Shown here: one piece after another, positions 1 to 64,000 of the stretch
Position numbering within the stretch: the first letter of the stretch is position 1
How the letters are laid out: each line of letters begins with the position of its first letter
NCBI GenBank assembly: GCA_025361335.1
Contig: JANYAK010000011.1
Coordinates: forward strand, 2,751-66,750
DNA: 64,000 nt
Direction: 5' to 3'
Origin: Coriobacteriia bacterium
GTDB lineage: Bacteria > Actinomycetota > Coriobacteriia > Anaerosomatales > PALSA-660
Notes under the pieces: model-generated
What the model saw: the letters and a program-made list of their open reading frames with translations, nothing else
Told to the model about the DNA's origin: nothing
Database searches by the model: none
Program-made: the position numbers and the translations under genes

Positions 1-295
1 CTTCAGCCTGCGTGAAGGGAAGGGGCGATCCCGCGGAGTCGAGCACGGTCACGTCGGTGATCGTGCCCGCGGGCGGAGTCTCCAGGTCCCAGTACACGCG
101 CGTGTAGTCGCCGGAGAAGTCGAACGAGCGCTTCTCCACCACGGCCAGCGATCCGTCCGGCGCGATGCGGGCCTCGATGCGGACCGTCGGCATCGAGAAC
201 GACTTCGCGAGGGCCCGCGAAGGCCCCGCGAGCGCGAGTAGCGCCAGCGTGACCGTGACGAGGGCGAGCCCGCGGCGGGGGAGGGTCGACATCAT
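1..295 (-). CDS. Exported/membrane protein, N-terminal fragment (DUF2207-like); continues beyond the window edge
   Basis: Reverse-strand ATGATG ends at 295 and is preceded by GAGGAG. Translation MMSTLPRRGLALVTVTLALLALAGPSRALA is a signal peptide, followed by RIEARIAPDGSLAVVEKRSFDFSGDY, which resembles DUF2207 N-termini. It is absent from the ORF track because it runs off the edge. Confidence 0.45.
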   Translation of the reverse strand, partial: MMSTLPRRGLALVTVTLALLALAGPSRALAKSFSMPTVRIEARIAPDGSLAVVEKRSFDFSGDYTRVYWDLETPPAGTITDVTVLDSAGSPLPFTQAE

Positions 296-345
296 GGAGG
301 CTCCTCGGGTCGGCGTCGGACGAGAGGGAAGCGAGTCGCCGCGCT

Positions 346-912
346 TCACCACATGTACGGGATCCTGGTCACAGTGCTGACGTTGAGTAGGACGTAGACC
401 ATCTTGACGATATCGACGATCACCACGAGCAGGACGAAGGTGCGGTAGTAGGTGAGCATACTGGCGTGGCGGCTCACGAACGATCGGCGCAACTCCGCTG
501 AACACGCCGCCCCCAAGCGGGCGTTGAGGCGAGCGATCCAGATCAAAAGGATCGCGTGAGCCCCGAGAAGGCCGCTAGCAACCAGAAGCCACAGCGGGTC
601 GGCCATCCGGCTGGCGGCCGTACCGGTCCCGAGCAGGCTGCCGAACACGCCGATGAGGGCGACGTAGGCGACAGGGAGAACGGCACAGGCGAACGCCGCG
701 GAATCTATGCTGAGGACCGCGCGCACGGCGGCCTGAGTGTCCACTCGCGAGGCATCGGAACCGAACGAGAGCGGCTCCGGCTCGCCGGGCGCCGGAAGGA
801 GCGCCCTGGCCAGAAAGGACGTCCGCGTGATGGATCTGAGGTACACGAGAGCCCCGACCGCGTAGACGGCCGACAGCATCAGGTAGACGTAGACGTACAC
901 CTTGGAGCCCAT
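346..912 (-). CDS. Hypothetical multi-pass membrane protein
   Basis: This is the inner start of the 346..1029 ORF: ATG at 910-912 with GGAGGG 4 nt upstream (MGSKVYVYVYLMLSAVYAVGALVYL). It has four or five hydrophobic segments and no family motif I recognise. It lies 50 bp upstream of the DUF2207-like gene. Confidence 0.45.
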   Translation of the reverse strand: MGSKVYVYVYLMLSAVYAVGALVYLRSITRTSFLARALLPAPGEPEPLSFGSDASRVDTQAAVRAVLSIDSAAFACAVLPVAYVALIGVFGSLLGTGTAASRMADPLWLLVASGLLGAHAILLIWIARLNARLGAACSAELRRSFVSRHASMLTYYRTFVLLVVIVDIVKMVYVLLNVSTVTRIPYMW

Positions 913-1067
913 ACGACCCTCCGGAACCGGCGATCCCTCCCCGAGACCCCTGCGCCAGTGTAGCGCACAGCATCGCGGAGCACGGAGGCTCCGGGGTCCG
1001 ACCTGCACCAGTGGGGTATGCTGGAGCACACTTTGCTGGGTACGACGTCATCGGACAGGAGCGATAG

Positions 1068-1799
1068 GTGTTCGAGATATTCCTTCAGCCGTCGAGCTGG
1101 ATCGCGATCGCCACTCTGACGCTGCTCGAGATCGTTCTCGGGATAGACAACATCGTGTTCATCGCGATCCTGTCGGCCCGTCTCCCGCGCGATACGCAGA
1201 AGACGGCGCAGCAGCTCGGCCTGGCGCTCGCCCTGTTGACTCGTCTCGTCCTGCTGTTCGCGATCTCATGGATCACGAGCCTTGAGCACCCGCTGTTCGT
1301 CGTGGCCGGATTCGGCGTGAGCGGCCGGGCGCTCATCCTCCTGGGAGGCGGTATCTTCCTGATCGTCAAGTCGACGCGGGAGATCTATGAGAAGACGGAG
1401 ATGGTCGAGGAGCACGGCGCACGGACAGCGGCGGTTGCGACCCTCGGCGCCGTCGTGGCTCAGATCGCGCTCATGGACATGATCTTCTCTCTGGATTCCA
1501 TCGTCACGGCGGTGGGCATGGTGAACAAGCTGCCCCTCATGGTGACGGCCATCGTGCTGGCCATGATCGTCATGATCGTGTTCGCCAACCGTGTGAGCAC
1601 CTTCATCAACGACCACCCGAGCCTGAAGATCCTTGCGCTGGCGTTCCTCCTGCTCATCGGCGTATTGCTGGTGGCCGAAGGCATGGGGCGCGAGTTCCCC
1701 CGGGGATATGTCTACTTTGCGATGGCGTTCGCGTTGGCTGTGGACCTGCTGCAGATGCGCTACGAGGCGAACGCGGCTCGGCACCGCCTGGAAGGGTAG
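1068..1799 (+). CDS. TerC family integral membrane protein
   Basis: 243-aa ORF with the LLEIVLGIDNIVFIAIL and SLDSIVTAVGM paired motifs typical of the TerC/YoaE family. Confidence 0.85.
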   Translation: MFEIFLQPSSWIAIATLTLLEIVLGIDNIVFIAILSARLPRDTQKTAQQLGLALALLTRLVLLFAISWITSLEHPLFVVAGFGVSGRALILLGGGIFLIVKSTREIYEKTEMVEEHGARTAAVATLGAVVAQIALMDMIFSLDSIVTAVGMVNKLPLMVTAIVLAMIVMIVFANRVSTFINDHPSLKILALAFLLLIGVLLVAEGMGREFPRGYVYFAMAFALAVDLLQMRYEANAARHRLEG

Positions 1800-1822
1800 G
1801 GGCCGGCGCCGAGCAGGATCCG

Positions 1823-2767
1823 CTAGGGCTGCGCCGGCACCATGAAGGTCGCTGCGAGCGGTAGTACCTTGGCCGAGAACGGGGTCGATGCGCCCAGCGT
1901 CTCGCCGTCCGCCTGGAGGGGGAGAGCGGGGGTGGCCGTGACGTCGACCCGGCGGGCGCGGTAGGTGTCGAACACCTGGCTGCGGTCGGGGAAGTCCCCG
2001 ATGCGGTCGAGCATCGCCGCCATGACCGCCGGCAACAGGTCCGTCATATGCCGCGCCTTGATGACGACCACTTCCAGAAGGCCGTCCGTGCCGTCGCTAT
2101 CGTGGATCACCGACAGGTCGAACTGGATCCGCGCAAAGTTGACCAGGAGAAGGGCGCTCCCCTCGGTCTCGACGAGACGGCCGTCGATCTCCATGCTGAT
2201 GTCGGCGACGGTCGGCTGCAGGATCTGGATGGCCCCGACGAGGTAGGCGCCGGCGCCGATCGAGTCCTTCAGTCCGCGCGCGCGCTCCATGATGTCGGCG
2301 TCGAATCCGGCGCCGGCGATGCCGGTGAACCCCATCTTACGCTTGACTCGCGGCCTGGCGAGTCGCCGTCGCTCGCGTGGCACGTCCTCGGGGGGTGTCG
2401 CGTACGACAGTTCGCCGAGGTCGGTGCGGAGCACATCTCCCGTGAGCGTGGTCTCGGCCAGCCTCAACGGATCCAGCGGGATGCCCAGGTTCAAAGCGAT
2501 CAGGTTCGCCGTTCCCGACGGGTACGGCAGAAGCGGGATGCCCGTCCCCCGCAGCACGTGCGCCGCCGCCGAGACGGTGCCGTCCCCGCCTGAGGCCACC
2601 ACCCGGTCGAAGTTTCGCGCGTCGCGTAGAGCCCCGGACAGGTCCGCGCCGGGGATGAGCGGCCTGAGCGTGACCTCCGCACCTCTGGCGCCGAGTTCGC
2701 GCACGTAGTCGTACAGCCCCGCGTCGCCTTGGCCGGACCTCGGATTGTTGACGACCAGCACCTTCAT
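1823..2767 (-). CDS. Diacylglycerol kinase family lipid kinase (YegS/DagK-like)
   Basis: MKVLVVNNPRSGQG start and a GGDGTVSAAAHVL motif. The start was trimmed to the ATG at 2765-2767. Confidence 0.8.
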   Translation of the reverse strand: MKVLVVNNPRSGQGDAGLYDYVRELGARGAEVTLRPLIPGADLSGALRDARNFDRVVASGGDGTVSAAAHVLRGTGIPLLPYPSGTANLIALNLGIPLDPLRLAETTLTGDVLRTDLGELSYATPPEDVPRERRRLARPRVKRKMGFTGIAGAGFDADIMERARGLKDSIGAGAYLVGAIQILQPTVADISMEIDGRLVETEGSALLLVNFARIQFDLSVIHDSDGTDGLLEVVVIKARHMTDLLPAVMAAMLDRIGDFPDRSQVFDTYRARRVDVTATPALPLQADGETLGASTPFSAKVLPLAATFMVPAQP

Positions 2768-2864
2768 CGGCTGCGGCCCCTCGCCCTGTCGCATCGCACG
2801 CGCGTCTGTTTGATGTTAGCCCACCCTGCGGGATACTGTTACAGCCTGCGTGTGGACCGGAAGC

Positions 2865-4034
2865 ATGATGCCCGACGAAGGAGCCCGCTTGTTCGCACAC
2901 GACCCCGAGACGCTCGCCTCTATAACGCGGGCCGCCCGCGAGGCCGGGGTGCTGGCTCTGGACACCGAGTTCATGCGGGAGAAGACCTACTACGCCAAAC
3001 TGTGCCTTCTCCAGCTGGCGGTCGATGACGCTGCGTGGATCGTGGACCCGTTCAAGGTCCCCGATCTCGGTCCTCTCGCGGAAGCCCTTCTCGATCCGGC
3101 CGTCATCAAAGTCGTTCACGCAGGCAGTCAGGACATCGAGATCCTGACTCGGATCCTCGGCCGCCCTCCCGGACCGGTGTTCGACACGCAGGTGGCCGCG
3201 ACCCTGGCGGGTTCCGCGGCGCAGGTCGGCTACGCGCGGCTCGTCAAGGACATGTTCGATGTCGACGTGGACAAGTCGGACACGTACTCGGACTGGTCGA
3301 GGCGCCCCTTGACTCCTGCGCAGGTCGAGTACGCCGTCGCCGACGTCACGTACCTGCCTGAGATGTACCGGCGCCTCTCCGACCGGCTTCGTTCCGAAGG
3401 GCGTATGGAGTGGCTCGAGGCCGATCTCGCCGCGCTGTCGGACCCGGCCACCTATGAGGTCGTCCCTGAGATGCAGTTCATGCGCATCAAACGCGCATCG
3501 TCCCTCAGCCGCCGGCATCTCGCGGTGCTGAGGGAAGTCGCGGCGTGGCGGGAGCGAGAGGCACAGCGCCGCGACCTGCCGCGCCGATGGGTCGTCTCCG
3601 ACGAGACCCTGGTGGAGGTGGCGCGACGGCAACCTCGGGACGCCGCCTCGCTCGTGGAGGTCAGGGGCATGAACGTCCGCGCCTTGGGCGACGGAGGAGC
3701 GGGCCTGCTCGACGCGGTCGGACGCGGAGTCGCGCTGCCCGAGGAGGAACTTCCCCGGATGGCGCACCGCCACCGCGCCGATATCGACGTCGACGGTATC
3801 GTCGAGCTCATGGGCGCGCTCGTGCGCGTGCGTGCGGGCCAGCATGGTGTCGCGGTGCCGCTGCTGGCGGCGAGGGCGGACCTGGAGCGTCTGGCGGGCG
3901 GTGAGCGGGAGCAGAGTCCCCTGCTCCAAGGCTGGAGGCGGTCACTGATCGGCGAGGAGCTCGTGGAACTCGCCGAGGGGCGGCTCTCCCTGCGCGTCGG
4001 TGGAGGCAAGATCGTTCCCGAGCGGGTCGAGTGA
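2865..4034 (+). CDS. rnd: Ribonuclease D (DEDD 3'-5' exonuclease with HRDC domain)
   Basis: LALDTEF, HAGSQDIEIL and YAVADVTYL exonuclease motifs. An HRDC-like segment follows (RRHLAVLREVAAWREREAQRRDLPRRWVVSDETLVEVA). The start is ambiguous: GTG 2850, ATG 2865 or ATG 2868. Confidence 0.8.
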   Translation: MMPDEGARLFAHDPETLASITRAAREAGVLALDTEFMREKTYYAKLCLLQLAVDDAAWIVDPFKVPDLGPLAEALLDPAVIKVVHAGSQDIEILTRILGRPPGPVFDTQVAATLAGSAAQVGYARLVKDMFDVDVDKSDTYSDWSRRPLTPAQVEYAVADVTYLPEMYRRLSDRLRSEGRMEWLEADLAALSDPATYEVVPEMQFMRIKRASSLSRRHLAVLREVAAWREREAQRRDLPRRWVVSDETLVEVARRQPRDAASLVEVRGMNVRALGDGGAGLLDAVGRGVALPEEELPRMAHRHRADIDVDGIVELMGALVRVRAGQHGVAVPLLAARADLERLAGGEREQSPLLQGWRRSLIGEELVELAEGRLSLRVGGGKIVPERVE

Positions 4035-4103
4035 ACCGGTAGGAGTCTGGTCGGGAACCGGTAGGAGGCTCGCGCGACACTGGTCGCGTCGAGAGGCGCG
4101 CAC

Positions 4104-5384
<1,281 letters not shown>

Positions 5385-5417
5385 AATCGTGGCGCCGAAC
5401 CGTGAAGGGGGGCCTGA

Positions 5418-6698
5418 GTGATCGAACCGACCCGAGCTCTGACCGTGTCCGAGGCCATGTTCGCCGCCAAGAGGGCGCTCGAGCACCTCGCCCTGAGGGT
5501 CATCGGAGAGGTCTCGGAGGTCACCGACCGTCCGGGATACAAGGCCGTGTACTTCACGCTTGGGGACGGGGCCTCCGTGCTGCCCTGTCTGGCGTGGCGC
5601 GACGTGTTCGATTCGTGCGGTGTGACCATGCGGGCAGGGATGCTCGTCGAGGTGACGGGCGGGATGACCGCGTACGCGGCGAAGGGGAGGATGCAGTTCC
5701 AGGTCCGCTCCATCGCGGCGGCGGGGGAGGGAGTCCTGCGGATGCAGGTCGCCGCCGTGGCTCGGAAGCTCGAGGCCGAAGGGCTGATGGGGCCGGGGCG
5801 CAAGCGCGACCTGCCTCCCTACCCGGATCGCATCGGCCTGGTGACCTCCCCACGGGGCAAGGCGGTCCACGACGTCATACGCACGCTTCGACGCCGATAT
5901 CCGGCGGCGGAACTCGTCGTCGCCGGCGTGCCGGTCGAGGGCGTCGCTGCTGTCGCGCACATCGTGGATGGGCTTCGCCGCATCGGCGAGGAGGGCGTCG
6001 ACGTGATCATCCTCGCGCGCGGAGGCGGCTCCTATGAGGACCTGATGCCCTTCAACGACGAGGCCGTCGCCCGGGCGATCGCGGCATGCCCCGCCCCAGT
6101 GGTGACGGGGATCGGCCACGAGCCGGACACGACGATCGCGGACATGGTGGCGGATGTGAGGGCGTCCACTCCCACCGCAGCCGCGGAGGCGGTCGCTCCG
6201 GCGACTCAGGAGGTCGAGGCCCGCTTCGCCGGCGCGGGGGCGCTGCTGGCACGAAGCCTGCGGCACGCGGCCCAGCGAGCTTCGCACAGGCTCGAGTCGC
6301 TTTCGGGGCGGCCCGTCCTGAGCGACCCCCGGACGCTTCTCGCGACCCCGGCCCAGCGGCTCGACCTTGCGGCGGCCGGGTTGGATCGGGCGCTCCCGGG
6401 GTGCCTGTCGCGGGAGCGCGAGCGCCTCGCATACGCACGGCTCTCCCTGCCACGCGCCGCGCGGGAGAACCTCCTGCGCCGCAGCGAGCAGGAACGGCTG
6501 ATGGCGGCGCGATTGGCGGACCTTTCGCCCCTCGGTATCCTCGGCCGAGGGTACGCCGTATGCTATGACGAGTCGGGCCGGCGGGTGGTGCGTTCGGCCG
6601 GAGAGTTGAGGCCGGGGGACAGGGTGCGTGTCAGACTGCACCGGGGTCTCGCGGGGTGTCTCGTAGAGAGCGTCGACCAGGAGGAGACTGATGGCTGA
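5418..6698 (+). CDS. xseA: Exodeoxyribonuclease VII large subunit
   Basis: N-terminal OB fold, IGLVTSPRGKAVHDV, ARGGGS.EDL and TGIGHE.D motifs. It overlaps xseB by 8 nt. Confidence 0.9.
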   Translation: MIEPTRALTVSEAMFAAKRALEHLALRVIGEVSEVTDRPGYKAVYFTLGDGASVLPCLAWRDVFDSCGVTMRAGMLVEVTGGMTAYAAKGRMQFQVRSIAAAGEGVLRMQVAAVARKLEAEGLMGPGRKRDLPPYPDRIGLVTSPRGKAVHDVIRTLRRRYPAAELVVAGVPVEGVAAVAHIVDGLRRIGEEGVDVIILARGGGSYEDLMPFNDEAVARAIAACPAPVVTGIGHEPDTTIADMVADVRASTPTAAAEAVAPATQEVEARFAGAGALLARSLRHAAQRASHRLESLSGRPVLSDPRTLLATPAQRLDLAAAGLDRALPGCLSRERERLAYARLSLPRAARENLLRRSEQERLMAARLADLSPLGILGRGYAVCYDESGRRVVRSAGELRPGDRVRVRLHRGLAGCLVESVDQEETDG

Positions 6699-6933
6699 GC
6701 CGGAACGCGCCGCGGAAGATCTGCGCTTCTCAGAGGCGCTGTCGGAGCTCGAATCGATCGTGGCCGCTCTCGAGGGGGGCCAGTTGGATCTCGAGGACAG
6801 TCTCGCGCGATACGAGCGTGGTGTCGCTCTGCTTCGCGCCGGTCAAGCCAAGCTCGCGAAGGCGGAACAGCGTGTGACCATGCTGATGGGCGAGCTCGAC
6901 ACGGTCGAGAACGAGGATACGGATCCCGCCTGA
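6691..6933 (+). CDS. xseB: Exodeoxyribonuclease VII small subunit
   Basis: 80 aa with FSEALSELESIVAALEGGQLDLEDSLARYERG, the typical XseB sequence, located immediately after xseA. Confidence 0.85.
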   Translation: MAEPERAAEDLRFSEALSELESIVAALEGGQLDLEDSLARYERGVALLRAGQAKLAKAEQRVTMLMGELDTVENEDTDPA

Positions 6934-6978
6934 CGGGCGGCCGCGACGGGACCTCCCGTGTCGACGATGGAGGATCGA

Positions 6979-7326
6979 ATGGACAACTGCATCTTCTGCA
7001 TGATCGCCGGCCATACGCTCGACGCACGGGTCGTGTACGAAGACGACCTCGTGCTCGCCTTCGACGACATCACGCCCCAAGCACCGGTGCACACGTTGAT
7101 CATCCCCAAGTGCCACTACGCGGACATGAGCGACAACGTCCCGCCCGCGGTGATGACGGCGCTCTTCACCGCCGTGCCCAAGGTGGCGGCGCTCAAGGGC
7201 GTCGATACCACCGGATATCGCGTGATCGTCAACAACGGGCGGGACGCCTCGCAGTCCGTGGCGCACCTGCACGTACATCTCCTGGGCGGACGATCGATGT
7301 CACACGGTATGGTCAGCTTCGGCTAG
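6979..7326 (+). CDS. HIT (histidine triad) family protein
   Basis: CIFC start and the HLHVHLLGG histidine triad. The ATG at 6979 is preceded by GGAGGA. Confidence 0.85.
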   Translation: MDNCIFCMIAGHTLDARVVYEDDLVLAFDDITPQAPVHTLIIPKCHYADMSDNVPPAVMTALFTAVPKVAALKGVDTTGYRVIVNNGRDASQSVAHLHVHLLGGRSMSHGMVSFG

Positions 7327-7334
7327 GAGGACGA

Positions 7335-8189
7335 GTGCCCGCCGCAAATCGTGCCGTCTGGATCGTCACCGACAGCACGTCGGACCTGCTCCGCGATGTC
7401 GCGGAGGGACTCGACGTGATGATCGTCCCGCTGAACGTGACGGTGGGTACGGAGACATTCAGAGACGGCGACCTCACCCAAGCCGAGTTCTTCGACCGGA
7501 TGGGGCGCGCGTCGCGCCTGCCGACGACGAGTCAGCCATCGGTCGGGGCGTTCGTCGAAGCCTACGAGGCGGCGCTCGAGAAGGCGCCGGATGTGGTGTC
7601 GATCCACATCTCGTCCTCGCTCTCGGGCACCATCGACTCGGCGAGTCAGGCGGCCGAGCAGTTCGCCGGACACGTGCACGTGTTCGACTCGCGCAACCTC
7701 TCTGGGGGTCTGGCGCTGCAGGTGATCGCCGCCGCGCGCGAGGCGCAGGCGGGTAGTGGCGTCGAGCGCGTCCTCGAGGTCGCGGAGTCGGCGCGCGACC
7801 GTGCGCGCATGATCGTCGGCGTGGACAGGCTCGACAACCTCGCCAAGGGCGGGCGCATCGGCGCGGTCTCCGCGTTCCTCGGAGGACTGCTCAATCTCAA
7901 GGTCACGTTCACGGTCGACCGCGAGGGCAAGTTCGAGCCCGTTGGCAGGGTCCGCGGGGCGACAGCCGCGCTGGAAGCCACGCTGGACTGGGTCGGCGCC
8001 CAACTGGGCGAACGCAAGAGGGGCGCATTCCTCGTGTTGCATGCTATGTCACACGACAACGCGGCGTGGCTTCGGCAGCGCATCGAGGAAGCGTTCGACG
8101 TGGTCGAGTTGCAAGTCGTGGAGGTCGGCGTGGTGATTGCGACCCACACGGGGACCGGATGGGGAGTCGCGGTCCTGCCGATGGACTAG
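7335..8189 (+). CDS. DegV family fatty-acid-binding protein
   Basis: WIVTDSTSDL, TSQPS and ISSSLSGT motifs. The start was trimmed to the GTG at 7335 because the upstream part of the track ORF overlaps the HIT gene. Confidence 0.85.
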   Translation: MPAANRAVWIVTDSTSDLLRDVAEGLDVMIVPLNVTVGTETFRDGDLTQAEFFDRMGRASRLPTTSQPSVGAFVEAYEAALEKAPDVVSIHISSSLSGTIDSASQAAEQFAGHVHVFDSRNLSGGLALQVIAAAREAQAGSGVERVLEVAESARDRARMIVGVDRLDNLAKGGRIGAVSAFLGGLLNLKVTFTVDREGKFEPVGRVRGATAALEATLDWVGAQLGERKRGAFLVLHAMSHDNAAWLRQRIEEAFDVVELQVVEVGVVIATHTGTGWGVAVLPMD

Positions 8190-8226
8190 CGCGCGTGGTC
8201 CGCGTCCGTGGCACCCCGTACAACGG

Positions 8227-8256
8227 GACGAGCCCGGCCTTCGGGCCGGGCTCGTC
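8227..8256 (+). terminator. Stem-loop terminator after degV
   Basis: Perfect 13-bp stem, gacgagcccggcc / ggccgggctcgtc, with a TTCG loop, 38 nt after the stop. The T tract is weak. Confidence 0.6.
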
Positions 8257-8709
8257 GTATTCCTTCCCTGTTTACCCCTGAGTCTCATGATGGTCCCGCT
8301 CATGCGGTCCCATCGGACACAACGTCGCTGAAGAGTGCCGGCTCCCGCGCCTGCGGTGTCCATAACCCGCGTTCGGATTCCCCGAATGCGGACACAAGGG
8401 AAGGGAAACTTCGAAAGAAACTGTCAACGCGGCAACCTTACCGCACGGCGTCCGTCTCCGCAACGCCATTCGAGGAGTTGGGCGCGCGCCGCGGGTCGAG
8501 CGGTCCTTCGGCGCGGCTTTCGCCGCCGCACACCGACGAAACATGCCGCCCACCCCCATGTCTGCGGACAGCGGGCCGGCCGGACGAGAATACTGATCAT
8601 GCGGCCACAGAAGGGCGCGGGTGACAAGGGCCCGACGGCGCCGTCACTCATGAGGGCGGGTGGGAGACCCGTCCGAACGGACCCGATGCGCGAGATGAGG
8701 GAGGCGAGC

Positions 8710-10692
<1,983 letters not shown>

Positions 10693-10725
10693 AGCACACG
10701 CCGCGTCGTGGGCGCGTGCAGGTAC

Positions 10726-10763
10726 GATGAGGGCCGGCGACAGCGTTCGCGCCGGCCCTCATC
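10726..10763 (+). terminator. Stem-loop terminator after acs
   Basis: Perfect 14-bp stem, gatgagggccggcg / cgccggccctcatc, 34 nt after the acs stop, with no U tract. Confidence 0.55.
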
Positions 10764-10846
10764 GCGTGCGGCCCGCGCGGCGAGTGCGGGCATCCGTGCT
10801 GATACACTGGCCGGGTACGCACGCCGAGGGAAAGGACCGCTGGCAC

Positions 10847-11893
10847 ATGTCGAAGACAGGGGTTCTGCTCACCGCTTTCGGCGCTCCGCGGGGGCTCGAG
10901 GATCTCGATGCATTCCTCTTGGCTGTCTCGGGCGCGGCGCCGACGGCCGACACGCTGTCGGTCGAGCGGCGCAAGCTGCTCACGATCGGGGGAGGCTCAC
11001 CGCTGCACGCCGGGGCCGAGAGGGTCGCGGCGCAGCTTGAGCGCCGCCTCAGCGGGTTGCCTGCCGCGGTGGCCACTCCCGGCGAGGACGACGGGCTTGG
11101 CTTCGGGCTCCCCGGAGCGGACGCGATCGTGTCGCGATCGCTGCGGACGCTTGGGGAAGTCGTCGCCCCCGTCGAGGTAGGCATGCTGTACGGGAACCCG
11201 AGCATGGCCGAAGCCGCGCGTACCCTCAAGGAGAGGGGAGCCGAGCGGATCGTCCACGTCCGCCTGTCGCCGTTCGGATCGGCGATGTCGGACGAGGGGT
11301 GGCTCGAGGCAGTGGCGGGAGCCGTCGAGGGAGCGGGCGTGGAGTGGTCGGACGCTCCCGGTTGGGGCACGACGGACGGATTCGTCGCGTTGGCGGCCGA
11401 CGCGTGCATCGCCGCGCGCGAAGAGCTGCCCGGCGAGGCGCGGACTCTGGTCGTCTTCGTGGTGCCGAGCCCGGCTGGAGCGAGGACGGGCGGCGGACCG
11501 GTTCGGACCGACGCCGAGGACGCGGCGGCGCGGGTCGCCGCGCTCTGCGGACTGGGGCCGGTGACCGTGGGCGGGGCGGGCCTGGCCGGCATTGCGGGGG
11601 TCGGCGGATCCGCCGGCAAGTCGCCGTGGCTGATCACCCTTTCCGGCGAGGCGGACGGAGCCGAGGGTGAGCTGCTCGGGATCATCGACGCGGCAGCCGC
11701 CGGGGCGTTCGCGGCGGTGGAGGTGTGCCCCATGGGGTGGATCGTCGCGGACGCGTGGACCGCATACGACCTCGACGTGATCGCGGCCGAGCGGGCGTTC
11801 GGGCTCGACATGGACTTCGGTCGCTCCCGCGTCCCGGGAGAGGAGCCGGCGATGATCGAGGTGCTCGAGCGGGCGGTGCGGCAGAGCGCCTGA
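10847..11893 (+). CDS. Ferrochelatase-like (class II chelatase fold) protein, divergent
   Basis: The N-terminus GVLLTAFGAPRGLEDLDAFL...IGGGSPL follows the ferrochelatase pattern. The central and C-terminal regions are Ala/Gly-rich and poorly conserved. Start set at the ATG at 10847. Confidence 0.45.
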   Translation: MSKTGVLLTAFGAPRGLEDLDAFLLAVSGAAPTADTLSVERRKLLTIGGGSPLHAGAERVAAQLERRLSGLPAAVATPGEDDGLGFGLPGADAIVSRSLRTLGEVVAPVEVGMLYGNPSMAEAARTLKERGAERIVHVRLSPFGSAMSDEGWLEAVAGAVEGAGVEWSDAPGWGTTDGFVALAADACIAAREELPGEARTLVVFVVPSPAGARTGGGPVRTDAEDAAARVAALCGLGPVTVGGAGLAGIAGVGGSAGKSPWLITLSGEADGAEGELLGIIDAAAAGAFAAVEVCPMGWIVADAWTAYDLDVIAAERAFGLDMDFGRSRVPGEEPAMIEVLERAVRQSA

Positions 11894-11919
11894 CGGCGTT
11901 TCAGTCTTCTCGTCCGGCG

Positions 11920-12747
11920 TCAGGCGCGCGGAGGCCATCCTTCGGCGGCGAATCGAGTGATCGCCTCCAGCAGCACCGGATGGAGCCTCGGCCCGGCTGC
12001 CAAGTGGTCGGCCGTCTCGATGGTCCACGGTGAGCCGTCGATAGCGGACACGACCGCTCCCGCCTCGCGGAGGATGACCACGCCCGCGGCGGTATCCCAG
12101 GGCTTGAGGGCGTACTCCCAGAAGCCGTCAGCGCGGCCCGCGGCGACGTGGCAGCAGTCGATCGCCGCCGACCCGTCTCGCCGCAGGCCGTGCACGAGGC
12201 GCACCATCCGCGTCATGACGGCGAGCTGGCGGTCCAGCGTGGCGGTGCGGTCGTAGGGGAACCCGGTGATGAGCAGGGCGTGCTCGATGGCGTCCACGTC
12301 GCTGCAGTGGATCGATCGCCCGTCGAGTGTGGCGCCGGCGCCGTCGGCTGCCGACGTCATCTCGCCGGTGGCCGCGTTGCCGACCGCACCGGCGACGGGC
12401 TGTCCATCGCGAACCAGCGCCACCGACACGGAGTAGCACGGATAGCCGTGTACGAAGGAAGTGGTGCCGTCCAGGGGGTCGACGACCCAGACCTCCGGGT
12501 CTTTCAGCGTTCCTCGGCGGACTCCAGCCAGGTCGTAGACCTCCGGCTCCTCGATGACGAAGCGCGCGGAGGGCATCCTCTGGCCGATCGCACGGGCGAC
12601 AGCCACTCCGGAGGCGATGTCCGCCTCGCTGACCAGATCGCTGGCGGATGACTTGGTCCGCACTCGACCGGCGTTGCCCAGGTGAGCGCGCAGGACATCG
12701 ACTCCGGCCGATGCGGCCTCACGCGCGATCTCGAGCACGTCCGCCAC
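11920..12747 (-). CDS. Inositol monophosphatase family protein
   Basis: WVVDPLDGTTSFVHG and WDTAAG motifs. Confidence 0.85.
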   Translation of the reverse strand: MADVLEIAREAASAGVDVLRAHLGNAGRVRTKSSASDLVSEADIASGVAVARAIGQRMPSARFVIEEPEVYDLAGVRRGTLKDPEVWVVDPLDGTTSFVHGYPCYSVSVALVRDGQPVAGAVGNAATGEMTSAADGAGATLDGRSIHCSDVDAIEHALLITGFPYDRTATLDRQLAVMTRMVRLVHGLRRDGSAAIDCCHVAAGRADGFWEYALKPWDTAAGVVILREAGAVVSAIDGSPWTIETADHLAAGPRLHPVLLEAITRFAAEGWPPRA

Positions 12748-12799
12748 TGGATCTTCGCCTCCACTCTCCGCCGTTGCTCCGCCGTCCGCGTAGCGGACC

Positions 12800-13348
12800 T
12801 CAGCGCGGCCCCTTCGTGAACAGGCGTATCGCCTCTAGTATCCGGGCGTCGGGGCCCGCCTCGGCTCGCGGGGTGGGTGTGATGCCGCGCTCGGCCAGGA
12901 CCGTGAGCACGGCTGCGACGGCGGCGGGAAGCGCCGCCTCCACCTCCGGAGTCAGGCCTATCTCGATCACGCTCATGTCCTTGATCTGGATGCCGATGCA
13001 CTCCGCCTCGGGGGTCGAGCCCATGAGCATGGCCGATTGCAGGACGTCCACGAAGCGGATGTCGTGCAGGGAGTGCATGACCTGGTTGTGGGCCAGATCC
13101 TCCGGAGACAGGCGAACGATCGTCCCCGGATCCTCGCCCGTGCCGTCGATCGCGTCGATGACGAGCATGTAGTCGCAGTCCCGGAACAGGTGGAGGATGC
13201 TCATCCCCATCGTGCCGACATCGACCAGCGTGACGTTGTCGGGAAAGGCGAGCGTACCCATCAGGATCTCGATGACGCGGACGCCCACACCCTCGTCCCG
13301 CACGAGCGGGTTGCCCATTCCCATGACCGTGATGCGTTCGGGTGCCAT
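12800..13348 (-). CDS. [NiFe] hydrogenase maturation endopeptidase (HyaD/HupD family)
   Basis: ITVMGMGNPLVRDEGVGVRV, DAIDG and SLHD motifs. The ATG at 13346-13348 has GGAGG 5 nt upstream. It is the last gene of the hydrogenase gene string. Confidence 0.85.
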   Translation of the reverse strand: MAPERITVMGMGNPLVRDEGVGVRVIEILMGTLAFPDNVTLVDVGTMGMSILHLFRDCDYMLVIDAIDGTGEDPGTIVRLSPEDLAHNQVMHSLHDIRFVDVLQSAMLMGSTPEAECIGIQIKDMSVIEIGLTPEVEAALPAAVAAVLTVLAERGITPTPRAEAGPDARILEAIRLFTKGPR

Positions 13349-13426
13349 CGAGCCTCCGTGTGATCGCGCGCGTGCCGACGCTGGATTGTACCGCACGCCA
13401 CCGCGAGCGCGACGCAGGGCCGCGCG

Positions 13427-14743
13427 TCAGGCGGAGGCGCACTCCGCCTGCGGGAGCGGCTGGCCGTCCAAGAGCAGCATCCGCTCAGCCGGGGACAGGG
13501 CGGCGCGTGCCTCGTCGCGCAACTCGTTGGAACCCGACAGCATCTCGCGCATCATGACGACGAGCAGGTAGCGTCCAGCGGGAGTGAGCGTGATGCACTC
13601 GTCGTCATCCCGCTCGATCCCGCCCGCGGCGCGCATGAAGGTCAGCTCAAGCCACAGCGCGCGGTCCGCGGAGACCCCGAAATCGCGTTCGAAGGCGCGC
13701 TTGTCCAACCGGAGGCCGAACAGCTGGTTGATGAAGCGGTAGCGCATCATGGCGCGGGCGTCGTACGGCTGGCCGGCGGTCGCGAGCCCCATGCATCCCG
13801 AGCGTATGGCGGCGTCGTAATCCGCCAGGGAGAACGTGTTCCCGTAGACACGATCGCCGATGAACGACAGCGCACCCGAGCCGATGCCGACGTACTGGTC
13901 GTAGTCGACGATGTACTCATCGATCATGCCGCCGCGGTCCTTCGAGAACGTCCAGGCTGACGCCGGTTCGAAGGTGCCTGAGAGAGCCTCGTCGATGAGG
14001 TGGTAGTACTCGCCTTCGCGCACGAAGTCGATGCGTCCCACGGTATCGGCCAGCGCTCGCGCGGCGTTCGGGCCGGCCATCAGCGGGTAGAAGGTCACCT
14101 GGTTGCAGCCGGTGTCCTTGAGGCGATCGATGTCCGCCAGGAGCATGCGTTCCGTCTGGCTGGGGAAGTTGAAGATCATGTCGACGTTGAGCGAGCTGAA
14201 CCAGCCCTGCGCCCGGACGATCGTCTCGTAAAGGTCCTGCCCGCTGCCATACTTGTCATACCGATCCATGACGCGCAGCAGGCGGTCGTCGAAACTCTGC
14301 ACTCCGACGGACATCCGGTCGATCCGGCCGCCGAGCCGCTCGACCACCTCCGACGTGAGGTGATTCGGGCTGGTCTCCGACGAGACTTCGCCGATGTCGA
14401 AGAGATCGCGCGCCAAGTCGATCGTCAGGCATAGTTCGTCCAAGAGGATGGTGGGCGTGCCGCCGCCGAGGTAGAGCGCGCCGAACCGGTACCCCAGGTC
14501 GGCGACCATGCGCATCTCCTCGCGCAGCCTGGCGAAGTACTGGCGCGCGAGGTCCTCACGATAGAGGAAGCGGTTGAACGAGCAGTAGGTGCACAGCCGT
14601 TCGCAGAACGGGACGTGCGCGTACAGCAGGTACGTCCGCTCGGGATCCGCGGGCGGCAGCGTCGTGAGGCTCGTGGGTTCGTGGGCCATGTAGCGGCGGC
14701 CCAAGACACGCATTGCAGCTGTCAGCGCGCGTTCGGAGAGCAT
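13427..14743 (-). CDS. HemN/HemW-family radical SAM protein (oxygen-independent coproporphyrinogen oxidase-like / heme chaperone-like)
   Basis: HVPFCERLCTYCSF (CxxxCxxC) and GGGTP motifs with a HemN C-terminal-like domain. Start at ATG 14741-14743 with GGGAG upstream. Confidence 0.8.
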   Translation of the reverse strand: MLSERALTAAMRVLGRRYMAHEPTSLTTLPPADPERTYLLYAHVPFCERLCTYCSFNRFLYREDLARQYFARLREEMRMVADLGYRFGALYLGGGTPTILLDELCLTIDLARDLFDIGEVSSETSPNHLTSEVVERLGGRIDRMSVGVQSFDDRLLRVMDRYDKYGSGQDLYETIVRAQGWFSSLNVDMIFNFPSQTERMLLADIDRLKDTGCNQVTFYPLMAGPNAARALADTVGRIDFVREGEYYHLIDEALSGTFEPASAWTFSKDRGGMIDEYIVDYDQYVGIGSGALSFIGDRVYGNTFSLADYDAAIRSGCMGLATAGQPYDARAMMRYRFINQLFGLRLDKRAFERDFGVSADRALWLELTFMRAAGGIERDDDECITLTPAGRYLLVVMMREMLSGSNELRDEARAALSPAERMLLLDGQPLPQAECASA

Positions 14744-14944
14744 GCTTGGACTCCCTGACAAAACATCGTAGGTACCGTGGGAGCGTCGCCCGGCAGCGTC
14801 ACCCTCTCCACGTGGTCCTTCTTCTGCATGAGGGGCTCGAATCCTGCCCCGCCACACGGCGGGAGGCCCGAGGAATAGCTCCCCGGACCTCCCGCTCCAG
14901 TGGCGACCGTCCCCTCGATCGGGGTCCGATCCACCACAGAGGCT

Positions 14945-15604
14945 CTAGTGCCCCTCGGGCTTCGTCTCGACCCAGGCGAACATGATCTTGGTCGGAGCGA
15001 TGCCGTGGATGTTCGCCAGGTACGCGTGCACCATGGTGAACACGATGATGATCCACATGCCGAAGTAGTGGATCATCCGCATTGCCATCAACCCGCCGAC
15101 AGCCGCGGTGCCCGCGTTGAAGAACGGCGCCAACGCCCAGTGCTGGGCGGGACCGTACAACGCGAACCCGGTGTAGGCCATCGCGTACGTGATCGGGATG
15201 GTGGCCAGGTAGGCGGTCTTCTGCAGGGAACCGTACTTCCCTGAGATGACGTGTTCCTTGCGAAGGAACAGGTAGTACTTCACGGTCTCCAGGAACTGAT
15301 GCTTGTTCTCCTTCTGAGGCAGCCAGTTCTTGATGTCGGTATCGACAACGTTGGATCCGAGGAGCAGCGCATCCTTCACCCAGAAGGAGAGGATGATCCG
15401 CGCCGTCAGGTTGATGATCAGGATGAACATCAACATGAAGTGGATCGAACGGGCCAGGCCCATGGACCAGACGAAGAACGGGTAGTGGATGAAGAAGCCC
15501 GTGAAGGCCAGACCGATCATCGAGATCAGGTTCACATAGTGAGTGAACACGAAGATCAGCGGATGCGCGGCACGGTAGTGTGCGTGTTGGGACATACCAC
15601 TCAC
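14945..15604 (-). CDS. Ni/Fe-hydrogenase b-type cytochrome subunit
   Basis: 219 aa with four TM helices and conserved His residues (HPLIFVFTHY, SIHFML, HYFGMWIIIVFTMVHAY), directly after the large subunit. An alternative ATG start lies at 15595. Confidence 0.85.
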   Translation of the reverse strand: MSGMSQHAHYRAAHPLIFVFTHYVNLISMIGLAFTGFFIHYPFFVWSMGLARSIHFMLMFILIINLTARIILSFWVKDALLLGSNVVDTDIKNWLPQKENKHQFLETVKYYLFLRKEHVISGKYGSLQKTAYLATIPITYAMAYTGFALYGPAQHWALAPFFNAGTAAVGGLMAMRMIHYFGMWIIIVFTMVHAYLANIHGIAPTKIMFAWVETKPEGH

Positions 15605-17235
15605 CTGCCTGCGGGCTTGGACATCACGAACGACTGCTTCTTAGTCTTGGGTTCTATCAACTGAACCCCGCATCCGATTCAAGGATCGAAGCTATGGACG
15701 ATCCGGAGCGCCTCGAGAGGCTTCTCGATGTCGGCGATCGGAGTGCCCACGAGCGCTTCCTCCAGCGGACCGCGGACGCCTGCCGCATCGCGCGGCGAGC
15801 AGTCCCACGTCGACGGGGAGACGACCTGATAGTTCGCTATCTTGCCGTCCTTGACGTCGATGAAGTGGCCGAGCGCGCCACGCGGCGCCTCCCACAGACC
15901 GGCACCCTGGCCGTTGGTCTCGGTGGGCTCGGTGAAGAACTTCGCGTCGCCGCCCTTGACGGCGCCGATGAGCTCCATGATCCACTCGCCCATCTTGTCG
16001 GCCACGAACTTGGCCTCGAGGTTGCGCGCCGCGAGGCGGCCGAGCAGGGAGATGAGCACCTCGGGCTTGCCCGCGACGCCGAGCGCCGTGAGCGTCGTGT
16101 CGACGAGATCCTTGACCTCGGGCACGCCGGCCAGATACGACACGAGCATGCGCGAGAGAGGCCCGGCTTCCATGGGCTTCTCGTCCAGGCGCGGAGCCTT
16201 GATCCACGAGTACTGGGCGTTCGTGTCGTACGAGGTGAACTTCGCCTGAGTCTGTCCCTGCGCCGGGTTGAGGCCGGAGGGCGACGAGTACCACGAATGC
16301 TCGACATACTCCTTGATCTTCGCCACGTCGGGCTGGACAAGCTCCAGCTTGCCGTCGAGGATCGCGCCTCGCGGCATGACGCGCTTGAGCGGGTCGAGGC
16401 TCTTGTCCTCGAACACACCCCATGAGAGGAAGTTCTTGACGCCGCCGCCATAGGTCGCGGCCTCGATGTAGAACGGCGCGATCGCCAGCGTGTCGGGGAT
16501 CAGGGCGTTCGTGATGAACTCGCTGACCGTCTTCCAGCGGAAGAGCACGTCATCGAGCTTCTCCTCGGTCGGCATCCATGCGGTGCCGCCGGGAATGGAC
16601 GTCATGAAGTGCGGGAACTTGCCGCCCATGACCGCGATGATCGCCGCGGCCTCGGCCTGTATCTCGAGCGCCTGGAGGTAGTGCGCCACGGCGATGAGGT
16701 TGAGCTCCGCCGGAAGCTTCATGGCGGGGTGACCCCAGTAGCCGTTGGTGAAGATGGAGAGCTGGCCACCCTCGACGAACGTCTTCAGCCGCTTCTGGAT
16801 CGCGCCGAAGTCGGCGACGGCCGTGCCGGCCTTCTCGGCCAGAGCATAGGTGTCGGCGATATTGGCGGACAGCGCGGACACGACGTCGACGTAATCGAGC
16901 GCCGTGAGCGTGTAGAACCACAGGATGTGGCTGTGGAGTGTCTCCGCACCCTCGATGATGTTGCGCACCAAGCGCGCGCCGTCGGGCGGGGTGACCTTGA
17001 GAGCGTCCTCCGTCGCCTTGGTGGAGGCGTGACCGTGGGAGATCGGGCACACGCCACAGATGCGCTGCGAGACGTAGTACGCATCCGCCGGCGCGCGACC
17101 CTTCAGTACGGTCTCCATGCCGCGGTAGAGACTGCCTGAGGACCAAGCGTCGGTGATGACGCCGTTCTCGACTTCGCACTCCACGCGCAGGTGACCTTCG
17201 ATTCTGGTAACGGGATCGATGATCGCTCTAGCCAC
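15601..17235 (-). CDS. [NiFeSe] hydrogenase large subunit (group 1), with in-frame TGA = selenocysteine at 15679-15681
   Basis: RIEGH and RICGVCPISH N-terminal Ni-ligand motifs are present. The track ORF stops at TGA right after RIVHSFDP. Continuing in frame gives U-IGCGVQ-LIEPKTKKQSFVMSKPAGR and a stop at 15601-15603, completing a DPUxxC site. That stop abuts the cytochrome b start. Confidence 0.8.
15649..15668 (-). promoter_or_regulatory. Candidate SECIS stem-loop
   Basis: On the mRNA, GGGUUC-AGUUGAUA-GAACCC forms a perfect 6-bp stem with an 8-nt loop, starting 10 nt after the UGA. Confidence 0.5.
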
Positions 17236-18383
17236 TAGTTATCGCCTCCCTTCGAGGCCTTGTGCTTCTTGTCCCACGCCTTCTCGGTCTCCATCGGAGG
17301 GCCGGACGTGCGTCCGGTCGCCGCGGAGGCGATACCGTGGACCAACAGACCGGCCGCGGCGGCAGCACCGACGACCGTTCCGACCGTCTCGGGGCGAACG
17401 CCGCCGAGACCGGGCAGATTGACGTCGGTCATGCGGCTCAGGAACGGCGCACTGGCGTCGACCCAGTTGGTGTAGACGTGACCGCAACCGATGCACGGCG
17501 AACCGGACTCGACGCACCAGCTGGCGCGACGGTTCCAACGCACGCTCGGACAGTTGGTCATGGTCTGCGGGCCCTTGCAGCCCATCTTGTACAGACACCA
17601 CTGCTTGACCTCGGCCTCGGTCCCGAAAGCCTCGACGAACTCGCCGTTCTCGAAGTGGCCGCGGCGCGGGCAGTTGTCGTGGATCGTGGAGCCGAAGATC
17701 AGGGTCGGGCGGTTCTTGTCGTCCATGGCCGGCAGCTTGCCCAGCAGCAGGACGTCGACGACCATCGCCACGATCCACTCCGGGTTGACCGGGCAGGTCG
17801 GCAGGTTGATGGTCTTGGCCTTGAGCTCGGGCATGACATCCAGAACGCCCTTGCCGCCGGCAGGGTTCGGAGCAGCGTTGACCCAACCGCCGTCCACCGC
17901 GCAGGACCCGACGCAGATGATCGCGTCGGCCTTGCCGGCGGCCTCCTTGAGGATCTCGAGCCCGGTCTTGCCCGCGATGCGCAGCGTGTTGCCGCCCTCG
18001 CCGGTCATGATCGCGCCCTCGACGACGAGGACGTAGCCGCCGTCGGCGATCGTCTTGGTCCTGGCCTCTTCCGCCTGCGTGCCGGCCGCGGCCATGATCG
18101 TCTCCATGTAGTTCACTGACAGCAGGTCCAGCACGATGGACGCCACATCGGGCGTATCCACCTGAGCCAGGGACTCGGTGCAGCCCGTGCACAGGCCCAT
18201 GTCGAGCCACACGGTCGGCTTGAGCTTGGCACCCGCTTCGACCGCCGATACGATCTGCGGAGCGTACATCTCGGACAGGCCGAGCAGCGCAGCCACCGAC
18301 CCGCAGTACTTCACGAAGTCGCGCCGCGACACACCCCGCGCTGCGAGGAGATCGTAGATCCCGTCTCGCACTCCTTGCGCCAT
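17235..18383 (-). CDS. [NiFe(Se)] hydrogenase small subunit, Tat-exported, C-terminal membrane anchor
   Basis: SRRDFVKYCGSVAALLGL twin-arginine signal and CTGCTES. Distal and medial cluster motifs are HDNCPRRG, CLYKMGCKGP and CPSVRWNRRASWCVESGSPCIGC. The ATG at 18381-18383 has AAGGAGG 8 nt upstream. Confidence 0.9.
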   Translation of the reverse strand: MAQGVRDGIYDLLAARGVSRRDFVKYCGSVAALLGLSEMYAPQIVSAVEAGAKLKPTVWLDMGLCTGCTESLAQVDTPDVASIVLDLLSVNYMETIMAAAGTQAEEARTKTIADGGYVLVVEGAIMTGEGGNTLRIAGKTGLEILKEAAGKADAIICVGSCAVDGGWVNAAPNPAGGKGVLDVMPELKAKTINLPTCPVNPEWIVAMVVDVLLLGKLPAMDDKNRPTLIFGSTIHDNCPRRGHFENGEFVEAFGTEAEVKQWCLYKMGCKGPQTMTNCPSVRWNRRASWCVESGSPCIGCGHVYTNWVDASAPFLSRMTDVNLPGLGGVRPETVGTVVGAAAAAGLLVHGIASAATGRTSGPPMETEKAWDKKHKASKGGDN

Positions 18384-19039
18384 CCCATACACCTCCTTGC
18401 GAAGCAACGAAAAACTTCAGTCACGTGCTCGCCGACCTCCCGCCCGTTCGGGGCAGGCGGTCCTCCCTCAGCCCCTTGCCCTCCTTTCCTGCACACACGC
18501 ATATCTCGCACAACTTTGGGCCACGGCGCCAAGACGCCGCCCGCGCCGATACGAGATCGACGGGCGGGCGGCGCGGGCCGGAACGGGCAGGGGGGCGGCG
18601 CGCCACAGCGCGCGGTGTTCGGGCAGACCTGCCCGGGGGATCATTCAAGTACCGCCCGCGACAGTGGGCCGGACGAGTCGAGCATGCCCGGCCCTGGAAG
18701 GGCGTGTCTCCCGGGTATGGTGATCGGACAGTGCGATCGAGTCGGTCCCCATGGCCCCTCGTGGATCGGCTTCGCGGTCAGGCACTGGATTGAAGTCTGA
18801 AACTTGTGGGCCTCCGAGACAATACCATTCCTCGTACGGCCTCGACCACGATGATACCTCGCCTGCGGCCAGATGGTGCATGCATGAGGAAAGGTGGTCA
18901 ACGGGGCGGCGGCAGCAGGAAGATCGGTGTAGGCGCCGAATACCGTCCATGTCGTCGCGCGGGACACCCGACCAGCGGGGATGTCGGCGCGGTCGGAGGA
19001 GGGAGGGTGAGGGTGTCAGCCGCATCGAGCGGGCTCGTG

Positions 19040-19273
19040 ATGGACATCCGCGGCCTCACGCCAGCTCTCCGGCGTCCGCTTCTCTTCACCGTGATCGATA
19101 AGATGCTCGACTTCGACTGCGTCGACAGTCTCGTGGTCATCTGCGACCACGAGCCGGCAGGTCTTGGTTACCAGATGGAGCTGCGCCACGAGACCAAGGG
19201 GCGCTTCGAGTTCTTCTACGACCAGCGTCTCGACGGGGCATGGGTGGCGCTCATCCGGCCACGCGTACATTGA
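19040..19273 (+). CDS. DUF2249 domain protein
   Basis: MDIRGLTPALRRPLLFTVIDKML...LVVICDHEPAGLGYQME...GAWVALIRPR matches the DUF2249 pattern as I recall it. The upstream part of the track ORF was rejected. Confidence 0.6.
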   Translation: MDIRGLTPALRRPLLFTVIDKMLDFDCVDSLVVICDHEPAGLGYQMELRHETKGRFEFFYDQRLDGAWVALIRPRVH

Positions 19274-19280
19274 ACGGCCG

Positions 19281-19976
19281 TCAGGCGGGCCGAGAAACGA
19301 GCCGCGGGAGCAGATCGGCCAGATCGTCCAGGCTGCCGCTCCAGTCCGCGCTCACCCCATCGTCCCGCCCCGCATAGAACGTGCGCATCCCGGCGTCGGA
19401 CGCGGGCATGTCCATCGACCGGTCGTCTCCCACCATCATGCATTCCGCCGGAACGCATCCGACCAAAGCGGAGGCCTCACGGAAGAACGCGGCATCGGGT
19501 TTGCACGCGTGCATGTTCTCGTACGTCGTAAGCACGTCCAGCCGCAGGTCGGCCAAGCCCGCCCATGCGAGGCGGTGCTCGACGGCCACGCGCGGGAAGA
19601 TCGGCTGGGTCGCCACCACGACTTCGAGGCCCAGAGCCTTCGCCGTTGCCACGGCTCGCCGTGCGCCTGCGCGGGGACCGCTGTCGTCGCGCAGCTTGGG
19701 GAATGTGTCGGCGTAAAAGCGCTCGAACACCTCCCAGTGCTCCCCGAGGTCGATGCCGGTGCGCGTGAGGAATGCCGCGTCGAAGGCCTCGCGATTCGTG
19801 CTGCCGGGATGGGACTGCTGCATCGCGTCGGTCGAGGTCAGGATGGCCGGGACGACCTCATGGCCAGGGAATCGCGAGGCGGTCATCGCCCCCAGGGCGT
19901 CGAAGTAGCGCGACAGGAATCGCTGAAGGTCGATGTCGAGCAACGTTCCGTCGAGATCGAAGAGGATCGCGCGCAC
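19281..19976 (-). CDS. HAD-superfamily hydrolase (subfamily IA-like)
   Basis: AILFDLDGTLLD motif I and a late GDD motif. The GTG at 19974-19976 has AGGAG 8 nt upstream. Confidence 0.8.
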   Translation of the reverse strand: MRAILFDLDGTLLDIDLQRFLSRYFDALGAMTASRFPGHEVVPAILTSTDAMQQSHPGSTNREAFDAAFLTRTGIDLGEHWEVFERFYADTFPKLRDDSGPRAGARRAVATAKALGLEVVVATQPIFPRVAVEHRLAWAGLADLRLDVLTTYENMHACKPDAAFFREASALVGCVPAECMMVGDDRSMDMPASDAGMRTFYAGRDDGVSADWSGSLDDLADLLPRLVSRPA

Positions 19977-20142
19977 TGCGTGGACTCCTGACGGGGCGCG
20001 GGCGGGCGGGACGCGGGTAAGGGCGCCCACATCGTAGCATCGTCGAGGAGGGCGCGACGTCCGGCGGGCTTCGTGTCCGGGTCGACGCGTCTGCTTCGAT
20101 GTGTGTCTCAAGTCACAACAGGGCGGTGCCGATAACGGCCGT

Positions 20143-20841
20143 ATGAACACTTCACCCGCAGGCCCCGTCATCGTCTCCAAACTTCGAGCCTTTCCGATGT
20201 TCGCCGAGCTCGACGCCGGCTCGCTGGCGACGCTCGCGGGACTGGTGACGTATCAGCAGGTCCGCAAGGGATCATTCCTCGTCACACAGAACGACAGGGG
20301 CGGCTGCATGTTCCTGCTCGTGTCCGGGCGGGTGAAGGTTTCGCTCGCATCGCCCCACGGCAAGGAGATCGCGCTGTCATACATCGACGCGCCGAACCAC
20401 GTGGGAGAGATGAGCGTCGTCGACTCGAAGCCGCGCTCCGCGGACGTCATCGCGGTCACTGATGCCGAGGTGCTCCGCCTGGAGGCGAAGGACCTCTCCG
20501 CTGCCATCCAGCTGCAGCCCGCCCTTGCACTGTCGCTCATCGCGACGTTGTCACGCCGACTGCGCCAGACCATCTCGCGCATCGAGGACATGGCGTTCCA
20601 CGACGCGACTCACAGGGTCATGCGCGTGCTGCTCAACGTGGCGACGGCATCATACGAGTCGAGCGGAGTGCCGGTCATCTCCGGGCTGACCCACTACGAG
20701 ATCGCGACGCTGGCCGGAACGTCACGCGAGACGGCCAGCCGAGTCATCTCCAGCCTGGGCAAGGAAGAAGTGCTCGCGACGAAGGGGCGCCGGATCGTGG
20801 TCGACCTTCTGCGCCTGCGCGATCGCCTGGCAGCCGAGTAG
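20143..20841 (+). CDS. Crp/Fnr family transcriptional regulator
   Basis: cNMP-binding-like domain (FLVTQNDRGGCMFLLVSGRVKV, GEMSV, RSADVIA) and a C-terminal HTH (THYEIATLAGTSRETASRVIS). Confidence 0.85.
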   Translation: MNTSPAGPVIVSKLRAFPMFAELDAGSLATLAGLVTYQQVRKGSFLVTQNDRGGCMFLLVSGRVKVSLASPHGKEIALSYIDAPNHVGEMSVVDSKPRSADVIAVTDAEVLRLEAKDLSAAIQLQPALALSLIATLSRRLRQTISRIEDMAFHDATHRVMRVLLNVATASYESSGVPVISGLTHYEIATLAGTSRETASRVISSLGKEEVLATKGRRIVVDLLRLRDRLAAE

Positions 20842-20852
20842 GCTCTGGCGAA

Positions 20853-20880
20853 CCCGCCCCGCCCCGCCCCGCCCCGCCCT
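20853..20880. repeat. Pentanucleotide tandem repeat (CCCCG)n, about 5 units
   Basis: cccg ccccg ccccg ccccg ccccg ccct, read directly. It is intergenic, between the crp/fnr stop and the cytochrome b5-like gene. Confidence 0.9.
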
Positions 20881-20971
20881 CGGCGGCGTTCCCTCGCGTT
20901 TCGTCCGGAGGCCCGTCAGGTATGTACTCAACAGCCGGCGCCGGGTCGACATCTGATACGCGGGAGGACAC

Positions 20972-21199
20972 ATGAAGGACTTCACAGCGGAGGAACTGGC
21001 CTCGTACGACGGACGCGAAGGTCGCCCCGTATACGTGGCCTACAGCGGTGTCGTGTACGACGTCTCAGGAAGCATGATGTGGAGCGGTGGGGACCACGAG
21101 GGCTCGCACCAGGCCGGACACGACCTCACCGCCGAGCACGAGGACGCACCGCACGATGTCCACATCGTGGACTTCCCCGAGGTGGGACGCCTCGTCTGA
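20972..21199 (+). CDS. Cytochrome b5-like heme/steroid-binding domain protein
   Basis: 75 aa with FTAEELASYDGREGRPVYVAYSGVVYDVSGS...W..G.H pattern. Confidence 0.7.
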   Translation: MKDFTAEELASYDGREGRPVYVAYSGVVYDVSGSMMWSGGDHEGSHQAGHDLTAEHEDAPHDVHIVDFPEVGRLV

Positions 21200-21223
21200 G
21201 GCGCACGGAAGGTTCGTCGCAGG

Positions 21224-22540
21224 TCAGCGGTCGCGGTCGAACACCGCGACCGCTTCCACGTGGAACGTCTGCGGGAACAGGTCCACGGGCGTGGCACGCA
21301 CGAAGGTATAGCCCAGGCTGCGGAGTCGGCCGGCGTCGCGCGCCAGGGTCGCCGGATCACATGACACATAGACGATCCGGCGCGGGCCGAGCGACGCGAG
21401 CAGGTTCGTGACATCCTCGGGCAATCCGCTCCGCGGTGGGTCGACGACGGCCAGGTCGAACGCCTCCTCGTCCTCGAGGACTCGTGCCGCGTCGCCGGGA
21501 GACACCTCGGCCTCCAGGCCCGCCAGGTCGAGGTTGCGTCGCAGATCCCTGACGGCCGCGCCGGCCGACTCTATGGCGACGACCTCGCCTGCAACATCGG
21601 CGATCGGCAAGGTAAAGGTGCCGACACCGGCGTACAGGTCGAGTACGCGGTCCGAGCCGTCCGCGGCCAGTTCGGACACGACCAGCGAGCTCAGGAGCTC
21701 CGTCACTGACGAGTTGATCTGGAAGAACGACGGCGCCGAGACACGGAACTCGAGCCCCGACAGGCGTTCGCGCCAGTAACCGTGCCCCGAGAGGACCTCG
21801 ACTTTGGCGACATCCCGCGACGTGCCGTCGCCCCGAGTCAGGACCCTCGTGAGCGAGTCGAACTTCACCGCACTGGAGAGAGTGCGCACACCCGTGCCGC
21901 GCGGGAATGGTCCCGGAGCGGCCCACAGGTCGACCTCGACTGAACCCGTGTTCTCGGCGCATCGGACCGCCACGCGTCGCAGCCCGAGCCCGTCTCCGCG
22001 CGAGAGATACCTGAGCGCCCCGCCGAGGGCCTTGGGGTACGCGCGGACCTTCTCCGGGAGCAGAAGGCACGCATCGATCGGGACTATGCGGTGAGAGCCC
22101 GCGGCCGCGAGGCCGAGGATGAGCCGTCCGCGCGCGTCGGTCGCGGCGGACAACTCGATCTTGTTTCGGTACCCATACGCCGCGCCGCCCGTGACCACGT
22201 CGGCCACGCATGGATCGGGTATGTCGGCGATCCGGCGCAGAGCCTCGGTGACGGCATCCCGCTTCGCGGTGACCTGTGCCTGATGCGACACGTGTTGCCA
22301 CTGGCAGCCCCCGCACTCAGCGAAGTACGGGCAGGGCGGCGTGCGGCGATCGGGAGACGGGTCGAGTATGTCGACCACTCGCGCCTGCAAGTACCGTCCG
22401 TGGTCCGCCGTGACCTGGGCGGTTACGAGGTCGCCCGGACAGCCGCCCGCGACGAAGACCGTCCGACCGTCGTCGGCGCGGGCGACGGCGTCTCCTCCGA
22501 AGGCGAGCGATGCGATCCTGAGCGATATGGGGTGATCCAC
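21224..22540 (-). CDS. rlmD: 23S rRNA (uracil-5-)-methyltransferase RlmD/RumA family (TRAM + [4Fe-4S] + SAM MTase)
   Basis: TRAM-like N-terminus, CPYFAECGGCQWQH cluster motif, LDLYAGVGTF SAM motif and VDPPRSG. The GTG at 22538-22540 has GGAG 6 nt upstream. The long N-terminal extension in the track was rejected. Confidence 0.85.
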   Translation of the reverse strand: MDHPISLRIASLAFGGDAVARADDGRTVFVAGGCPGDLVTAQVTADHGRYLQARVVDILDPSPDRRTPPCPYFAECGGCQWQHVSHQAQVTAKRDAVTEALRRIADIPDPCVADVVTGGAAYGYRNKIELSAATDARGRLILGLAAAGSHRIVPIDACLLLPEKVRAYPKALGGALRYLSRGDGLGLRRVAVRCAENTGSVEVDLWAAPGPFPRGTGVRTLSSAVKFDSLTRVLTRGDGTSRDVAKVEVLSGHGYWRERLSGLEFRVSAPSFFQINSSVTELLSSLVVSELAADGSDRVLDLYAGVGTFTLPIADVAGEVVAIESAGAAVRDLRRNLDLAGLEAEVSPGDAARVLEDEEAFDLAVVDPPRSGLPEDVTNLLASLGPRRIVYVSCDPATLARDAGRLRSLGYTFVRATPVDLFPQTFHVEAVAVFDRDR

Positions 22541-22790
22541 GCGTGTCTCCGGATGTCTCGGGCGCTGCGTATGTGGGCATGTGGGGCGTCGCGTGTGCGC
22601 AGCCGATGATAGGTCAAGCGGAGCCGGCGTGGGGAAGCGCCGCGCCTCGCGTCGCGCGGCGCTTTCGGCCGTTGAGGTCGCGGCCCGCATGCCGATGTAC
22701 AATCTGAAGGACTTCGCGTGCTCGGTGCGGGTCGCACGGACCGTTCGATCGCACTGGTCGACTGTGGATGCTCGGGAAGGGGCTCGCACT

Positions 22791-24392
22791 GTGCCGAAGG
22801 TACTGATCGTCGACGATGACACCACACTCATCGAGCGCATCACGGCCCGCTTCAATGCCGACCAGCCCGACTTGGAAGTGATCAGCGCGATATCGGGGCC
22901 ACGCTCGATCGGCATCGCATCCCAGCGCAAACCCGACGTCATCATCGTCGATGGGGACATGGTGGGTCTGGACGGCTACTCCATCTGCCAGCAGCTCAAG
23001 GCGGATCCCGGGCTCGCCGGCATACCGGTGATCATACTGGCCGATACTCCGTCCGAGTCCACCGCGCTCAAGGCGCGCCAGTCCGGAGCCGCGGCCCATC
23101 TTCCGGTATCGGCCGACCCCGGGGCGATCTTGGAAAAGATCCGCACTCTCCTCGGCATGGGGCCCGCGGCCTCCAGTGTGGCGCCCATTGGTGACGGCAC
23201 ACCCGTCGGCCCGTCCACGGCCGGCGAGCGCCCGGTGCCTGCCGGCTCCTACGGGGAACCCCGGCCGATGCCCGCGAGCGAAGGGGTCCGCGCCGCCGGC
23301 GACGTGCAGGTGAAGTCGGGCGACGCCCCACACATCGATGACCTGCTGCGGCTCATGATCGATCGTGGCGGCTCCGACCTGCACATCACTGTCGGGAGCC
23401 CTCCCGGCATCCGTCAGCGTGGAGACCTGCTTCCCGTGGAAGGCATCAGGCCGCTGTCGGCGCGGGACACGCAGGCGATGATCCTGTCGATGCTCTCGGA
23501 GGAACAGCGCAAGCGGTTCGAGGTCGAACTCGAGTTGGACTTCGCCTACAGCATCCCGGGGCTGTCGCGCTTCCGCGCCAACGTCATGCAGCAGCGCAAC
23601 TCGATGGGAGCCGTCTTCCGGGTCATCCCGCTCAAGATCCCCACGATGGAAGAGCTCAACTTGCCGAAGGTGTGCAAGTATCTGTCCGAGCGCCCCCGAG
23701 GACTGGTGCTGGTCACGGGTCCGACCGGATCGGGCAAGTCGACCACGCTCGCCGCGATGATCGATCACATCAACGAGACCCGCCCGGTCCACATCATCAC
23801 CCTCGAGGACCCGATCGAGTTCATGCACCGCAACAAGCGCGCGTACGTGAACCAGCGCGAGGTCGGCGAGGACACGCACTCCTTCGCGTCCGCGCTGCGA
23901 CGTGTGCTTCGCCAGGACCCCGACGTGATCATGGTCGGCGAGATGCGCGACCTCGAGACCATCGCCGCGGCCATCACCGCAGCCGAGACCGGCCACCTCG
24001 TCTTCGCGACCCTGCACACGACCGGCGGTCCGGAGACGATCGACCGCATCGTCGACGTCTTCCCACCGCACCAGCAGCAACAGGTCCGCATGCAGCTGTC
24101 CAGCACCCTCGAGGGTGTCCTGTCCCAGGTCCTGCTGCGCAGCACGGACGGGAGGGGTCGCATACTCGCCATGGAGATCATGCTCGGCATCCCGGCGATC
24201 TCGAACCTGATCCGCGAGGGCAAGACCCACCAGATGCCGACCATCATCCAAGGCGGCGCCCAGCTCGGCATGCAGACTCTGGACCAGCACCTCAAGACGC
24301 ACCTGCAGGCGGGGCGCATCACCTTCGAGGAGGCCATCGGCAAGGCGAAGGAGCCCCGCGAGCTTGCCGCCATGCTGGGGCGCAAACTCTAG
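22791..24392 (+). CDS. pilT: Response-regulator receiver domain fused to PilT-type twitching-motility/retraction ATPase
   Basis: N-terminus KVLIVDDDTTL...PDVIIVDGDMVGLDGY...PVIILAD is a REC domain. A Pro/Gly-rich linker follows, then a PilT core: SDLHITVGSPP, GPTGSGKSTT (Walker A), HIITLEDPIEF and DPDVIMVGEMRD. Start is uncertain (GTG 22791 or upstream ATG 22690). Confidence 0.8.
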   Translation: MPKVLIVDDDTTLIERITARFNADQPDLEVISAISGPRSIGIASQRKPDVIIVDGDMVGLDGYSICQQLKADPGLAGIPVIILADTPSESTALKARQSGAAAHLPVSADPGAILEKIRTLLGMGPAASSVAPIGDGTPVGPSTAGERPVPAGSYGEPRPMPASEGVRAAGDVQVKSGDAPHIDDLLRLMIDRGGSDLHITVGSPPGIRQRGDLLPVEGIRPLSARDTQAMILSMLSEEQRKRFEVELELDFAYSIPGLSRFRANVMQQRNSMGAVFRVIPLKIPTMEELNLPKVCKYLSERPRGLVLVTGPTGSGKSTTLAAMIDHINETRPVHIITLEDPIEFMHRNKRAYVNQREVGEDTHSFASALRRVLRQDPDVIMVGEMRDLETIAAAITAAETGHLVFATLHTTGGPETIDRIVDVFPPHQQQQVRMQLSSTLEGVLSQVLLRSTDGRGRILAMEIMLGIPAISNLIREGKTHQMPTIIQGGAQLGMQTLDQHLKTHLQAGRITFEEAIGKAKEPRELAAMLGRKL

Positions 24393-24466
24393 CGGCGAGG
24401 GCATACATGGCTCGCTTAAGGGCGCCCGGGGTCCCACGTGGACCGCGGGCGCCTCGACGGACGGGA

Positions 24467-24973
24467 ATGAACCATCACGAGACGGAGATTCAAAGCGAGG
24501 GCTTCGGGAGGCGTCACATGATCGACACCGTGCGCGTTCGTCATTGCAGGGGAAGGCAGTTCGTTGGATGGGACGAACGCGGGCACGGTGTGGTGATGGA
24601 TGCCGCGGCGGAGTTCAAAGGCGAGGGCACGGGGGCGCGCCCCATCGAGCTCGTCCTGTACGCGTTCGGCGGATGCACCGCGATGGACGTCGTGAGTGTT
24701 CTCGAGAAGAAACGCCTCGACGTCAGGGGTGTCGAGGTCGTTCTCAAAGGGACGCAGCGCGAGGACGAGCACCCGCACTACTACCGGACCATCGATGTCG
24801 AGTACGTGGTGACCGGCGTCGGTGTCCCGGACGCCGCGGTCGCCCGGGCTATCGAGTTGTCTGAGGACAAGTACTGCTCGGTGAAGGGCATGTTCGGCCC
24901 CCAGGTGGAGGTGACCACGTCGTTCCGGGTGATAGAGCCTGCGGACCCAGGTCCGTCCGCGGTCGAGGTGTAG
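24467..24973 (+). CDS. OsmC/Ohr family peroxiredoxin-like protein
   Basis: GTGARPIELVLYAFGGCTAMDV and SEDKYCSV carry the two family Cys residues. An alternative start is ATG 24518. Only the 3' end of track ORF 23672..24973 is considered real. Confidence 0.85.
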   Translation: MNHHETEIQSEGFGRRHMIDTVRVRHCRGRQFVGWDERGHGVVMDAAAEFKGEGTGARPIELVLYAFGGCTAMDVVSVLEKKRLDVRGVEVVLKGTQREDEHPHYYRTIDVEYVVTGVGVPDAAVARAIELSEDKYCSVKGMFGPQVEVTTSFRVIEPADPGPSAVEV

Positions 24974-24976
24974 CGG

Positions 24977-25717
24977 GTGTCGACTCCTTGCTCGGCGAGG
25001 ACATGTGTGGTGATGCCGGTGTACGACGAGGCTCCCACTGTGGGCGCCGTGCTGGACGCCGTGCGCAGGCAGTTCTCGGGGTGGGTCGTCGTGGTCGATG
25101 ACGGTTCGACCGACGGGACGTCGGCGATCGTGGGGGTCCGCCCCGACGTCCTGCTCATCCACCACCCACACAACCAGGGCTACGGGTCATCGTTGGTGGA
25201 CGGGTTCGCGGCCGCACTGACGCTGGGTGCGGACTCGATCATCACCATGGACTGCGACGGCCAGCACGAGCCGCGTCACATCTCGGAGTTCTGCGAAGCG
25301 CTCGCCTCGACCGGGGCCGACGTCGTGTCGGGCAGCCGCTACCTTCCCGGTTCCGGTGCGGTGGGTGAGGCGCCACGAGACCGCCAAGCCGTGAACCGGC
25401 GCGTGACGGACGTGGTCAACCGAGTGACCGGATGGGGCCTCACGGACGCCTTCTGCGGTTTCAAGGCGTACACCGCTGATGCTCTGCGCCGCGTGCGCGT
25501 CGAGGAGCCGGGCTATGCGATGCCGATCGAGTTCTGGGCGCGCGCGTGGCGCTCGGGGCTGGTCGTTCGCGAGATGCCCGTCGAGCGCATCTACAACGAG
25601 CACGACCGCTCGTTCGGCCAGGACCTCGACGATCCCGAGCGGCGGTTCGCCTACTACATGGATGTATGGGAGCGCGCCATCTCAGCGACGGTCCCCGTGG
25701 CGGAAGAGGCAGGCTGA
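24977..25717 (+). CDS. Family 2 glycosyltransferase (Dpm1/GtrB-like, soluble)
   Basis: VVMPVYDEAPTV, VVVVDDGSTDGT and ITMDCDGQHEP (DxD-type) motifs. It starts 3 nt after the OsmC stop. Confidence 0.85.
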   Translation: MSTPCSARTCVVMPVYDEAPTVGAVLDAVRRQFSGWVVVVDDGSTDGTSAIVGVRPDVLLIHHPHNQGYGSSLVDGFAAALTLGADSIITMDCDGQHEPRHISEFCEALASTGADVVSGSRYLPGSGAVGEAPRDRQAVNRRVTDVVNRVTGWGLTDAFCGFKAYTADALRRVRVEEPGYAMPIEFWARAWRSGLVVREMPVERIYNEHDRSFGQDLDDPERRFAYYMDVWERAISATVPVAEEAG

Positions 25718-25719
25718 AG

Positions 25720-26400
25720 ATGGCTGACGTGGTGTGTGTCGGGGCCCACCCCGACGATGTCGAGATAGGGATGGGCGCGACGGTCGCCCAGTTGGCAGGG
25801 AGGGGGGTCGACGTTCTGCTCCTGGACCTGACGGACGGGGAGCCCACGCCGCGAGGCACGCACGACACGCGCATGGTCGAGGCCGCCGCGTCGGCGGCCT
25901 CTCTCGGCGTGCGTCGCCGCACCCTCGACCTTCCCAATCGAGAACTGTTCGACACGGTCGAGGCGAGGACGATGGTGGCCGAAGTGTTTCGCGCCGAGAA
26001 GCCGCGCCTGGTGTTCGCGCCGTATCCCATAGACGCGCATCCCGACCACATCGCGGCTTCCGCGATAGTGGAGGCGGCCCGCTTCTACAGCAAGTTCGTC
26101 AAGACGGACATGTCGGGCGAACCGCACTATCCCGCGAGGGTGTACCACTACTGGGCGGTGCATCTGCGGATCCTGGAGCGGCCGTCGTTCATCGTGGACA
26201 TCGGAGCCACCATGGAGGCGAAGATGGCGGCGCTGGCCTGCTATGCGTCGCAGTTCGCGGCCAACGGCAGCAACGCGGGAGTGCTGTCGTGGGTGCGGAC
26301 CCAGGCCGCAGCGTGGGGGGCATTGGTCGGGGTAGAGGCCGGCGAGCCGTTCTACGCTCGGGAGCAGATAGGGATCCGCGACGTCAGGGACCTGATCTAG
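25720..26400 (+). CDS. PIG-L/LmbE family N-acetylglucosaminyl deacetylase, BshB1-like
   Basis: VVCVGAHPDDVEIGMGATV, DLTDGEPTPRGT and DAHPDH motifs, ending with FYAREQ. It starts 2 nt after the GT2 stop. Confidence 0.8.
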   Translation: MADVVCVGAHPDDVEIGMGATVAQLAGRGVDVLLLDLTDGEPTPRGTHDTRMVEAAASAASLGVRRRTLDLPNRELFDTVEARTMVAEVFRAEKPRLVFAPYPIDAHPDHIAASAIVEAARFYSKFVKTDMSGEPHYPARVYHYWAVHLRILERPSFIVDIGATMEAKMAALACYASQFAANGSNAGVLSWVRTQAAAWGALVGVEAGEPFYAREQIGIRDVRDLI

Positions 26401-27969
26401 ATGGCGCGGGCGAGGGCGACCACTCCCGCCGGGCATGGCGAGCTGCTCGCGCAACCCGAATACGGCACGTGGGCGGATCTCGCGCGGGCGAACGCCGCCG
26501 CCGCGGCTACGTGGGACTTCAGCCTGGCCGGCGTGCCCGTTCAGGCGCTGCGCGCGGCCGCGCGGCGAGAGGCGCTCGAGCGAGCCCAGACGTTCTCCGA
26601 GCGGATGGGCGTGTCCCTCGACCCCGTCGCCGACGACCCCGAGCTGCTCGTCGTCACGGGTCACCAGCCGGAGTTCTACCATCCCGGCATATGGGTCAAG
26701 GACTTCCTCCTTCAGCGACTCGCCGAGGAGACGGGCGCCGCCGCCATCGACCTCGTGGTCGACTCGGACGGGTTCGACACGCTGGAGGTCCACTCGCCGT
26801 GTCTTCACCCCGAGGTCCGGGTCTGCCGCTCCTACCTTGCTGTCGGCACGGCCGATGGCTGCTACGCGTGCGCGCCCGTCCCGTCGCTGCGCGACATCGA
26901 GGGGTTCTGCGCAGCGGGCGCTGAGCACCTATCGACTGTTCCGGCACCGGCGCTGGGTCACCACTTCGCCACCTTCTGCGAGAAGCTGATCGAAGCGGCT
27001 GGGCGGGCGGACAACGTCGCCGAGCTCGTCACCTTCGCCCGGCGCGCCTACGAGGCGTCCGCGGAGACCGGCTACCTCGAGCTGCCGGTCACGTCGCTCG
27101 CGAGGTCCCGGGCGTTCGCCACGCTGCTGGTGCACATGGCCTTGGACGTCCGCCGGTTCGCCGATGTGTACAACCGCGCGCTGGGCGACTACCGGGATCG
27201 CACCGGTGTGCGCACGGCGGCCCAGCCCTTCCCCGACCTGAAGTCGGACGGCGACTTGGTGGAGCTGCCGATGTGGGACTTGCGCAAAGGACGGCGCGCG
27301 GCGATGTGGGCGCGGACGGGCGCGCGTCCGGCGCTGCTGTCCGACGGCGAGGTGTTGTGCGAGCTGGGAGGACCGGGGGATCCGGTCGATGCCGTGCTGG
27401 CCAGCGCCGCGCGACCGGCGCCCAAAGCCCTCTCCCTCACGCTGTTCAGCCGCCTGCTGGTCGCCGACCTGTTCATCCACGGCGTCGGAGGCGGCCGGTA
27501 CGACCAAGTAACCGACGACGTCATAGAACGGTACTTCGGAATCGAGCCCCCCGCGTTCGTGGTCGCGTCGCTCACCATGTACCTGCCGCTCGGTGCGAGG
27601 ATGGTGCGTGACGAGGAGGTGGAGGCGCTCTCCATGGCGCTCAACCGACTGAAGCACAATCCCGACCAGATGCGTGCCGAGGTGGAGTTCGACAGCGCGG
27701 ACGAGCACGCGGCTGCGTCGCGGCTGGCCGCGGAGAAGACCGACCTTGTCGCGGCCATAGCCGCCACCGGTGCGGACAAGAAGGCCTTGGGTCTGCGCAT
27801 CCGCGCCGTGAACGAGGAACTGGCGGGGCTGTTCGAGCCGTATCGACGCCAGCTTGCCGCGGAGCTCGAGCAACTGATGGGCATGAAGGCGGTCAGCGAA
27901 GTGCTGACGGACCGCACCTACCCGTTCTGCTACTGGAGCCCGTCGGAGGTGGCGGACAAGGCGCGCTGA
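26401..27969 (+). CDS. Hypothetical protein, distantly BshC-like (putative cysteine-adding enzyme family)
   Basis: 522 aa, starting at the base after the deacetylase stop. VVTGHQPEFYHPGIWVK followed by DLVVDSDGFDTLEV resembles, from memory, the BshC GQQ...GP...K and EDHD signatures. The C-terminus looks like a coiled coil. Not verifiable without an HMM search. Confidence 0.4.
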   Translation: MARARATTPAGHGELLAQPEYGTWADLARANAAAAATWDFSLAGVPVQALRAAARREALERAQTFSERMGVSLDPVADDPELLVVTGHQPEFYHPGIWVKDFLLQRLAEETGAAAIDLVVDSDGFDTLEVHSPCLHPEVRVCRSYLAVGTADGCYACAPVPSLRDIEGFCAAGAEHLSTVPAPALGHHFATFCEKLIEAAGRADNVAELVTFARRAYEASAETGYLELPVTSLARSRAFATLLVHMALDVRRFADVYNRALGDYRDRTGVRTAAQPFPDLKSDGDLVELPMWDLRKGRRAAMWARTGARPALLSDGEVLCELGGPGDPVDAVLASAARPAPKALSLTLFSRLLVADLFIHGVGGGRYDQVTDDVIERYFGIEPPAFVVASLTMYLPLGARMVRDEEVEALSMALNRLKHNPDQMRAEVEFDSADEHAAASRLAAEKTDLVAAIAATGADKKALGLRIRAVNEELAGLFEPYRRQLAAELEQLMGMKAVSEVLTDRTYPFCYWSPSEVADKAR

Positions 27970-28064
27970 GGTGGACGCTCTCGCCATCACGCGTCGAGCG
28001 GTGCTAGAATCCACCACGCTCCTGCGACTGGAGCGTCCGCGCACCCGTGGAAAGGAACCCACAC

Positions 28065-28241
28065 ATGGGCAAGCCTGTCGTCGACAAGGATCTGTGCACC
28101 GCCTGCGGCATCTGCGTGGACGAGTGCCCCACCTGCGCCCTCGACCTGGGCGACACCGCCGTCCTGGCCCGTCCGGACGACTGCACCGAGTGCGGCACGT
28201 GCGAAGAGGTCTGTCCCAACGAGGCCATCACGCTCTCGTAG
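28065..28241 (+). CDS. 2x[4Fe-4S] ferredoxin
   Basis: 58 aa with CTACGICVDECP and CTECGTCEEVCP. GGAAAGGA lies upstream of ATG 28065. Confidence 0.85.
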   Translation: MGKPVVDKDLCTACGICVDECPTCALDLGDTAVLARPDDCTECGTCEEVCPNEAITLS

Positions 28242-28260
28242 GGTCCTCATAGTCGGACGA

Positions 28261-28300
28261 ACGAGAAGGCCGGCCCCCTCTACGGGACCGGCCTTCTCGT
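28261..28300. terminator. Bidirectional stem-loop terminator between convergent ferredoxin and plsY genes
   Basis: Perfect 13-bp stem, acgagaaggccgg / ccggccttctcgt, with a 14-nt loop. Confidence 0.65.
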
Positions 28301-28318
28301 TCACTCGGAACGCGACCG

Positions 28319-29023
28319 TCAGCCGCGTGGCCCCATCGAGTCGTGGATGTAGAATCGCGGCTCCTCGCCTTCCAGCATGCCCACGAAGCGCTTGTGGTGC
28401 GCCCAGTACACGATGATTCCCATGAGAAGCGCGAACGGCCAATCGGGGGAGCGCAGGACCAGAGCGCCGACCGGGAGCGAGGCGGCTGCCGCGACCTGGC
28501 CCGCCATCAAGTAGCGGGTGATCGCGACCGTGGCCAGACCGACGACGACGACAATCGCGAAGTAGCGCCAGTCGTAGGCCAGAAGGGCTCCCGCCCCCGT
28601 CGCGAGGCCCTTGCCCGTGCGGGTGAGGCGCCGATGGGCGATGGCCAGCCACTTCGAGTAGTTGTGGCCCAGCACCACGCCGAGCACGGCGAGCATCGGC
28701 ACGTAGAACCCGAGGTTCGCGTACCAGACGGAGTCGACGCTGAGCAGGGTGTCGGCCCATGGTCGCGCCACGAAGCCGAGGACCGCCCCCGGCCCGGCGA
28801 GCCAGACCTTGGCGGCGAGCGCGGGAACGAACCCCTTCAGCATGTCTGCGAGCATGGCGACGCCGAACCATGCCCATGAGCCGGTCGTCCGTTTGACGTT
28901 CATGGCTCCGACGTTGCCCGTCCCGTGCTGTGAGATGTCCTCTCCGGTGACCCACCACACGATGAGGAAGGCCCATGGTATCGAGCCGACCATGTACGAG
29001 ACGACGAAGGTCGCCAGGGCCAT
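28319..29023 (-). CDS. plsY: Glycerol-3-phosphate acyltransferase PlsY
   Basis: SYMVGSIPWAFLIV and HGTGNVGAMNV motifs in a multi-TM protein. Start trimmed to ATG 29021-29023, downstream of the upstream kinase gene's stop. Confidence 0.85.
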   Translation of the reverse strand: MALATFVVSYMVGSIPWAFLIVWWVTGEDISQHGTGNVGAMNVKRTTGSWAWFGVAMLADMLKGFVPALAAKVWLAGPGAVLGFVARPWADTLLSVDSVWYANLGFYVPMLAVLGVVLGHNYSKWLAIAHRRLTRTGKGLATGAGALLAYDWRYFAIVVVVGLATVAITRYLMAGQVAAAASLPVGALVLRSPDWPFALLMGIIVYWAHHKRFVGMLEGEEPRFYIHDSMGPRG

Positions 29024-29049
29024 CGTCGCCGCCACAGGAGAAGCGCCGT

Positions 29050-29955
29050 TCACGACTGCTCCATGGGCACGATGCACGTGATGGCTCCCGGCAGCATGGA
29101 TATCTCGTAGCGGCGCTCGAGCAAGACCTCTCCGTCGATCTGCGCCGGCAGGGGTGACTCGCACTCGAGGACGATCGAGGTGTGCCGGGACATGCGCACG
29201 ACCTTCATCTTGGTGTGCTTGCCCGCGATGACGAGCGGGAGCCGCCACAGAGCCTCGGGCAGCGAGAGCGGATCGATCATGCAGATGTCGAACAGCCCGT
29301 CGTCGGGCACAGCGCCGGGGCAGATGACGAAGCCTCCCCCGTAGGTCTCGCCGTTCGTCGCCGCCAGGATCAGGGTGGTGACCCTCGCCGGCTCACCTCC
29401 GTCGAACGACAGCGTCACGTCGAAGGGGTCGAGTTCGTTGAACAGCACGTGCAGGAGCGCGGTGAGGTACAGCCAGAGGCCATCCCGCTTCCTCGTCACC
29501 TTGTACTCGACGGCCTTCGCCGTGACCTTGGCGTCGAGACCGGCCGCGAAGGAGTTGTTGAAGAAGATGCCGTTGCACACGCCGACGTCGAAGCTCCGCC
29601 GCCGACCGGTGGACAGCTCGATGGCCGCCTGCGCGAGGTCGGCCGACACACCCAGCGTCCGTCGGGTGTCGTTGCCCGAGCCGGTCGGCAGGAGGCCGAG
29701 GGTGGGACGCGATGAGGGGGGATGAGTCATCAGGCCGTTGAGGACTTCGTGGACGGTGCCGTCGCCGCCCATGGCGACCACGACGTCGTAGCCCGTCGCG
29801 GACGCCGCGATCTCGGCGGCGTGGCCTGTGCGGCACGTGAGCACCGTGTCATGCGGCAAGCTCTGGAGAAGCTTCTCGATGACGGGGATGAGCGCCTCGG
29901 TCTCGCCGTGCCTGGCCGCGGGATTGATGACCAGCAGCATGCCCTTCCGGTCCAT
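29050..29955 (-). CDS. Diacylglycerol kinase family lipid kinase (second copy)
   Basis: MLLVINPAARHG and GGDGTVHEVLNGL motifs. It is immediately upstream of plsY on the same strand. Confidence 0.8.
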   Translation of the reverse strand: MDRKGMLLVINPAARHGETEALIPVIEKLLQSLPHDTVLTCRTGHAAEIAASATGYDVVVAMGGDGTVHEVLNGLMTHPPSSRPTLGLLPTGSGNDTRRTLGVSADLAQAAIELSTGRRRSFDVGVCNGIFFNNSFAAGLDAKVTAKAVEYKVTRKRDGLWLYLTALLHVLFNELDPFDVTLSFDGGEPARVTTLILAATNGETYGGGFVICPGAVPDDGLFDICMIDPLSLPEALWRLPLVIAGKHTKMKVVRMSRHTSIVLECESPLPAQIDGEVLLERRYEISMLPGAITCIVPMEQS

Positions 29956-30170
29956 CGCGCCTCCGCCGTCCTCGGGTCCCTCGGGTCCGTCACGTTCGAC
30001 AAGGATAGCGGTCCGGGGCCGGGCGGGGAACGGGTCGAGCGGCACGGGTCGAGCGGCCGTGTCGGGTCCCCGGTCGCGGCATCCGCGGCCCTTCGAGGGA
30101 GGGGCGCGCAGGTGGCGCGGCCCTCGTGGCGTGTGCTACCGTACACCGGCGGACCACGAGGTCGCGTCGC

Positions 30171-30246
30171 GCCCTGTTAGCCCAGCGGATAGAGCGTCTG
30201 CCTCCGGAGCAGAAGGTCGCAGGTTCGAGTCCTGCACAGGGCACCA
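30171..30246 (+). tRNA. tRNA-Arg (anticodon CCG), CCA encoded
   Basis: Hand-folded cloverleaf. Acceptor GCCCTGT/ACAGGGC; anticodon stem TCTGC/GCAGA with loop CTCCGGA; T arm GCAGG-TTCGAGT-CCTGC. Total 76 nt, with one C-A mismatch in the D stem. Confidence 0.93.
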
Positions 30247-30328
30247 ACGACACCCACGCGACCCGGCCGACGAAGCCGGGTCGCGTCATGTGCAAGACGG
30301 CCCGGAGACAGCGATGAGGGGGCGTGCC

Positions 30329-30883
30329 ATGAAGATCTCGACCACCCACGCGTACGTGTTCCCGGATCCGGTCGCGCTGGTGACGGTGCCTGATGGCACG
30401 GGCGGCGCCAACATCATCACGCTGGCGTGGGTCGGAATGTCATGCTCGGACCCGCGCTGCGTCAGTGTGGCGATCCGCCCGTCCCGCTACAGCAACACCT
30501 TGCTGAAGGCCGCGGGCGAGTTCTGCCTCAACATCCCCGGGGAGGAGCTGGTCGCCCAGACCGACCTCTGCGGCGTGGTGTCCGGACGGGATCACGACAA
30601 GTGGGCGGAGGCCGGCCTCACGGCCGAGGCGTCCGAGCACGTCGCGGCGCCGCGGATCGCGGAGTGCCGCTACGGGCTGGAGTGCACCGTCATCGAGACG
30701 CTCGCGCTGGGGGCGCACGACCTGTTCGTCGGGCGCGTCGAAGTGGCGTGGGCCGACGAGAGCGTGCTCGACAGCCGGGGGCACGTCGACTACGCGGCGC
30801 TGCGCCCGATGGCGTACATGCCCGACCAGTACTGGTCCCTCGGGCGGAAGATCTACGGCTACGGCGACAGCAAGAAGGCCTGA
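30329..30883 (+). CDS. Flavin reductase-like FMN-binding domain protein
   Basis: PVALVTVPDGTGGANIITLAWVG split-barrel pattern. Only the 3' part of track ORF 29828..30883 is coding, because the upstream part runs through the tRNA. Confidence 0.8.
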   Translation: MKISTTHAYVFPDPVALVTVPDGTGGANIITLAWVGMSCSDPRCVSVAIRPSRYSNTLLKAAGEFCLNIPGEELVAQTDLCGVVSGRDHDKWAEAGLTAEASEHVAAPRIAECRYGLECTVIETLALGAHDLFVGRVEVAWADESVLDSRGHVDYAALRPMAYMPDQYWSLGRKIYGYGDSKKA

Positions 30884-30896
30884 CGCCCGACCGAGC

Positions 30897-32954
30897 CTAC
30901 TCCGCTTCGCGGTCCTTCTTGGTCTGTTCGATGATCTTGCGCGCCATGTCGCCGGGGACGTCCGCGTACTCGCCGATCTCGAGGGTGTAGACGCCGGTGC
31001 CATGAGTGATCGAGCGCAGCAGGAGTGCGTAGGTCACGACCTCGGCGTAGGGGACCGACGCCTTGATGACCTGCTTGCCTCCCATGCCCTCCATCCCGAG
31101 GATGCGCCCGCGTCGTGACGACATGTCGCCCATCACGTCGCCGGCGTACTGGTCGGCGACCGTGATCGTGAGATGCGCGATCGGCTCGAGCAGCACGAGG
31201 CCGGCCTTCTCGGTCGCGGCCCTGAAGCCGATGCGTGCGGCTGTGCGGAACGCCATCTCGGAGCTGTCGACCGCGTGGTATGAACCGTCGTAGACGGCGA
31301 CCTTCACATCGACGATGGGGTATCCGGCTAGGACACCATGGACCATCGTGTCCTGGATGCCCTTGTCGACGGCAGGGATGAACTGGCGGGGTATGCGTCC
31401 GCCCACGATCTCGTCGAGGAACTCGTAGCCCTTGCCGGGGTTGGGCTCGACCCGCAGCCAGCAATCGCCGAACTGCCCGGATCCCCCAGTCTGCTTCTTG
31501 TGGCGTCCCTCGGCCTGAGCGACCTTGCGGATCGTCTCGCGATAGGGGATGCGCAGGTCGACGAGTTCGGTCTCGACGTTGAAGCGCGTCTTCAGGCGCG
31601 ACATGACGACATCGACATGGGTGTCGCCGAGGCCGGAGAGAATCGTCTGGTGGGTCTCGGGATCCCGCCGCAGGCGCAGGGTGGGCTCCTCTTCGGCGAT
31701 CTTGTTGAGGCCGGTGCCGAGCTTGTCCTCGTCGGCCTTGTTGCACGCGCGGATCGCGACGGCGTAGAGGGGCTCGGGAAGCGGCATCGGCGCGAAGGAG
31801 ATGTCACCCTTGGCCGAGAGCGTGTCGTTGGTGGCCGTGTCCGCCAGTTTCGGCAGGACGGCGATGTCGCCGGCGGGCACGGACTCCACGTCCTTGGTCT
31901 CCTTGCCCATCATCCTGAGCACGTGGGCGCTGCGTTCCTTCTTGCCGGTGCGCGAGTTGACGAGCTCCGCGTTCGGCGTGAGCGTCCCCGAGATGACCTT
32001 CACGAAGTTGAGGCGTCCCAGATACGGGTCGGAAACCGTCTTGAACACGAAGGCGCTGACAGGCCCCGTCGTGGAGACCTTCACCTCTCCGCCGTCGGCG
32101 GTGGGCATCGGACCGTGTGCCGTCGGCTCCGGGAAGAACGAGACGATCTCGTCCATGAGGTCCTCGACGCCCTGCAGCTTGAGAGCGCTGCCGACGAACA
32201 CGGGAACGATGATCCCCTCTGCGATCGCGAGTCCGAGCAGCTTCTCGAGGTCCTCCTGCGTGAGGGTCTCGCCTTCGAGGAACTTCTCCATGAGTTCCTC
32301 GTCGGCTTCGGCGACGAGGTCGGTGAGCCTCTCGCGAGCCGCCTCGACGGCCGCCGAGAACTCGGCGGGGATCTCGTCCATGTGCTCGCCGTCGGCCTCG
32401 TGGTGGTAGGCCTTGAGGCGGATGATGTCGATGACGCCGTGGAACGAGGCCTCAGCGCCCATCGGGATCTGGACCGCGCCGACGCGATGGCCGAACTGCG
32501 CCTGCAGCTTGGACAGCACGGCTTCGAAGTCCGCGTGCTCCTTGTCCATGCGGTTGATGAAGATGGCGCGAGCGATGCCCATGTTCCCCGCGACCTCCCA
32601 CAGGCGCTCGGTCTGCACCTGCGGGCCGGACACCGCGTCGACCACGAACAGCGCCATCTCGGCGGCTTCCATCCCCGCGATCGCGTCTCCGCCGAAATCG
32701 GAGAATCCCGGCGTATCGATCACATTGATCTTCACGCCCTTGTGGGTGAGCGGTGCGAGGGCCAAGTTGACCGTCATCCCCCGCTTGATCTCTTCAGGAT
32801 CGTGGTCGAGTGACGAGTGCCCGTCCTCGACGGTGCCGAGGCGCTTGGTCTCTCCGGCCATGAAGAGCATCGCCTCGGCGAGGGATGTCTTCCCCGCGCC
32901 CCCATGGCCTACCAAAACGACGTTGCGGACCGTGTCGGTGCTCACTGCTCCCAT
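30897..32954 (-). CDS. Elongation factor G paralogue (EF-G2-like translational GTPase)
   Basis: VGHGGAGKTSLAEAML (G1), DTPG and NRMD motifs, with EF-G domains II-V. ATG 32952-32954 has GGTGGAGG upstream. Confidence 0.85.
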   Translation of the reverse strand: MGAVSTDTVRNVVLVGHGGAGKTSLAEAMLFMAGETKRLGTVEDGHSSLDHDPEEIKRGMTVNLALAPLTHKGVKINVIDTPGFSDFGGDAIAGMEAAEMALFVVDAVSGPQVQTERLWEVAGNMGIARAIFINRMDKEHADFEAVLSKLQAQFGHRVGAVQIPMGAEASFHGVIDIIRLKAYHHEADGEHMDEIPAEFSAAVEAARERLTDLVAEADEELMEKFLEGETLTQEDLEKLLGLAIAEGIIVPVFVGSALKLQGVEDLMDEIVSFFPEPTAHGPMPTADGGEVKVSTTGPVSAFVFKTVSDPYLGRLNFVKVISGTLTPNAELVNSRTGKKERSAHVLRMMGKETKDVESVPAGDIAVLPKLADTATNDTLSAKGDISFAPMPLPEPLYAVAIRACNKADEDKLGTGLNKIAEEEPTLRLRRDPETHQTILSGLGDTHVDVVMSRLKTRFNVETELVDLRIPYRETIRKVAQAEGRHKKQTGGSGQFGDCWLRVEPNPGKGYEFLDEIVGGRIPRQFIPAVDKGIQDTMVHGVLAGYPIVDVKVAVYDGSYHAVDSSEMAFRTAARIGFRAATEKAGLVLLEPIAHLTITVADQYAGDVMGDMSSRRGRILGMEGMGGKQVIKASVPYAEVVTYALLLRSITHGTGVYTLEIGEYADVPGDMARKIIEQTKKDREAE

Positions 32955-33175
32955 AGTTCGCCTCCACCACGAGAATGCGAACGGGCCGCTGTAGCGGCGG
33001 CCCGCGCGGTTCGCCGAAGGGCCGGTGTGCTCGGCCCGCCGATACGATAGCACAACGCGCGCGTGCTCCCGCGCGTGCACGAGGGGCCGCCCTCGGGCTA
33101 TCGGCGGGCCGTCCGGAAGCCGATATCGCCTGGTCGAGAGGCCCGTCTGGCCGCGCGGCACGGGTGGCTGGTACT

Positions 33176-33862
33176 ATGTGCGAGCCGCGCAACGGAGTCG
33201 AGAGGCGAAAGACCTTGGATCATCGACGCGTCATCACACGGATAGCCGCCGCCGCGCTGATCGCGTCGGTAGCCGTCCTGGCGGGCTGCTCGGGACCACA
33301 AGCGGCATCGCCCGCGAAGACCAACGCGCCCGCGGCTGAAGCGCCCGCCGCTCCCGCGGCGCCGGATCCCGGGGTAGTGCCGCTGCACGTCTCGGATACC
33401 AAGTTGCAGGGCGACGAGAAGGTCGTCATCACGACGCCCAAGGGCGTCATCGAGCTCACGCTGATGCCCGACAAGGCTCCGAACACCGTGGCGAGCTTCG
33501 TCGAGTTGGTTCAGAAGGGCTTCTATGACGGCCTCAAGTTCCACAGGGTCGTGCCGAGCTTCGTGGTGCAGGGCGGGGATCCGCTGTCTCGCACGGACGA
33601 TCCCAAGACCGGCACCGGCAACCCGGGCTGGCATCTGAAGGCCGAGTTCAGCGACGCCAAGCATCTCGAAGGCACACTCGCGATGGCGCGGTCAAAGGAC
33701 CCCGACAGCGCGGGTTCGCAGTTCTACATCACACTGGCGCCGCAGCCGAGTCTCGACGGCGACTACACCGTCTTCGGCACCGTCGTGAAGGGCATGGACG
33801 TGGTCCGAGGCATCCAGAGCGGCGACGTCATCACCTCGATCAAGATAGTGCACGGCTCGTAG
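33176..33862 (+). CDS. Cyclophilin-type peptidyl-prolyl isomerase, lipoprotein
   Basis: Lipobox VLAGC after a hydrophobic stretch. Cyclophilin core FHRVVPSFVVQGGDP, GTLAMAR, SQFYI and FGTVV. Confidence 0.85.
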   Translation: MCEPRNGVERRKTLDHRRVITRIAAAALIASVAVLAGCSGPQAASPAKTNAPAAEAPAAPAAPDPGVVPLHVSDTKLQGDEKVVITTPKGVIELTLMPDKAPNTVASFVELVQKGFYDGLKFHRVVPSFVVQGGDPLSRTDDPKTGTGNPGWHLKAEFSDAKHLEGTLAMARSKDPDSAGSQFYITLAPQPSLDGDYTVFGTVVKGMDVVRGIQSGDVITSIKIVHGS

Positions 33863-33873
33863 GGGGGCACCGC

Positions 33874-35169
33874 GTGGACAACGAGCGGCTCTCACAGGGA
33901 GACAAGGCGTACGCGGCGGGGGACTGGCGCGCTGCGGCTCGCGAGTATCTGGCCGCGGCCCAAGGCAGCGATGCCGTCGGGGCCGGTCGCGCGTACCACA
34001 TGTCGGGCAACGCCTTGATGCGTCTGCGACGCAACTCGGACGCCGCGACGGTCTACGGTCACGCCCTGAAGGACGAGTCGTACGACAAGCGGGCGGCGGT
34101 GCTCACGAACCTTGGGGTCGCGCTGGCGGCCGACGGCCGCTACTCGGAAGCCCTCGAATCGAGCGAGGCGGCCCTCGCGGAACCCGGCAACGACGCTCCA
34201 TGGAAGGCCCAGCAGTGCAAGGCCGGGGCGCTCTACGACATGGGCCGCTTCGAGGACGCCGCTCAGGCGTATCGCGAGGCGTCGTGGATCGAGGGCAACC
34301 CCGATCCGGGTCGCTCCCTCAACAACCTCGGGATGTGCTTCATGACGCTCGGGCGGCCGGAGGATGCGGTCGAGGCGTTCAAGGCCGCGATCGCCGTCGA
34401 CGGCTACGCGGGGAAGGGGCGCTCGTCCGCCAACCTCGGGCTCTCATACGCGGCGATGGGCTTTCACGAGGAGGCCGTCAGGGCTTTCGAGGCCGCGCTC
34501 GGCACGTATTCGTACCACCTCACGGGGGCCACTCTCGCGGCGTACGAGGCTGCGAAGTCGGCGACCGGACCACAGGCGTCGGGCGAGATGGTCGAGGGGT
34601 GGTGGAGCACGGGCGAGATGCCTCCCGTGGCAGAGGGGGCCGAGGGTGACGTCGAGCCGGCCGGTCCCGCGACGATCGAGGACACGAGGTTCTTCACGAT
34701 GACGGAGGACCAGATGCGAGCGGAGGGCCGGGAGGCCAGCAAGGCCCAGCGTCGGCAGAAGCGCAGTGGTCGCGGACTGGCGATCCGCATCTGGCTCGCC
34801 GTCCTCCTAGTGGCACTCGTGGCCGGCGGAGTCGCCGCGGTATGGTACTTCGGCTTGGGATACCCCACCCAGACGGCCACGGTGTCCGATATGATCGACG
34901 CCTATCGGCAGGGTGGACGGGTCGCGCAGTATTGGGTGGCGGTCCCCGCCACCGATGTCGAGAGGGAGATGCGCACGTTGCCCGCTCGTTTCGCGTCATA
35001 CTCGGTCGCCGCGGTGCACAGCGGACCGTCCGAGTCGACCGTCCGAGTGACGGTCAAGCTCGAGAAGTCCGGCACGCAGGACTTCAGCGTCTCGCTGGTC
35101 CGCGAGGGCGTGGGATGGAAGGTCAACGGCGTCCGCAACGACTGGCGTTCCACAGGTGGCGGTTCCTGA
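33874..35169 (+). CDS. TPR-repeat protein with one TM helix and a small C-terminal domain
   Basis: Repeated 34-aa A..Y..AL-type units make up the N-terminal 230 aa. A TM segment WLAVLLVALVAGGVAAVWYF follows, then a 100-aa beta-rich tail. Confidence 0.55.
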   Translation: MDNERLSQGDKAYAAGDWRAAAREYLAAAQGSDAVGAGRAYHMSGNALMRLRRNSDAATVYGHALKDESYDKRAAVLTNLGVALAADGRYSEALESSEAALAEPGNDAPWKAQQCKAGALYDMGRFEDAAQAYREASWIEGNPDPGRSLNNLGMCFMTLGRPEDAVEAFKAAIAVDGYAGKGRSSANLGLSYAAMGFHEEAVRAFEAALGTYSYHLTGATLAAYEAAKSATGPQASGEMVEGWWSTGEMPPVAEGAEGDVEPAGPATIEDTRFFTMTEDQMRAEGREASKAQRRQKRSGRGLAIRIWLAVLLVALVAGGVAAVWYFGLGYPTQTATVSDMIDAYRQGGRVAQYWVAVPATDVEREMRTLPARFASYSVAAVHSGPSESTVRVTVKLEKSGTQDFSVSLVREGVGWKVNGVRNDWRSTGGGS

Positions 35170-35264
35170 GCGGCCAGCCGGCCTCGAAACCGCGCAATCA
35201 CATTGCAGGGGAATCGGCTTGAAAGTCGAATTTGCTTGTAACACAACGATACAAGGAGCAGAAA

Positions 35265-35669
35265 GTGCAGCAGAGGACGTACGTCATGGTCAAGCCGGAT
35301 GCGGTCGAGCGTCGCATGATCGGCAGGATCGTCGGCCGGTTCGAGAGGGTCGGACTCGCTATCGAGCGGTTGGAGTTGGGGATGGTCACGTCGGCGCAGG
35401 CCGCCGCGAACTACGCGGAGCACGAGGGCAAGCCGTTCTACGAGGGCCTCATCTCGTACATCACCAGCGGACCCGTCGTGAAGATGGTGCTGAGCGGGCC
35501 TGAAGCGGTGAGCGTCGTGCGCAAGCTCATGGGCGCCACCAACCCGCGGGATGCGGCGCCCGGGACCATCAGAGGCGATCTCGGTCTCACGCTCGACGCG
35601 AACGTCGTGCATGGTTCGGACTCGCCTGAGAGCGCGGAGCGGGAGATAGGCATCTTCTTCGGCGAGTAG
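35265..35669 (+). CDS. ndk: Nucleoside diphosphate kinase
   Basis: RTYVMVKPDAV, GATNP and NVVHGSDS motifs. GTG 35265 has AAGGAG 6 nt upstream. Confidence 0.9.
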   Translation: MQQRTYVMVKPDAVERRMIGRIVGRFERVGLAIERLELGMVTSAQAAANYAEHEGKPFYEGLISYITSGPVVKMVLSGPEAVSVVRKLMGATNPRDAAPGTIRGDLGLTLDANVVHGSDSPESAEREIGIFFGE

Positions 35670-35729
35670 GTCGCGAAAGCTTGGTCGGCGAGCACGTGCT
35701 GCCTTCACGGCAGCGGGAAAGGGGGCAGA

Positions 35730-36752
35730 TTGTTCTTCCGGATGATCGAGAAGGAGCGGCTACCGGACCTGATCCGGGGGCTCTCGACCGAATTCGAGGT
35801 GGTCGGCCCGGTGGCGAAGGGGGACAAGTTCGTGTTCGCCCCCATCGACGACCCCGCCGACATGCGGTTGGACTACGACACGACCATCCTGCCCCCGAAG
35901 AAGTGGTTCTTCCCGCCTGAAGAGACCATGATGCGGTTCCGGGTCGCGGACAACGAGGTCGTCGACGACGAGGTCTACGCGCCTCCCCGCGTGCTGTTCG
36001 GGCTGCACCCGTGCGATATCAACAGTCTCCAGCTGATGGACAACGTCTTCTTCGGCGCGTACATCGATCCCTACTATCGCGCGCGCCGCGAGAACACCCT
36101 GATCGTCGGCCTGTCGTGCGTGCCTTCGGAGACGTGCTTCTGCAACGCATGGGGCACCGACGAGGCTCACTGGGGCTTCGACATCTTCCTTTCCGACGTG
36201 GGCGACGAGTACTTCGCGTCCATCCGCTCGGTCAGCGGCGCGGAGCTCGTCGACCGCCACGTGAAGACGCGTGAGATCACCGACAATGACACGCGGCGAT
36301 TCCAGGAGCGCACGGCCGCGTTCAAGGCGGCGTTCGAGAACCACGTGGACACGTCGCAGCTGCCGCTTCTCATCGATGCGAAGTTCGAGTCCCCGATCTG
36401 GGACCAGTTGGGCGAGAAGTGCCTTGCCTGCGGCGCGTGCTCGATGGTGTGCCCGACGTGCTACTGCTACGACGTGCACGATGAGCTCGAGCCCGACCAG
36501 ACGATGGGCCGCCGCGTGAGGACGTGGGACAGCTGTCAGTTCAAGGACTTCGCGGCGGTCGCGCACGGCCAGAACTTCCGCGACTCGCGGGCCAGCCGGA
36601 TCAAGTACCGCTATTACCACAAGCAGTGGGGGTACCTTTCGAAGTTCGAGCGCGTCCTGTGCGTCGGGTGCGGCCGTTGCTCTCGGGCGTGCAAGGCCGG
36701 CATCAATCCCGTGAAGGTCATCGAGGCTCTGCAGACAGGGGTGGTGTCCTGA
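35730..36752 (+). CDS. hydB: Group 3b (sulfhydrogenase-type) hydrogenase beta subunit, 4Fe-4S protein (AsrA-like)
   Basis: CLACGACSMVCPTCYCYD and CVGCGRCSRACKAGI. It is the first of four coupled genes in the order beta-gamma-delta-alpha. Confidence 0.75.
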   Translation: MFFRMIEKERLPDLIRGLSTEFEVVGPVAKGDKFVFAPIDDPADMRLDYDTTILPPKKWFFPPEETMMRFRVADNEVVDDEVYAPPRVLFGLHPCDINSLQLMDNVFFGAYIDPYYRARRENTLIVGLSCVPSETCFCNAWGTDEAHWGFDIFLSDVGDEYFASIRSVSGAELVDRHVKTREITDNDTRRFQERTAAFKAAFENHVDTSQLPLLIDAKFESPIWDQLGEKCLACGACSMVCPTCYCYDVHDELEPDQTMGRRVRTWDSCQFKDFAAVAHGQNFRDSRASRIKYRYYHKQWGYLSKFERVLCVGCGRCSRACKAGINPVKVIEALQTGVVS

Positions 36753-37630
36753 TGGGCGGCGTACCCAGGAGCACCATCGCCCCGGGGGATCGGACGTCGG
36801 CGGGAGTCAATCCGTACCGCCCCTGGCCGGCGCGCATCACGTCCATCATCGACCTGACGCCGCAGGAGAAGCTGTTCGAGCTGAGGCTCATCGACGAGGG
36901 CGCCCGCGCTGCGTTCGACTTCGATTCCGGACAGTTCGTCGAGCTGTCGATCTTCGGCGTGGGCGAGGCCCCGATCTCGATCTCGAGCGCGCCGTCGAAG
37001 CAGGGCTTCATCGAGCTGTGCGTGCGCAACGCCGGCGACGTCACCGGCGCCCTGCACCGCAAGCAGTGCGGCGATGTGGTCGGTCTTCGCGGCCCGTTCG
37101 GCCGTGGATTCCCCTTCGAGGAGATGAAGGGCCACGACGTCCTGCTGGTCGCCGGGGGCCTCGGCATCGCGCCGCTCAAGAGCCTCATCAACCACATCCA
37201 CGATGACCGTCATGATTTCGGCAACGTGACCATCCTCTATGGCGCCAGATCGCCGGCCGAGATCCTGTTCCGCTACCAGTTCGACGGGTGGAAGCATCGG
37301 GACGACTTCGATCTCATCCTCACGGTCGACCACCCGGACGACACCTGGGAGGGTGACGTCGGTCTGGTCACGAGGCTCTTCGACAAGATCGAGGTCGATC
37401 CCGCCAACGCGTTCGGCGCGATCTGCGGGCCTCCCGTCATGTACAAGTACGTGATCGCCGAGATGCGCAAGAAGGACATGGACGTCGACCGGATCTACGT
37501 CTCGTTCGAGCGGCGGATGAAGTGCGGCGTCGGCAAGTGCGGGCACTGTGGGGTCGGCCACCAGTACACATGCATCGACGGACCGGTATTCAACTACTGG
37601 GAAGCCATGAACCTGCAGGAGGCGATATAG
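36752..37630 (+). CDS. hydG: Group 3b hydrogenase gamma subunit (FAD/NAD(P)-binding, 2Fe-2S)
   Basis: Ferredoxin-reductase-like fold (GQFVELSIFGVGEAPISI, LLVAGGLGIAPL) with a C-terminal CGVGKCGHCGVG. Its ATG overlaps the preceding TGA. Confidence 0.8.
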   Translation: MGGVPRSTIAPGDRTSAGVNPYRPWPARITSIIDLTPQEKLFELRLIDEGARAAFDFDSGQFVELSIFGVGEAPISISSAPSKQGFIELCVRNAGDVTGALHRKQCGDVVGLRGPFGRGFPFEEMKGHDVLLVAGGLGIAPLKSLINHIHDDRHDFGNVTILYGARSPAEILFRYQFDGWKHRDDFDLILTVDHPDDTWEGDVGLVTRLFDKIEVDPANAFGAICGPPVMYKYVIAEMRKKDMDVDRIYVSFERRMKCGVGKCGHCGVGHQYTCIDGPVFNYWEAMNLQEAI

Positions 37631-38374
37631 ATGGCGCCGAGAGTCGTCGTCCTTTCTCTGGCCTCCGACTTCGGATGCCAGGTCCAGATCACCAACACGG
37701 AGGATCACCTTCTCACGATCCTTGGGCTCATCGAGCTGTCCTACTGGCAACTCGCGTCGTCGGGCCACATGCCTGACGAGTACGACGTCGCGATCGTCGA
37801 AGGCGCGGTCACGACCGACGAGCACGCTCACCTTCTGAGAGACGTGCGCGGCAAGGCGGCGGTGGTCATCGCGATCGGCGCGTGCGCCACCATTGGCGGC
37901 ATCCCCGCCCTTGCGGGCTCCGGGTCGCTCGCGGATCGATACGCCACCGTATACGGCGACGGCGTCATCGTCCCGGCGGTGCGCAGGGCTCCGGCCCCCG
38001 TCGACTCCGTCATCCACGTCGACTACCACGTTCCCGGCTGTCCTATCGACCAGAGCGAGTTTCTCCGAGTGCTGTCGCGCGTCCTTCTGGGGCTTGTGGA
38101 CCACACGCCGGACATGACGATGTGCGGGTCATGCAAGATCGCCGAGAACGTGTGCTTCTTCGACAGCGGGGTCGGCTGCCTCGGACTCGTCACGCGCGCC
38201 GGCTGTGGCGCGAAATGCCCGTCCCTCGGCCGACCGTGCACGGGCTGTCGCGGCATCGCCCCCGATGCCAACGTCGTGTCCGCGCTCGAGGTCTTCGAAC
38301 GCGCCGGCGGTGGCGCCGACGCCCTGCGCTCCGCACTCGATGTCTACAACACCGCTTCGGAGGTGCACGTCTGA
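37631..38374 (+). CDS. hydD: Group 3b [NiFe] hydrogenase small (delta) subunit
   Basis: LASDFGCQ, GACATIGGIP and HVPGCP motifs plus a C-terminal Cys cluster CGSCKIAENVCF...CLGLVTRAGCGAKCPSLGRPCTGC. Confidence 0.8.
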   Translation: MAPRVVVLSLASDFGCQVQITNTEDHLLTILGLIELSYWQLASSGHMPDEYDVAIVEGAVTTDEHAHLLRDVRGKAAVVIAIGACATIGGIPALAGSGSLADRYATVYGDGVIVPAVRRAPAPVDSVIHVDYHVPGCPIDQSEFLRVLSRVLLGLVDHTPDMTMCGSCKIAENVCFFDSGVGCLGLVTRAGCGAKCPSLGRPCTGCRGIAPDANVVSALEVFERAGGGADALRSALDVYNTASEVHV

Positions 38375-39636
38375 TGGCGAACCTGACCGTCGAGCACGTC
38401 GCTCGGATCGAGGGGCACGGCAACATCTCTGTGAGCGTCGAGGAGGGTGTCGTCCGCGACATCCAGATGGACGTCGTGGAGCCCGCGCGGTTCTTCGAGT
38501 CGATGGTGGTCGGCCGACGCTTCGAGGACGCGCCTCTGATCACGTCCCGGATCTGCGGCATCTGCTCCCCCAACCATGCGCTGACGTCGATCAAGGCGGT
38601 GGAGGCGGCGTTGGGAGTCGAGGTCTCCGAGCGCACCAGACTGCTTCGCACGCTGCTGGTGTACGGCTCGTATCTCCAGAACCACGCGACACATCTGTAC
38701 GTGTTCGCCGCTCCGGACTTCGTGGGACTGCCCAATATCTTCCCGCTCGCGCAGACGCACCCCGATGTCGTGGGCCGGGCACTCAAGATCAAGAAGCTCG
38801 GCAACGAGCTGTGCAACCTCGTGGGCGGGCGTTCCGTCCACCCCGTGACGGCCGTTGTCGGCGGGTTCACGTCCGAACCGAGCAGCAGAGACCTGTCCGC
38901 CATGCGCGCCCGGTTGCGAGATATCGTCGGCGACGCTCTGGCGACCGTGGATCTGTTCGCGTCGTTCAAGGTGCCGGACTTCGATACGGCGGGCGAGATG
39001 CTCGCTCTGACCTCGCCGACGGAGTATGCGATCTACGACGGCGACGTCACGGCGCTCGACGCCGGTTGGACCCGCCCGGCGGCCGACTATCACGACACCC
39101 TGCGTGAGAGCATCGTCGGCCACAGCAACGCCAAGCATTCGACGGTCGGCGGCAGGCCCTTCCTTGTGGGAGCGGTGGCCCGGATGAACCTGAACGCGCA
39201 GCGTCTGGGTGCTCGGGGGCGAGACGCACTCGAGGCCTCCGGGCTGGTGCTGCCCACGCGCAATCCGTTTCACACGCACGTGTGCCAGGCCGTCGAGCTC
39301 GTCGACGCGGCGGAGCGGTGCGCTGGCTACATCGACCGACTGATCGGTTCTGACGGGTCGTCGGAGCCTGTGGCCGTCGACGTTTCGGCCGGCACCGGTG
39401 CCGGCGCCACGGAGGCGCCCCGCGGCACGCTGTACCACTCGTACTCGATCGGCGATGACGGTCTCATCACGAAGGGCGACGTCATCACCCCGACGGCGCA
39501 GAACCTCGCGAACCTCGAGGCGGACATGAGGGCGTTCGCCCCTACGGTCGCCGATCGGCCGAGGGAGGAGTTCGTGCTCCTGATCGAGGAGCTGGTCCGC
39601 TCGTACGACCCATGCCTTTCCTGCGCGGTCCACTAA
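38374..39636 (+). CDS. hydA: Group 3b [NiFe] hydrogenase large (alpha) subunit
   Basis: VARIEGHG, RICGICSPNH and the C-terminal SYDPCLSCAVH, followed directly by TAA. Confidence 0.85.
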   Translation: MANLTVEHVARIEGHGNISVSVEEGVVRDIQMDVVEPARFFESMVVGRRFEDAPLITSRICGICSPNHALTSIKAVEAALGVEVSERTRLLRTLLVYGSYLQNHATHLYVFAAPDFVGLPNIFPLAQTHPDVVGRALKIKKLGNELCNLVGGRSVHPVTAVVGGFTSEPSSRDLSAMRARLRDIVGDALATVDLFASFKVPDFDTAGEMLALTSPTEYAIYDGDVTALDAGWTRPAADYHDTLRESIVGHSNAKHSTVGGRPFLVGAVARMNLNAQRLGARGRDALEASGLVLPTRNPFHTHVCQAVELVDAAERCAGYIDRLIGSDGSSEPVAVDVSAGTGAGATEAPRGTLYHSYSIGDDGLITKGDVITPTAQNLANLEADMRAFAPTVADRPREEFVLLIEELVRSYDPCLSCAVH

Positions 39637-39803
39637 ACGATGGACGCGCGTCGCGCGTGATGGTTGAATGACTCAATCCCGACGCGACAGGGCTGAAGGA
39701 ACATCGTCGCCGACGACGAATAGTGGGGAATACCATCCGGCCCGAGGGGGCGCGGAGGCCAGGATCCTGCGATAGCGGTCGGCGAGCAAGCGGCATGACA
39801 ACG

Positions 39804-39833
39804 GCGCTCTCCGCGCATATCCGCGGAGAGCGC
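39804..39833 (+). other. Perfect 12-bp GC-rich inverted repeat/hairpin in the hyd-rnf spacer
   Basis: gcgctctccgcg-catatc-cgcggagagcgc, ending 43 nt upstream of the rnfC start. Confidence 0.6.
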
Positions 39834-39875
39834 TGGCGCCCTAAGACATGTTCTTCCGACGAGAGGGGTGAGCAC

Positions 39876-41189
39876 TTGGCGGTTCGGTTGTTCCGGGGCG
39901 GGGTGCATCCGCCGGACCGAAAGGAAGCGACCGCTTCCCAAGCCGTCGCTCGGGCGCCGCTGCCCGAGCGCATCGTGCTGCCGATGAGCCAGCATCTCGG
40001 GGCGCCGTGCCAGCCTCTGGTCGCCAAGGGCGATCGGGTGAGCCGAGGCCAGGTGGTCGGGTCTGTCGACGCGATGATCAGCGCGCCCGTCCACTCGCCG
40101 GTCTCCGGTGAGGTCGTCGATGTTGCGAAGGCGCTCACACCCAGCGGGGCGCGCGTGATGTGCGTCCACATCCACCCCGATGCGGACCAGGACCTCGCGA
40201 CGTTCGTGCCCATAGACGCCGCTGCCGACGATGTGGCCGCCATTGCTCGCGCGGCCGGAGTCGTCGGACTCGGTGGCGCCGCGTTTCCGACGTCGGTGAA
40301 ACTCGTGCCGCCGAAGCGCTCGCCGATCGACACGCTCATCCTCAACGGCTGCGAATGCGAGCCGTTCCTGACATGCGATCACCGGGTGATGATCGAGAGC
40401 GCCGACGCCGTCGTGGCGGGAGCCGCGCGGATCGCATCCGCAGTGGGCGCGAAGCGTGTCGTCGTCGGTGTCGAGGACAACAAGCCCGACGCCTTGGAAG
40501 CCCTGCGCAAGGCAGTGTCGGAGGCCGGGGCCGACATCGAGACGGTCGGCCTTCCGACACGATATCCCCAGGGCGCGGAGAAGCAGCTCATCTTCGCGCT
40601 CACGGGCCGAGTCGTGCCGCAGGGGCAACTGCCCTCGTCCGTGGGCGTGCTCGTCCACAACGTCGGCACCGCGGTCGCGATCCACGAGGCCGTCGCGTCG
40701 CGCAAGCCGCTCATGGAGCGGGTCGTCACGGTCGCGGGGGCGGTGGCTCAGCCGGGCAACTTCCTGGTGCTACTGGGCACTCCCATCTCCGACCTGATAG
40801 AGGCGGCGGGCGGGCTCGTCGGAGACGTCGGGCGCATCGTCGCCGGCGGGCCGATGACCGGGCAATCCCTCGCTTCGCTCGACGTGCCCGTCGTGAAGGG
40901 GACGTCCGGAGTCGTCGTTCTGACCGCCGAGGAGTCGGCGCCGCATGTCGACGGCGATCAGCCATGCATCCGTTGCGGGCGCTGCGTCGAAGCCTGCCCG
41001 ATGGACCTGCACCCCTTCGCGATCGCGTCACATGCCGACCGGCGCATGTGGTTCGGCGTCGAGCGCTTCCATGGCCTGGACTGCATCGAATGCGGTTGCT
41101 GCAGCTACGTGTGCCCGACCCGAAGGCCGCTGGTCCAGCTGATCAAGTCGGGCAAGTCGGCCCTGATGGTGAAAGGGGTGAAGCGGTGA
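39876..41189 (+). CDS. rnfC: Rnf electron transport complex subunit C
   Basis: RLFRGGVHPP N-terminus and GLGGAAFPT. Ferredoxin motifs CIRCGRCVEACP and CIECGCCSYVCP. TTG 39876 has GAGAGGGG upstream. Confidence 0.9.
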   Translation: MAVRLFRGGVHPPDRKEATASQAVARAPLPERIVLPMSQHLGAPCQPLVAKGDRVSRGQVVGSVDAMISAPVHSPVSGEVVDVAKALTPSGARVMCVHIHPDADQDLATFVPIDAAADDVAAIARAAGVVGLGGAAFPTSVKLVPPKRSPIDTLILNGCECEPFLTCDHRVMIESADAVVAGAARIASAVGAKRVVVGVEDNKPDALEALRKAVSEAGADIETVGLPTRYPQGAEKQLIFALTGRVVPQGQLPSSVGVLVHNVGTAVAIHEAVASRKPLMERVVTVAGAVAQPGNFLVLLGTPISDLIEAAGGLVGDVGRIVAGGPMTGQSLASLDVPVVKGTSGVVVLTAEESAPHVDGDQPCIRCGRCVEACPMDLHPFAIASHADRRMWFGVERFHGLDCIECGCCSYVCPTRRPLVQLIKSGKSALMVKGVKR

Positions 41190-42241
41190 GCGATCGGTCC
41201 AGTCCCGCGGGAGTCGCCGCCTCACACGTCGTCGGGCCGGCTCCCCACATCGCCGCGCCCCTCAGCTGCCGACACATCATGCTGTGGGTCATCGCGGCTC
41301 TGGCGCCCGCCGCTCTGTGGGCGATCGGGAACATGGGCGCGCCCGCCATCGTCACTTTCGGCGTCGGCATCGGCTCGTGCGTTCTCACGGAGTTCGCATG
41401 GAACGCGCTCCTCAAGCGCACGCAGACCATCGGCGACATGTCCGCGGTCGTCACGGGCATGCTTCTGGCGATGTCGGTCCCCCCACGCACTCCCTGGTGG
41501 ATCTGCATGGTGGGCGGCATCGTGGCCATCGGTCTCGCGAAGATGCTCTTCGGTGGGCTCGGGTTCAACCTGTTCAATCCGGCACTCGTCGGCCGCGCCA
41601 TCGTCATGATGTCGTGGCTGGGGGTCATGTCGGAGATCAAGACCCCTGCGGGCGTCCCGGCTCCCGGAGGCTGGTTCGCGGCGTTGTCCGTGCCCGCCTC
41701 CGGCAAGCTCGACGCCATCAACGGCGCGACGCGGCTGGCCATCGCCGCCGCGGACCGAGCCGGCAACGGCGGATATGCGTACGATCTCGCGAAGCAGTAC
41801 GGACCGTTGCTGCTGAGGAACCTCGAGGGCTCGCTCGGCGAGGTGTCCGCGGGGCTGCTGATCCTGGGTGGGCTCGTGCTGCTGGCCCGCGGCATCATCG
41901 ATTGGCGCATACCGGTCGGCTACATCGGGTCCGTCGCCGCGCTGTCGTGGGCGTTCGGCTCCGACCCCATCTTCAATGTGCTCGCTGGAGGCGTGCTCCT
42001 CGGGGCGTTCTTCATGGCCACCGACTACGTCACATCCCCGATCACCCGCAACGGGCGCCTCGTGTTCGGCATCGGGTGCGGGGTCTTCAACATCGTGACG
42101 CGCTTCTTCGGACCGATGCCCGAGACGACCACGTTCGCGATCCTGTTCATGAACGGGCTCGCCCCGCTGATCGACCGCATGTTCATGCCCAAACCCTTCG
42201 GCTATCTCAGGCCCGCGAAGGCGGTGAAGGCAGATGCTTAG
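41186..42241 (+). CDS. rnfD: Rnf complex subunit D
   Basis: Polytopic membrane protein with GGLGFNLFNPALVGRA and FFMATDYVTSP (FMN attachment region). GTGA overlap with rnfC. Confidence 0.9.
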   Translation: MSDRSSPAGVAASHVVGPAPHIAAPLSCRHIMLWVIAALAPAALWAIGNMGAPAIVTFGVGIGSCVLTEFAWNALLKRTQTIGDMSAVVTGMLLAMSVPPRTPWWICMVGGIVAIGLAKMLFGGLGFNLFNPALVGRAIVMMSWLGVMSEIKTPAGVPAPGGWFAALSVPASGKLDAINGATRLAIAAADRAGNGGYAYDLAKQYGPLLLRNLEGSLGEVSAGLLILGGLVLLARGIIDWRIPVGYIGSVAALSWAFGSDPIFNVLAGGVLLGAFFMATDYVTSPITRNGRLVFGIGCGVFNIVTRFFGPMPETTTFAILFMNGLAPLIDRMFMPKPFGYLRPAKAVKADA

Positions 42242-42839
42242 GCTCTACATGAGGCTCGGGATCCCTGTGCTGGTCGTGTGCATCGTCGCCGCGGCCGGCC
42301 TCGGTGTCACCTACGCCATGACGAAGGACAAGATCGCCGCCCAGGACCGCGAGGCGAAGGCGAAGTCCTTGCGCATCGTCCTGGGGCGTGCGAAGTCCTT
42401 CGTCGAGCTCGACGCGAAGAAGGACGCCGTTGTCTACGAGAAAGCCACGGCGGCCGCGGTGGACGTCCGTGTCGACGGTCTGTTCCGCGCCCTCGACGGC
42501 ACCGGCGCCCAGGTCGGTTGGGGCCTGCTCGTGGCTCCCCGCGGCTACGGCGGACCGATCTCGATGGCTGTCGGCGTGGATAGGAACGGGAAAGTCACTG
42601 GCGCTACGATCGCGTCGATGAACGAGACGCCGGGTCTCGGCACCAAGGTGATCACGCAGAAGGACTGGCTGCCACGGTTCTCCGGACTGGACACGTCGGC
42701 AGGGACCGAGTCGGTCAGGAAGATCGACACGATCATGGGCGCGACCAAGTCGTCACGCGGGGTCCGCAAGGGCGTCGGGGCGGCCGCGGCCATCTACACG
42801 GATGTTCTCAAGAGTCTTGAAGGGGGGAGCGGGCAGTGA
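42234..42839 (+). CDS. rnfG: Rnf complex subunit G (FMN-binding)
   Basis: N-terminal TM helix, ETPGLG and ATKSSRGV (covalent-FMN Ser/Thr context). Confidence 0.85.
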   Translation: MLRLYMRLGIPVLVVCIVAAAGLGVTYAMTKDKIAAQDREAKAKSLRIVLGRAKSFVELDAKKDAVVYEKATAAAVDVRVDGLFRALDGTGAQVGWGLLVAPRGYGGPISMAVGVDRNGKVTGATIASMNETPGLGTKVITQKDWLPRFSGLDTSAGTESVRKIDTIMGATKSSRGVRKGVGAAAAIYTDVLKSLEGGSGQ

Positions 42840-43486
42840 AGGAGTGGATGAGAGTCCTGAGAAACGGCCTGTCGCTCGAGAACCCGCTCACCGTGCTGAT
42901 GATCGGACTGTGCTCGACGCTCGCGGTCTCCACGAAGCTCGAGGGTGCCTTCTTCATGGGCATCGGCGTGATCTTCGTGCTCGTCATGAGCAACGTGCTC
43001 ATCGCCGCCGTGCGCAAGTTCACACCCGACGAGGTGCGCATCCCGATATTCATCGTGATCATCGCGTCGTTCGTGACCATCGTCGACCTCGTGATGAAGG
43101 CGTACCTGCCGAGCGTGTATTCGTTCCTGGGTGTGTGGATCCCGCTCATCGTGGTCAACTGCATCGTCTTGGGGCGCGCGGAGGCCTTCGCCTATCACAA
43201 CACGGTGTGGCTCTCGGTCGCGGACGGCATCGGCATGGGCCTCGGCTACACGGTGATCATCGCCGGGCTGGCCGCCTTCCGCGAGCTGTTCGGGAGCGGA
43301 CAGCTGCAGTTCCTCGGGGCGACACTGGTGACCATGCCGGCCTTCTACCGGCCGCCCAACATCCTGTTGCTCTTCCCGGGCGCCTTCATCCTGTTCGGGC
43401 TGATCATCGCCGGATCGCAGGCGCTGAACCGCCGGATCGCGGCGAAGGACGCGGCGCAGGCTGCTTCGCTGAAGGAGGCGGTGTGA
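42836..43486 (+). CDS. rnfE: Rnf complex subunit E
   Basis: NPLTVLMIGLCSTLAVS and GVWIPLIVVNCIVLGRAEAFA motifs. Confidence 0.9.
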   Translation: MKEWMRVLRNGLSLENPLTVLMIGLCSTLAVSTKLEGAFFMGIGVIFVLVMSNVLIAAVRKFTPDEVRIPIFIVIIASFVTIVDLVMKAYLPSVYSFLGVWIPLIVVNCIVLGRAEAFAYHNTVWLSVADGIGMGLGYTVIIAGLAAFRELFGSGQLQFLGATLVTMPAFYRPPNILLLFPGAFILFGLIIAGSQALNRRIAAKDAAQAASLKEAV

Positions 43487-43487
43487 G

Positions 43488-44108
43488 ATGAGCGGCGTCG
43501 CGCAGTTGATGCTCCTGTTCATCGGGGCCGCACTCGTCAACAACATCCTGCTCACGAGGTTCATCGCTCTGTGCAGCTTCTTCGGCATCTCCAACGACAT
43601 GCACACGTCGATCGGCATGAGCCTGGCGGTCATCTTCGTGATGATGATGGCGTCCACCGCCACCTGGATGTTCTACTACTTCCTTCTGAAGCCGCTCGGG
43701 GTGGGGGAGTTCCTCTACATCCCCGCCTTCATCCTCGTCATCGCCGCCCTGGTCCAGTTCGTGGAGATGTACTTGCGCAAGTACAGCCCGGCGCTCTACC
43801 GCGCCATGGGCATCTACCTGCCGCTCATCACGACCAACTGCGCCGTGCTCGCGGCGGCTACCGAGGCCGTGAAGCCCGGCTTCTTCAAGATGGGGATCGC
43901 GTACAACTTCACCCTCGGCGAGAACCTGATCTACACGCTGGGTGTCTCGTGCGGCTACGGCTTCGCGTTGCTGTCGTTCACGGCGATGCGGGAGCGCCTC
44001 GAGCTGGCGCAGGTGCCGGAATGGCTCAAGGGCTCGCCCATGGCGTTCATCACCGCGGGCCTGCTCACGCTCGGCTACATCGGTCTCGGCTCGCTCTTCG
44101 GGCTGTAG
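43488..44108 (+). CDS. rnfA: Rnf complex subunit A
   Basis: ALVNNILLTRFIALCSFFG and GIYLPLITTNCAVLA motifs. Confidence 0.9.
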   Translation: MSGVAQLMLLFIGAALVNNILLTRFIALCSFFGISNDMHTSIGMSLAVIFVMMMASTATWMFYYFLLKPLGVGEFLYIPAFILVIAALVQFVEMYLRKYSPALYRAMGIYLPLITTNCAVLAAATEAVKPGFFKMGIAYNFTLGENLIYTLGVSCGYGFALLSFTAMRERLELAQVPEWLKGSPMAFITAGLLTLGYIGLGSLFGL

Positions 44109-44121
44109 GAGGGAGGCGGAT

Positions 44122-45030
44122 ATGGACGTCATGCTCATCGTCAAAGCGGTCGGCGCGCTGAGTCTCATCGGCGTGATGTCGGCGATCCTTCTCGCCACGG
44201 CGGCCCAGAAGTTCCACGTCGATATCGACCCCCGCGTCCAGCAGGTGTTGGACGCGCTTCCCGGGGCGAACTGCGGCGCCTGCGGCAACCCGAGCTGCTT
44301 CTCGGTGGCCGAGGGAATAGCCGAAGGAAGGCTCCTCGCCACAACGTGTGTGGCGGGTGGGCAGGAGGTCGCTGATGCGGTCGCGACAGTGATGGGGCAG
44401 GACACCTGCGTCGTCGCCACAGTCCTCGCCTGTCGGCATTGCGGAGGCGGGACGAAGGCGCAGCGCGCGTACGTGTACGGCGGCGCACATTCGTGCAACG
44501 CGGTGGACAAGCTGGCCGGAGGATCCCTGCTCTGCCCCAACGGTTGTCTCGGCTACGGCGACTGCGTGCGGGCATGCCCCTTCGACGCCATGTCGATGGA
44601 CGAGCGGGGACTTCCCGTGATCGACCTGGCGAAGTGCACCGGGTGCGGGGTATGCGTCACGGAGTGCCCGCGCGGTGGGACCGGCCTGCTCGAACTGGTA
44701 CCCGAGTCCGCGGCCGTCGTCGTGCGGTGCGGGTCGCGCGATCGGGTCAAAGAGCGTCGCGCCTACTGTCCGATGACATGCATCGCATGCAAGAAGTGTG
44801 AACGCGCCTGCCCGTCGGATGCGATCCACGTCATCGACATGCTCGCGGTGGTCGACTACGACAAGTGCACCGCGTGCAACACATGCGTGGCCGTGTGCCC
44901 GCAGAAGTGCATCGACGTGACGGGACGAGCATCCAGGAGGTCGGCGACGGTCACCGACGGCACCGCCGGGGACTTCGAGGGGTTCGTCTCGAAGTCAGCC
45001 GCGCAGGTCGAGGAGGCCGAGCAGGCGTGA
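44122..45030 (+). CDS. rnfB: Rnf complex subunit B (multi-ferredoxin)
   Basis: N-terminal TM helix, LPGANCGACGNPSCF and several CxxCxxCxxxCP motifs. ATG 44122 has GGAGGGAGG upstream. Confidence 0.9.
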   Translation: MDVMLIVKAVGALSLIGVMSAILLATAAQKFHVDIDPRVQQVLDALPGANCGACGNPSCFSVAEGIAEGRLLATTCVAGGQEVADAVATVMGQDTCVVATVLACRHCGGGTKAQRAYVYGGAHSCNAVDKLAGGSLLCPNGCLGYGDCVRACPFDAMSMDERGLPVIDLAKCTGCGVCVTECPRGGTGLLELVPESAAVVVRCGSRDRVKERRAYCPMTCIACKKCERACPSDAIHVIDMLAVVDYDKCTACNTCVAVCPQKCIDVTGRASRRSATVTDGTAGDFEGFVSKSAAQVEEAEQA

Positions 45031-45047
45031 CGCAAGGCGATCGGCTC

Positions 45048-45386
45048 ATGATCGTGGCCGTGGCCCTTCTCGCCGTGCTGGCGTGGCCGGTCACCTATCT
45101 CGCTGCGTCCGGGAGATCGGACGTCGTCGTGGTGACCGGGCCTCACGGCCGAAGTGAGATCCCGTTGGAGGGCCCCTCGACCGTCGACGTCGAAGGCGCG
45201 GGAGGTCCGGTCACCGTGGTCATCCAAGATGGCGAAGTGCGAGTCGCCGCCTCCACGTGCCCGGACAAGCTGTGCGTGCGCCAGGGTGTCATCTCCGGTC
45301 CCGGCGAGGCGATCGTCTGCGTTCCAAACGGCGTGACCGTTCGCGTGGGGGGCGGTGGCGATGCGCTCGACTCGGTGGTCCGCTGA
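45048..45386 (+). CDS. NusG domain II-containing protein (DUF1312)
   Basis: TM helix followed by VIQDGEVRVAASTCPDKLCVRQGVISGPGEAIVCVPNGVTVRV, the characteristic family motif. Confidence 0.75.
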   Translation: MIVAVALLAVLAWPVTYLAASGRSDVVVVTGPHGRSEIPLEGPSTVDVEGAGGPVTVVIQDGEVRVAASTCPDKLCVRQGVISGPGEAIVCVPNGVTVRVGGGGDALDSVVR

Positions 45387-45909
45387 CGGCGAGACGACGC
45401 GTTCGCTTGCCACCGCGGGGCTGCTCGTCGCTCTCGGCGCGGTCCTCGGGCTGGTCGAGAGCTCCATCCTCCCTCCGTTGCCCGTCCCCGGTGTCCGCCT
45501 CGGGCTGGCGAACATCGCCGTCGTCCTCGCGTTGTTCCTCTTGGGCCCGCGCAAGGCCCTGGTCGTGAGCATCCTGAGGGTGGTTCTCGTCGGCATGGCC
45601 GCAGGTTCGCTCGGCGGTCCCGCGGGCCTTCTGGCGCTGGCGGGGGCGGTCTGCGCGTGGGCCGTCATGGCCGGGATGGCCTCGCGTGGCGATGCGTTCT
45701 CCGTCGTGGGGTGGTCGGTGGCGGGCGCCGCGGCCCACGTGATCGGCCAATTGGTCGCCGCCTGCCTGGTCGTCGGGTCGGCTGCCCCGCTCCTCTTCGC
45801 GCCCGTTTCGCTGGCGCTGTCGCTCGGATGTGGTCTGTCGGTCGGGTACTCCGTCCGTCTCCTGCTCTCGCGTCTTCCCCTGAAGGTCCGTGCAGAGGTG
45901 ACCGGATAG
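45355..45909 (+). CDS. Gx transporter family protein (heptaprenyl diphosphate synthase component I-like)
   Basis: GLVESSILPPLPVPGVRLGLANIAVVLAL motif in a five-TM protein. It overlaps the preceding DUF1312 gene, which is the usual pairing. Confidence 0.75.
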   Translation: MAMRSTRWSADGETTRSLATAGLLVALGAVLGLVESSILPPLPVPGVRLGLANIAVVLALFLLGPRKALVVSILRVVLVGMAAGSLGGPAGLLALAGAVCAWAVMAGMASRGDAFSVVGWSVAGAAAHVIGQLVAACLVVGSAAPLLFAPVSLALSLGCGLSVGYSVRLLLSRLPLKVRAEVTG

Positions 45910-45923
45910 CAGGGGAGGCGTTG

Positions 45924-46586
45924 GTGGCGCCGAGGATGATCGTCGACAGGCGTTCGCTCAGGGATGTCGTACTATGCGGCCGCGCGGAATCGCTGTCAGA
46001 CGCCGCGCTCGTCGGCGTCCTCGTCGCCGAGGGATCCGAGGAGACGGGGCGGGCGGTCCTTGACGCCCATCCCATCCCCGACGGGTTCTGGCGGCTCACC
46101 GCGGAGGACCTGGTCCAGTTGCCCGGCGTGGGCCCCGCGGGAGCCGCGCGGCTGCTGGTCTGTCTCGAGATGAGTCGCCGCGCCTCGGGGTGGTCGCCGG
46201 CTCGCCGCCCGACGGTCTCGACTCCCGAGGACGTGATCTCGCTGTGCGCGACTCAGCTGCGGGGCCTCGATCGCGAGCACTTCTGGGCGCTCGCCCTCAA
46301 CACGAAGAATCAACTGCTGCGGGTGGTCGAGGTGTCGGTGGGCAGTCTCAACGCGTCCATCGTCCACCCTCGCGAGCTGTTCAAGGAGGCGGTGAAACTC
46401 TCAGCCGCCTCGATCGTGGTCGTGCACAATCACCCCAGCGGGGATCCGACCCCGTCGGGAGCGGACATCCAACTCACTCGCCGGCTTGTGCGAGCGGGGG
46501 AGGTCCTCGGCATCGAGCTGGTGGATCACGTCGTGATAGGCGACGGGGGCGCGCACGTCTCCCTGCGCGAGATGGGCGCGCTGTGA
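45924..46586 (+). CDS. radC: RadC-family JAB/MPN domain protein (UPF0758)
   Basis: LPGVGPAGAARLL (HhH) and VVVHNHPSGDPTPSGADIQLTRRL (JAMM motif). GTG 45924 has AGGGGAGG upstream. Confidence 0.85.
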   Translation: MAPRMIVDRRSLRDVVLCGRAESLSDAALVGVLVAEGSEETGRAVLDAHPIPDGFWRLTAEDLVQLPGVGPAGAARLLVCLEMSRRASGWSPARRPTVSTPEDVISLCATQLRGLDREHFWALALNTKNQLLRVVEVSVGSLNASIVHPRELFKEAVKLSAASIVVVHNHPSGDPTPSGADIQLTRRLVRAGEVLGIELVDHVVIGDGGAHVSLREMGAL

Positions 46587-46787
46587 CGGCCAGCCCCGGG
46601 GGCTTCGTCGCAGGTGCGGGCCGTGCGGCGGGATCTCTGTGCTAAACTCGTCCGGGCCAATCGAGCGTCGAAGTCGGCCCGTCAGGTTGCTGGCGGGTTC
46701 TTTCGTACTCCGGGCGCGGGGGGCGACGAACAGACTCATCCGGGCGTCCGCGCCCTCGAAGGGAGCGCATTCGTGTCGCTCATCGAC

Positions 46788-47810
46788 ATGTTCTTCAACT
46801 CCTGGGGCTCCGACATGGCCGTCGACCTCGGCACGGCCAACACCCTGGTGTCCGTGCGCGGCCGCGGGATCGTGCTCATCGAGCCGTCGGTCGTAGCTGT
46901 CGAGAAGGACAGCAAGCGCGTGCTGGCGGTCGGGATCGAGGCCAAACGCATGCTCGGACGCACCCCGGGCTCCATCGTGGCCATCCGCCCGCTCAAGGAC
47001 GGCGTGATCGCCGACTTCGAGGTCACCGAGGCCATGCTGCGCTACTTCATCAACAAGACGCGCGTGAAGCGTTTCCCGTGGCAGCCCAAGCCCCGCGTGG
47101 TCGTGTGCGTGCCTTCGGGCGTCACGGAGGTCGAGAAGCGCGCCGTGTTCGAGGCGACGATGCAGGCGGGTGCACGTCAGGCTTTCCTTATCGAGGAGCC
47201 CATGGCGGCGGCGATCGGGGCCGGCCTGCCGATCCAGGAGCCGACTGGCAACATGGTCGTCGACATCGGCGGCGGCACCACCGAAGTGGCCGTCATCTCG
47301 CTCGGCGGCATAGTTGTCGCTCAGTCCATCCGCATTGGCGGCGACGAATTCGACGAGGCGATCGTGGCCCACGTGAAGCGCGAGTACAACGTCCTCATCG
47401 GAGAGCGCACGGCGGAGGAGATGAAGTTCGAGATCGGCTCGGCCTTCCCGCTCGCCGACGAACTCGACGTAGAGGTGCGTGGACGCGACCTCATGACGGG
47501 ATTGCCACGCACGTTGCAGATCTCGTCGGAAGAGATCCGCGTGGCCGTCGAGGAGCCGACGAACGCCATCATCCAAGCGGTCAAGAACACGCTGGAGGAG
47601 ACGCCGCCGGAACTCTCCAGCGACATCATGGAGTACGGCATCGTCCTGACCGGCGGCGGAGCCCTTCTCAAGGGACTCGACGATCGGCTGAAGTCCGAGA
47701 CCGGCATCCCTGTCCATGTCTCCGAGAACGCGCTCATCAACGTCGTCCTGGGTAGCGCGATGGCTCTCGAGGAGATCGCCGTGCTGAAGGTACTGACCGT
47801 CTCCCGGTAA
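46788..47810 (+). CDS. mreB: Rod shape-determining protein MreB
   Basis: [37 protein letters not shown] and VLTGGGALL motifs. Confidence 0.93.
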
Positions 47811-47850
47811 CGCCGGCAGGCTGTCCGGGAAGAAGGTCCGCGGCGACGCG

Positions 47851-48714
47851 ATGAAACGTCTCGAGATCGATACCAGGCGCGGAGCAGGTCGGCCGATCGT
47901 TCTGGTCGCCTTCGTCGTGGCTGCCCTCATCATCACCACGGTGTGGTACCGCGAGGGGGCAGGGGGCCCGTTGCACGGCGCCCGCCGGGTCATCCTCGCC
48001 GCCTCAAGACCCTTCGCCATCGCCGGCACCGTCCTCACTTCTCCGTTCAGGTCGCTGACGGGATACCTGTCCGACAGCGCCGTATCCCGAGCCGACTATG
48101 GCGCGCTCAAGACGCAGAACGATCAGCTCAAGGCGCGCTTGGCGCGGCTCGAGGAGGCTCGACTCGAGAACGAGCGGATCAGGGAGCTCGTGAAGTTCGC
48201 GCAGGCGCAGGACTACAAGACGCTCGGGTGCCGCGTCATAGGGCGGCCGTCCAACTCGTGGGAGCGTTCCATCGTGCTGGACAGGGGCACGGGCGACGGC
48301 GTCGAGGTCGGAGCGGCCGTGTTCGCGGCCGGTGGTCTGGTCGGCCAGGTCACCGAGGCGACGAGGGGCAGCGCGAAGGTGCGGCTCGTCACCGACGGCA
48401 GTTCCGGCGTGGCGGTCATGGTGCAGCGCACTCGCGCCGAGGGTGTGGTGCGCGGCTCGATCGAAGGACGACTCAGCCTCGATTTCGTCGGCAAGGAGAC
48501 CCTGCCGGTGAAAGGGGACGTCGTGGTCACATCGGGAATGGGCGGCGTGTTCCCCAAGGGGCTCGTCGTCGGTGACGTCACCGAGGTGGCCGCGCCTCAG
48601 GCGGATCTTTTTCCCAAGGTGACCGTTGCCAGCCGAGTCGCGATAGGTCACATCGAGGAGGTCCTGGTCATGGTGGGTTCGCAGGGCGTCCAACCGGCTG
48701 GGAGCGCGGAGTGA
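47851..48714 (+). CDS. mreC: Rod shape-determining protein MreC
   Basis: N-terminal TM helix, a coiled coil (LKTQNDQLKARLARLEEARLENERIREL) and VVTSGMGGVFPKGLVVG. Confidence 0.85.
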   Translation: MKRLEIDTRRGAGRPIVLVAFVVAALIITTVWYREGAGGPLHGARRVILAASRPFAIAGTVLTSPFRSLTGYLSDSAVSRADYGALKTQNDQLKARLARLEEARLENERIRELVKFAQAQDYKTLGCRVIGRPSNSWERSIVLDRGTGDGVEVGAAVFAAGGLVGQVTEATRGSAKVRLVTDGSSGVAVMVQRTRAEGVVRGSIEGRLSLDFVGKETLPVKGDVVVTSGMGGVFPKGLVVGDVTEVAAPQADLFPKVTVASRVAIGHIEEVLVMVGSQGVQPAGSAE

Positions 48715-49223
48715 ACAAAGCGCTGCCGACAACGCTGGCTCTGCTCGCCGCCATCGTGCTCCAGATCGCGATAGCGCCGCGGATCGCCGTCTTCGACGTG
48801 GTGCCGAACCTCGTGTTCCTGGTGGTCGTGACCCTGGCGCTCGCCGAAGGCCCGCTCGCGGGCTGCGCCGCGGGATTCGTCGGCGGTCTCCTGTTCGACC
48901 TCATCGGGTCCTCGGTCGTGGGCCCGTATGCTCTCGTGTTCTGCGTGGTCGGGTACTTGGCCGGGATGCTCGAAGCGAACATGTTCGCTGAAGGCTGGTT
49001 GCTCCCGGTGTCCGTGGTCTTCATCGCAGGGCTCGGGGCCGAGGTCACGTACGGGGTCATCCTGCTGATACTGGACGCCGGCGGGCCGTTCTGGCCGTCC
49101 TTCCTGCGGATCATGCTGCCGGGCGCCGTGTATAATACGGCCCTGGCCGTGCTGGTCTATCCGCTCCTCGTGCGCTTCCTGCGGCGCGACCGGACCGTGA
49201 GGTCGTTCCAGCGCCTCGCGTGA
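48711..49223 (+). CDS. mreD: Rod shape-determining protein MreD
   Basis: 170-aa polytopic protein with a GTGA overlap with mreC, in the conserved position. Confidence 0.75.
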   Translation: MNKALPTTLALLAAIVLQIAIAPRIAVFDVVPNLVFLVVVTLALAEGPLAGCAAGFVGGLLFDLIGSSVVGPYALVFCVVGYLAGMLEANMFAEGWLLPVSVVFIAGLGAEVTYGVILLILDAGGPFWPSFLRIMLPGAVYNTALAVLVYPLLVRFLRRDRTVRSFQRLA

Positions 49224-49295
49224 AAAGAAGCCTCACCGGCGCGACTCACCCACCCCCCGTGCGGGATGCTCCGCCCGCTTCCGGAGCCGTGATCC

Positions 49296-51161
49296 ATGAC
49301 CACCTTCCGCCAGCAGCTCAAAGGCCGGTTCGCGACGCTGGGACTTATCGTCCTCGTGATGCTGGGCGGCCTTTTGCTGCGGTTGTGGAGCATGGAGGTA
49401 CTCTCGGGCGCCTCGTTCGCGGCGCAGGCGGAGGACAACCGCATCAGGGAGGTCTCCATCGACGCGCCGCGCGGCCGTGTGCTTGACGCGAAAGGCCGGC
49501 CTCTCGTCACGAACCGTCCCGTCATGGTCGTGACCTTGGCGCCCTCGATCCTGACGCGCGAGGACAGCGCGACGGTCATCACGCGACTGTCGGCGCTCAT
49601 CGACGTGCCGGTTCCCGACATCCTCAAGCGGTTGTCGAGTGACAAGCAGGAGCGGCTCAAGCCGCGGATCCTGCGCGCGGATGTGCCCATGACGACGGTC
49701 AGCTATCTGGTCGAACATGCCCCGGAGTTCCCTGATGTCGCGGTCGATGCGGCCGCCGTGCGCGAGTACCCGTTCGGCGGCCTCGCCGCCCATGTGCTCG
49801 GCTATGCCGGCGAGATCTCGGAGGGGCAACTACAGGACGAGAACCTCGCCGATTCCCGGATCGGCGACATCGTCGGCAAGGCGGGGATCGAGGCGCAGTA
49901 CGACAAGGTGCTCCTCGGCGAGAAGGGCTACCGACGCCTCGAGGTCGACTCGAAGGGACGCATACGGAGAGTCGTCGCACAGGGCGAACCGAGGGCCGGC
50001 AAGGACATCGTCCTCACCATCGACGCTGACGTGCAGAGCGTCGCCGAGAAGGCGCTGGCCGACGCGCTCGACGAGGCGCATCGGCAGGGCTACACGAAGG
50101 CGCGCGCCGGAGCGGTCGTCGTTCTGGACATCAAGACCGGTGCGGTCGTCGCCATGGCCAGCGCTCCCTCGTACGACCCCACGATATTCCTGGGCGGGAT
50201 CAAGGACGCCGACTGGAAGCGGCTGACCGACAAGGCCAGCGAGTACCCGCTCAACAACCGGGCGGTCATGGCCGCCTACCCCCCCGCGTCCACGTTCAAG
50301 GCCGTGACGGGGATGGCGGGGCTTCAGGACAAGGTGACCTCCGCCGGCGCCTCCTACTTCTGCCCAGGCAAGTGGGAGGGCATGGGCAAGCAGTGGGCGA
50401 AGTGGTGCTGGAACCACGCGGGACACGGCAGCATAAGCTTCACGAACGGGATCATCCAGAGTTGCGACACGGTCTTTTACGAGATCGGCCAGAAGTTCTA
50501 CGAGCGCAAGAAGGAAGAGCTGCAGTCGTTCGCGCGCAGTATCGGGCTCGGGTCCGATACCGGGATCGACCTTCCGGGTGAGGTCTCCGGGCGTGTGCCG
50601 GATGCGGCTTGGAAGAAGCTCTACAACCGGAACTACCCCGAGTACCAGCAGTGGCTTCCCGGCGATACCGTCAACATGGCCATCGGTCAGGGCGACCTGC
50701 TCCTGACTCCGCTGCAGCTTGCCAGCGTTTACGCGGCGTTCGGGAACGGCGGGAAGGTCATGAAGCCGCATGTGCTCCAATCCGTGCTCGGGCCCGACGG
50801 GAAGCCCACTGTGGAGGTGTCGCCCGTCGTGGCTCACGACCCGAAGCTTTTGGCCGGCAACCTGGCCACGTTGCGGCGCGCGCTTGTCGGCGCGACGACA
50901 TCGGGCACCGGCAGGGGAGCCTTCTCGGGCTTCAAGATCGCCGTCGCAGGCAAGACCGGTACCGCGCAGGTCAAGGGCAAGGACGACTACGCCTGGTTCG
51001 CGTGCTACGCGCCGGCGGACGCTCCGCGCTACGCGGTCTCCGTGGTGATCGAGCAGGGGGGCCATGGAGGATCCGTGGCAGGGCCGGCCGCGCGTCAGGT
51101 GCTCGCGACGTTGTTCAGCCAGCCGTGGCACCCAGTCCACACGACCGACGTCTCGAGGTAG
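49296..51161 (+). CDS. mrdA: Penicillin-binding protein 2 (elongation transpeptidase)
   Basis: Dimerisation domain RG.V.D..G..L, STFK and KTGTA motifs. Confidence 0.9.
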   Translation: MTTFRQQLKGRFATLGLIVLVMLGGLLLRLWSMEVLSGASFAAQAEDNRIREVSIDAPRGRVLDAKGRPLVTNRPVMVVTLAPSILTREDSATVITRLSALIDVPVPDILKRLSSDKQERLKPRILRADVPMTTVSYLVEHAPEFPDVAVDAAAVREYPFGGLAAHVLGYAGEISEGQLQDENLADSRIGDIVGKAGIEAQYDKVLLGEKGYRRLEVDSKGRIRRVVAQGEPRAGKDIVLTIDADVQSVAEKALADALDEAHRQGYTKARAGAVVVLDIKTGAVVAMASAPSYDPTIFLGGIKDADWKRLTDKASEYPLNNRAVMAAYPPASTFKAVTGMAGLQDKVTSAGASYFCPGKWEGMGKQWAKWCWNHAGHGSISFTNGIIQSCDTVFYEIGQKFYERKKEELQSFARSIGLGSDTGIDLPGEVSGRVPDAAWKKLYNRNYPEYQQWLPGDTVNMAIGQGDLLLTPLQLASVYAAFGNGGKVMKPHVLQSVLGPDGKPTVEVSPVVAHDPKLLAGNLATLRRALVGATTSGTGRGAFSGFKIAVAGKTGTAQVKGKDDYAWFACYAPADAPRYAVSVVIEQGGHGGSVAGPAARQVLATLFSQPWHPVHTTDVSR

Positions 51162-51168
51162 CCGCAAC

Positions 51169-52287
51169 GTGAGCACATCCGGCGTGAAGACCGTGACGGA
51201 TCGACTGCACTTCGGGCTGCTGCTGGCCGCGGTCGCTCTGGCGGCTTTCGGCACCCTGATGGTGTGGTCGGCGACCGCCGGGATGCTGGCGCACGACGCG
51301 ATGTTCAAGCGCCACCTCATCGGCCTCGCCCTCGGGCTGCTCCCGCTGGTCGGGCTCGGCATGTCGGACTACCAGAAGTGGAAGAACTGGGCAGGCCCCC
51401 TCATGATCGCGCTCGCCCTGCTCATCGTGTCGCCTCGCATCCCGGGGCTCGGCGCCAGCGCCAAGGGGGCCACATCTTGGCTGGAGGTGGCTGGCCAGAG
51501 GCTCTTCCAGCCGTCCGAGCCGGCGAAGCTGCTGTTCATCGTCGTGATGGCGGCCATGATCGCCGAGTTCTCCGGCAGGATCGACCAGTCGCGAGACGTC
51601 CTGCGCGTCGCGGGCTACATCGCTCTTCCGGTCGTGTTGATCCTCGTTCAGCCCGACCTCGGCACGGGGCTCGTCTTCGTGGCGATCGCCATGGGGATGC
51701 TACTGGTCGGTGGACTGGCGCCGCGTTACTTCGCCATCGCGGCCGTCGTCGGTATCGTGGCGATCGGCCTGCTCTTGGCGCTGCCGGGGCCGCTCGAGGC
51801 GTACCAGAAGGACAGACTGCTGGTCTTCGTCGACCCGTCCCGGGATCCCAAGGGGGCCGGATACAACCTGGCCCAGAGCAAGATCGCCATCGGCTCGGGC
51901 GGTGTGACGGGGAAGGGTCTCGGCGCCGGGTCGCAGAGCAACCTCAACTTCATCCCGGAGCGTCACACGGACTTCATTTTCTCGGTGCTCGGCGAGCAAC
52001 TCGGCTTCGTCGGTGCGGTCATCCTCATCGGCCTGTTCCTGGCGCTGCTGGCCGCGGCGCTGTCTATCTCCACGTCGTCGCGCGACCTGTTCGGCGCGCT
52101 CATAGCCGCAGGGCTGCTCGCAATGTGGTTGTTCCAGATAGTGGAGAATATCGGCATGACCGTCGGCATGATGCCCATCACCGGGATCCCGCTGCCCTTC
52201 ATGAGCTACGGGTCGTCGGCCATGGTCACCAACCTTGCGGGAGTGGGTATGCTGTTGTCCGTCTGGTCCCGCCGGTATGGCACGTAG
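51169..52287 (+). CDS. rodA: SEDS protein RodA (FtsW/RodA family)
   Basis: LQPSEPAKL, HTDFIFSVLGEQLGFVG and PLPFMSYGSS motifs. Start at GTG 51169. Confidence 0.9.
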   Translation: MSTSGVKTVTDRLHFGLLLAAVALAAFGTLMVWSATAGMLAHDAMFKRHLIGLALGLLPLVGLGMSDYQKWKNWAGPLMIALALLIVSPRIPGLGASAKGATSWLEVAGQRLFQPSEPAKLLFIVVMAAMIAEFSGRIDQSRDVLRVAGYIALPVVLILVQPDLGTGLVFVAIAMGMLLVGGLAPRYFAIAAVVGIVAIGLLLALPGPLEAYQKDRLLVFVDPSRDPKGAGYNLAQSKIAIGSGGVTGKGLGAGSQSNLNFIPERHTDFIFSVLGEQLGFVGAVILIGLFLALLAAALSISTSSRDLFGALIAAGLLAMWLFQIVENIGMTVGMMPITGIPLPFMSYGSSAMVTNLAGVGMLLSVWSRRYGT

Positions 52288-52318
52288 AAGAGGGCTCAAC
52301 CCATAGGAGAGTGACGCC

Positions 52319-53335
52319 GTGGCGAACGTGCCCATCGATGTGCGCGCGTTGATCAGCGCGGGCTCCAAGCTCATGGAGCAAAGGGACCTGCCCGTTCGCA
52401 TCGCTGTTCTGGTCGAGATCGACGCGCCCGAAACGCTTGTCGATGCCGTGCGGGAGGGATTCCGCCCGCGTACGTCGAAGGCGATCGTGGACGTGAGCAT
52501 CATCGAGCCGGAAACGGTCCTGCGCGTCGTTTCCGCCGCCGACGCGGCGGTCGTGCTGGTCGGCACCGGCGGTGGCGACATAGGGCCCACGCTCGCGGAC
52601 CTGCGCGGACGCGCGATCCCGACGGCCGTCCTCGCGATACGAGCGGAGCCGGGCGACCTAGCGGGACTCGTGGGCCACCCCGGCGAGGATGTGCTGACCC
52701 GCCCTGACGCCTTCGAGCTCGTCCATGGCCCGCTCGCTGACTGGATCATGCGCCGTCTACCGGCGAAGCGCACGGCCGTCGCGCACAACTTCGAGTTCAT
52801 GCGGCGCGCCGTCGCCCACGAGGCGGTCAAGGCGACGGCGTGGCAGAACGCGGTGATCGGCGGCGTGGGGATCATTCCCGGCACGGACATGCCGCTCATG
52901 ACGCTCAATCAGGGCAAGATGCTGCTTCAGATATCCGCTGCGTACGGGCAGCAACTCGGCGCCGACCGCATCAAGGAGCTCGCGGCGGTCGTGGGCGGCG
53001 GCTTCCTGCTCCGGACGATCGCTCGGCAGGCGCTGACCCTCATACCGGGGTTCGGGTGGGCGGTCAAAGCCGGCGTCGCCTACAGTGGGACGATCGCAAT
53101 GGGCGACGCCGCGATCGCGTATTTCGAGCGAGGTGGCGACGCCGGAGAGATGCTGGCCCGACTGCGCGAATCGGCGGGCAAGGTCGCGTCCTCGGCGAAG
53201 GGTCGGCTGCGCCGCGGCCGAGGCTCCGCGCCCAGGTCGACCGACTACATCGCCCTGCCGCCGATATGCGGGGAGCCCGAGACCACGGCGTCACCCGGCG
53301 GCGCCACCACTCCGGAGTCGGGCGCCGCATCGTGA
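52319..53335 (+). CDS. Hypothetical protein; C-terminal half is DUF697-like, N-terminal half is alpha/beta with no P-loop
   Basis: IPGTDMPLMTLNQGKMLLQISAAYGQ and FLLRTIARQALTLIPGFGWAVKAGVAYSGTIAMG resemble DUF697 membrane-associated repeats. No GxxxxGK(S/T) is present. AGGAGA lies upstream of GTG 52319. Confidence 0.4.
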   Translation: MANVPIDVRALISAGSKLMEQRDLPVRIAVLVEIDAPETLVDAVREGFRPRTSKAIVDVSIIEPETVLRVVSAADAAVVLVGTGGGDIGPTLADLRGRAIPTAVLAIRAEPGDLAGLVGHPGEDVLTRPDAFELVHGPLADWIMRRLPAKRTAVAHNFEFMRRAVAHEAVKATAWQNAVIGGVGIIPGTDMPLMTLNQGKMLLQISAAYGQQLGADRIKELAAVVGGGFLLRTIARQALTLIPGFGWAVKAGVAYSGTIAMGDAAIAYFERGGDAGEMLARLRESAGKVASSAKGRLRRGRGSAPRSTDYIALPPICGEPETTASPGGATTPESGAAS

Positions 53336-55185
53336 CGGACCTGTGGCCGCGCGTCGAACCGCTCCTTGCGCACGTGGAGCGGCCCGCGCGTTATGTCGAC
53401 CGCGAGTGGGGGGCGCGCCACGACGAGTCCGCGTCGTACAGGGTCGCGCTCCTGTATCCGGATACCTATGAGCTGGGCATGGCCAACCAGGCGATCGCCA
53501 TCCTGTACGACCGCTTGAACGGGCTGAAGGACACCGCCGCCGAGAGGGTCTTCGTGCCCTGGAAGGACATGGCGGCGGCCATGCGCCAGTCGGGCGTCCC
53601 GCTGTTCACCCTGGAATCATGCGCGCCCGTGCGCGAGGTCGATCTTCTCGGCGTGACGCTGCCGTACGAGCTCACATTCACCAACGTTCTAGAGGCGCTC
53701 GATCTGGCGGGGATCCCCTTGCGATCGGCCGATCGGTCCGAAGGGGATCCGCTGGTCATCGCCGGCGGGCCGTGCGCCTTCGCCCCCGAGCCCATGGCTG
53801 ACTTCTTCGACGCCATCCTCATCGGTGAGGGGGAGGACGCGGTTGCCGACATCGTCGCCGCGCATCGTGTCGCGAAGGTCGCAGGCCTGAGCCGGACCGA
53901 CCTGCTCGAGCGGCTGGCGGCCGTCCCCGGCGTCTACGTGCCGTCACTGTACGAGCCCGCGTCGCCCGAGGTCGCTGCTCATCCTCGCCCGGGAAGCGCC
54001 GCCCCGCCGGTGGTCGAGAAGCGCGTGCTCGCCAGCCTGTCCGAGCATCGGACCCCCGAGTGCCCGGTCGTCCCCTTCATGGATGTCGTGCACGACCGCG
54101 CGGGTGTCGAGATCTTGCGCGGCTGCACGCGCGGGTGTCGGTTCTGTCAGGCGGGGATGGTGTACCGCCCCGTCAGGGAGCGCACCCCGGACGAGATCGT
54201 GCGCGACGCCGTGGCCCAGTTACGATGCACGGGCCACGAGGATGTCTCGCTCACCTCTCTTTCGACCACGGACCACAGCCGCATCGAGGAGATCCTCCGG
54301 CGGCTGTCCGCGGCGACCAGAGGCGCCGGTGTGGCGATCTCGCTGCCGAGCCTGCGGGTCGATGCGTTCGGCGTCGAGATGGCCGCTCTGGCCTCGTCCG
54401 GCAAGAAGAGCGGCCTTACGTTCGCTCCGGAGGCGGGCACCCAGAGGCTTCGCGACGTCATCAACAAGAACGTGACCGAGCAAGACCTCCTCGACACGGT
54501 AGCCGCGGCGTTCGGGGCGGGCTGGCGACGCATGAAGCTGTACTTCATGATGGGGCTCCCGACCGAGACGGATGAGGACGTGCGGGGGATCGGGGAGCTG
54601 GTGCGCCGGGTGCTCGACGTGGCGCGCGAGGCGACGCCTCCCGCTCAGCGTGGAGGCTTGAGGATCGGCGTGTCGGTCGCGGTGTTCGTGCCCAAGGCAC
54701 ACACTCCCTTCCAGTGGGAGGGTCAGGCGCCCAACGAGGAGGTCCGCCGCCGCCAGCAGGTCCTGCGCGAGTCGATGCCGCGCAAGGGCGTCGAGCTGGC
54801 CTGGCATGACACGGGGGTCGCCCTCCTCGAGGGGGCGATAGCGCGCGGCGGCCGTGAGCTGAGCCGCGTCATCGAGCGGGCGTGGCGCTCCGGCGCGGTG
54901 TTCGACGCGTGGACCGAGGAGTTCTCCATGTCCCGGTGGCGCGAGGCATTCGCCGGGGAGGGCTTGGACCTCGAATCGCTCGCCACCACGCCCCACGACC
55001 CGTCCGAGCCGCTGCCCTGGGAGCATCTCTCAGCGGGCGTGGACCGTGACTACCTCTTGGGCGAACGGGAGCGCGCACTGGCGGCGGAGACGACCCCCGA
55101 CTGCTCCTTCGATGGGTGCACTGGATGCGGCGTGTGCCCGTCGCTCGGCGTGGACATCGTGGTGGCGGGGGGTCGTCGTGGCTGA
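53332..55185 (+). CDS. B12-binding-like radical SAM protein, TIGR03960-type (function unknown)
   Basis: ERPARYVDREWG N-terminus, the CTRGCRFCQAG radical SAM motif and about 617 aa in length. GTGA overlap with the preceding gene. Confidence 0.8.
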   Translation: MTDLWPRVEPLLAHVERPARYVDREWGARHDESASYRVALLYPDTYELGMANQAIAILYDRLNGLKDTAAERVFVPWKDMAAAMRQSGVPLFTLESCAPVREVDLLGVTLPYELTFTNVLEALDLAGIPLRSADRSEGDPLVIAGGPCAFAPEPMADFFDAILIGEGEDAVADIVAAHRVAKVAGLSRTDLLERLAAVPGVYVPSLYEPASPEVAAHPRPGSAAPPVVEKRVLASLSEHRTPECPVVPFMDVVHDRAGVEILRGCTRGCRFCQAGMVYRPVRERTPDEIVRDAVAQLRCTGHEDVSLTSLSTTDHSRIEEILRRLSAATRGAGVAISLPSLRVDAFGVEMAALASSGKKSGLTFAPEAGTQRLRDVINKNVTEQDLLDTVAAAFGAGWRRMKLYFMMGLPTETDEDVRGIGELVRRVLDVAREATPPAQRGGLRIGVSVAVFVPKAHTPFQWEGQAPNEEVRRRQQVLRESMPRKGVELAWHDTGVALLEGAIARGGRELSRVIERAWRSGAVFDAWTEEFSMSRWREAFAGEGLDLESLATTPHDPSEPLPWEHLSAGVDRDYLLGERERALAAETTPDCSFDGCTGCGVCPSLGVDIVVAGGRRG

Positions 55186-55852
55186 CACCACCTACCGCCT
55201 TCGCGTCACGTACGGCAAGACGGGCCGTCTGCGGTTCCTGTCGCATCTCGAGACGATGCATGCGTGCGAGAGGTCGGTCCGGCGCGCCCAACTCGCGTAT
55301 GCTGTCACTCAGGGCTTCAACCCGCACATGAAGGTCGGCTTCGGTCCCGCCCTCCCAGTGGGGACGGCGGGCTTGGCCGAGAGATACGAGGTCTGGCTCA
55401 CGCGCTTCGTCTCACCGAGCGAGGCTCTGTCGAGGCTGCGCGAGTCGACGCCGGCGGGTCTGGCGCCCGTGGGGGTGCTGTACGTGCCCGAATCGGAGAA
55501 GGCGCTCGCCGCGTCGCTGACGATGGCGGCATACGAGGTCGTGGTCGACGGTCCGGACGTGGGTTCGGACCGGGTACGGGCAGGTCTTGAGGCGGTAGTC
55601 GCCGACGGGAGCCTGACGCTCGAGCACAAGGGCAAGACCAAAGTTTACGACCTGGCGGTCTGTCTCCCGAAGGAGCCGACCGTCGGGGAGACCCAGGGAA
55701 GTGTCGTCGTCGACGTGACCGTTCGCATCGGTCCGTGGGGGTCGCTCCGACCTGAGGCCCTTGTCGCTGAAGCGCTTCGCCGCTCGTCGGTCCAGGGTGC
55801 GGTCACATGCGTGACGCGCACCAGCCTCGACCCGGAAGGGGCGGGCGCGTAG
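55178..55852 (+). CDS. TIGR03936/DUF2344 radical SAM-associated protein
   Basis: RLRVTYGKTGRLRFLSHLETMHACERSVRRA and QGFNPHMKVGFGPALPVG motifs. It overlaps the preceding radical SAM gene by 8 nt. Confidence 0.8.
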   Translation: MADTTYRLRVTYGKTGRLRFLSHLETMHACERSVRRAQLAYAVTQGFNPHMKVGFGPALPVGTAGLAERYEVWLTRFVSPSEALSRLRESTPAGLAPVGVLYVPESEKALAASLTMAAYEVVVDGPDVGSDRVRAGLEAVVADGSLTLEHKGKTKVYDLAVCLPKEPTVGETQGSVVVDVTVRIGPWGSLRPEALVAEALRRSSVQGAVTCVTRTSLDPEGAGA

Positions 55853-55880
55853 GGACGCGCCTTGCGAAAGGGGAGCGACC

Positions 55881-57368
55881 GTGAGTGACATACTGAGGGA
55901 GATGCTCATCTCCCACGACCCGTCGGAGACGCGGGTCGCCGTGCTCGAGGACGGTAAGCTCGTCGAGTACTACATCGAGCGGGCGAAGCGTTCGGTCGTC
56001 GGCAACGTCTACCTCGCTCGCGTGAAGGACGTCCTGCCGGGGATGCAGGCTGCATTCGTGGACATCGGACTGGAGAAGAACGCCTTCCTCTACGTCGATG
56101 AGATCGTCGCGCCCGAGGGTGTGGAGGACATGCCCCGCCGCGACATCCAGGCGATCCTCAAGCCGGGCCAGCAGATCATGGTCCAGGTGCTGAAGGACCC
56201 GATGGGCACCAAGGGCGCGCGCGTCACGACCGACATAACTCTGCCGGGACGCTTCCTCGTGCTGATGCCGTTCTCCGACTTCGTGGGCATCTCCCGGAAG
56301 CTGCCCGATGAGGAACGGGAGCGGCTGCACGACATCATCACGTCGCATGCGCCGAAGGGCACGGGAATGATCGTGCGGACGGCGGCCTCCGGGGCCACCG
56401 AGAAGGACCTTCTGGCCGACCTCGAATTCCTCGAGCGGCTGTGGAAGAGAGTGCAGCACCAGGCACTCGAAGCTCTGCCGCCGGAGATCATCTACACGGA
56501 GATGGACCTCGCCCTCAGGTTCGTCCGCGACGTGTTCAGCGAGGACTTCAAGCGCCTTCTGATCGACGACAAGACCGTGCATGACAAGGTCCTGTCGTTC
56601 CTGAAGAAGACATCGCCCGCGTTGGCACGGTCCGTGTCCCTGTATCGTGAGCGTGTCCCGCTGTTCGACTACTTCGCTCTCGCGCCTCAGGCGGCAAGCG
56701 CCCTCGAACGAGTGGTGCGGCTGCCGTCCGGGGGCTACATCGCGATCGACACGACCGAGGCGCTCACGGCTATCGACGTGAACACGGGGAAGTTCACCGG
56801 GCGCAAGAGCCTGGAGGACACGATCCTGCGCACGAACCTGGAAGCGGCCGACGAGGTCGTGCGGCAGCTGCGTCTGCGAGACATCGGCGGCATCATCGTG
56901 ATCGACTTCATCGACATGGAGGACCAGTTCCACCGTGCCGAGGTATCCGCCCGCATCAGCAAGGCGCTCGAGCGCGATCGCACGAAGACCCGCGTGATGG
57001 AGATCTCGCGCCTCGGGCTGGTCGAGATGACCCGGAAGAACGTCACGGATGGCCTCGTCGAGGTGTTGACGGATATCTGCCCGACGTGCCACGGGGAGGG
57101 ACGCGTGCTGTCGGAGGCCACGAGGCGGATCATGGCCGAGCGCCGCATGCGTGAAGTGCTCCACAGCGGCAAGTCGGCCGCGTACCTGTTCGGGCTGCAC
57201 CCGGAGACGTACGCGATCGTGAACGCGCCCGGGCAGAACGTCGTGGCCTCGCTGCGGGCGGAGACCAAGAAGCAGGTGGCCATCGTCGCCGACCCGGACT
57301 GCGGGCCCGGCGAGGTGCGGATCCTGATAGAGGGCCGCGCCGGCACCATCGAGCGCGCTCTGCGTTAG
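55881..57368 (+). CDS. rng: Ribonuclease G/E family endoribonuclease
   Basis: S1 domain (GNVYLARVKDVLPGMQAAFVDIG), DNase-I-like GGYIAIDTTEALTAIDVNTG, IGGIIVIDFIDM and a Zn-link CPTCHGEG. Confidence 0.9.
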   Translation: MSDILREMLISHDPSETRVAVLEDGKLVEYYIERAKRSVVGNVYLARVKDVLPGMQAAFVDIGLEKNAFLYVDEIVAPEGVEDMPRRDIQAILKPGQQIMVQVLKDPMGTKGARVTTDITLPGRFLVLMPFSDFVGISRKLPDEERERLHDIITSHAPKGTGMIVRTAASGATEKDLLADLEFLERLWKRVQHQALEALPPEIIYTEMDLALRFVRDVFSEDFKRLLIDDKTVHDKVLSFLKKTSPALARSVSLYRERVPLFDYFALAPQAASALERVVRLPSGGYIAIDTTEALTAIDVNTGKFTGRKSLEDTILRTNLEAADEVVRQLRLRDIGGIIVIDFIDMEDQFHRAEVSARISKALERDRTKTRVMEISRLGLVEMTRKNVTDGLVEVLTDICPTCHGEGRVLSEATRRIMAERRMREVLHSGKSAAYLFGLHPETYAIVNAPGQNVVASLRAETKKQVAIVADPDCGPGEVRILIEGRAGTIERALR

Positions 57369-57478
57369 CGAGCGGAACAGGGACACTCCCGGCACCGTAG
57401 CACCGGGGTTTGCGCAGGCGGGAGCCTGTGGTAACATACCGCCTCGCGCATTCAACCGAGAGTGAGGGTTCCCCGAAG

Positions 57479-58087
57479 ATGTACGCAGTGGTCAAGAGCG
57501 GCGGCAAGCAGCACAAGGTCGCGATCGGCGAAGTGCTCTCCGTCGAGAGGCTCGATGCGGCCGCCGGAGACACCGTCACGCTGCCGGTCCTCATGGTCAA
57601 TAGCGAGGGCTCGGTGCTCACCGGCGCCGAAGCCGAGGCGTTCGTGGTCTCCGCGAGGGTCCTGGGCCAAGGCAAGGCCGACAAGATCGTCGTCTTCAAG
57701 TTCAAGAAGCGCAAAGGCTATAAGAACACCCGCGGCCATCGCCAGAACCTGACGCTCCTTCAGGTGACGGACATCGTGCGCTCCGACGGGAAGGGCGCCA
57801 AGAAGGCCCAGGGCGTCGAGATCGCCGCCGAGGCCGCGCCGGTCGCGACGAAGGCCGCTGCCGTGAAGGCGCCCGCCGCCAAGAAGACCGCGGCCGCCAA
57901 GACCGCCAAGCCAGCAGCCGCCAAGCCGGCAGCCGCGAAGGCGCCAGCCGCCAAGGCTGCGAAGGCAGTCGCCGAGAAGCCCGCGGCCGCCAAGAAGCCG
58001 ACGGTTGCCAAGAAGCCGACGGCCGCCAAGAAGCCGACGGCCGCCAAGAAGCCCGCCGTGAAGAAGACCGACAAGCCGGCCAAGTAG
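57479..58087 (+). CDS. rplU: 50S ribosomal protein L21 with a roughly 100-aa Ala/Lys/Pro-rich C-terminal extension
   Basis: MYAVVKSGGKQHKV...FKFKKRKGYKNTRGHRQ is the canonical L21 core of about 103 aa. It is followed by AAKKPT/AAKPAA-type low-complexity sequence up to the stop. Confidence 0.9.
   Translation: MYAVVKSGGKQHKVAIGEVLSVERLDAAAGDTVTLPVLMVNSEGSVLTGAEAEAFVVSARVLGQGKADKIVVFKFKKRKGYKNTRGHRQNLTLLQVTDIVRSDGKGAKKAQGVEIAAEAAPVATKAAAVKAPAAKKTAAAKTAKPAAAKPAAAKAPAAKAAKAVAEKPAAAKKPTVAKKPTAAKKPTAAKKPAVKKTDKPAK
57989..58060 (+). repeat. 18-bp tandem repeat (3 full units plus 1 partial) inside the rplU tail
   Basis: gccaagaagccgacggtt / gccaagaagccgacggcc / gccaagaagccgacggcc / gccaagaagcccgccgtg, encoding AKKPTx. 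Confidence 0.9.
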
Positions 58088-58120
58088 TCCGGCACGGAGC
58101 GCAGCTAAGGGTGTTGAGAG

Positions 58121-58372
58121 ATGGCTCATAAGAAAGGCCTCGGTTCCACCAAGAACGGACGCGACTCCAAGTCCAAGCGCCTTGGGGTCAAGCGGTTCGC
58201 CGGCCAGATCGTGACGGCCGGCTCGATCCTGGTGCGCCAGCGCGGGACCCACTTCCATCCGGGAGAGAACGTCGGCCGTGGCGGCGATGACACGCTGTTC
58301 GCGATGATCGACGGCGTCGTCGAGTACTCGCGCGGTCTCAAGCGCCGCGTGCACGTCCACCCACTGGGGTAG
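58121..58372 (+). CDS. rpmA: 50S ribosomal protein L27
   Basis: [16 protein letters not shown] start, with no Firmicute-type propeptide. Confidence 0.95.
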
Positions 58373-59755
<1,383 letters not shown>

Positions 59756-59792
59756 TGGCCGTGCCTGCAGCCGGCAGACGGAGGCGAAGGGG

Positions 59793-60899
59793 TTGACCGC
59801 GTCCAAGCGTATCGTCGTGAAAGTCGGCACTTCGACGCTGACCGACGCTGACGGTCGCGTCGACCGGGGCTGGCTGGGCGATCTCGCGCGGCAGATAGCC
59901 GTGCTGCGCTCCGAGGGAGCGTCGGTCGTGGTCGTCTCGTCGGGCGCGATCGCGGCCGGGGTGGAAGCTCTCGGACTCGACGCCCGGCCCACGGACATCT
60001 CCGGACTGCAGGCGACTGCCGCGGTCGGGCAGGTGCGCCTGATCGGCACCTACTCGGAGTTGCTGGCTGAGTATGGCGCGGGGATCGCGCAGGTCCTGCT
60101 CACCCGCCACGACACGGGCCATCGCCAAGCGTACCTGTACGCGTGCCGCACCCTTGAGCGTCTGTTGTCGATGGACCTGGTGCCGGTCGTGAACGAGAAC
60201 GACACGACGGCGGTGGACGAGATCCGGTTCGGAGACAACGACACACTGGCCGCACTCGTGGGAGTGATGGTCCACGCGGACCTCGTGGTCCTGCTGACCG
60301 ATATCGAAGGGCTCTTCGACGCCGACCCCCGAACTGTGGACGACGCCTCGCTGCTGGAGCACGTGGATGAGGTCACCGACGACCTGATCGCCGCTGCCGG
60401 GGGCGCGGGTTCCGACGCGGGCTCGGGCGGCATGGTCACGAAGCTCGGAGCCGCCCGCATCCTCATGAAGGCCGGGATCCCGATGGTGGTCTGTGACGGG
60501 CATCGGGCCGACGTCCTGGTGGACGCGTTCAGAGGCCTTCCCGTCGGCACATACTTCGCTGGAGGGGACGTGGACGTCGAGGCCCGCAAGTTGTGGATCG
60601 CTTTCGCGAGCAATCCGAAGGGCTCCGTTGTCGTGGACGCTGGCGCGATCGACGCGCTATGCTTGCGCGGCAAGAGCCTCCTGCCGGCCGGCGTCGTGCG
60701 GGTCGAAGGCTCGTTCCGCTCGGGCGATCCGGTCTCCATCGTGGACACGGCGGGAAGGCAGGTCGCCCGCGGGCTCGCGGACATCTCCTCGGTGGATCTC
60801 GACGGCATCGCGGGATTGAAGTCCGCCGACATCGCGAGTGTCGCGCCGGGACTGGCCGGCATCGAAGTGGTCCATCGGGACCGCCTCGTCATACTGTAG
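59793..60899 (+). CDS. proB: Glutamate 5-kinase (with PUA domain)
   Basis: IVVKVGTSTLT, VVSSGAIAAG and FGDNDTLAA motifs with a C-terminal PUA domain. TTG start. Confidence 0.9.
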   Translation: MTASKRIVVKVGTSTLTDADGRVDRGWLGDLARQIAVLRSEGASVVVVSSGAIAAGVEALGLDARPTDISGLQATAAVGQVRLIGTYSELLAEYGAGIAQVLLTRHDTGHRQAYLYACRTLERLLSMDLVPVVNENDTTAVDEIRFGDNDTLAALVGVMVHADLVVLLTDIEGLFDADPRTVDDASLLEHVDEVTDDLIAAAGGAGSDAGSGGMVTKLGAARILMKAGIPMVVCDGHRADVLVDAFRGLPVGTYFAGGDVDVEARKLWIAFASNPKGSVVVDAGAIDALCLRGKSLLPAGVVRVEGSFRSGDPVSIVDTAGRQVARGLADISSVDLDGIAGLKSADIASVAPGLAGIEVVHRDRLVIL

Positions 60900-60954
60900 A
60901 CAGCGAGCCCGACACGAGCGGGCGCGAGGTTCCTCGAGGAATGGTGGCAGCGCG

Positions 60955-62208
60955 ATGTCGGAAGTGATGGAGATCGCGGTCCGTGCACGTGAAGCGTCGC
61001 GTTCGCTGGCCGCCACGTCGACGCGGCAGCGCGACCGCGCCCTGCTCGCCATGTCGCACGCCATCATGAGCCGCCAGGACGAGATCCTCGAGGCCAACGT
61101 CAAGGACATGGAGGCCGCGCGAGCCAAGGGCACGGCCGCCCCGCTGCTCGACCGGCTCGAGCTGACACCGGCCCGCCTCAAGTCGATCTCGGAGGCCGTG
61201 AAAGGTCTTTCGCTCCAGCCGGACCCGATCGGTGAGGTCGTGACCGGCCGTCGGCTGGCCAACGGCATCCAGCTGACGCAGGTGCGCGTGCCGCTGGGCG
61301 TGGTGGCGATGATCTACGAGGCCCGCCCCAACGTCACGGCGGACGCCGCGGCCCTGTGCGTCAAGACGGGCAACGCGGTCATCCTGCGCGGAGGATCGAT
61401 GGCGGTCGAGTCGAACCTTGCGCTGACCAGGGTCCTTGCGAACGCGGCGACCGGGGCCGGTCTGCCCGATTCGTGTATCCAGTCCATCGCCTCGACCGAC
61501 CGAGCCGCCACCGACGAGCTCATGACCCTTCACGGCTACGTCGACGTCCTGATCCCGCGCGGGGGTGCCGGTCTGATCCGGTCGGTGGTCGACAACGCCA
61601 AGGTCCCCGTGATCGAGACAGGCATCGGCAACTGCCACGTCTACGTGCACGAGTCGGCCGATCCGGGGATGGCAACGCGGATCGTGGTCAACGCGAAGTG
61701 CACGCGCCCGGGGGTGTGCAACGCCGCCGAGACTCTGCTCATCGACGACGCCATACACGAGCAGGTCCTGCCGGGGATCCTCAAGGCGCTCGAAGCGGAG
61801 GGCGTGACCATCTGCGGTGACGAGAAGACACGTGCCTTGGGCGCGGTGACCCGGATACAGGCGGCCACGGAAGAGGATTGGTCGACGGAGTTCCTCGACC
61901 TCAAGATAGCGTGCAAGGTCGTCTCAGGCCTGGACCAGGCGATCACCCACATCAACACGTACGGCTCCGGCCATTCCGAGGCCATCGTCACCGCGGACTA
62001 CGCGGCCGCCCAGCGCTTCCTGGCGGAGGTCGACGCGGCGGCCGTCTACGTCAACGCGTCGACTCGGTTCACAGACGGCGGCGAGTTCGGCCTCGGGGCC
62101 GAGATCGGCATCTCGACGCAGAAGCTGCATGCGCGCGGGCCCATGGGCCTGTCCGCTCTCACGTCGACGAAGTGGCTGGCGATGGGCAGCGGACAGATCC
62201 GGGAATGA
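60955..62208 (+). CDS. proA: Gamma-glutamyl phosphate reductase
   Basis: IYEARPNVT, GNAVILRGG, CNAAETLL and GSGHSEAI motifs. Confidence 0.92.
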   Translation: MSEVMEIAVRAREASRSLAATSTRQRDRALLAMSHAIMSRQDEILEANVKDMEAARAKGTAAPLLDRLELTPARLKSISEAVKGLSLQPDPIGEVVTGRRLANGIQLTQVRVPLGVVAMIYEARPNVTADAAALCVKTGNAVILRGGSMAVESNLALTRVLANAATGAGLPDSCIQSIASTDRAATDELMTLHGYVDVLIPRGGAGLIRSVVDNAKVPVIETGIGNCHVYVHESADPGMATRIVVNAKCTRPGVCNAAETLLIDDAIHEQVLPGILKALEAEGVTICGDEKTRALGAVTRIQAATEEDWSTEFLDLKIACKVVSGLDQAITHINTYGSGHSEAIVTADYAAAQRFLAEVDAAAVYVNASTRFTDGGEFGLGAEIGISTQKLHARGPMGLSALTSTKWLAMGSGQIRE

Positions 62209-62218
62209 GGACCGCCCT

Positions 62219-62839
62219 GTGAGGAAGACGCTTCGGCTCGGTGTCATGGGCGGGACTTTCGATCCCGTCCACTACGGGCACCTCGTGACCGCCGAGGAGG
62301 CCCTCGTACAGTTCAACCTGGATCGTGTCGTGTTCATGCCGACGGGCCGACCCGTGCGCAAGACGCACAGGCACGTCTCGTCCTCCGAGGACCGCTACCT
62401 CATGACGGTCATCGCGACCGCGTCCAACCCCGACTTCGAGGTCTCGCGCATGGAGGTCGATCGGCCGGGCGACACGTACACGGTCGACACGATGACCGCG
62501 CTGAGGGACACGTACGGGGGTCGCGCCGAGCTGTTCTTCATCACAGGCGCCGACGCAGTCCGCGAGATCCTCACGTGGAAGGATGCGGCCCGGTTCGCGG
62601 GGCTGTGCACGTTCATCGCGGCGACGCGACCGGGCTTCGAGCTCGACTCGCCGGCGGCGGGCCCCGAGAGCGAGGCGCGTCCGGCGGTCGAGACGATGGA
62701 GGTCCCCGCTCTGGCGATCTCGTCGTCGGACATCCAGCTGCGCGTCCGGGAGCGACGGCCCCTGCGCTATCTCCTGCCCGAGGCCGTCGCCTCCTACATC
62801 CATAAGAACGGACTGTACGGTGAACCTCTCGCCGGCTGA
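62219..62839 (+). CDS. nadD: Nicotinate-nucleotide adenylyltransferase
   Basis: LGVMGGTFDPVHYGHL and ISSSDIQLRV motifs. Confidence 0.9.
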   Translation: MRKTLRLGVMGGTFDPVHYGHLVTAEEALVQFNLDRVVFMPTGRPVRKTHRHVSSSEDRYLMTVIATASNPDFEVSRMEVDRPGDTYTVDTMTALRDTYGGRAELFFITGADAVREILTWKDAARFAGLCTFIAATRPGFELDSPAAGPESEARPAVETMEVPALAISSSDIQLRVRERRPLRYLLPEAVASYIHKNGLYGEPLAG

Positions 62840-63431
62840 CATCCCCATGGACGCGTATCGCTCCGCTGTCCGCGAGAGGCTCTCGCCCGAGAGCGCCGCG
62901 CATAGCGAGCGCACGGCCATGGCCGCACGAGCTCTGGCGGTGAGGCACGGCGAGAACGCCGACGACGCCGAGCTGGCCGGGCTGCTGCACGACTGGAGCC
63001 GCGACGAGACGGGGGCCGAGATGCTCGCGTTCGCCGGGTCGGTCGGGATGTCCGTCTCTCCCGCGGAACGCCGACAGCCCGAACTGCTCCACTCTCGCGT
63101 GGCGGCCGCGCGGCTTCGTGCGGCTTTTTCGCAGATCCGCGACGAGGTGCTTGCCGCCGTCGCCGCTCACACCGTGGGCGGCCTGGAGATGAGCCGGCTC
63201 GACAAGCTGGTCTACACGGCCGACAAAGTCGAGTCCGGACGTCGATACGCCGGGGTCGAACGACTCCGGGCCATCGCGCAGAACGGCTCGCTGGAGGATG
63301 CGTTCCGCGAATGCTATCTGAGCTCCGTCGCACACGTGCGTGACGTGGGAGCCGAACTGCATCCCATTACCGCGCGCGTGCTCGCCGGTTTGAGTCTCGC
63401 GGCACATGACGCGAGGGGAGACGCCCGATGA
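62820..63431 (+). CDS. yqeK: HD-domain protein YqeK (bis(5'-nucleosyl)-tetraphosphatase-like)
   Basis: AAHSERTAMAARALA and AGLLHDWSRD (HD) motifs, in the conserved position after nadD. An alternative start is ATG 62847. Confidence 0.8.
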   Translation: MNLSPADIPMDAYRSAVRERLSPESAAHSERTAMAARALAVRHGENADDAELAGLLHDWSRDETGAEMLAFAGSVGMSVSPAERRQPELLHSRVAAARLRAAFSQIRDEVLAAVAAHTVGGLEMSRLDKLVYTADKVESGRRYAGVERLRAIAQNGSLEDAFRECYLSSVAHVRDVGAELHPITARVLAGLSLAAHDARGDAR

Positions 63432-64000
63432 GGCGCTCATCCCGCGGACATCGGCAGGGGACGCGCCGCGCGCCGGAACCGGAAGCGCGCGCGGTCGCAC
63501 AGGACGAGACCGAGGCCGGAGAGGCGTTCGCCGACGAGACTCCGACTCCTCCGCCGCCGGTCTCCACGCGTCGGGCACGCGCCGATCGCTCCGTGCGAGC
63601 CGTGGCTGGCGATAGTACCGCGATGCCGTCGGGCGCCCGACGGCGCACCATGCCCGATCCGCCGGACGAGCCCCGCGCCCCCGGCTACCGGACGTCGAAG
63701 CGCGCCTCCAAGAGCGGGAAGCTGCTGCGCAAGCAGGCGAAGACCAAGCGCGTGAGGGCCGAGGTCGGTGAGAAGACGGCCGCCGGAGCGAAGGTTCTGG
63801 GCCGCGGGGTGAGGATCGTGATCGCGACCGCGATCTCGGTCGTGCTCGTCGTCGGCCTTCTGTGGCTCGGCGCCGAGGGCATCAACGCGTTCGCGAGGTG
63901 GAACGCGCGCCGGCTCGCGGAGGCGGGAGCCGCGAGCAAGGCCACCGCGGTCGCCCGGGAGAACCTCGTGGTCATCGGGGCCGCCGGCAAGCAGGTCAAG
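63428..64000 (+). CDS. Membrane-anchored protein, N-terminal fragment (possibly LCP/LytR-CpsA-Psr family); runs off the window end
   Basis: ATGA overlap with the yqeK stop; the frame stays open to base 64000. A basic, disordered N-terminus is followed by one TM helix (IVIATAISVVLVVGLLWLGA) and then ENLVVIGAAG. The position between nadD/yqeK and the expected rsfS fits LCP genes in Gram-positives. Confidence 0.35.
   Translation, partial: MRRSSRGHRQGTRRAPEPEARAVAQDETEAGEAFADETPTPPPPVSTRRARADRSVRAVAGDSTAMPSGARRRTMPDPPDEPRAPGYRTSKRASKSGKLLRKQAKTKRVRAEVGEKTAAGAKVLGRGVRIVIATAISVVLVVGLLWLGAEGINAFARWNARRLAEAGAASKATAVARENLVVIGAAGKQVK

Follow-up and report, generated by a model that had tools for sequence, protein, structure and literature searches.

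A candidate [NiFeSe] uptake hydrogenase of Coriobacteriia with an in-frame UGA at a nickel-ligand position

The 64 kb stretch of DNA analysed here, which we call the window, carries on its minus strand an operon of hydrogenase genes at 12800–18407. The first gene (17235..18407, start uncertain) encodes a [NiFe] hydrogenase small subunit, which scores 331 bits on TIGR00391 (hydA, cut-off 179.5) and has a Tat signal at residues 26–55 (TIGR01409, 24.7 bits, cut-off 16.7). The large-subunit gene follows, and its GTG start overlaps the small-subunit stop by one base. Next to it lies the gene of a Ni/Fe-hydrogenase b-type cytochrome, the likely membrane anchor and quinone reductase (14945..15595), with 104.3 bits on TIGR02125, below the cut-off of 121.5. 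A HemN-like radical SAM protein of the coproporphyrinogen III oxidase family (13427..14857; NF006385, 485.6 bits, cut-off 355) is encoded between the cytochrome b and protease genes and may be linked to the haem supply for the cytochrome. The operon ends with a HyaD/HybD-type maturation endopeptidase (12800..13396, start uncertain), which scores 128.8 bits on TIGR00072 (cut-off 47.45) and 116.2 bits on TIGR00140 (hupD), below the cut-off of 151.8.

The large subunit is found as an ORF of 518 codons (15679..17235, minus strand) with a GTG start and the C-terminus ...EALRIVHSFDP, followed by TGA at 15681–15679. Past this TGA the same frame stays open and reads IGCGVQ and then LIEPKTKKQSFVMSKPAGR, closing at a second TGA at 15603–15601, just as the sequence-only reading had described. 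We suggest that the full gene spans 15601..17235, with 544 codons including that of the proposed Sec519 (15679..15681) and the true TGA stop at 15603–15601. In the extended product the Ni-Fe ligand positions are Cys60 and Cys63, within the N-terminal RxCGxCxxxH motif (RICGVCPISHG), and Sec519 and Cys522, within DPUIGCGVQ. The in-frame UGA stands at the place of a Ni-ligand cysteine (DP-TGA-IGC), namely the first Cys of the C-terminal DPCxxC Ni-binding motif; the proposal that it occupies this place is borne out by its alignment with residue 489 of the D. vulgaris HysA U489C variant. The residue after CxxCxV is Gln in the window protein, where His or Arg is usual.

The last 19 residues of the extended product (526–544, translated from 15604..15660, minus strand) form a tail, presumably a propeptide that would be cleaved off. 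Such tails are 19–24 residues long in all members of the Sec-type clade described below and 15–16 in Cys-type homologues. A HyaD-type protease had been expected to find a tail to act on, and the extension supplies it; since the maturation protease of the operon needs a C-terminal tail, its presence supports the extended product. The second TGA lies within AGGTGAGTGGTATG, where a GTG at 15604 overlaps the stop and the cytochrome b ATG at 15595 follows 5 nt after it. The anticipated closeness of the extended stop to the cytochrome b start is found likewise in relatives. In an 85%-identical one (L081) the gene order is the same, small subunit, large subunit and cytochrome b, and the cytochrome b orthologue, which has PF01292 (Ni_hydr_CYTB), starts 5 nt after the extended stop. 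This stop-to-start junction is conserved only for the extended frame.

The extended product aligns over its full length to [NiFe] large subunits, with E = 9e-142 to 3myr_B for residues 3–524. The read-through codons align residue for residue with solved enzymes, CIGCGVQLIEPKT against CIACGVHVIEPET of 1frf and CLGCAVHV of 5jsu, and in every group 1 structure compared the TGA stands opposite the first Cys of DPCxxC. When the product was aligned to [NiFeSe] and Cys-type group 1 large subunits, as the sequence-only reading had proposed, the C-termini matched through CxxCxV and beyond. Judged from these alignments, the match of the 26 read-through codons to hydrogenase C-termini is far beyond chance.

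Among the NCBIfam models the best-scoring one is NF033181 (NiFeSe_hydrog), a curated equivalog model for a nickel-dependent hydrogenase large-subunit family. It aligns residues 3–534 to model positions 3–504 of 507, and the likeness is full-length and includes the C-terminal motif, the Sec-clade proteins being about 35–55 residues longer than the model. The extended product scores 532.4 bits and the ORF ending at the TGA 507.2 bits, both below the cut-off of 600 bits, and two further members of the clade (L014 and L007) score 521 and 515 bits, also below it. The Cys-type protein L015, which branches in the tree as sister to the Sec clade, is a member of the family with 643 bits. The HysA-type model NF045518 covers only residues 152–528 and gives 442.4 bits against a cut-off of 780.

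The distribution of the codon among homologues is sharply divided. TGA is present in 25 of 25 sequences at least 61% identical to the window protein (22 unique, the window included; the 24 relatives, 21 further unique sequences, come from Coriobacteriia-type MAGs and metagenomes), and TGC or TGT in all 133 more distant homologues (at most 55% identity). Homologues with Cys opposite the UGA thus exist, and the sequence is conserved on either side of it. In a neighbour-joining tree the 24 unique Sec-type proteins form one clade. The downstream frame is intact in all TGA sequences, with no stop or frameshift before the cytochrome b start. The motif xGC[GA]V[HQ] after the TGA is kept in the protein, and all four bases occur at column 9, the third base of its Gly codon. 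It had been noted in advance that close homologues ending at DP-stop, with an unconserved downstream frame, would speak against Sec; what we find is a conserved frame with varying synonymous sites. Cys-type homologues exist, as had been supposed: besides the 133 outside the clade there are two full-length Cys-type proteins inside it (P0135 and P0136), 75% identical to the Sec-type L014, which continue into the same C-terminal tail, ending in GTVYSRKWG.

These data bear on three other explanations of the TGA. One is that sequencing or assembly turned a TGC or TGT into TGA, one base away; nothing specific points to such an error, the same TGA recurs in 22 unique sequences from independent assemblies (NCBI MAGs, ENA, JGI metagenomes), and we regard its probability as negligible. 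Alternatively, the TGA could be a real stop that leaves a non-catalytic 518-residue large subunit, a pseudogene or regulatory remnant, with the downstream likeness decaying. Gene callers do end the ORF at the TGA in every TGA-type database entry inspected, and the 64 kb window shows no sign of Sec machinery. However, an intact, protein-conserved frame follows the TGA in 22 unique sequences of 61–100% identity, which vary synonymously and have no frameshifts, and the junction with cytochrome b is conserved for the extended frame only. Moreover, with two of its four metal ligands missing, the product would be unable to bind Ni-Fe, and the operon retains the protease and the Tat small subunit. 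We therefore hold a real stop to be very unlikely.

The third explanation is a split gene as in Methanococcus voltae VhuA/VhuU, in which the C-terminal ligands would reside on a separately initiated small peptide. VhuU, counted among the Sec-containing hydrogenase subunits (PMC13188914), is a precedent, and a TTG codon occurs inside the tail. Yet the stretch from the TGA to the Cys522 codon contains neither a start codon nor a ribosome-binding site, and a peptide with its own start would therefore be without the CxxC residues. The break also falls exactly on the ligand codon, and the in-clade Cys-type orthologues are single continuous proteins. This arrangement appears extremely improbable to us.

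We suggest that the UGA is read as selenocysteine, and the RNA just downstream of it is consistent with this. A SECIS-like hairpin, GGGUUC-AGUUGAUA-GAACCC (15649..15668, minus strand), begins its 5′ arm 10 nt past the UGA and carries G-U at positions 2–3 of the loop, which are nt 22–23 counted from the U of UGA. The window hairpin folds with −9.5 kcal/mol (z = −3.65), and none of 200 shuffles folds as well. A hairpin at this position is found in 22 of 22 unique Sec-type sequences; folding energies of the hairpin run from −9.4 to −10.4 kcal/mol. In the alignment of these sequences pairing holds in 98% of cells, compensatory G-C to C-G swaps are seen at two of the seven pairs (9 cells), and the covariation score is reached by none of 500 shuffles; in the lower helix 77% of cells are paired and there is no covariation. 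In the two in-clade TGC (Cys-type) genes the hairpin has decayed to −4.4 and −2.1 kcal/mol. The Sec-type sequences of the clade, the window gene among them, thus have a stem-loop just 3′ of the UGA with a fully conserved G at position 1 or 2 of the apical loop, which agrees with the bacterial SECIS consensus (PMC13582414).

Not every test of the hairpin is informative. A stem of at least 6 bp occurs at the same place in 32 of 124 unique Cys-type homologues, mostly Gemmatimonadota, and Sec-type and Cys-type genes are not significantly different in the overall folding energy of the downstream 45 nt (p = 0.14). The fold of the whole 106 nt around the site shows no excess stability (z = +0.41), and Rfam, searched with E up to 10 on 15560–15720, returned noise only, with no SECIS family among the matches. 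Information came solely from the test for a hairpin at this exact position and from the count of covariation. Because the hairpin shares its sequence with conserved codons, coding constraint accounts for part of its conservation. The window has the weakest form in the set, with 6 bp, an 8-nt loop and neither a lower stem nor a bulged U. Like the E. coli fdhF-type SECIS, the clade hairpin is a stem-loop within the coding sequence immediately 3′ of the UGA. In the E. coli element the spacing is 11 nt and the G-U lies at nt 23–24. Unlike it, the clade hairpin has no bulged U and a loop of 6–8 nt rather than 4, and the lower stem is weak or, in the window, absent.

Any recoding that depends on a SECIS would be equally compatible with the conserved frame and the hairpin. 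The UGA could thus be recoded as Cys by a tRNA(ReC)-type tRNA via SelB and the SECIS, or be read as Cys or Trp by near-cognate read-through, giving an ordinary [NiFe] site or a mixed population; tRNA(ReC)-like tRNAs do occur in genomes with Sec-type hydrogenases (PMC13582414). However, keeping UGA and a SECIS by purifying selection just for Cys would be uneconomical when TGC would do, and the in-clade Cys-type genes simply went to TGC and lost the hairpin. Canonical Sec decoding is, in addition, documented in Coriobacteriia. We give recoding to an amino acid other than Sec a small chance of being correct.

Selenocysteine insertion would imply selABCD elsewhere in the genome. In all six frames of the window and in the fetched loci L001–L081 we found no SelD ([C/U]GCK), SelA PLP-site or SelB G1 motif. 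ARAGORN and Rfam found no tRNA-Sec in the window, where they gave only a tRNA-Arg, and no tRNA in loci L001–L014. A scan of the window for coding segments joined by an in-frame TGA gave ordinary adjacent genes only and revealed no further selenoprotein candidate. The Sec-decoding trait is documented in the class, for example in Eggerthella lenta and Slackia heliotrinireducens (PMC5029168 supplement). The view of the sequence-only reading that Sec would be unusual in a high-GC Gram-positive therefore stands only in part, given this documented decoding and the NiFeSe family as the nearest NCBIfam model.

Taken together, we consider it highly likely, from the sequence features described, that the operon encodes an H2-uptake hydrogenase whose large subunit is a selenoprotein ([NiFeSe]), with the UGA at 15681–15679 specifying Sec. 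Against this reading count the lack of Sec machinery in the window and the fetched loci, the NF033181 score below cut-off and the Gln at the expected cleavage position. By its genes the enzyme is of a kind already known, a cytochrome b-linked group 1 [NiFeSe] hydrogenase, here in a lineage, the Coriobacteriia, for which our literature search for selenocysteine with Coriobacteriia or with group 1i hydrogenases found no report.

Two known systems are close to it. HysAB of D. vulgaris Hildenborough and Desulfomicrobium baculatum (HydDB group 1a; PDB 2wpn, 5jsu, 1cc1) shares the Sec position in DP-U-xx-C, and in each system the small subunit carries a Tat signal, a C-terminal tail is present and a HyaD-family protease is dedicated to the enzyme. 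The window protein is nevertheless distant from HysA, with 342 bits to 5jsu against 470–477 bits to Cys-type group 1b/1e enzymes. Unlike HysAB, the window operon has a cytochrome b membrane anchor, it comes from a Coriobacteriia-type actinobacterium and not from a sulfate reducer, and the residue after CxxCxV is Gln instead of the His of HysA.

The other system is HydDB group 1i, “Coriobacteria-type” (Anaerosoma tenue, Parvivirga hydrogeniphila), to which the window enzyme probably belongs according to our comparison. Anaerosomatales isolates grow on H2, and their operon consists of the large and small subunits, cytochrome b and a protease (PMC9686372). The window operon has the same gene content: a Tat small subunit, large subunit, cytochrome b and maturation protease. 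The taxonomy agrees too, as the database matches are named Coriobacteriia or Anaerosomatales and the G+C content is about 67%, and a group 3b hydrogenase co-occurs, as in A. tenue. In HydDB, [NiFeSe] variants appear under groups 1a, 3a and 3c alone, and selenocysteine is not mentioned for 1i (PMC5037454); the isolate paper makes no mention of selenocysteine for the group 1i hydrogenase (PMC9686372).

We propose the following route from gene to function. The operon would give a membrane-bound, outward-facing uptake hydrogenase made of the Tat-exported small subunit, the large subunit and the cytochrome b anchor, with the maturation protease at hand. During translation of the large subunit, the stem-loop that begins 10 nt 3′ of the UGA, with G-U in its apical loop, would recruit SelB carrying Sec-tRNA(Sec), and the UGA at 15681–15679 would be decoded. 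A further 25 codons would then be translated, to the real stop at 15603–15601. Sec519 would replace the terminal Ni-ligating cysteine (DP-U-IG-C) and form a [NiFeSe] site together with Cys60, Cys63 and Cys522. Once the metal is inserted, the HyaD-type protease would cut off the 19-residue tail. In the mature enzyme electrons would pass to quinone through cytochrome b.

At the level of the clade we favour, with some reserve, a broader reading, namely an unrecognised group of cytochrome b-linked [NiFeSe] uptake enzymes in Coriobacteriia (OPB41/Anaerosomatales-like, probably HydDB group 1i), in which Sec-to-Cys switching is in progress and a Gln sub-lineage possibly has altered processing. The switching is suggested by the in-clade TGC genes with their decayed SECIS. 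In one sub-lineage, which includes the window, the C-terminal His is replaced by Gln. In solved [NiFe] structures the protease cuts at this His, which also serves as a metal ligand in the mature C-terminus; processing may thus be altered in the Gln sub-lineage. That Sec arose here from Cys independently of the other [NiFeSe] enzymes was also considered, and abandoned because the Cys-type sister L015 belongs to NF033181; with L015 in a NiFeSe-named model, Sec could be ancestral to both lineages.

The finding has a practical side. Among the best 238 distinct matches of two protein searches, all but the two Cys-type proteins stop at the TGA, and almost all cover only about 92–95% of the extended queries. 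The database proteins are thus without two of the four active-site ligands, and metabolic reconstructions and hydrogenase classifiers use partial proteins for this lineage.

Last, a 2026 review describes [NiFeSe] hydrogenases as exclusive to sulfate reducers and methanogens (PMC13188914), and Sec-type variants of group 4 hydrogenases have been reported (PMC13582414). Together with those variants, the clade would make the [NiFeSe] trait wider than the review states and, if the reading is true, would extend H2 oxidation that depends on selenium beyond sulfate reducers and methanogens. [NiFeSe] enzymes are prized for their oxygen tolerance and high H2-production activity (PMC13582414), and the clade would offer a natural Sec/Cys pair for comparison. 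In Coriobacteriia of the subsurface and of peat, a quinone-linked [NiFeSe] enzyme would link H2-driven respiration to selenium supply.

The 518-codon ORF at 15679..17235 on the minus strand terminates with ...EALRIVHSFDP and a TGA (15681-15679 in the minus-strand reading). Beyond this codon the same frame continues with I-G-C-G-V-Q-LIEPKTKKQSFVMSKPAGR up to a second TGA (15603-15601) inside AGGTGAGTGGTATG, and the ATG of the next gene (15595) lies five bases downstream. The sequence-only reading had described the gene end in this way, with the extended stop at the cytochrome b start, and the minus-strand sequence matches it exactly. The N-terminal motif RICGVCPISHG is intact, hence read-through gives a 544-residue product whose four Ni-Fe ligand positions are Cys60, Cys63, Cys522 and the TGA-encoded residue 519. 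With Cys written for the TGA, this product aligns over its full length to solved [NiFe] large subunits (E = 9e-142 to 1e-139), and the alignment passes unbroken through the C-terminal motif into the tail. When the last 99 residues are used as the query, CIGCGVQLIEPKT is aligned with CIACGVHVIEPET of 1frf and, in 5jsu (D. vulgaris Hildenborough [NiFeSe] enzyme, variant U489C), with CLGCAVHVLHAES. Therefore, the TGA occupies the known selenocysteine (Sec) position, in line with its earlier placement at the first Cys of the C-terminal Ni-ligand pair, as in Desulfovibrio [NiFeSe] enzymes.

The NCBIfam and Pfam scans identify, all on the minus strand, a Tat-signal small subunit (17235-18407), the large subunit (15601-17235), a Ni/Fe-hydrogenase b-type cytochrome (14945-15595), a HemN-like radical SAM protein (13427-14857; NF006385, 485.6 bits) and a HyaD/HybD-family maturation endopeptidase (12800-13396), the last being the HyaD-type protease that had been noticed near the hydrogenase. 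Together they make up the operon of a group 1 uptake hydrogenase that is anchored in the membrane and faces outward. L081, a relative with 85% identity on a contig of 2.67 Mb, has small subunit, large subunit and cytochrome b in the order of the window, and here too 5 nt separate the cytochrome b ATG from the extended stop, not from the TGA. The HemN-like gene separates that of the cytochrome b from that of the protease, and a ferrochelatase-domain protein is encoded nearby (10727-11893, plus strand); both may help to supply the cytochrome b subunit with haem. In L081 the slot of the HemN-like gene is taken by a methyltransferase and other genes. At 15707-17388 (plus strand) L081 also encodes a second small subunit of a hydrogenase (374 aa); the next gene is not that of a large subunit but of a HycI-family protease, and a 549-residue ORF without a Pfam match lies upstream of the pair on the other strand.

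The comparative sample, drawn from one scan of species-representative genomes, one of metagenome contigs and L081, comprises 158 large-subunit C-termini, the window's own included. TGA is found at the position of codon 519 in 25 of them (22 unique), all with an identity of 61% or more to the window protein, from JGI metagenomes and MAGs named Coriobacteriia, Coriobacteriales, Actinomycetes and "Eubacteriales". The remaining 133, from WOR-3, Nitrospirota, Nitrospinota, Desulfobacterota, Gemmatimonadota and others, all have TGC or TGT and are at most 55% identical. An unconserved downstream frame in close homologues, which the sequence-only reading had counted against itself, is not what is observed: in 25/25 TGA sequences the frame stays open for 25-30 codons and encodes x-G-C-[GA]-V-[HQ] and a recognisably conserved tail, with its stop at, or within about 10 bases of, the cytochrome b start. 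At the third position of the Gly codon that follows the TGA all four nucleotides occur while the residue is invariant, which is the pattern that purifying selection leaves in translated sequence.

When 131 unique proteins are placed in a neighbour-joining tree, all 24 unique Sec-type sequences (TGA at this position) group as one clade, whose sister is the Cys-type (TGC/TGT) pair L015 and L017. A protein search seeded with L014, the most divergent Sec-type member, retrieved two full-length Cys-type proteins 75% identical to it, P0136 (locus L162, 1696-3399) and P0135 (L163, 379-2079). Their motif is DPCTACCVH, with an extra Cys beside the second ligand, and their sequence ...SFDPCTACCVHV...GTVYSRKWG.. 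has the same tail as that of their Sec-type neighbours. The tail therefore belongs to the protein, whatever the recoding argument.

A SECIS-like hairpin is present in 22/22 unique Sec-type sequences, with its 5' arm 10 nt past the UGA in most. The usual stem is 7 bp (GGGUUCA/UGAACCC) with the loop CGUGAU; that of the window is 6 bp with the loop AGUUGAUA. Loop positions 2-3 are G-U; with the U of UGA as nt 1, these are nt 22-23. In the E. coli fdhF element the spacing is 11 nt, with G23 and U24, so that the G-U here is one base nearer the UGA. The isolated window hairpin has -9.5 kcal/mol (z = -3.65) and the other Sec-type variants -9.4 to -10.4 kcal/mol. In an alignment of 21 sequences the upper helix is 98% paired, and 2 of 7 pairs (9 cells) switch from G-C to C-G, and in each switch one of the two base changes is synonymous and its partner alters the amino acid. 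The observed covariation score is reached by 0/500 shuffles, and slid-partner controls collapse. Conservation of the hairpin has to be read with the caveat that it overlaps conserved codons. Bulk folding energy does not separate the Sec-type and Cys-type groups. In the in-clade TGC genes L162 and L163 the hairpin is decayed (-4.4 and -2.1 kcal/mol), an apparent Sec-to-Cys reversion with SECIS loss. In bacterial SECIS elements the consensus places a G first or second in the loop (PMC13582414).

Of 124 distant Cys-type genes, 32, chiefly from Gemmatimonadota, have a comparable stem at this place. In L051, L065, L068, L072, L114, L123, L124, L130 and others of this phylum it is a 7-8 bp hairpin 9-10 nt past the TGC codon, the position of the Sec-clade SECIS (e.g. 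GGCGTCCA-CGTGC-TGGACGCC). Such hairpins may be SECIS fossils or pre-adaptations, or may simply follow from the codons used for G-V-H-V-L-D-A; the same phenomenon is described for group 4 enzymes (PMC13582414).

Residue 525 (15661-15663, minus strand), after CxxCxV, is Gln, not the near-universal His. His is found here in 150/158 sequences and Gln in three Sec-type (the window, L081 and L001) and five Cys-type homologues; in all of these Gln replaces the His/Arg with which the mature protein normally ends. In solved enzymes the protease cleaves at the C-terminal His, which is also a ligand of the Mg/Fe site. The tail has 19-24 residues in the Sec clade versus 15-16 in Cys-type homologues. The unusual details are the Gln, the longer tail and the in-clade Sec/Cys switch accompanied by SECIS decay.

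We infer Sec decoding in the organism of the window. The only tRNA within the 64-kb window is a tRNA-Arg, Rfam gives no other match there, and no SelA, SelB or SelD motifs were found within it. Pfam annotation of about 40 further window ORFs gives housekeeping genes (MreBCD, PBP2, RodA, RNase E/G, L21, Obg, ProB/ProA, EF-G, acetyl-CoA synthetase), and also a group 3b-type hydrogenase and an Rnf cluster. In the selenium-trait table of the PMC5029168 supplement a '+', which we take as the Sec trait, stands against Eggerthella lenta DSM 2243 and Slackia heliotrinireducens, which are credited there with 3 and 7 selenoproteins, respectively.

The second hydrogenase (35730-39636, plus strand) is of the group 3b, sulfhydrogenase-like type, with a Fer4_22 beta subunit (35730-36752), an NAD-binding/DHODB Fe-S gamma subunit (36524-37630) and a small delta subunit (37631-38374). 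Its large subunit ends ...SYDPCLSCAVH-TAA; being Cys-type and lacking any C-terminal tail, it contrasts with the Sec-type group 1 enzyme of the same genome. Directly downstream is the Rnf cluster (39723-45030, plus strand): RnfC (39723-41189), an unassigned ORF that is presumably RnfD (41284-42252), FMN-binding RnfG (42234-42839), two Rnf-Nqr membrane subunits (42836-44108) and a polyferredoxin RnfB-like protein (43942-45030). Some bacteria have RnfC as a selenoprotein (PMC5029168 table), but no in-frame TGA is seen in that of the window.

The best curated model for the extended product is NF033181 'NiFeSe_hydrog', at 532 bits below its 600-bit cut-off; two other Sec-clade members score 515-521 bits, and the Cys-type sister L015 passes with 643 bits. 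The HysA model NF045518 gives 442 bits (cut-off 780), and solved HysA chains at most 342 bits versus 470-477 bits for Cys-type group 1b/1e enzymes. Hence, the Sec clade is not HysA, and is an un-modelled neighbour of the curated family named for NiFeSe hydrogenases. In taxonomy and operon content it matches HydDB group 1i, "Coriobacteria-type", a type also reported for Anaerosoma tenue and Parvivirga hydrogeniphila, two isolates that oxidise H2 (PMC5037454, PMC9686372). Neither paper mentions selenocysteine, and HydDB lists [NiFeSe] variants for groups 1a, 3a and 3c only (PMC5037454). Our literature search found no report joining selenocysteine with group 1i or Coriobacteriia hydrogenases.

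Almost all of the 238 distinct top database matches cover just ~92-95% of the extended query, thus ending at the TGA; full coverage is reached only by the Cys-type P0135 and P0136. The matches are named simply "nickel-dependent hydrogenase large subunit" (NCBI nr records including MDO8963082.1 and MBW6467943.1), and the TGA-ended relatives among the listed P0001-P0219 are ~502-556 aa long. These records are a systematic annotation gap of the clade.

We conclude that the TGA finding is real and that its interpretation as selenocysteine is very probably right. Both the chemistry and the mechanism of recoding are classical; what is new is the lineage, an architecture linked to cytochrome b, and the fact that such genes are systematically mis-annotated.

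Follow-up and report, generated by a model that had tools for sequence, protein, structure and literature searches.

A probable SECIS hairpin in the coding region of a Group-1 [NiFe] hydrogenase large-subunit gene from a Coriobacteriia bacterium

In the 64,000-nt stretch of Coriobacteriia DNA analysed here (hereafter the window; 67.5% GC), the gene for a hydrogenase large subunit contains an in-frame UGA that is followed, ten nucleotides downstream, by a short hairpin. A preliminary description of this DNA had interpreted the hairpin as a bacterial SECIS element, which raises the question of whether the structure is a signal for Sec insertion, or whether the conserved protein motif, an intergenic function or a SelB-free form of read-through could account for it equally well. 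The genes concerned are the following.

12800..13396, minus strand: HycI-family hydrogenase maturation endopeptidase (PF01750, E = 1.6e-27)
14945..15604, minus strand: b-type cytochrome subunit (PF01292), likely ATG at 15595-15593
15601..17235, minus strand: hydrogenase large subunit with the UGA read through (PF00374, E = 9.6e-170, and homologues)
17235..18407, minus strand: hydrogenase small subunit (PF01058 and PF14720)

Read through the UGA, the large-subunit gene stops at TGA 15603-15601, the peptide after U being IGCGVQLIEPKTKKQSFVMSKPAGR, and its product carries both Ni-binding motifs, the N-terminal QRICGVCPISH (RxCGxCxxxH) and the C-terminal FDP-U-IGC (DPUxxC). Its nearest named relatives are Coriobacteriia. 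Among orthologous large-subunit genes, the codon aligned with the UGA encodes the Cys of DPCxxCxxH (TGC/TGT) in 116 cases and is TGA in 46, corresponding to 95 distinct Cys-type and 42 distinct UGA-type sequences that were compared; more than 100 UGA-type members exist in public data, of which 46 loci were analysed. The 75 nt past the UGA are in frame in 46/46 UGA-type loci and xGCxV[H/Q] is kept in all 46, with the downstream frame retaining the fourth Ni-ligand Cys and a C-terminal extension that has its homologous counterpart in the Cys-type enzymes. Gene callers evidently stop at the UGA codon, since 119 of the best 120 database homologues have calls that end in ...DP (all but three in ...SFDP), the remaining one being a frameshifted call. 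Orthologues of the cytochrome b begin with MSH.AHYREAHP, and the predicted operon, with its small subunit, cytochrome b and maturation protease, fits a Sec-hydrogenase reading.

The region around the UGA is organised as follows.

15687-15682, minus strand: GAU CCU just 5' of the UGA, a conserved rare-codon context
15681-15679, minus strand: predicted Sec-UGA codon (U of DP-U-IGC-GVQ), from the translation and its alignment with Cys codons in orthologues
15678-15669, minus strand: 10-nt spacer AUCGGAUGCG, codons Ile-Gly-Cys and the first base of Gly
15668-15663, minus strand: 5' arm GGGUUC of the predicted SECIS stem, columns 29-34 of alignment A2
15662-15655, minus strand: 8-nt apical loop AGUUGAUA, A-G-U-U-G-A-U-A, with GU at positions 2-3
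15654-15649, minus strand: 3' arm GAACCC of the predicted SECIS stem (codons Glu-Pro)

The minus-strand order is thus UUC GAU CCU UGA AUC GGA UGC G-GGGUUC-AGUUGAUA-GAACCC. The hairpin claimed previously proved exact at coordinates 15649-15668: six uninterrupted Watson-Crick pairs close a loop of 8 nt, and the stem lies 10 nt past the UGA. Only the Cys codon had been wrongly counted into the stem, whose first nucleotide is base 2 of the Gly codon. Its folding energy is -8.1 kcal/mol for the stem-loop alone, -9.5 for a 36-nt segment and -10.5 in a 48-nt context. In a 55-nt context, the hairpin is itself the minimum-free-energy structure, and it forms part of that structure in 8 out of 10 contexts of 48-503 nt, its pairs having probabilities of 0.82-1.00. 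Folding in full context, which the preliminary description had proposed as a check, therefore favours the hairpin in most contexts but not in the 91-nt cut itself (15600-15690); in cuts of 83-93 nt, GCGGGG pairs instead with a CCCGC further downstream, at a gain of 0.3-1.3 kcal/mol. The overall stability of the 91-nt segment is ordinary (z = 0.14). A second small stem, UUCGAU (15690-15685) with AUCGGA (15678-15673), whose loop would hold the UGA, was also considered and rejected, as 79.5% of cells pair with zero two-sided changes.

The size and position of the hairpin were said to be in the range of bacterial SECIS elements, and this was borne out against the bSECIS model (bSECISearch, Zhang and Gladyshev 2005), the rules of which were taken as quoted in Fig. 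2 of PMC13188914. As given in that figure, these rules ask for a loop of 3-9 nt, a stem of 4-16 bp, a G in loop positions 1-2, usually followed by G or U, a UGA-to-loop distance of 16-37 nt and a minimum free energy of at most -7.5 kcal/mol (PMC13188914). The window element agrees with every one of these quoted rules (loop 8, stem 6, spacing 16, -8.1 kcal/mol); compared with the model in this form, its spacing of 16 nt (15678-15663) lies at the lower limit and it has neither lower stem nor internal loop.

Hairpins of this kind are frequent in the window. Perfect 6-bp hairpins with loops of 3-9 nt begin at 0.43% of its positions, one of the same type occurs within SECIS range after 7.3% of all its TGA trinucleotides, and one that also has a G within the first two loop positions after 4.6% of them, so that the hairpin by itself is weak evidence. 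Single-sequence evidence is only modest, and support beyond chance stems from codon usage and from the orthologues. Four rare codons build the window hairpin, namely GTT (3.8% of its synonymous family in the window), TTG (8%), ATA (7%) and GAA (16%), with a joint probability of 3.4e-5 for this choice. The codon just before the UGA, CCT, represents 7.5% of window Pro codons and is found at this place in 41/46 UGA-type loci vs 7/116 Cys-type loci. A scan of the window for GGTTC-N6-8-GAACC returned one extra match, at 38864-38879 inside the second hydrogenase gene; this match has no UGA upstream of it and was judged a chance occurrence. A search of the window for further recoded UGAs yielded nothing but off-frame artefacts of high GC content and neighbouring genes that lie in the same frame.

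What settles the identity of the element is the comparison of UGA-type with Cys-type relatives. The spacer is 10 nt long in 46/46 UGA-type loci, and the Gly codon in this set varies freely at its wobble position (GGC 18, GGT 8, GGA 7, GGG 7), which indicates that the UGA-type genes have diverged at silent sites. Other silent positions are held: Val is encoded by GTT in 38/42 UGA-type vs 19/95 Cys-type sequences, Glu by GAA in 38/42 vs 13/95, and His by CAC in 36/36 UGA-type His codons vs 46/95 Cys-type sequences. Silent sites within the loop are likewise conserved among UGA-type sequences (e.g. CAC GTG ATT). The loop occurs as ACGUGAUU in the majority of orthologues, as AGGUCAUU in others and as AGUUGAUA, and after maximal closure a G occupies one of its first two positions in all 38 distinct UGA-type sequences tallied. 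The window loop is the most derived variant, having lost the A-U closing pair with GU moved by one position.

These loop data bear on the possibility that the hairpin promotes UGA read-through by near-cognate Cys or Trp insertion without SelB, or that it imposes a pause for Ni insertion or folding. In other systems, RNA structures located past a stop codon are known to increase its read-through, and this general precedent would lend the idea some plausibility. So would the search for Sec machinery, as no selA, selB or selD was detected in the 64-kb window (Pfam scan, 59 ORFs) and no tRNA-Sec in the window or in 21 related loci. Against this, the G/GU loop signature of SelB-type elements is present in 100% of UGA-type sequences, the spacing and size of the hairpin agree with the SelB-type model, and other [NiFeSe] hydrogenases are established to carry Sec at this Ni ligand (PMC13582414). 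The conservation of silent sites in the loop, moreover, suggests that its sequence is recognised specifically, which a merely mechanical block would hardly explain. We consider SelB-free read-through or pausing very improbable, and favour Sec insertion directed by the hairpin.

The stem raises another question, that of how much of its complementarity is imposed by the protein. Pairs 31-46, 32-45 and 34-43 (alignment A2) are dictated by codon positions 1 and 2 of Val, His/Gln, Glu and Pro in any protein with V-[H/Q]-x-x-E-P, so that the earlier claim that the pairing is not forced by the protein alone applies to three of the six pairs and not to the remaining half or so. The three pairs that are not fixed carry the signal because they depend on wobble bases or on amino-acid choice. 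Glu-Pro had moreover been described as non-conserved, which is incorrect, Glu being present in 38/42 UGA-type sequences. The minimum free energy of the 36-nt segment was tried as a means of separating the two types and differed significantly between them, yet alternative pairings bring Cys-type sequences down to -14 kcal/mol; since this measure discriminates poorly in GC-rich DNA, it was replaced by a count of pairs in the same register. By this count, 33/42 UGA-type sequences form 6/6 pairs and 5/42 form 5/6, while in the other 4/42 an equivalent hairpin lies one base away. Hence the pairing is conserved in orthologues that keep the UGA, as the preliminary description had proposed to verify, with 5-6 pairs in 38/42 and compensatory changes at two pairs. 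Cys-type sequences have a median of 3-4 pairs out of six and form all six in 1/95 distinct sequences, and paired cells amount to 90% in the UGA-type vs 53% in the Cys-type set.

The two pairs with compensatory changes are 29-48 (25 GC and 9 CG among UGA-type sequences) and 30-47 (28 GC, 11 CG). The covariation score of 0.169 compares with 0.048 +/- 0.014 in shuffles (0/500 reach 0.169) and with at most 0.051 in slid registers. On the protein tree, at least seven independent switches occurred between fully paired arm states, each combining a wobble base with an amino-acid-changing base (Gly GGG/Pro CCC, Ala GCG/Pro CCG, Gly GGC/Arg CGC). In a clade of four sequences, the hairpin has been rebuilt one base away as UGUCC/GGACA (-8.4 to -12.9 kcal/mol) where the protein reads VVDT and not VIEP. 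RNAalifold applied to 39 common-register sequences recovers exactly this hairpin at -9.25 kcal/mol; consensus folding of all 43 UGA-type sequences returned no structure, because these included the four register-shifted ones.

Whether the complementarity is a mere by-product of the conserved motif (G/A-V-H ... E-P) devoid of RNA function can be judged from these data. The three motif-fixed pairs, the 3-4 pairs that Cys-type sequences form on average and the 11 distinct Cys-type sequences that keep 5-6 pairs (some Cys-type Coriobacteriia keep 5/6) are what such a by-product would be expected to leave. It would not predict the three optional pairs in most UGA-type sequences and their near absence as a full set from Cys-type ones, the cross-stem covariation of wobble bases with amino-acid changes, the use of four rare codons in 67.5% GC DNA, or the preservation of the hairpin by a one-base shift despite other amino acids; this explanation is already largely refuted and we regard it as very improbable. 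The hairpin is strictly associated with the UGA across orthologues and is maintained by compensatory and synonymous-site selection. Finally, that the UGA is a true stop followed by an intergenic terminator, mRNA-stabilising stem or translational-coupling element, as public gene calls ending at this codon and the location of the hairpin ca. 55-85 nt upstream of the next gene might suggest, is the least probable explanation of all, given the uniformly open frame after the UGA with its indispensable fourth Ni-ligand Cys and Cys-type-like C-terminal extension, the lack of a T-run after the stem and the occurrence of Cys-type operons of the same gene order without the hairpin.

The SECIS interpretation put forward initially is thus supported, and the hairpin is very probably a bacterial SECIS located within the coding sequence for the large subunit of a Group-1 [NiFe] hydrogenase that contains Sec. 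That it is a predicted SelB-binding element follows from the agreement between orthologue pairing, covariation, rare codons and the bSECIS rules; SelB binding and Sec insertion themselves we infer. When a translating ribosome approaches the UGA, the hairpin 10 nt past this codon, with its loop starting 16 nt after it, would still be folded at the mRNA entrance, and its G/U apical loop would be bound by SelB-GTP-Sec-tRNA(Sec) through the C-terminal winged-helix domain of SelB. The ternary complex would thereby be tethered at the A site, and the UGA would be decoded as Sec, at residue 519, rather than as a stop. The ribosome would then melt the hairpin, translate G-V-Q-L-I-E-P and complete the C-terminal peptide, which the HycI-type protease encoded downstream would presumably cut off after Ni insertion; provided that HycI accepts Gln, the cut would be expected behind Gln525.

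For annotation, these results imply that the large-subunit gene should run through the UGA to 15601 and that essentially all public gene calls of this hydrogenase family are truncated at ...SFDP. They would also extend the [NiFeSe] hydrogenases to Group-1 enzymes of the Coriobacteriia type, and the UGA-type family is a natural data set in which covariation of a SECIS inside a coding region can be seen with unusual clarity. The mechanism is an ordinary, textbook one, occurring here in a poorly annotated hydrogenase branch.

As in the [NiFeSe] enzymes of Desulfovibrio vulgaris Hildenborough (2WPN) and Desulfomicrobium baculatum (1CC1), Sec replaces the first Cys of DPCxxCxxH in the predicted product. 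The window large subunit is nevertheless nearer to standard [NiFe] enzymes (3MYR, 463 bits; 4U9H, 455) than to 2WPN (323) or 1CC1 (305) and, judged by these alignments, is outside the canonical Desulfovibrio/Desulfomicrobium [NiFeSe] clade. Two distant UGA-type relatives (L159 and L069) were considered as possible canonical Desulfovibrio [NiFeSe] enzymes and rejected, being likewise closer to standard [NiFe]. According to a 2026 review, [NiFeSe] enzymes are limited to sulfate reducers and methanogens, and the Sec variants in HydDB belong to groups 1a, 3a and 3c only. Unlike in the canonical enzymes, the final His of DPUxxCxxH is Gln in the window (CAG, 15663-15661). The same Gln is found in L161, an orthologue with 85% identity, and in L162, L001, L163/164 and L171/172, the His being kept in the other 36 distinct UGA-type and in all 95 distinct Cys-type sequences. 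In [NiFeSe] large subunits, the residue that closes DPUxxCxxH, at which the maturation protease cleaves, is His (or Arg), and the window gene departs from this with its Gln.

These observations allow a broader reading that we regard as possible but doubtful, combining an unannotated Sec radiation within Group 1 with co-evolution of recoding RNA and protein in the window's subclade. For the first part, a nearly invariant GGUUC-ACGUGAUU-GAACC after DP-UGA may mark a large radiation of this kind outside the canonical clade. This module is present in Coriobacteriia and, here and there, in other lineages interleaved with Cys-type branches, which would imply either an ancient Sec with repeated Sec-to-Cys reversion or the lateral spread of a C-terminal "Sec cassette". 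For the second, RNA and protein may have co-evolved in the window's subclade: if so, the change from CAC to CAG, which puts a G at loop position 2, exchanged an otherwise invariant C-terminal His, both protease cleavage site and proximal-metal ligand, for Gln, and an RNA signal would have reshaped a residue adjoining the active site.

Among SECIS elements, the window hairpin has no detectable sequence homology with that of E. coli fdhF and no Rfam match, either in the whole window at gathering thresholds or in 15500-15800 at E <= 10; bacterial SECIS elements are known to lack a common sequence, so the Rfam result says nothing on function. The E. coli fdhF SECIS, whose SelB-binding hairpin has been defined by experiment, consists of a minimal upper stem-loop ca. 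11 nt past the UGA, with an apical-loop G and U that are contacted by SelB. The window element resembles it in its 10-nt spacer and in the GU of its loop, and the GGUC of the fdhF loop is present in the sister variant AGGUCAUU (L001, L163, L171); it differs by the absence of a bulged U, by its stem sequence and by a loop of 8 nt instead of a tetraloop. Another parallel is offered by Sec-containing Group 4 [NiFe] hydrogenases, whose SECIS hairpins lie no more than ca. 50 nt past the UGA and have a G at loop position 1 or 2 in 100% of cases, their Cys-type relatives having retained SECIS-like stems while losing the G (PMC13582414, 2026). As in that case, Cys-type relatives of the window gene keep partial stems.

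The large subunit of a [NiFe] hydrogenase is encoded by the open reading frame at 17235-15679 (minus strand; PF00374, E = 9.6e-170), whose end, when its UGA is read through, becomes ...VHSFDP-U-IGCGVQLIEPKTKKQSFVMSKPAGR-stop, so that the UGA takes the place of the first Cys in DPCxxCxxH, the Ni-binding motif at the C-terminus. The genes on either side, all on the same strand, fit a hydrogenase operon:

18407-17235, minus strand, small subunit
15604-14945, minus strand, b-type cytochrome
14857-13427, minus strand, radical-SAM protein
13396-12800, minus strand, HycI-family maturation protease

The radical-SAM gene, located between the cytochrome b and HycI protease genes, shares the frame of the protease ORF with a gap of TGA plus 10 codons; in the orthologous locus L161 (85% identical), a methyltransferase gene and not a radical-SAM gene comes after cytochrome b. 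The read-through stop of the large subunit (TGA, 15603-15601) sits in a Shine-Dalgarno-like AGGUGAG, and the likely ATG of cytochrome b (15595-15593) follows 6 nt downstream (whole arrangement 15593-15608, minus strand), an overlap which suggests a translational coupling that would require successful Sec insertion. Among the best 120 database homologues (P0001-P0120), 119 are annotated with an end at ...DP (only three of them not at ...SFDP), since gene callers stopped at the Sec codon, and one is a frameshifted call; many go by the name "[NiFe] hydrogenase large subunit" and lack a Sec flag.

Around the UGA, the minus-strand RNA reads ...UUC GAU CCU UGA AUC GGA UGC GGG GUU CAG UUG AUA GAA CCC AAG..., in which the following parts are recognised:

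15681-15679, minus strand, UGA (Sec codon)
15678-15669, minus strand, spacer AUCGGAUGCG, 10 nt
15668-15663, minus strand, 5' arm GGGUUC
15662-15655, minus strand, loop AGUUGAUA, 8 nt
15654-15649, minus strand, 3' arm GAACCC

The sequence and coordinates match exactly those of the SECIS-like hairpin in the preliminary description. The folding energy is -8.1 kcal/mol for the isolated hairpin and -9.5 kcal/mol in a 36-nt context; in a 55-nt context the hairpin is the minimum-free-energy structure, and it is part of that structure in 8 of 10 contexts (48-503 nt), with pair probabilities of 0.82-1.00. It did not prevail in the 91-nt cut that had been proposed for folding, where GCGGGG pairs instead with CCCGC farther downstream at a gain of 0.3-1.3 kcal/mol; the overall stability of this cut is not unusual (z = 0.14). 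The minimum-free-energy structure of this cut also includes a possible 6-bp stem of UUCGAU with AUCGGA (15673-15690, minus strand) that holds the UGA inside its loop (CCUUGA); across orthologues, 79.5% of its cells are paired, with no two-sided pair changes.

The window has a GC content of 67.5%, and perfect 6-bp hairpins with loops of 3-9 nt start at 0.43% of its positions. Such a hairpin occurs at a SECIS-permitted distance from 7.3% of its TGA trinucleotides, 4.6% having also a G in loop positions 1-2; by itself, a hairpin like this one is thus expected after roughly one TGA in 20. Its spelling in rare codons is the first sign of selection: GTT, TTG, ATA and GAA represent 3.8%, 8%, 7% and 16% of the synonymous codons for their amino acids (35 window genes), the 518 upstream codons of the same gene contain them 1, 1, 2 and 4 times, and their joint probability, the amino acids being given, is 3.4e-5. 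Directly 5' of the UGA stands GAU CCU (15682-15687, minus strand). CCT, which is rare among window Pro codons (7.5%), precedes the Sec-position codon in 41 of 46 loci with UGA at this position (UGA-type) versus 7 of 116 with a Cys codon (Cys-type), a bias suggestive of selection acting on the sequence just 5' of the recoded UGA.

A second hydrogenase cluster, of cytoplasmic type, is found at about 35730-39636 (plus strand) and comprises a Fer4_22 protein, an NAD-binding/FeS protein, a small subunit (37631-38374) and a Cys-type large subunit which ends in ...SYDPCLSCAVH-stop without C-terminal extension; Rnf complex genes (39723-44108) come after it. Inside this large-subunit gene (codons G-F-T-S-E-P), the 5-bp hairpin GGTTC-ACGTCC-GAACC (38864-38879, plus strand) resembles the SECIS stem. 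No UGA lies upstream of it, and it was judged a chance occurrence (pattern expected 0.13 times and found twice in the window, the SECIS itself included).

Genome and metagenome collections, together with exact look-up of proteins, supplied the orthologous DNA. The Sec-position codon is TGA in 46 loci, with 43-84% protein identity to the window and named sources that are mostly Coriobacteriia MAGs, and TGC/TGT in 116. Since the region is ungapped, the alignment of distinct UGA-type sequences (A2, 43 sequences) is unambiguous. Pairs were counted in the window's register in 42 distinct UGA-type and 95 distinct Cys-type sequences.

Table. Stem pairing and codon choice in distinct UGA-type and Cys-type sequences
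6/6 pairs: UGA-type 33/42; Cys-type 1/95
5/6 pairs: UGA-type 5/42; Cys-type 10/95
Other pair counts: UGA-type 4 (shifted register); Cys-type median 3-4 pairs
Paired cells: UGA-type about 90%; Cys-type about 53%
Val as GTT: UGA-type 38/42; Cys-type 19/95
Glu position as GAA: UGA-type 38/42; Cys-type 13/95
His as CAC: UGA-type 36/36 His codons; Cys-type 46/95
Loop Val as GTG: UGA-type 35/42; Cys-type 39/95

The preliminary description had tied its call to conservation in the orthologues that keep the UGA, and the pairing is indeed retained there, with six pairs in 33 sequences, five in 5 and an equivalent hairpin, UGUCC...GGACA, shifted in register by one base (-8.4 to -12.9 kcal/mol), in the other 4 (L011, L012, L014 and L015). 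These belong to a Coriobacteriia clade with residues AVHVVDT (VVDT instead of VIEP), whose hairpin UGUCC-ACGUGGU-GGACA lies about 30 nt past the UGA and can extend to GUCCAC-GUG-GUGGAC, an example of structural turnover with constant function.

In A2, 89.4% of the cells of the 7-pair structure are paired, and the covariation score of 0.169 exceeds that of all 500 shuffles (0.048 +/- 0.014) and of every slid register (no higher than 0.051). Covariation of the two arms, previously proposed as a check, was found as two pairs that switch on both sides, columns 29-48 (G-C in 25 sequences, C-G in 9) and 30-47 (G-C in 28, C-G in 11). Each switch matches a wobble base to an amino-acid-changing base on the opposite arm (Gly GGG/Pro CCC; Ala GCG/Pro CCG; Gly GGC/Arg CGC), a coupling that protein constraints cannot produce. 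To explain the three fully paired arm states, the neighbour-joining tree of large subunits needs 7 or more independent switches. RNAalifold returned exactly the same hairpin (-9.25 kcal/mol) from the 39 common-register sequences; from all 43, fold_alignment gave no structure because of the shifted-register clade. The spacer Gly wobble varies freely in UGA-type sequences (GGC 18, GGT 8, GGA 7, GGG 7), indicating that this set has diverged at silent sites and that it is specifically the stem and loop that are conserved.

The bacterial SECIS model requires a loop of 3-9 nt on a stem of 4-16 bp, a G at loop position 1 or 2, mostly then G or U, 16-37 nt from UGA to loop and an MFE of -7.5 kcal/mol or lower (PMC13188914, Fig. 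2). As anticipated from its position and size, the window element agrees with all four rules (8-nt loop A-G-U..., 6-bp stem, 16 nt from UGA to loop), and a G stands at loop position 1 or 2 in all 38 distinct UGA-type sequences tallied when the loop is maximally closed. No Rfam family matches, as expected since bacterial SECIS elements have no common sequence; no selA, selB, selD or tRNA-Sec gene was found within the 64-kb window, nor a tRNA-Sec in 21 related loci. Judging from sequence comparison, the hairpin is very probably a functional SECIS with putative SelB binding. By analogy with established SelB-dependent recoding (summarised in PMC10778597), its apical loop would be bound by SelB-GTP-Sec-tRNA(Sec), the hairpin would be held at the mRNA entrance with the UGA at the A site so that Sec is delivered, and the stem would next be unwound and translated by the ribosome.

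That the hairpin acts instead as a SelB-independent read-through or pause element is improbable, as the conserved G/GU signature and conserved silent sites of the loop argue for sequence-specific recognition. A coding by-product of the protein motif would account for pairs 31-46, 32-45 and 34-43, which arise automatically from the V-[H/Q]...E-P codons and explain both the average of 3-4 pairs in Cys-type sequences and the 5-6 pairs of a few Cys-type genes from Coriobacteriia; this explanation is contradicted by the Cys-type control, the wobble-to-nonsynonymous covariation, the rare codons and the register-shifted clade. The earlier statement that the complementarity is not forced by the motif alone therefore stands for the optional pairs, given the Cys-type control and covariation, and not for these three. 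The SECIS seems to have been built upon pre-existing partial complementarity, as also proposed in a 2026 study of Group-4 Sec-hydrogenases (PMC13582414). Finally, a true stop with an intergenic hairpin is contradicted by the conserved in-frame C-terminal motif past the UGA, in which the fourth Ni-ligand Cys lies, and by the lack of any T-run.

Within this SECIS family, the loop AGUUGAUA is common to the window and the loci L161 and L162, their sisters L001, L163/164 and L171/172 have AGGUCAUU, and all remaining UGA-type sequences have ACGUG.... In the window and all these named loci, a monophyletic group of six distinct sequences, window included, DPUxxCxxH ends in Gln instead of His (CAC to CAG, 15663-15661, minus strand); His is found in the other 36 UGA-type and the 95 Cys-type distinct sequences. 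Besides coordinating the proximal Mg/Fe site, this His marks where the maturation protease cuts, and the same base change yields the G at SECIS loop position 2. The change may have been driven either by the RNA or by the protein.

Six UGA-type loci with only 43-58% identity to the window (L021, L069, L092, L100, L120 and L159) have an almost identical hairpin, (C/G)GGUUC-ACGUGAUU-GAACC(G/C/A). Their branches alternate in the neighbour-joining tree with Cys-type lineages of Nitrospirota and Deltaproteobacteria, a pattern in keeping either with Sec as the ancestral state and repeated Cys reversion or with lateral spread of the C-terminal module. HydDB places a Coriobacteria-affiliated hydrogenase lineage in Group 1i, for which it lists no Sec variants, and its paper was the only hit of a full-text search combining NiFeSe and Coriobacteri*; according to a 2026 review, [NiFeSe] hydrogenases still occur in sulfate reducers and methanogens exclusively. 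It appears that neither the lineage nor the exact hairpin family has been curated.

The nearest Cys-type relatives of the window enzyme are Eggerthellaceae enzymes. The SECIS mechanism here is textbook, the 10-nt spacing resembling that of the minimal E. coli fdhF element, which is roughly 11 nt. The large subunit itself is closer to standard Group-1 [NiFe] enzymes (3MYR, 463 bits; 4U9H, 455 bits) than to the canonical [NiFeSe] ones (2WPN, 323 bits; 1CC1, 305 bits), and so are L159 and L069, the UGA-type relatives at the greatest distance from it.
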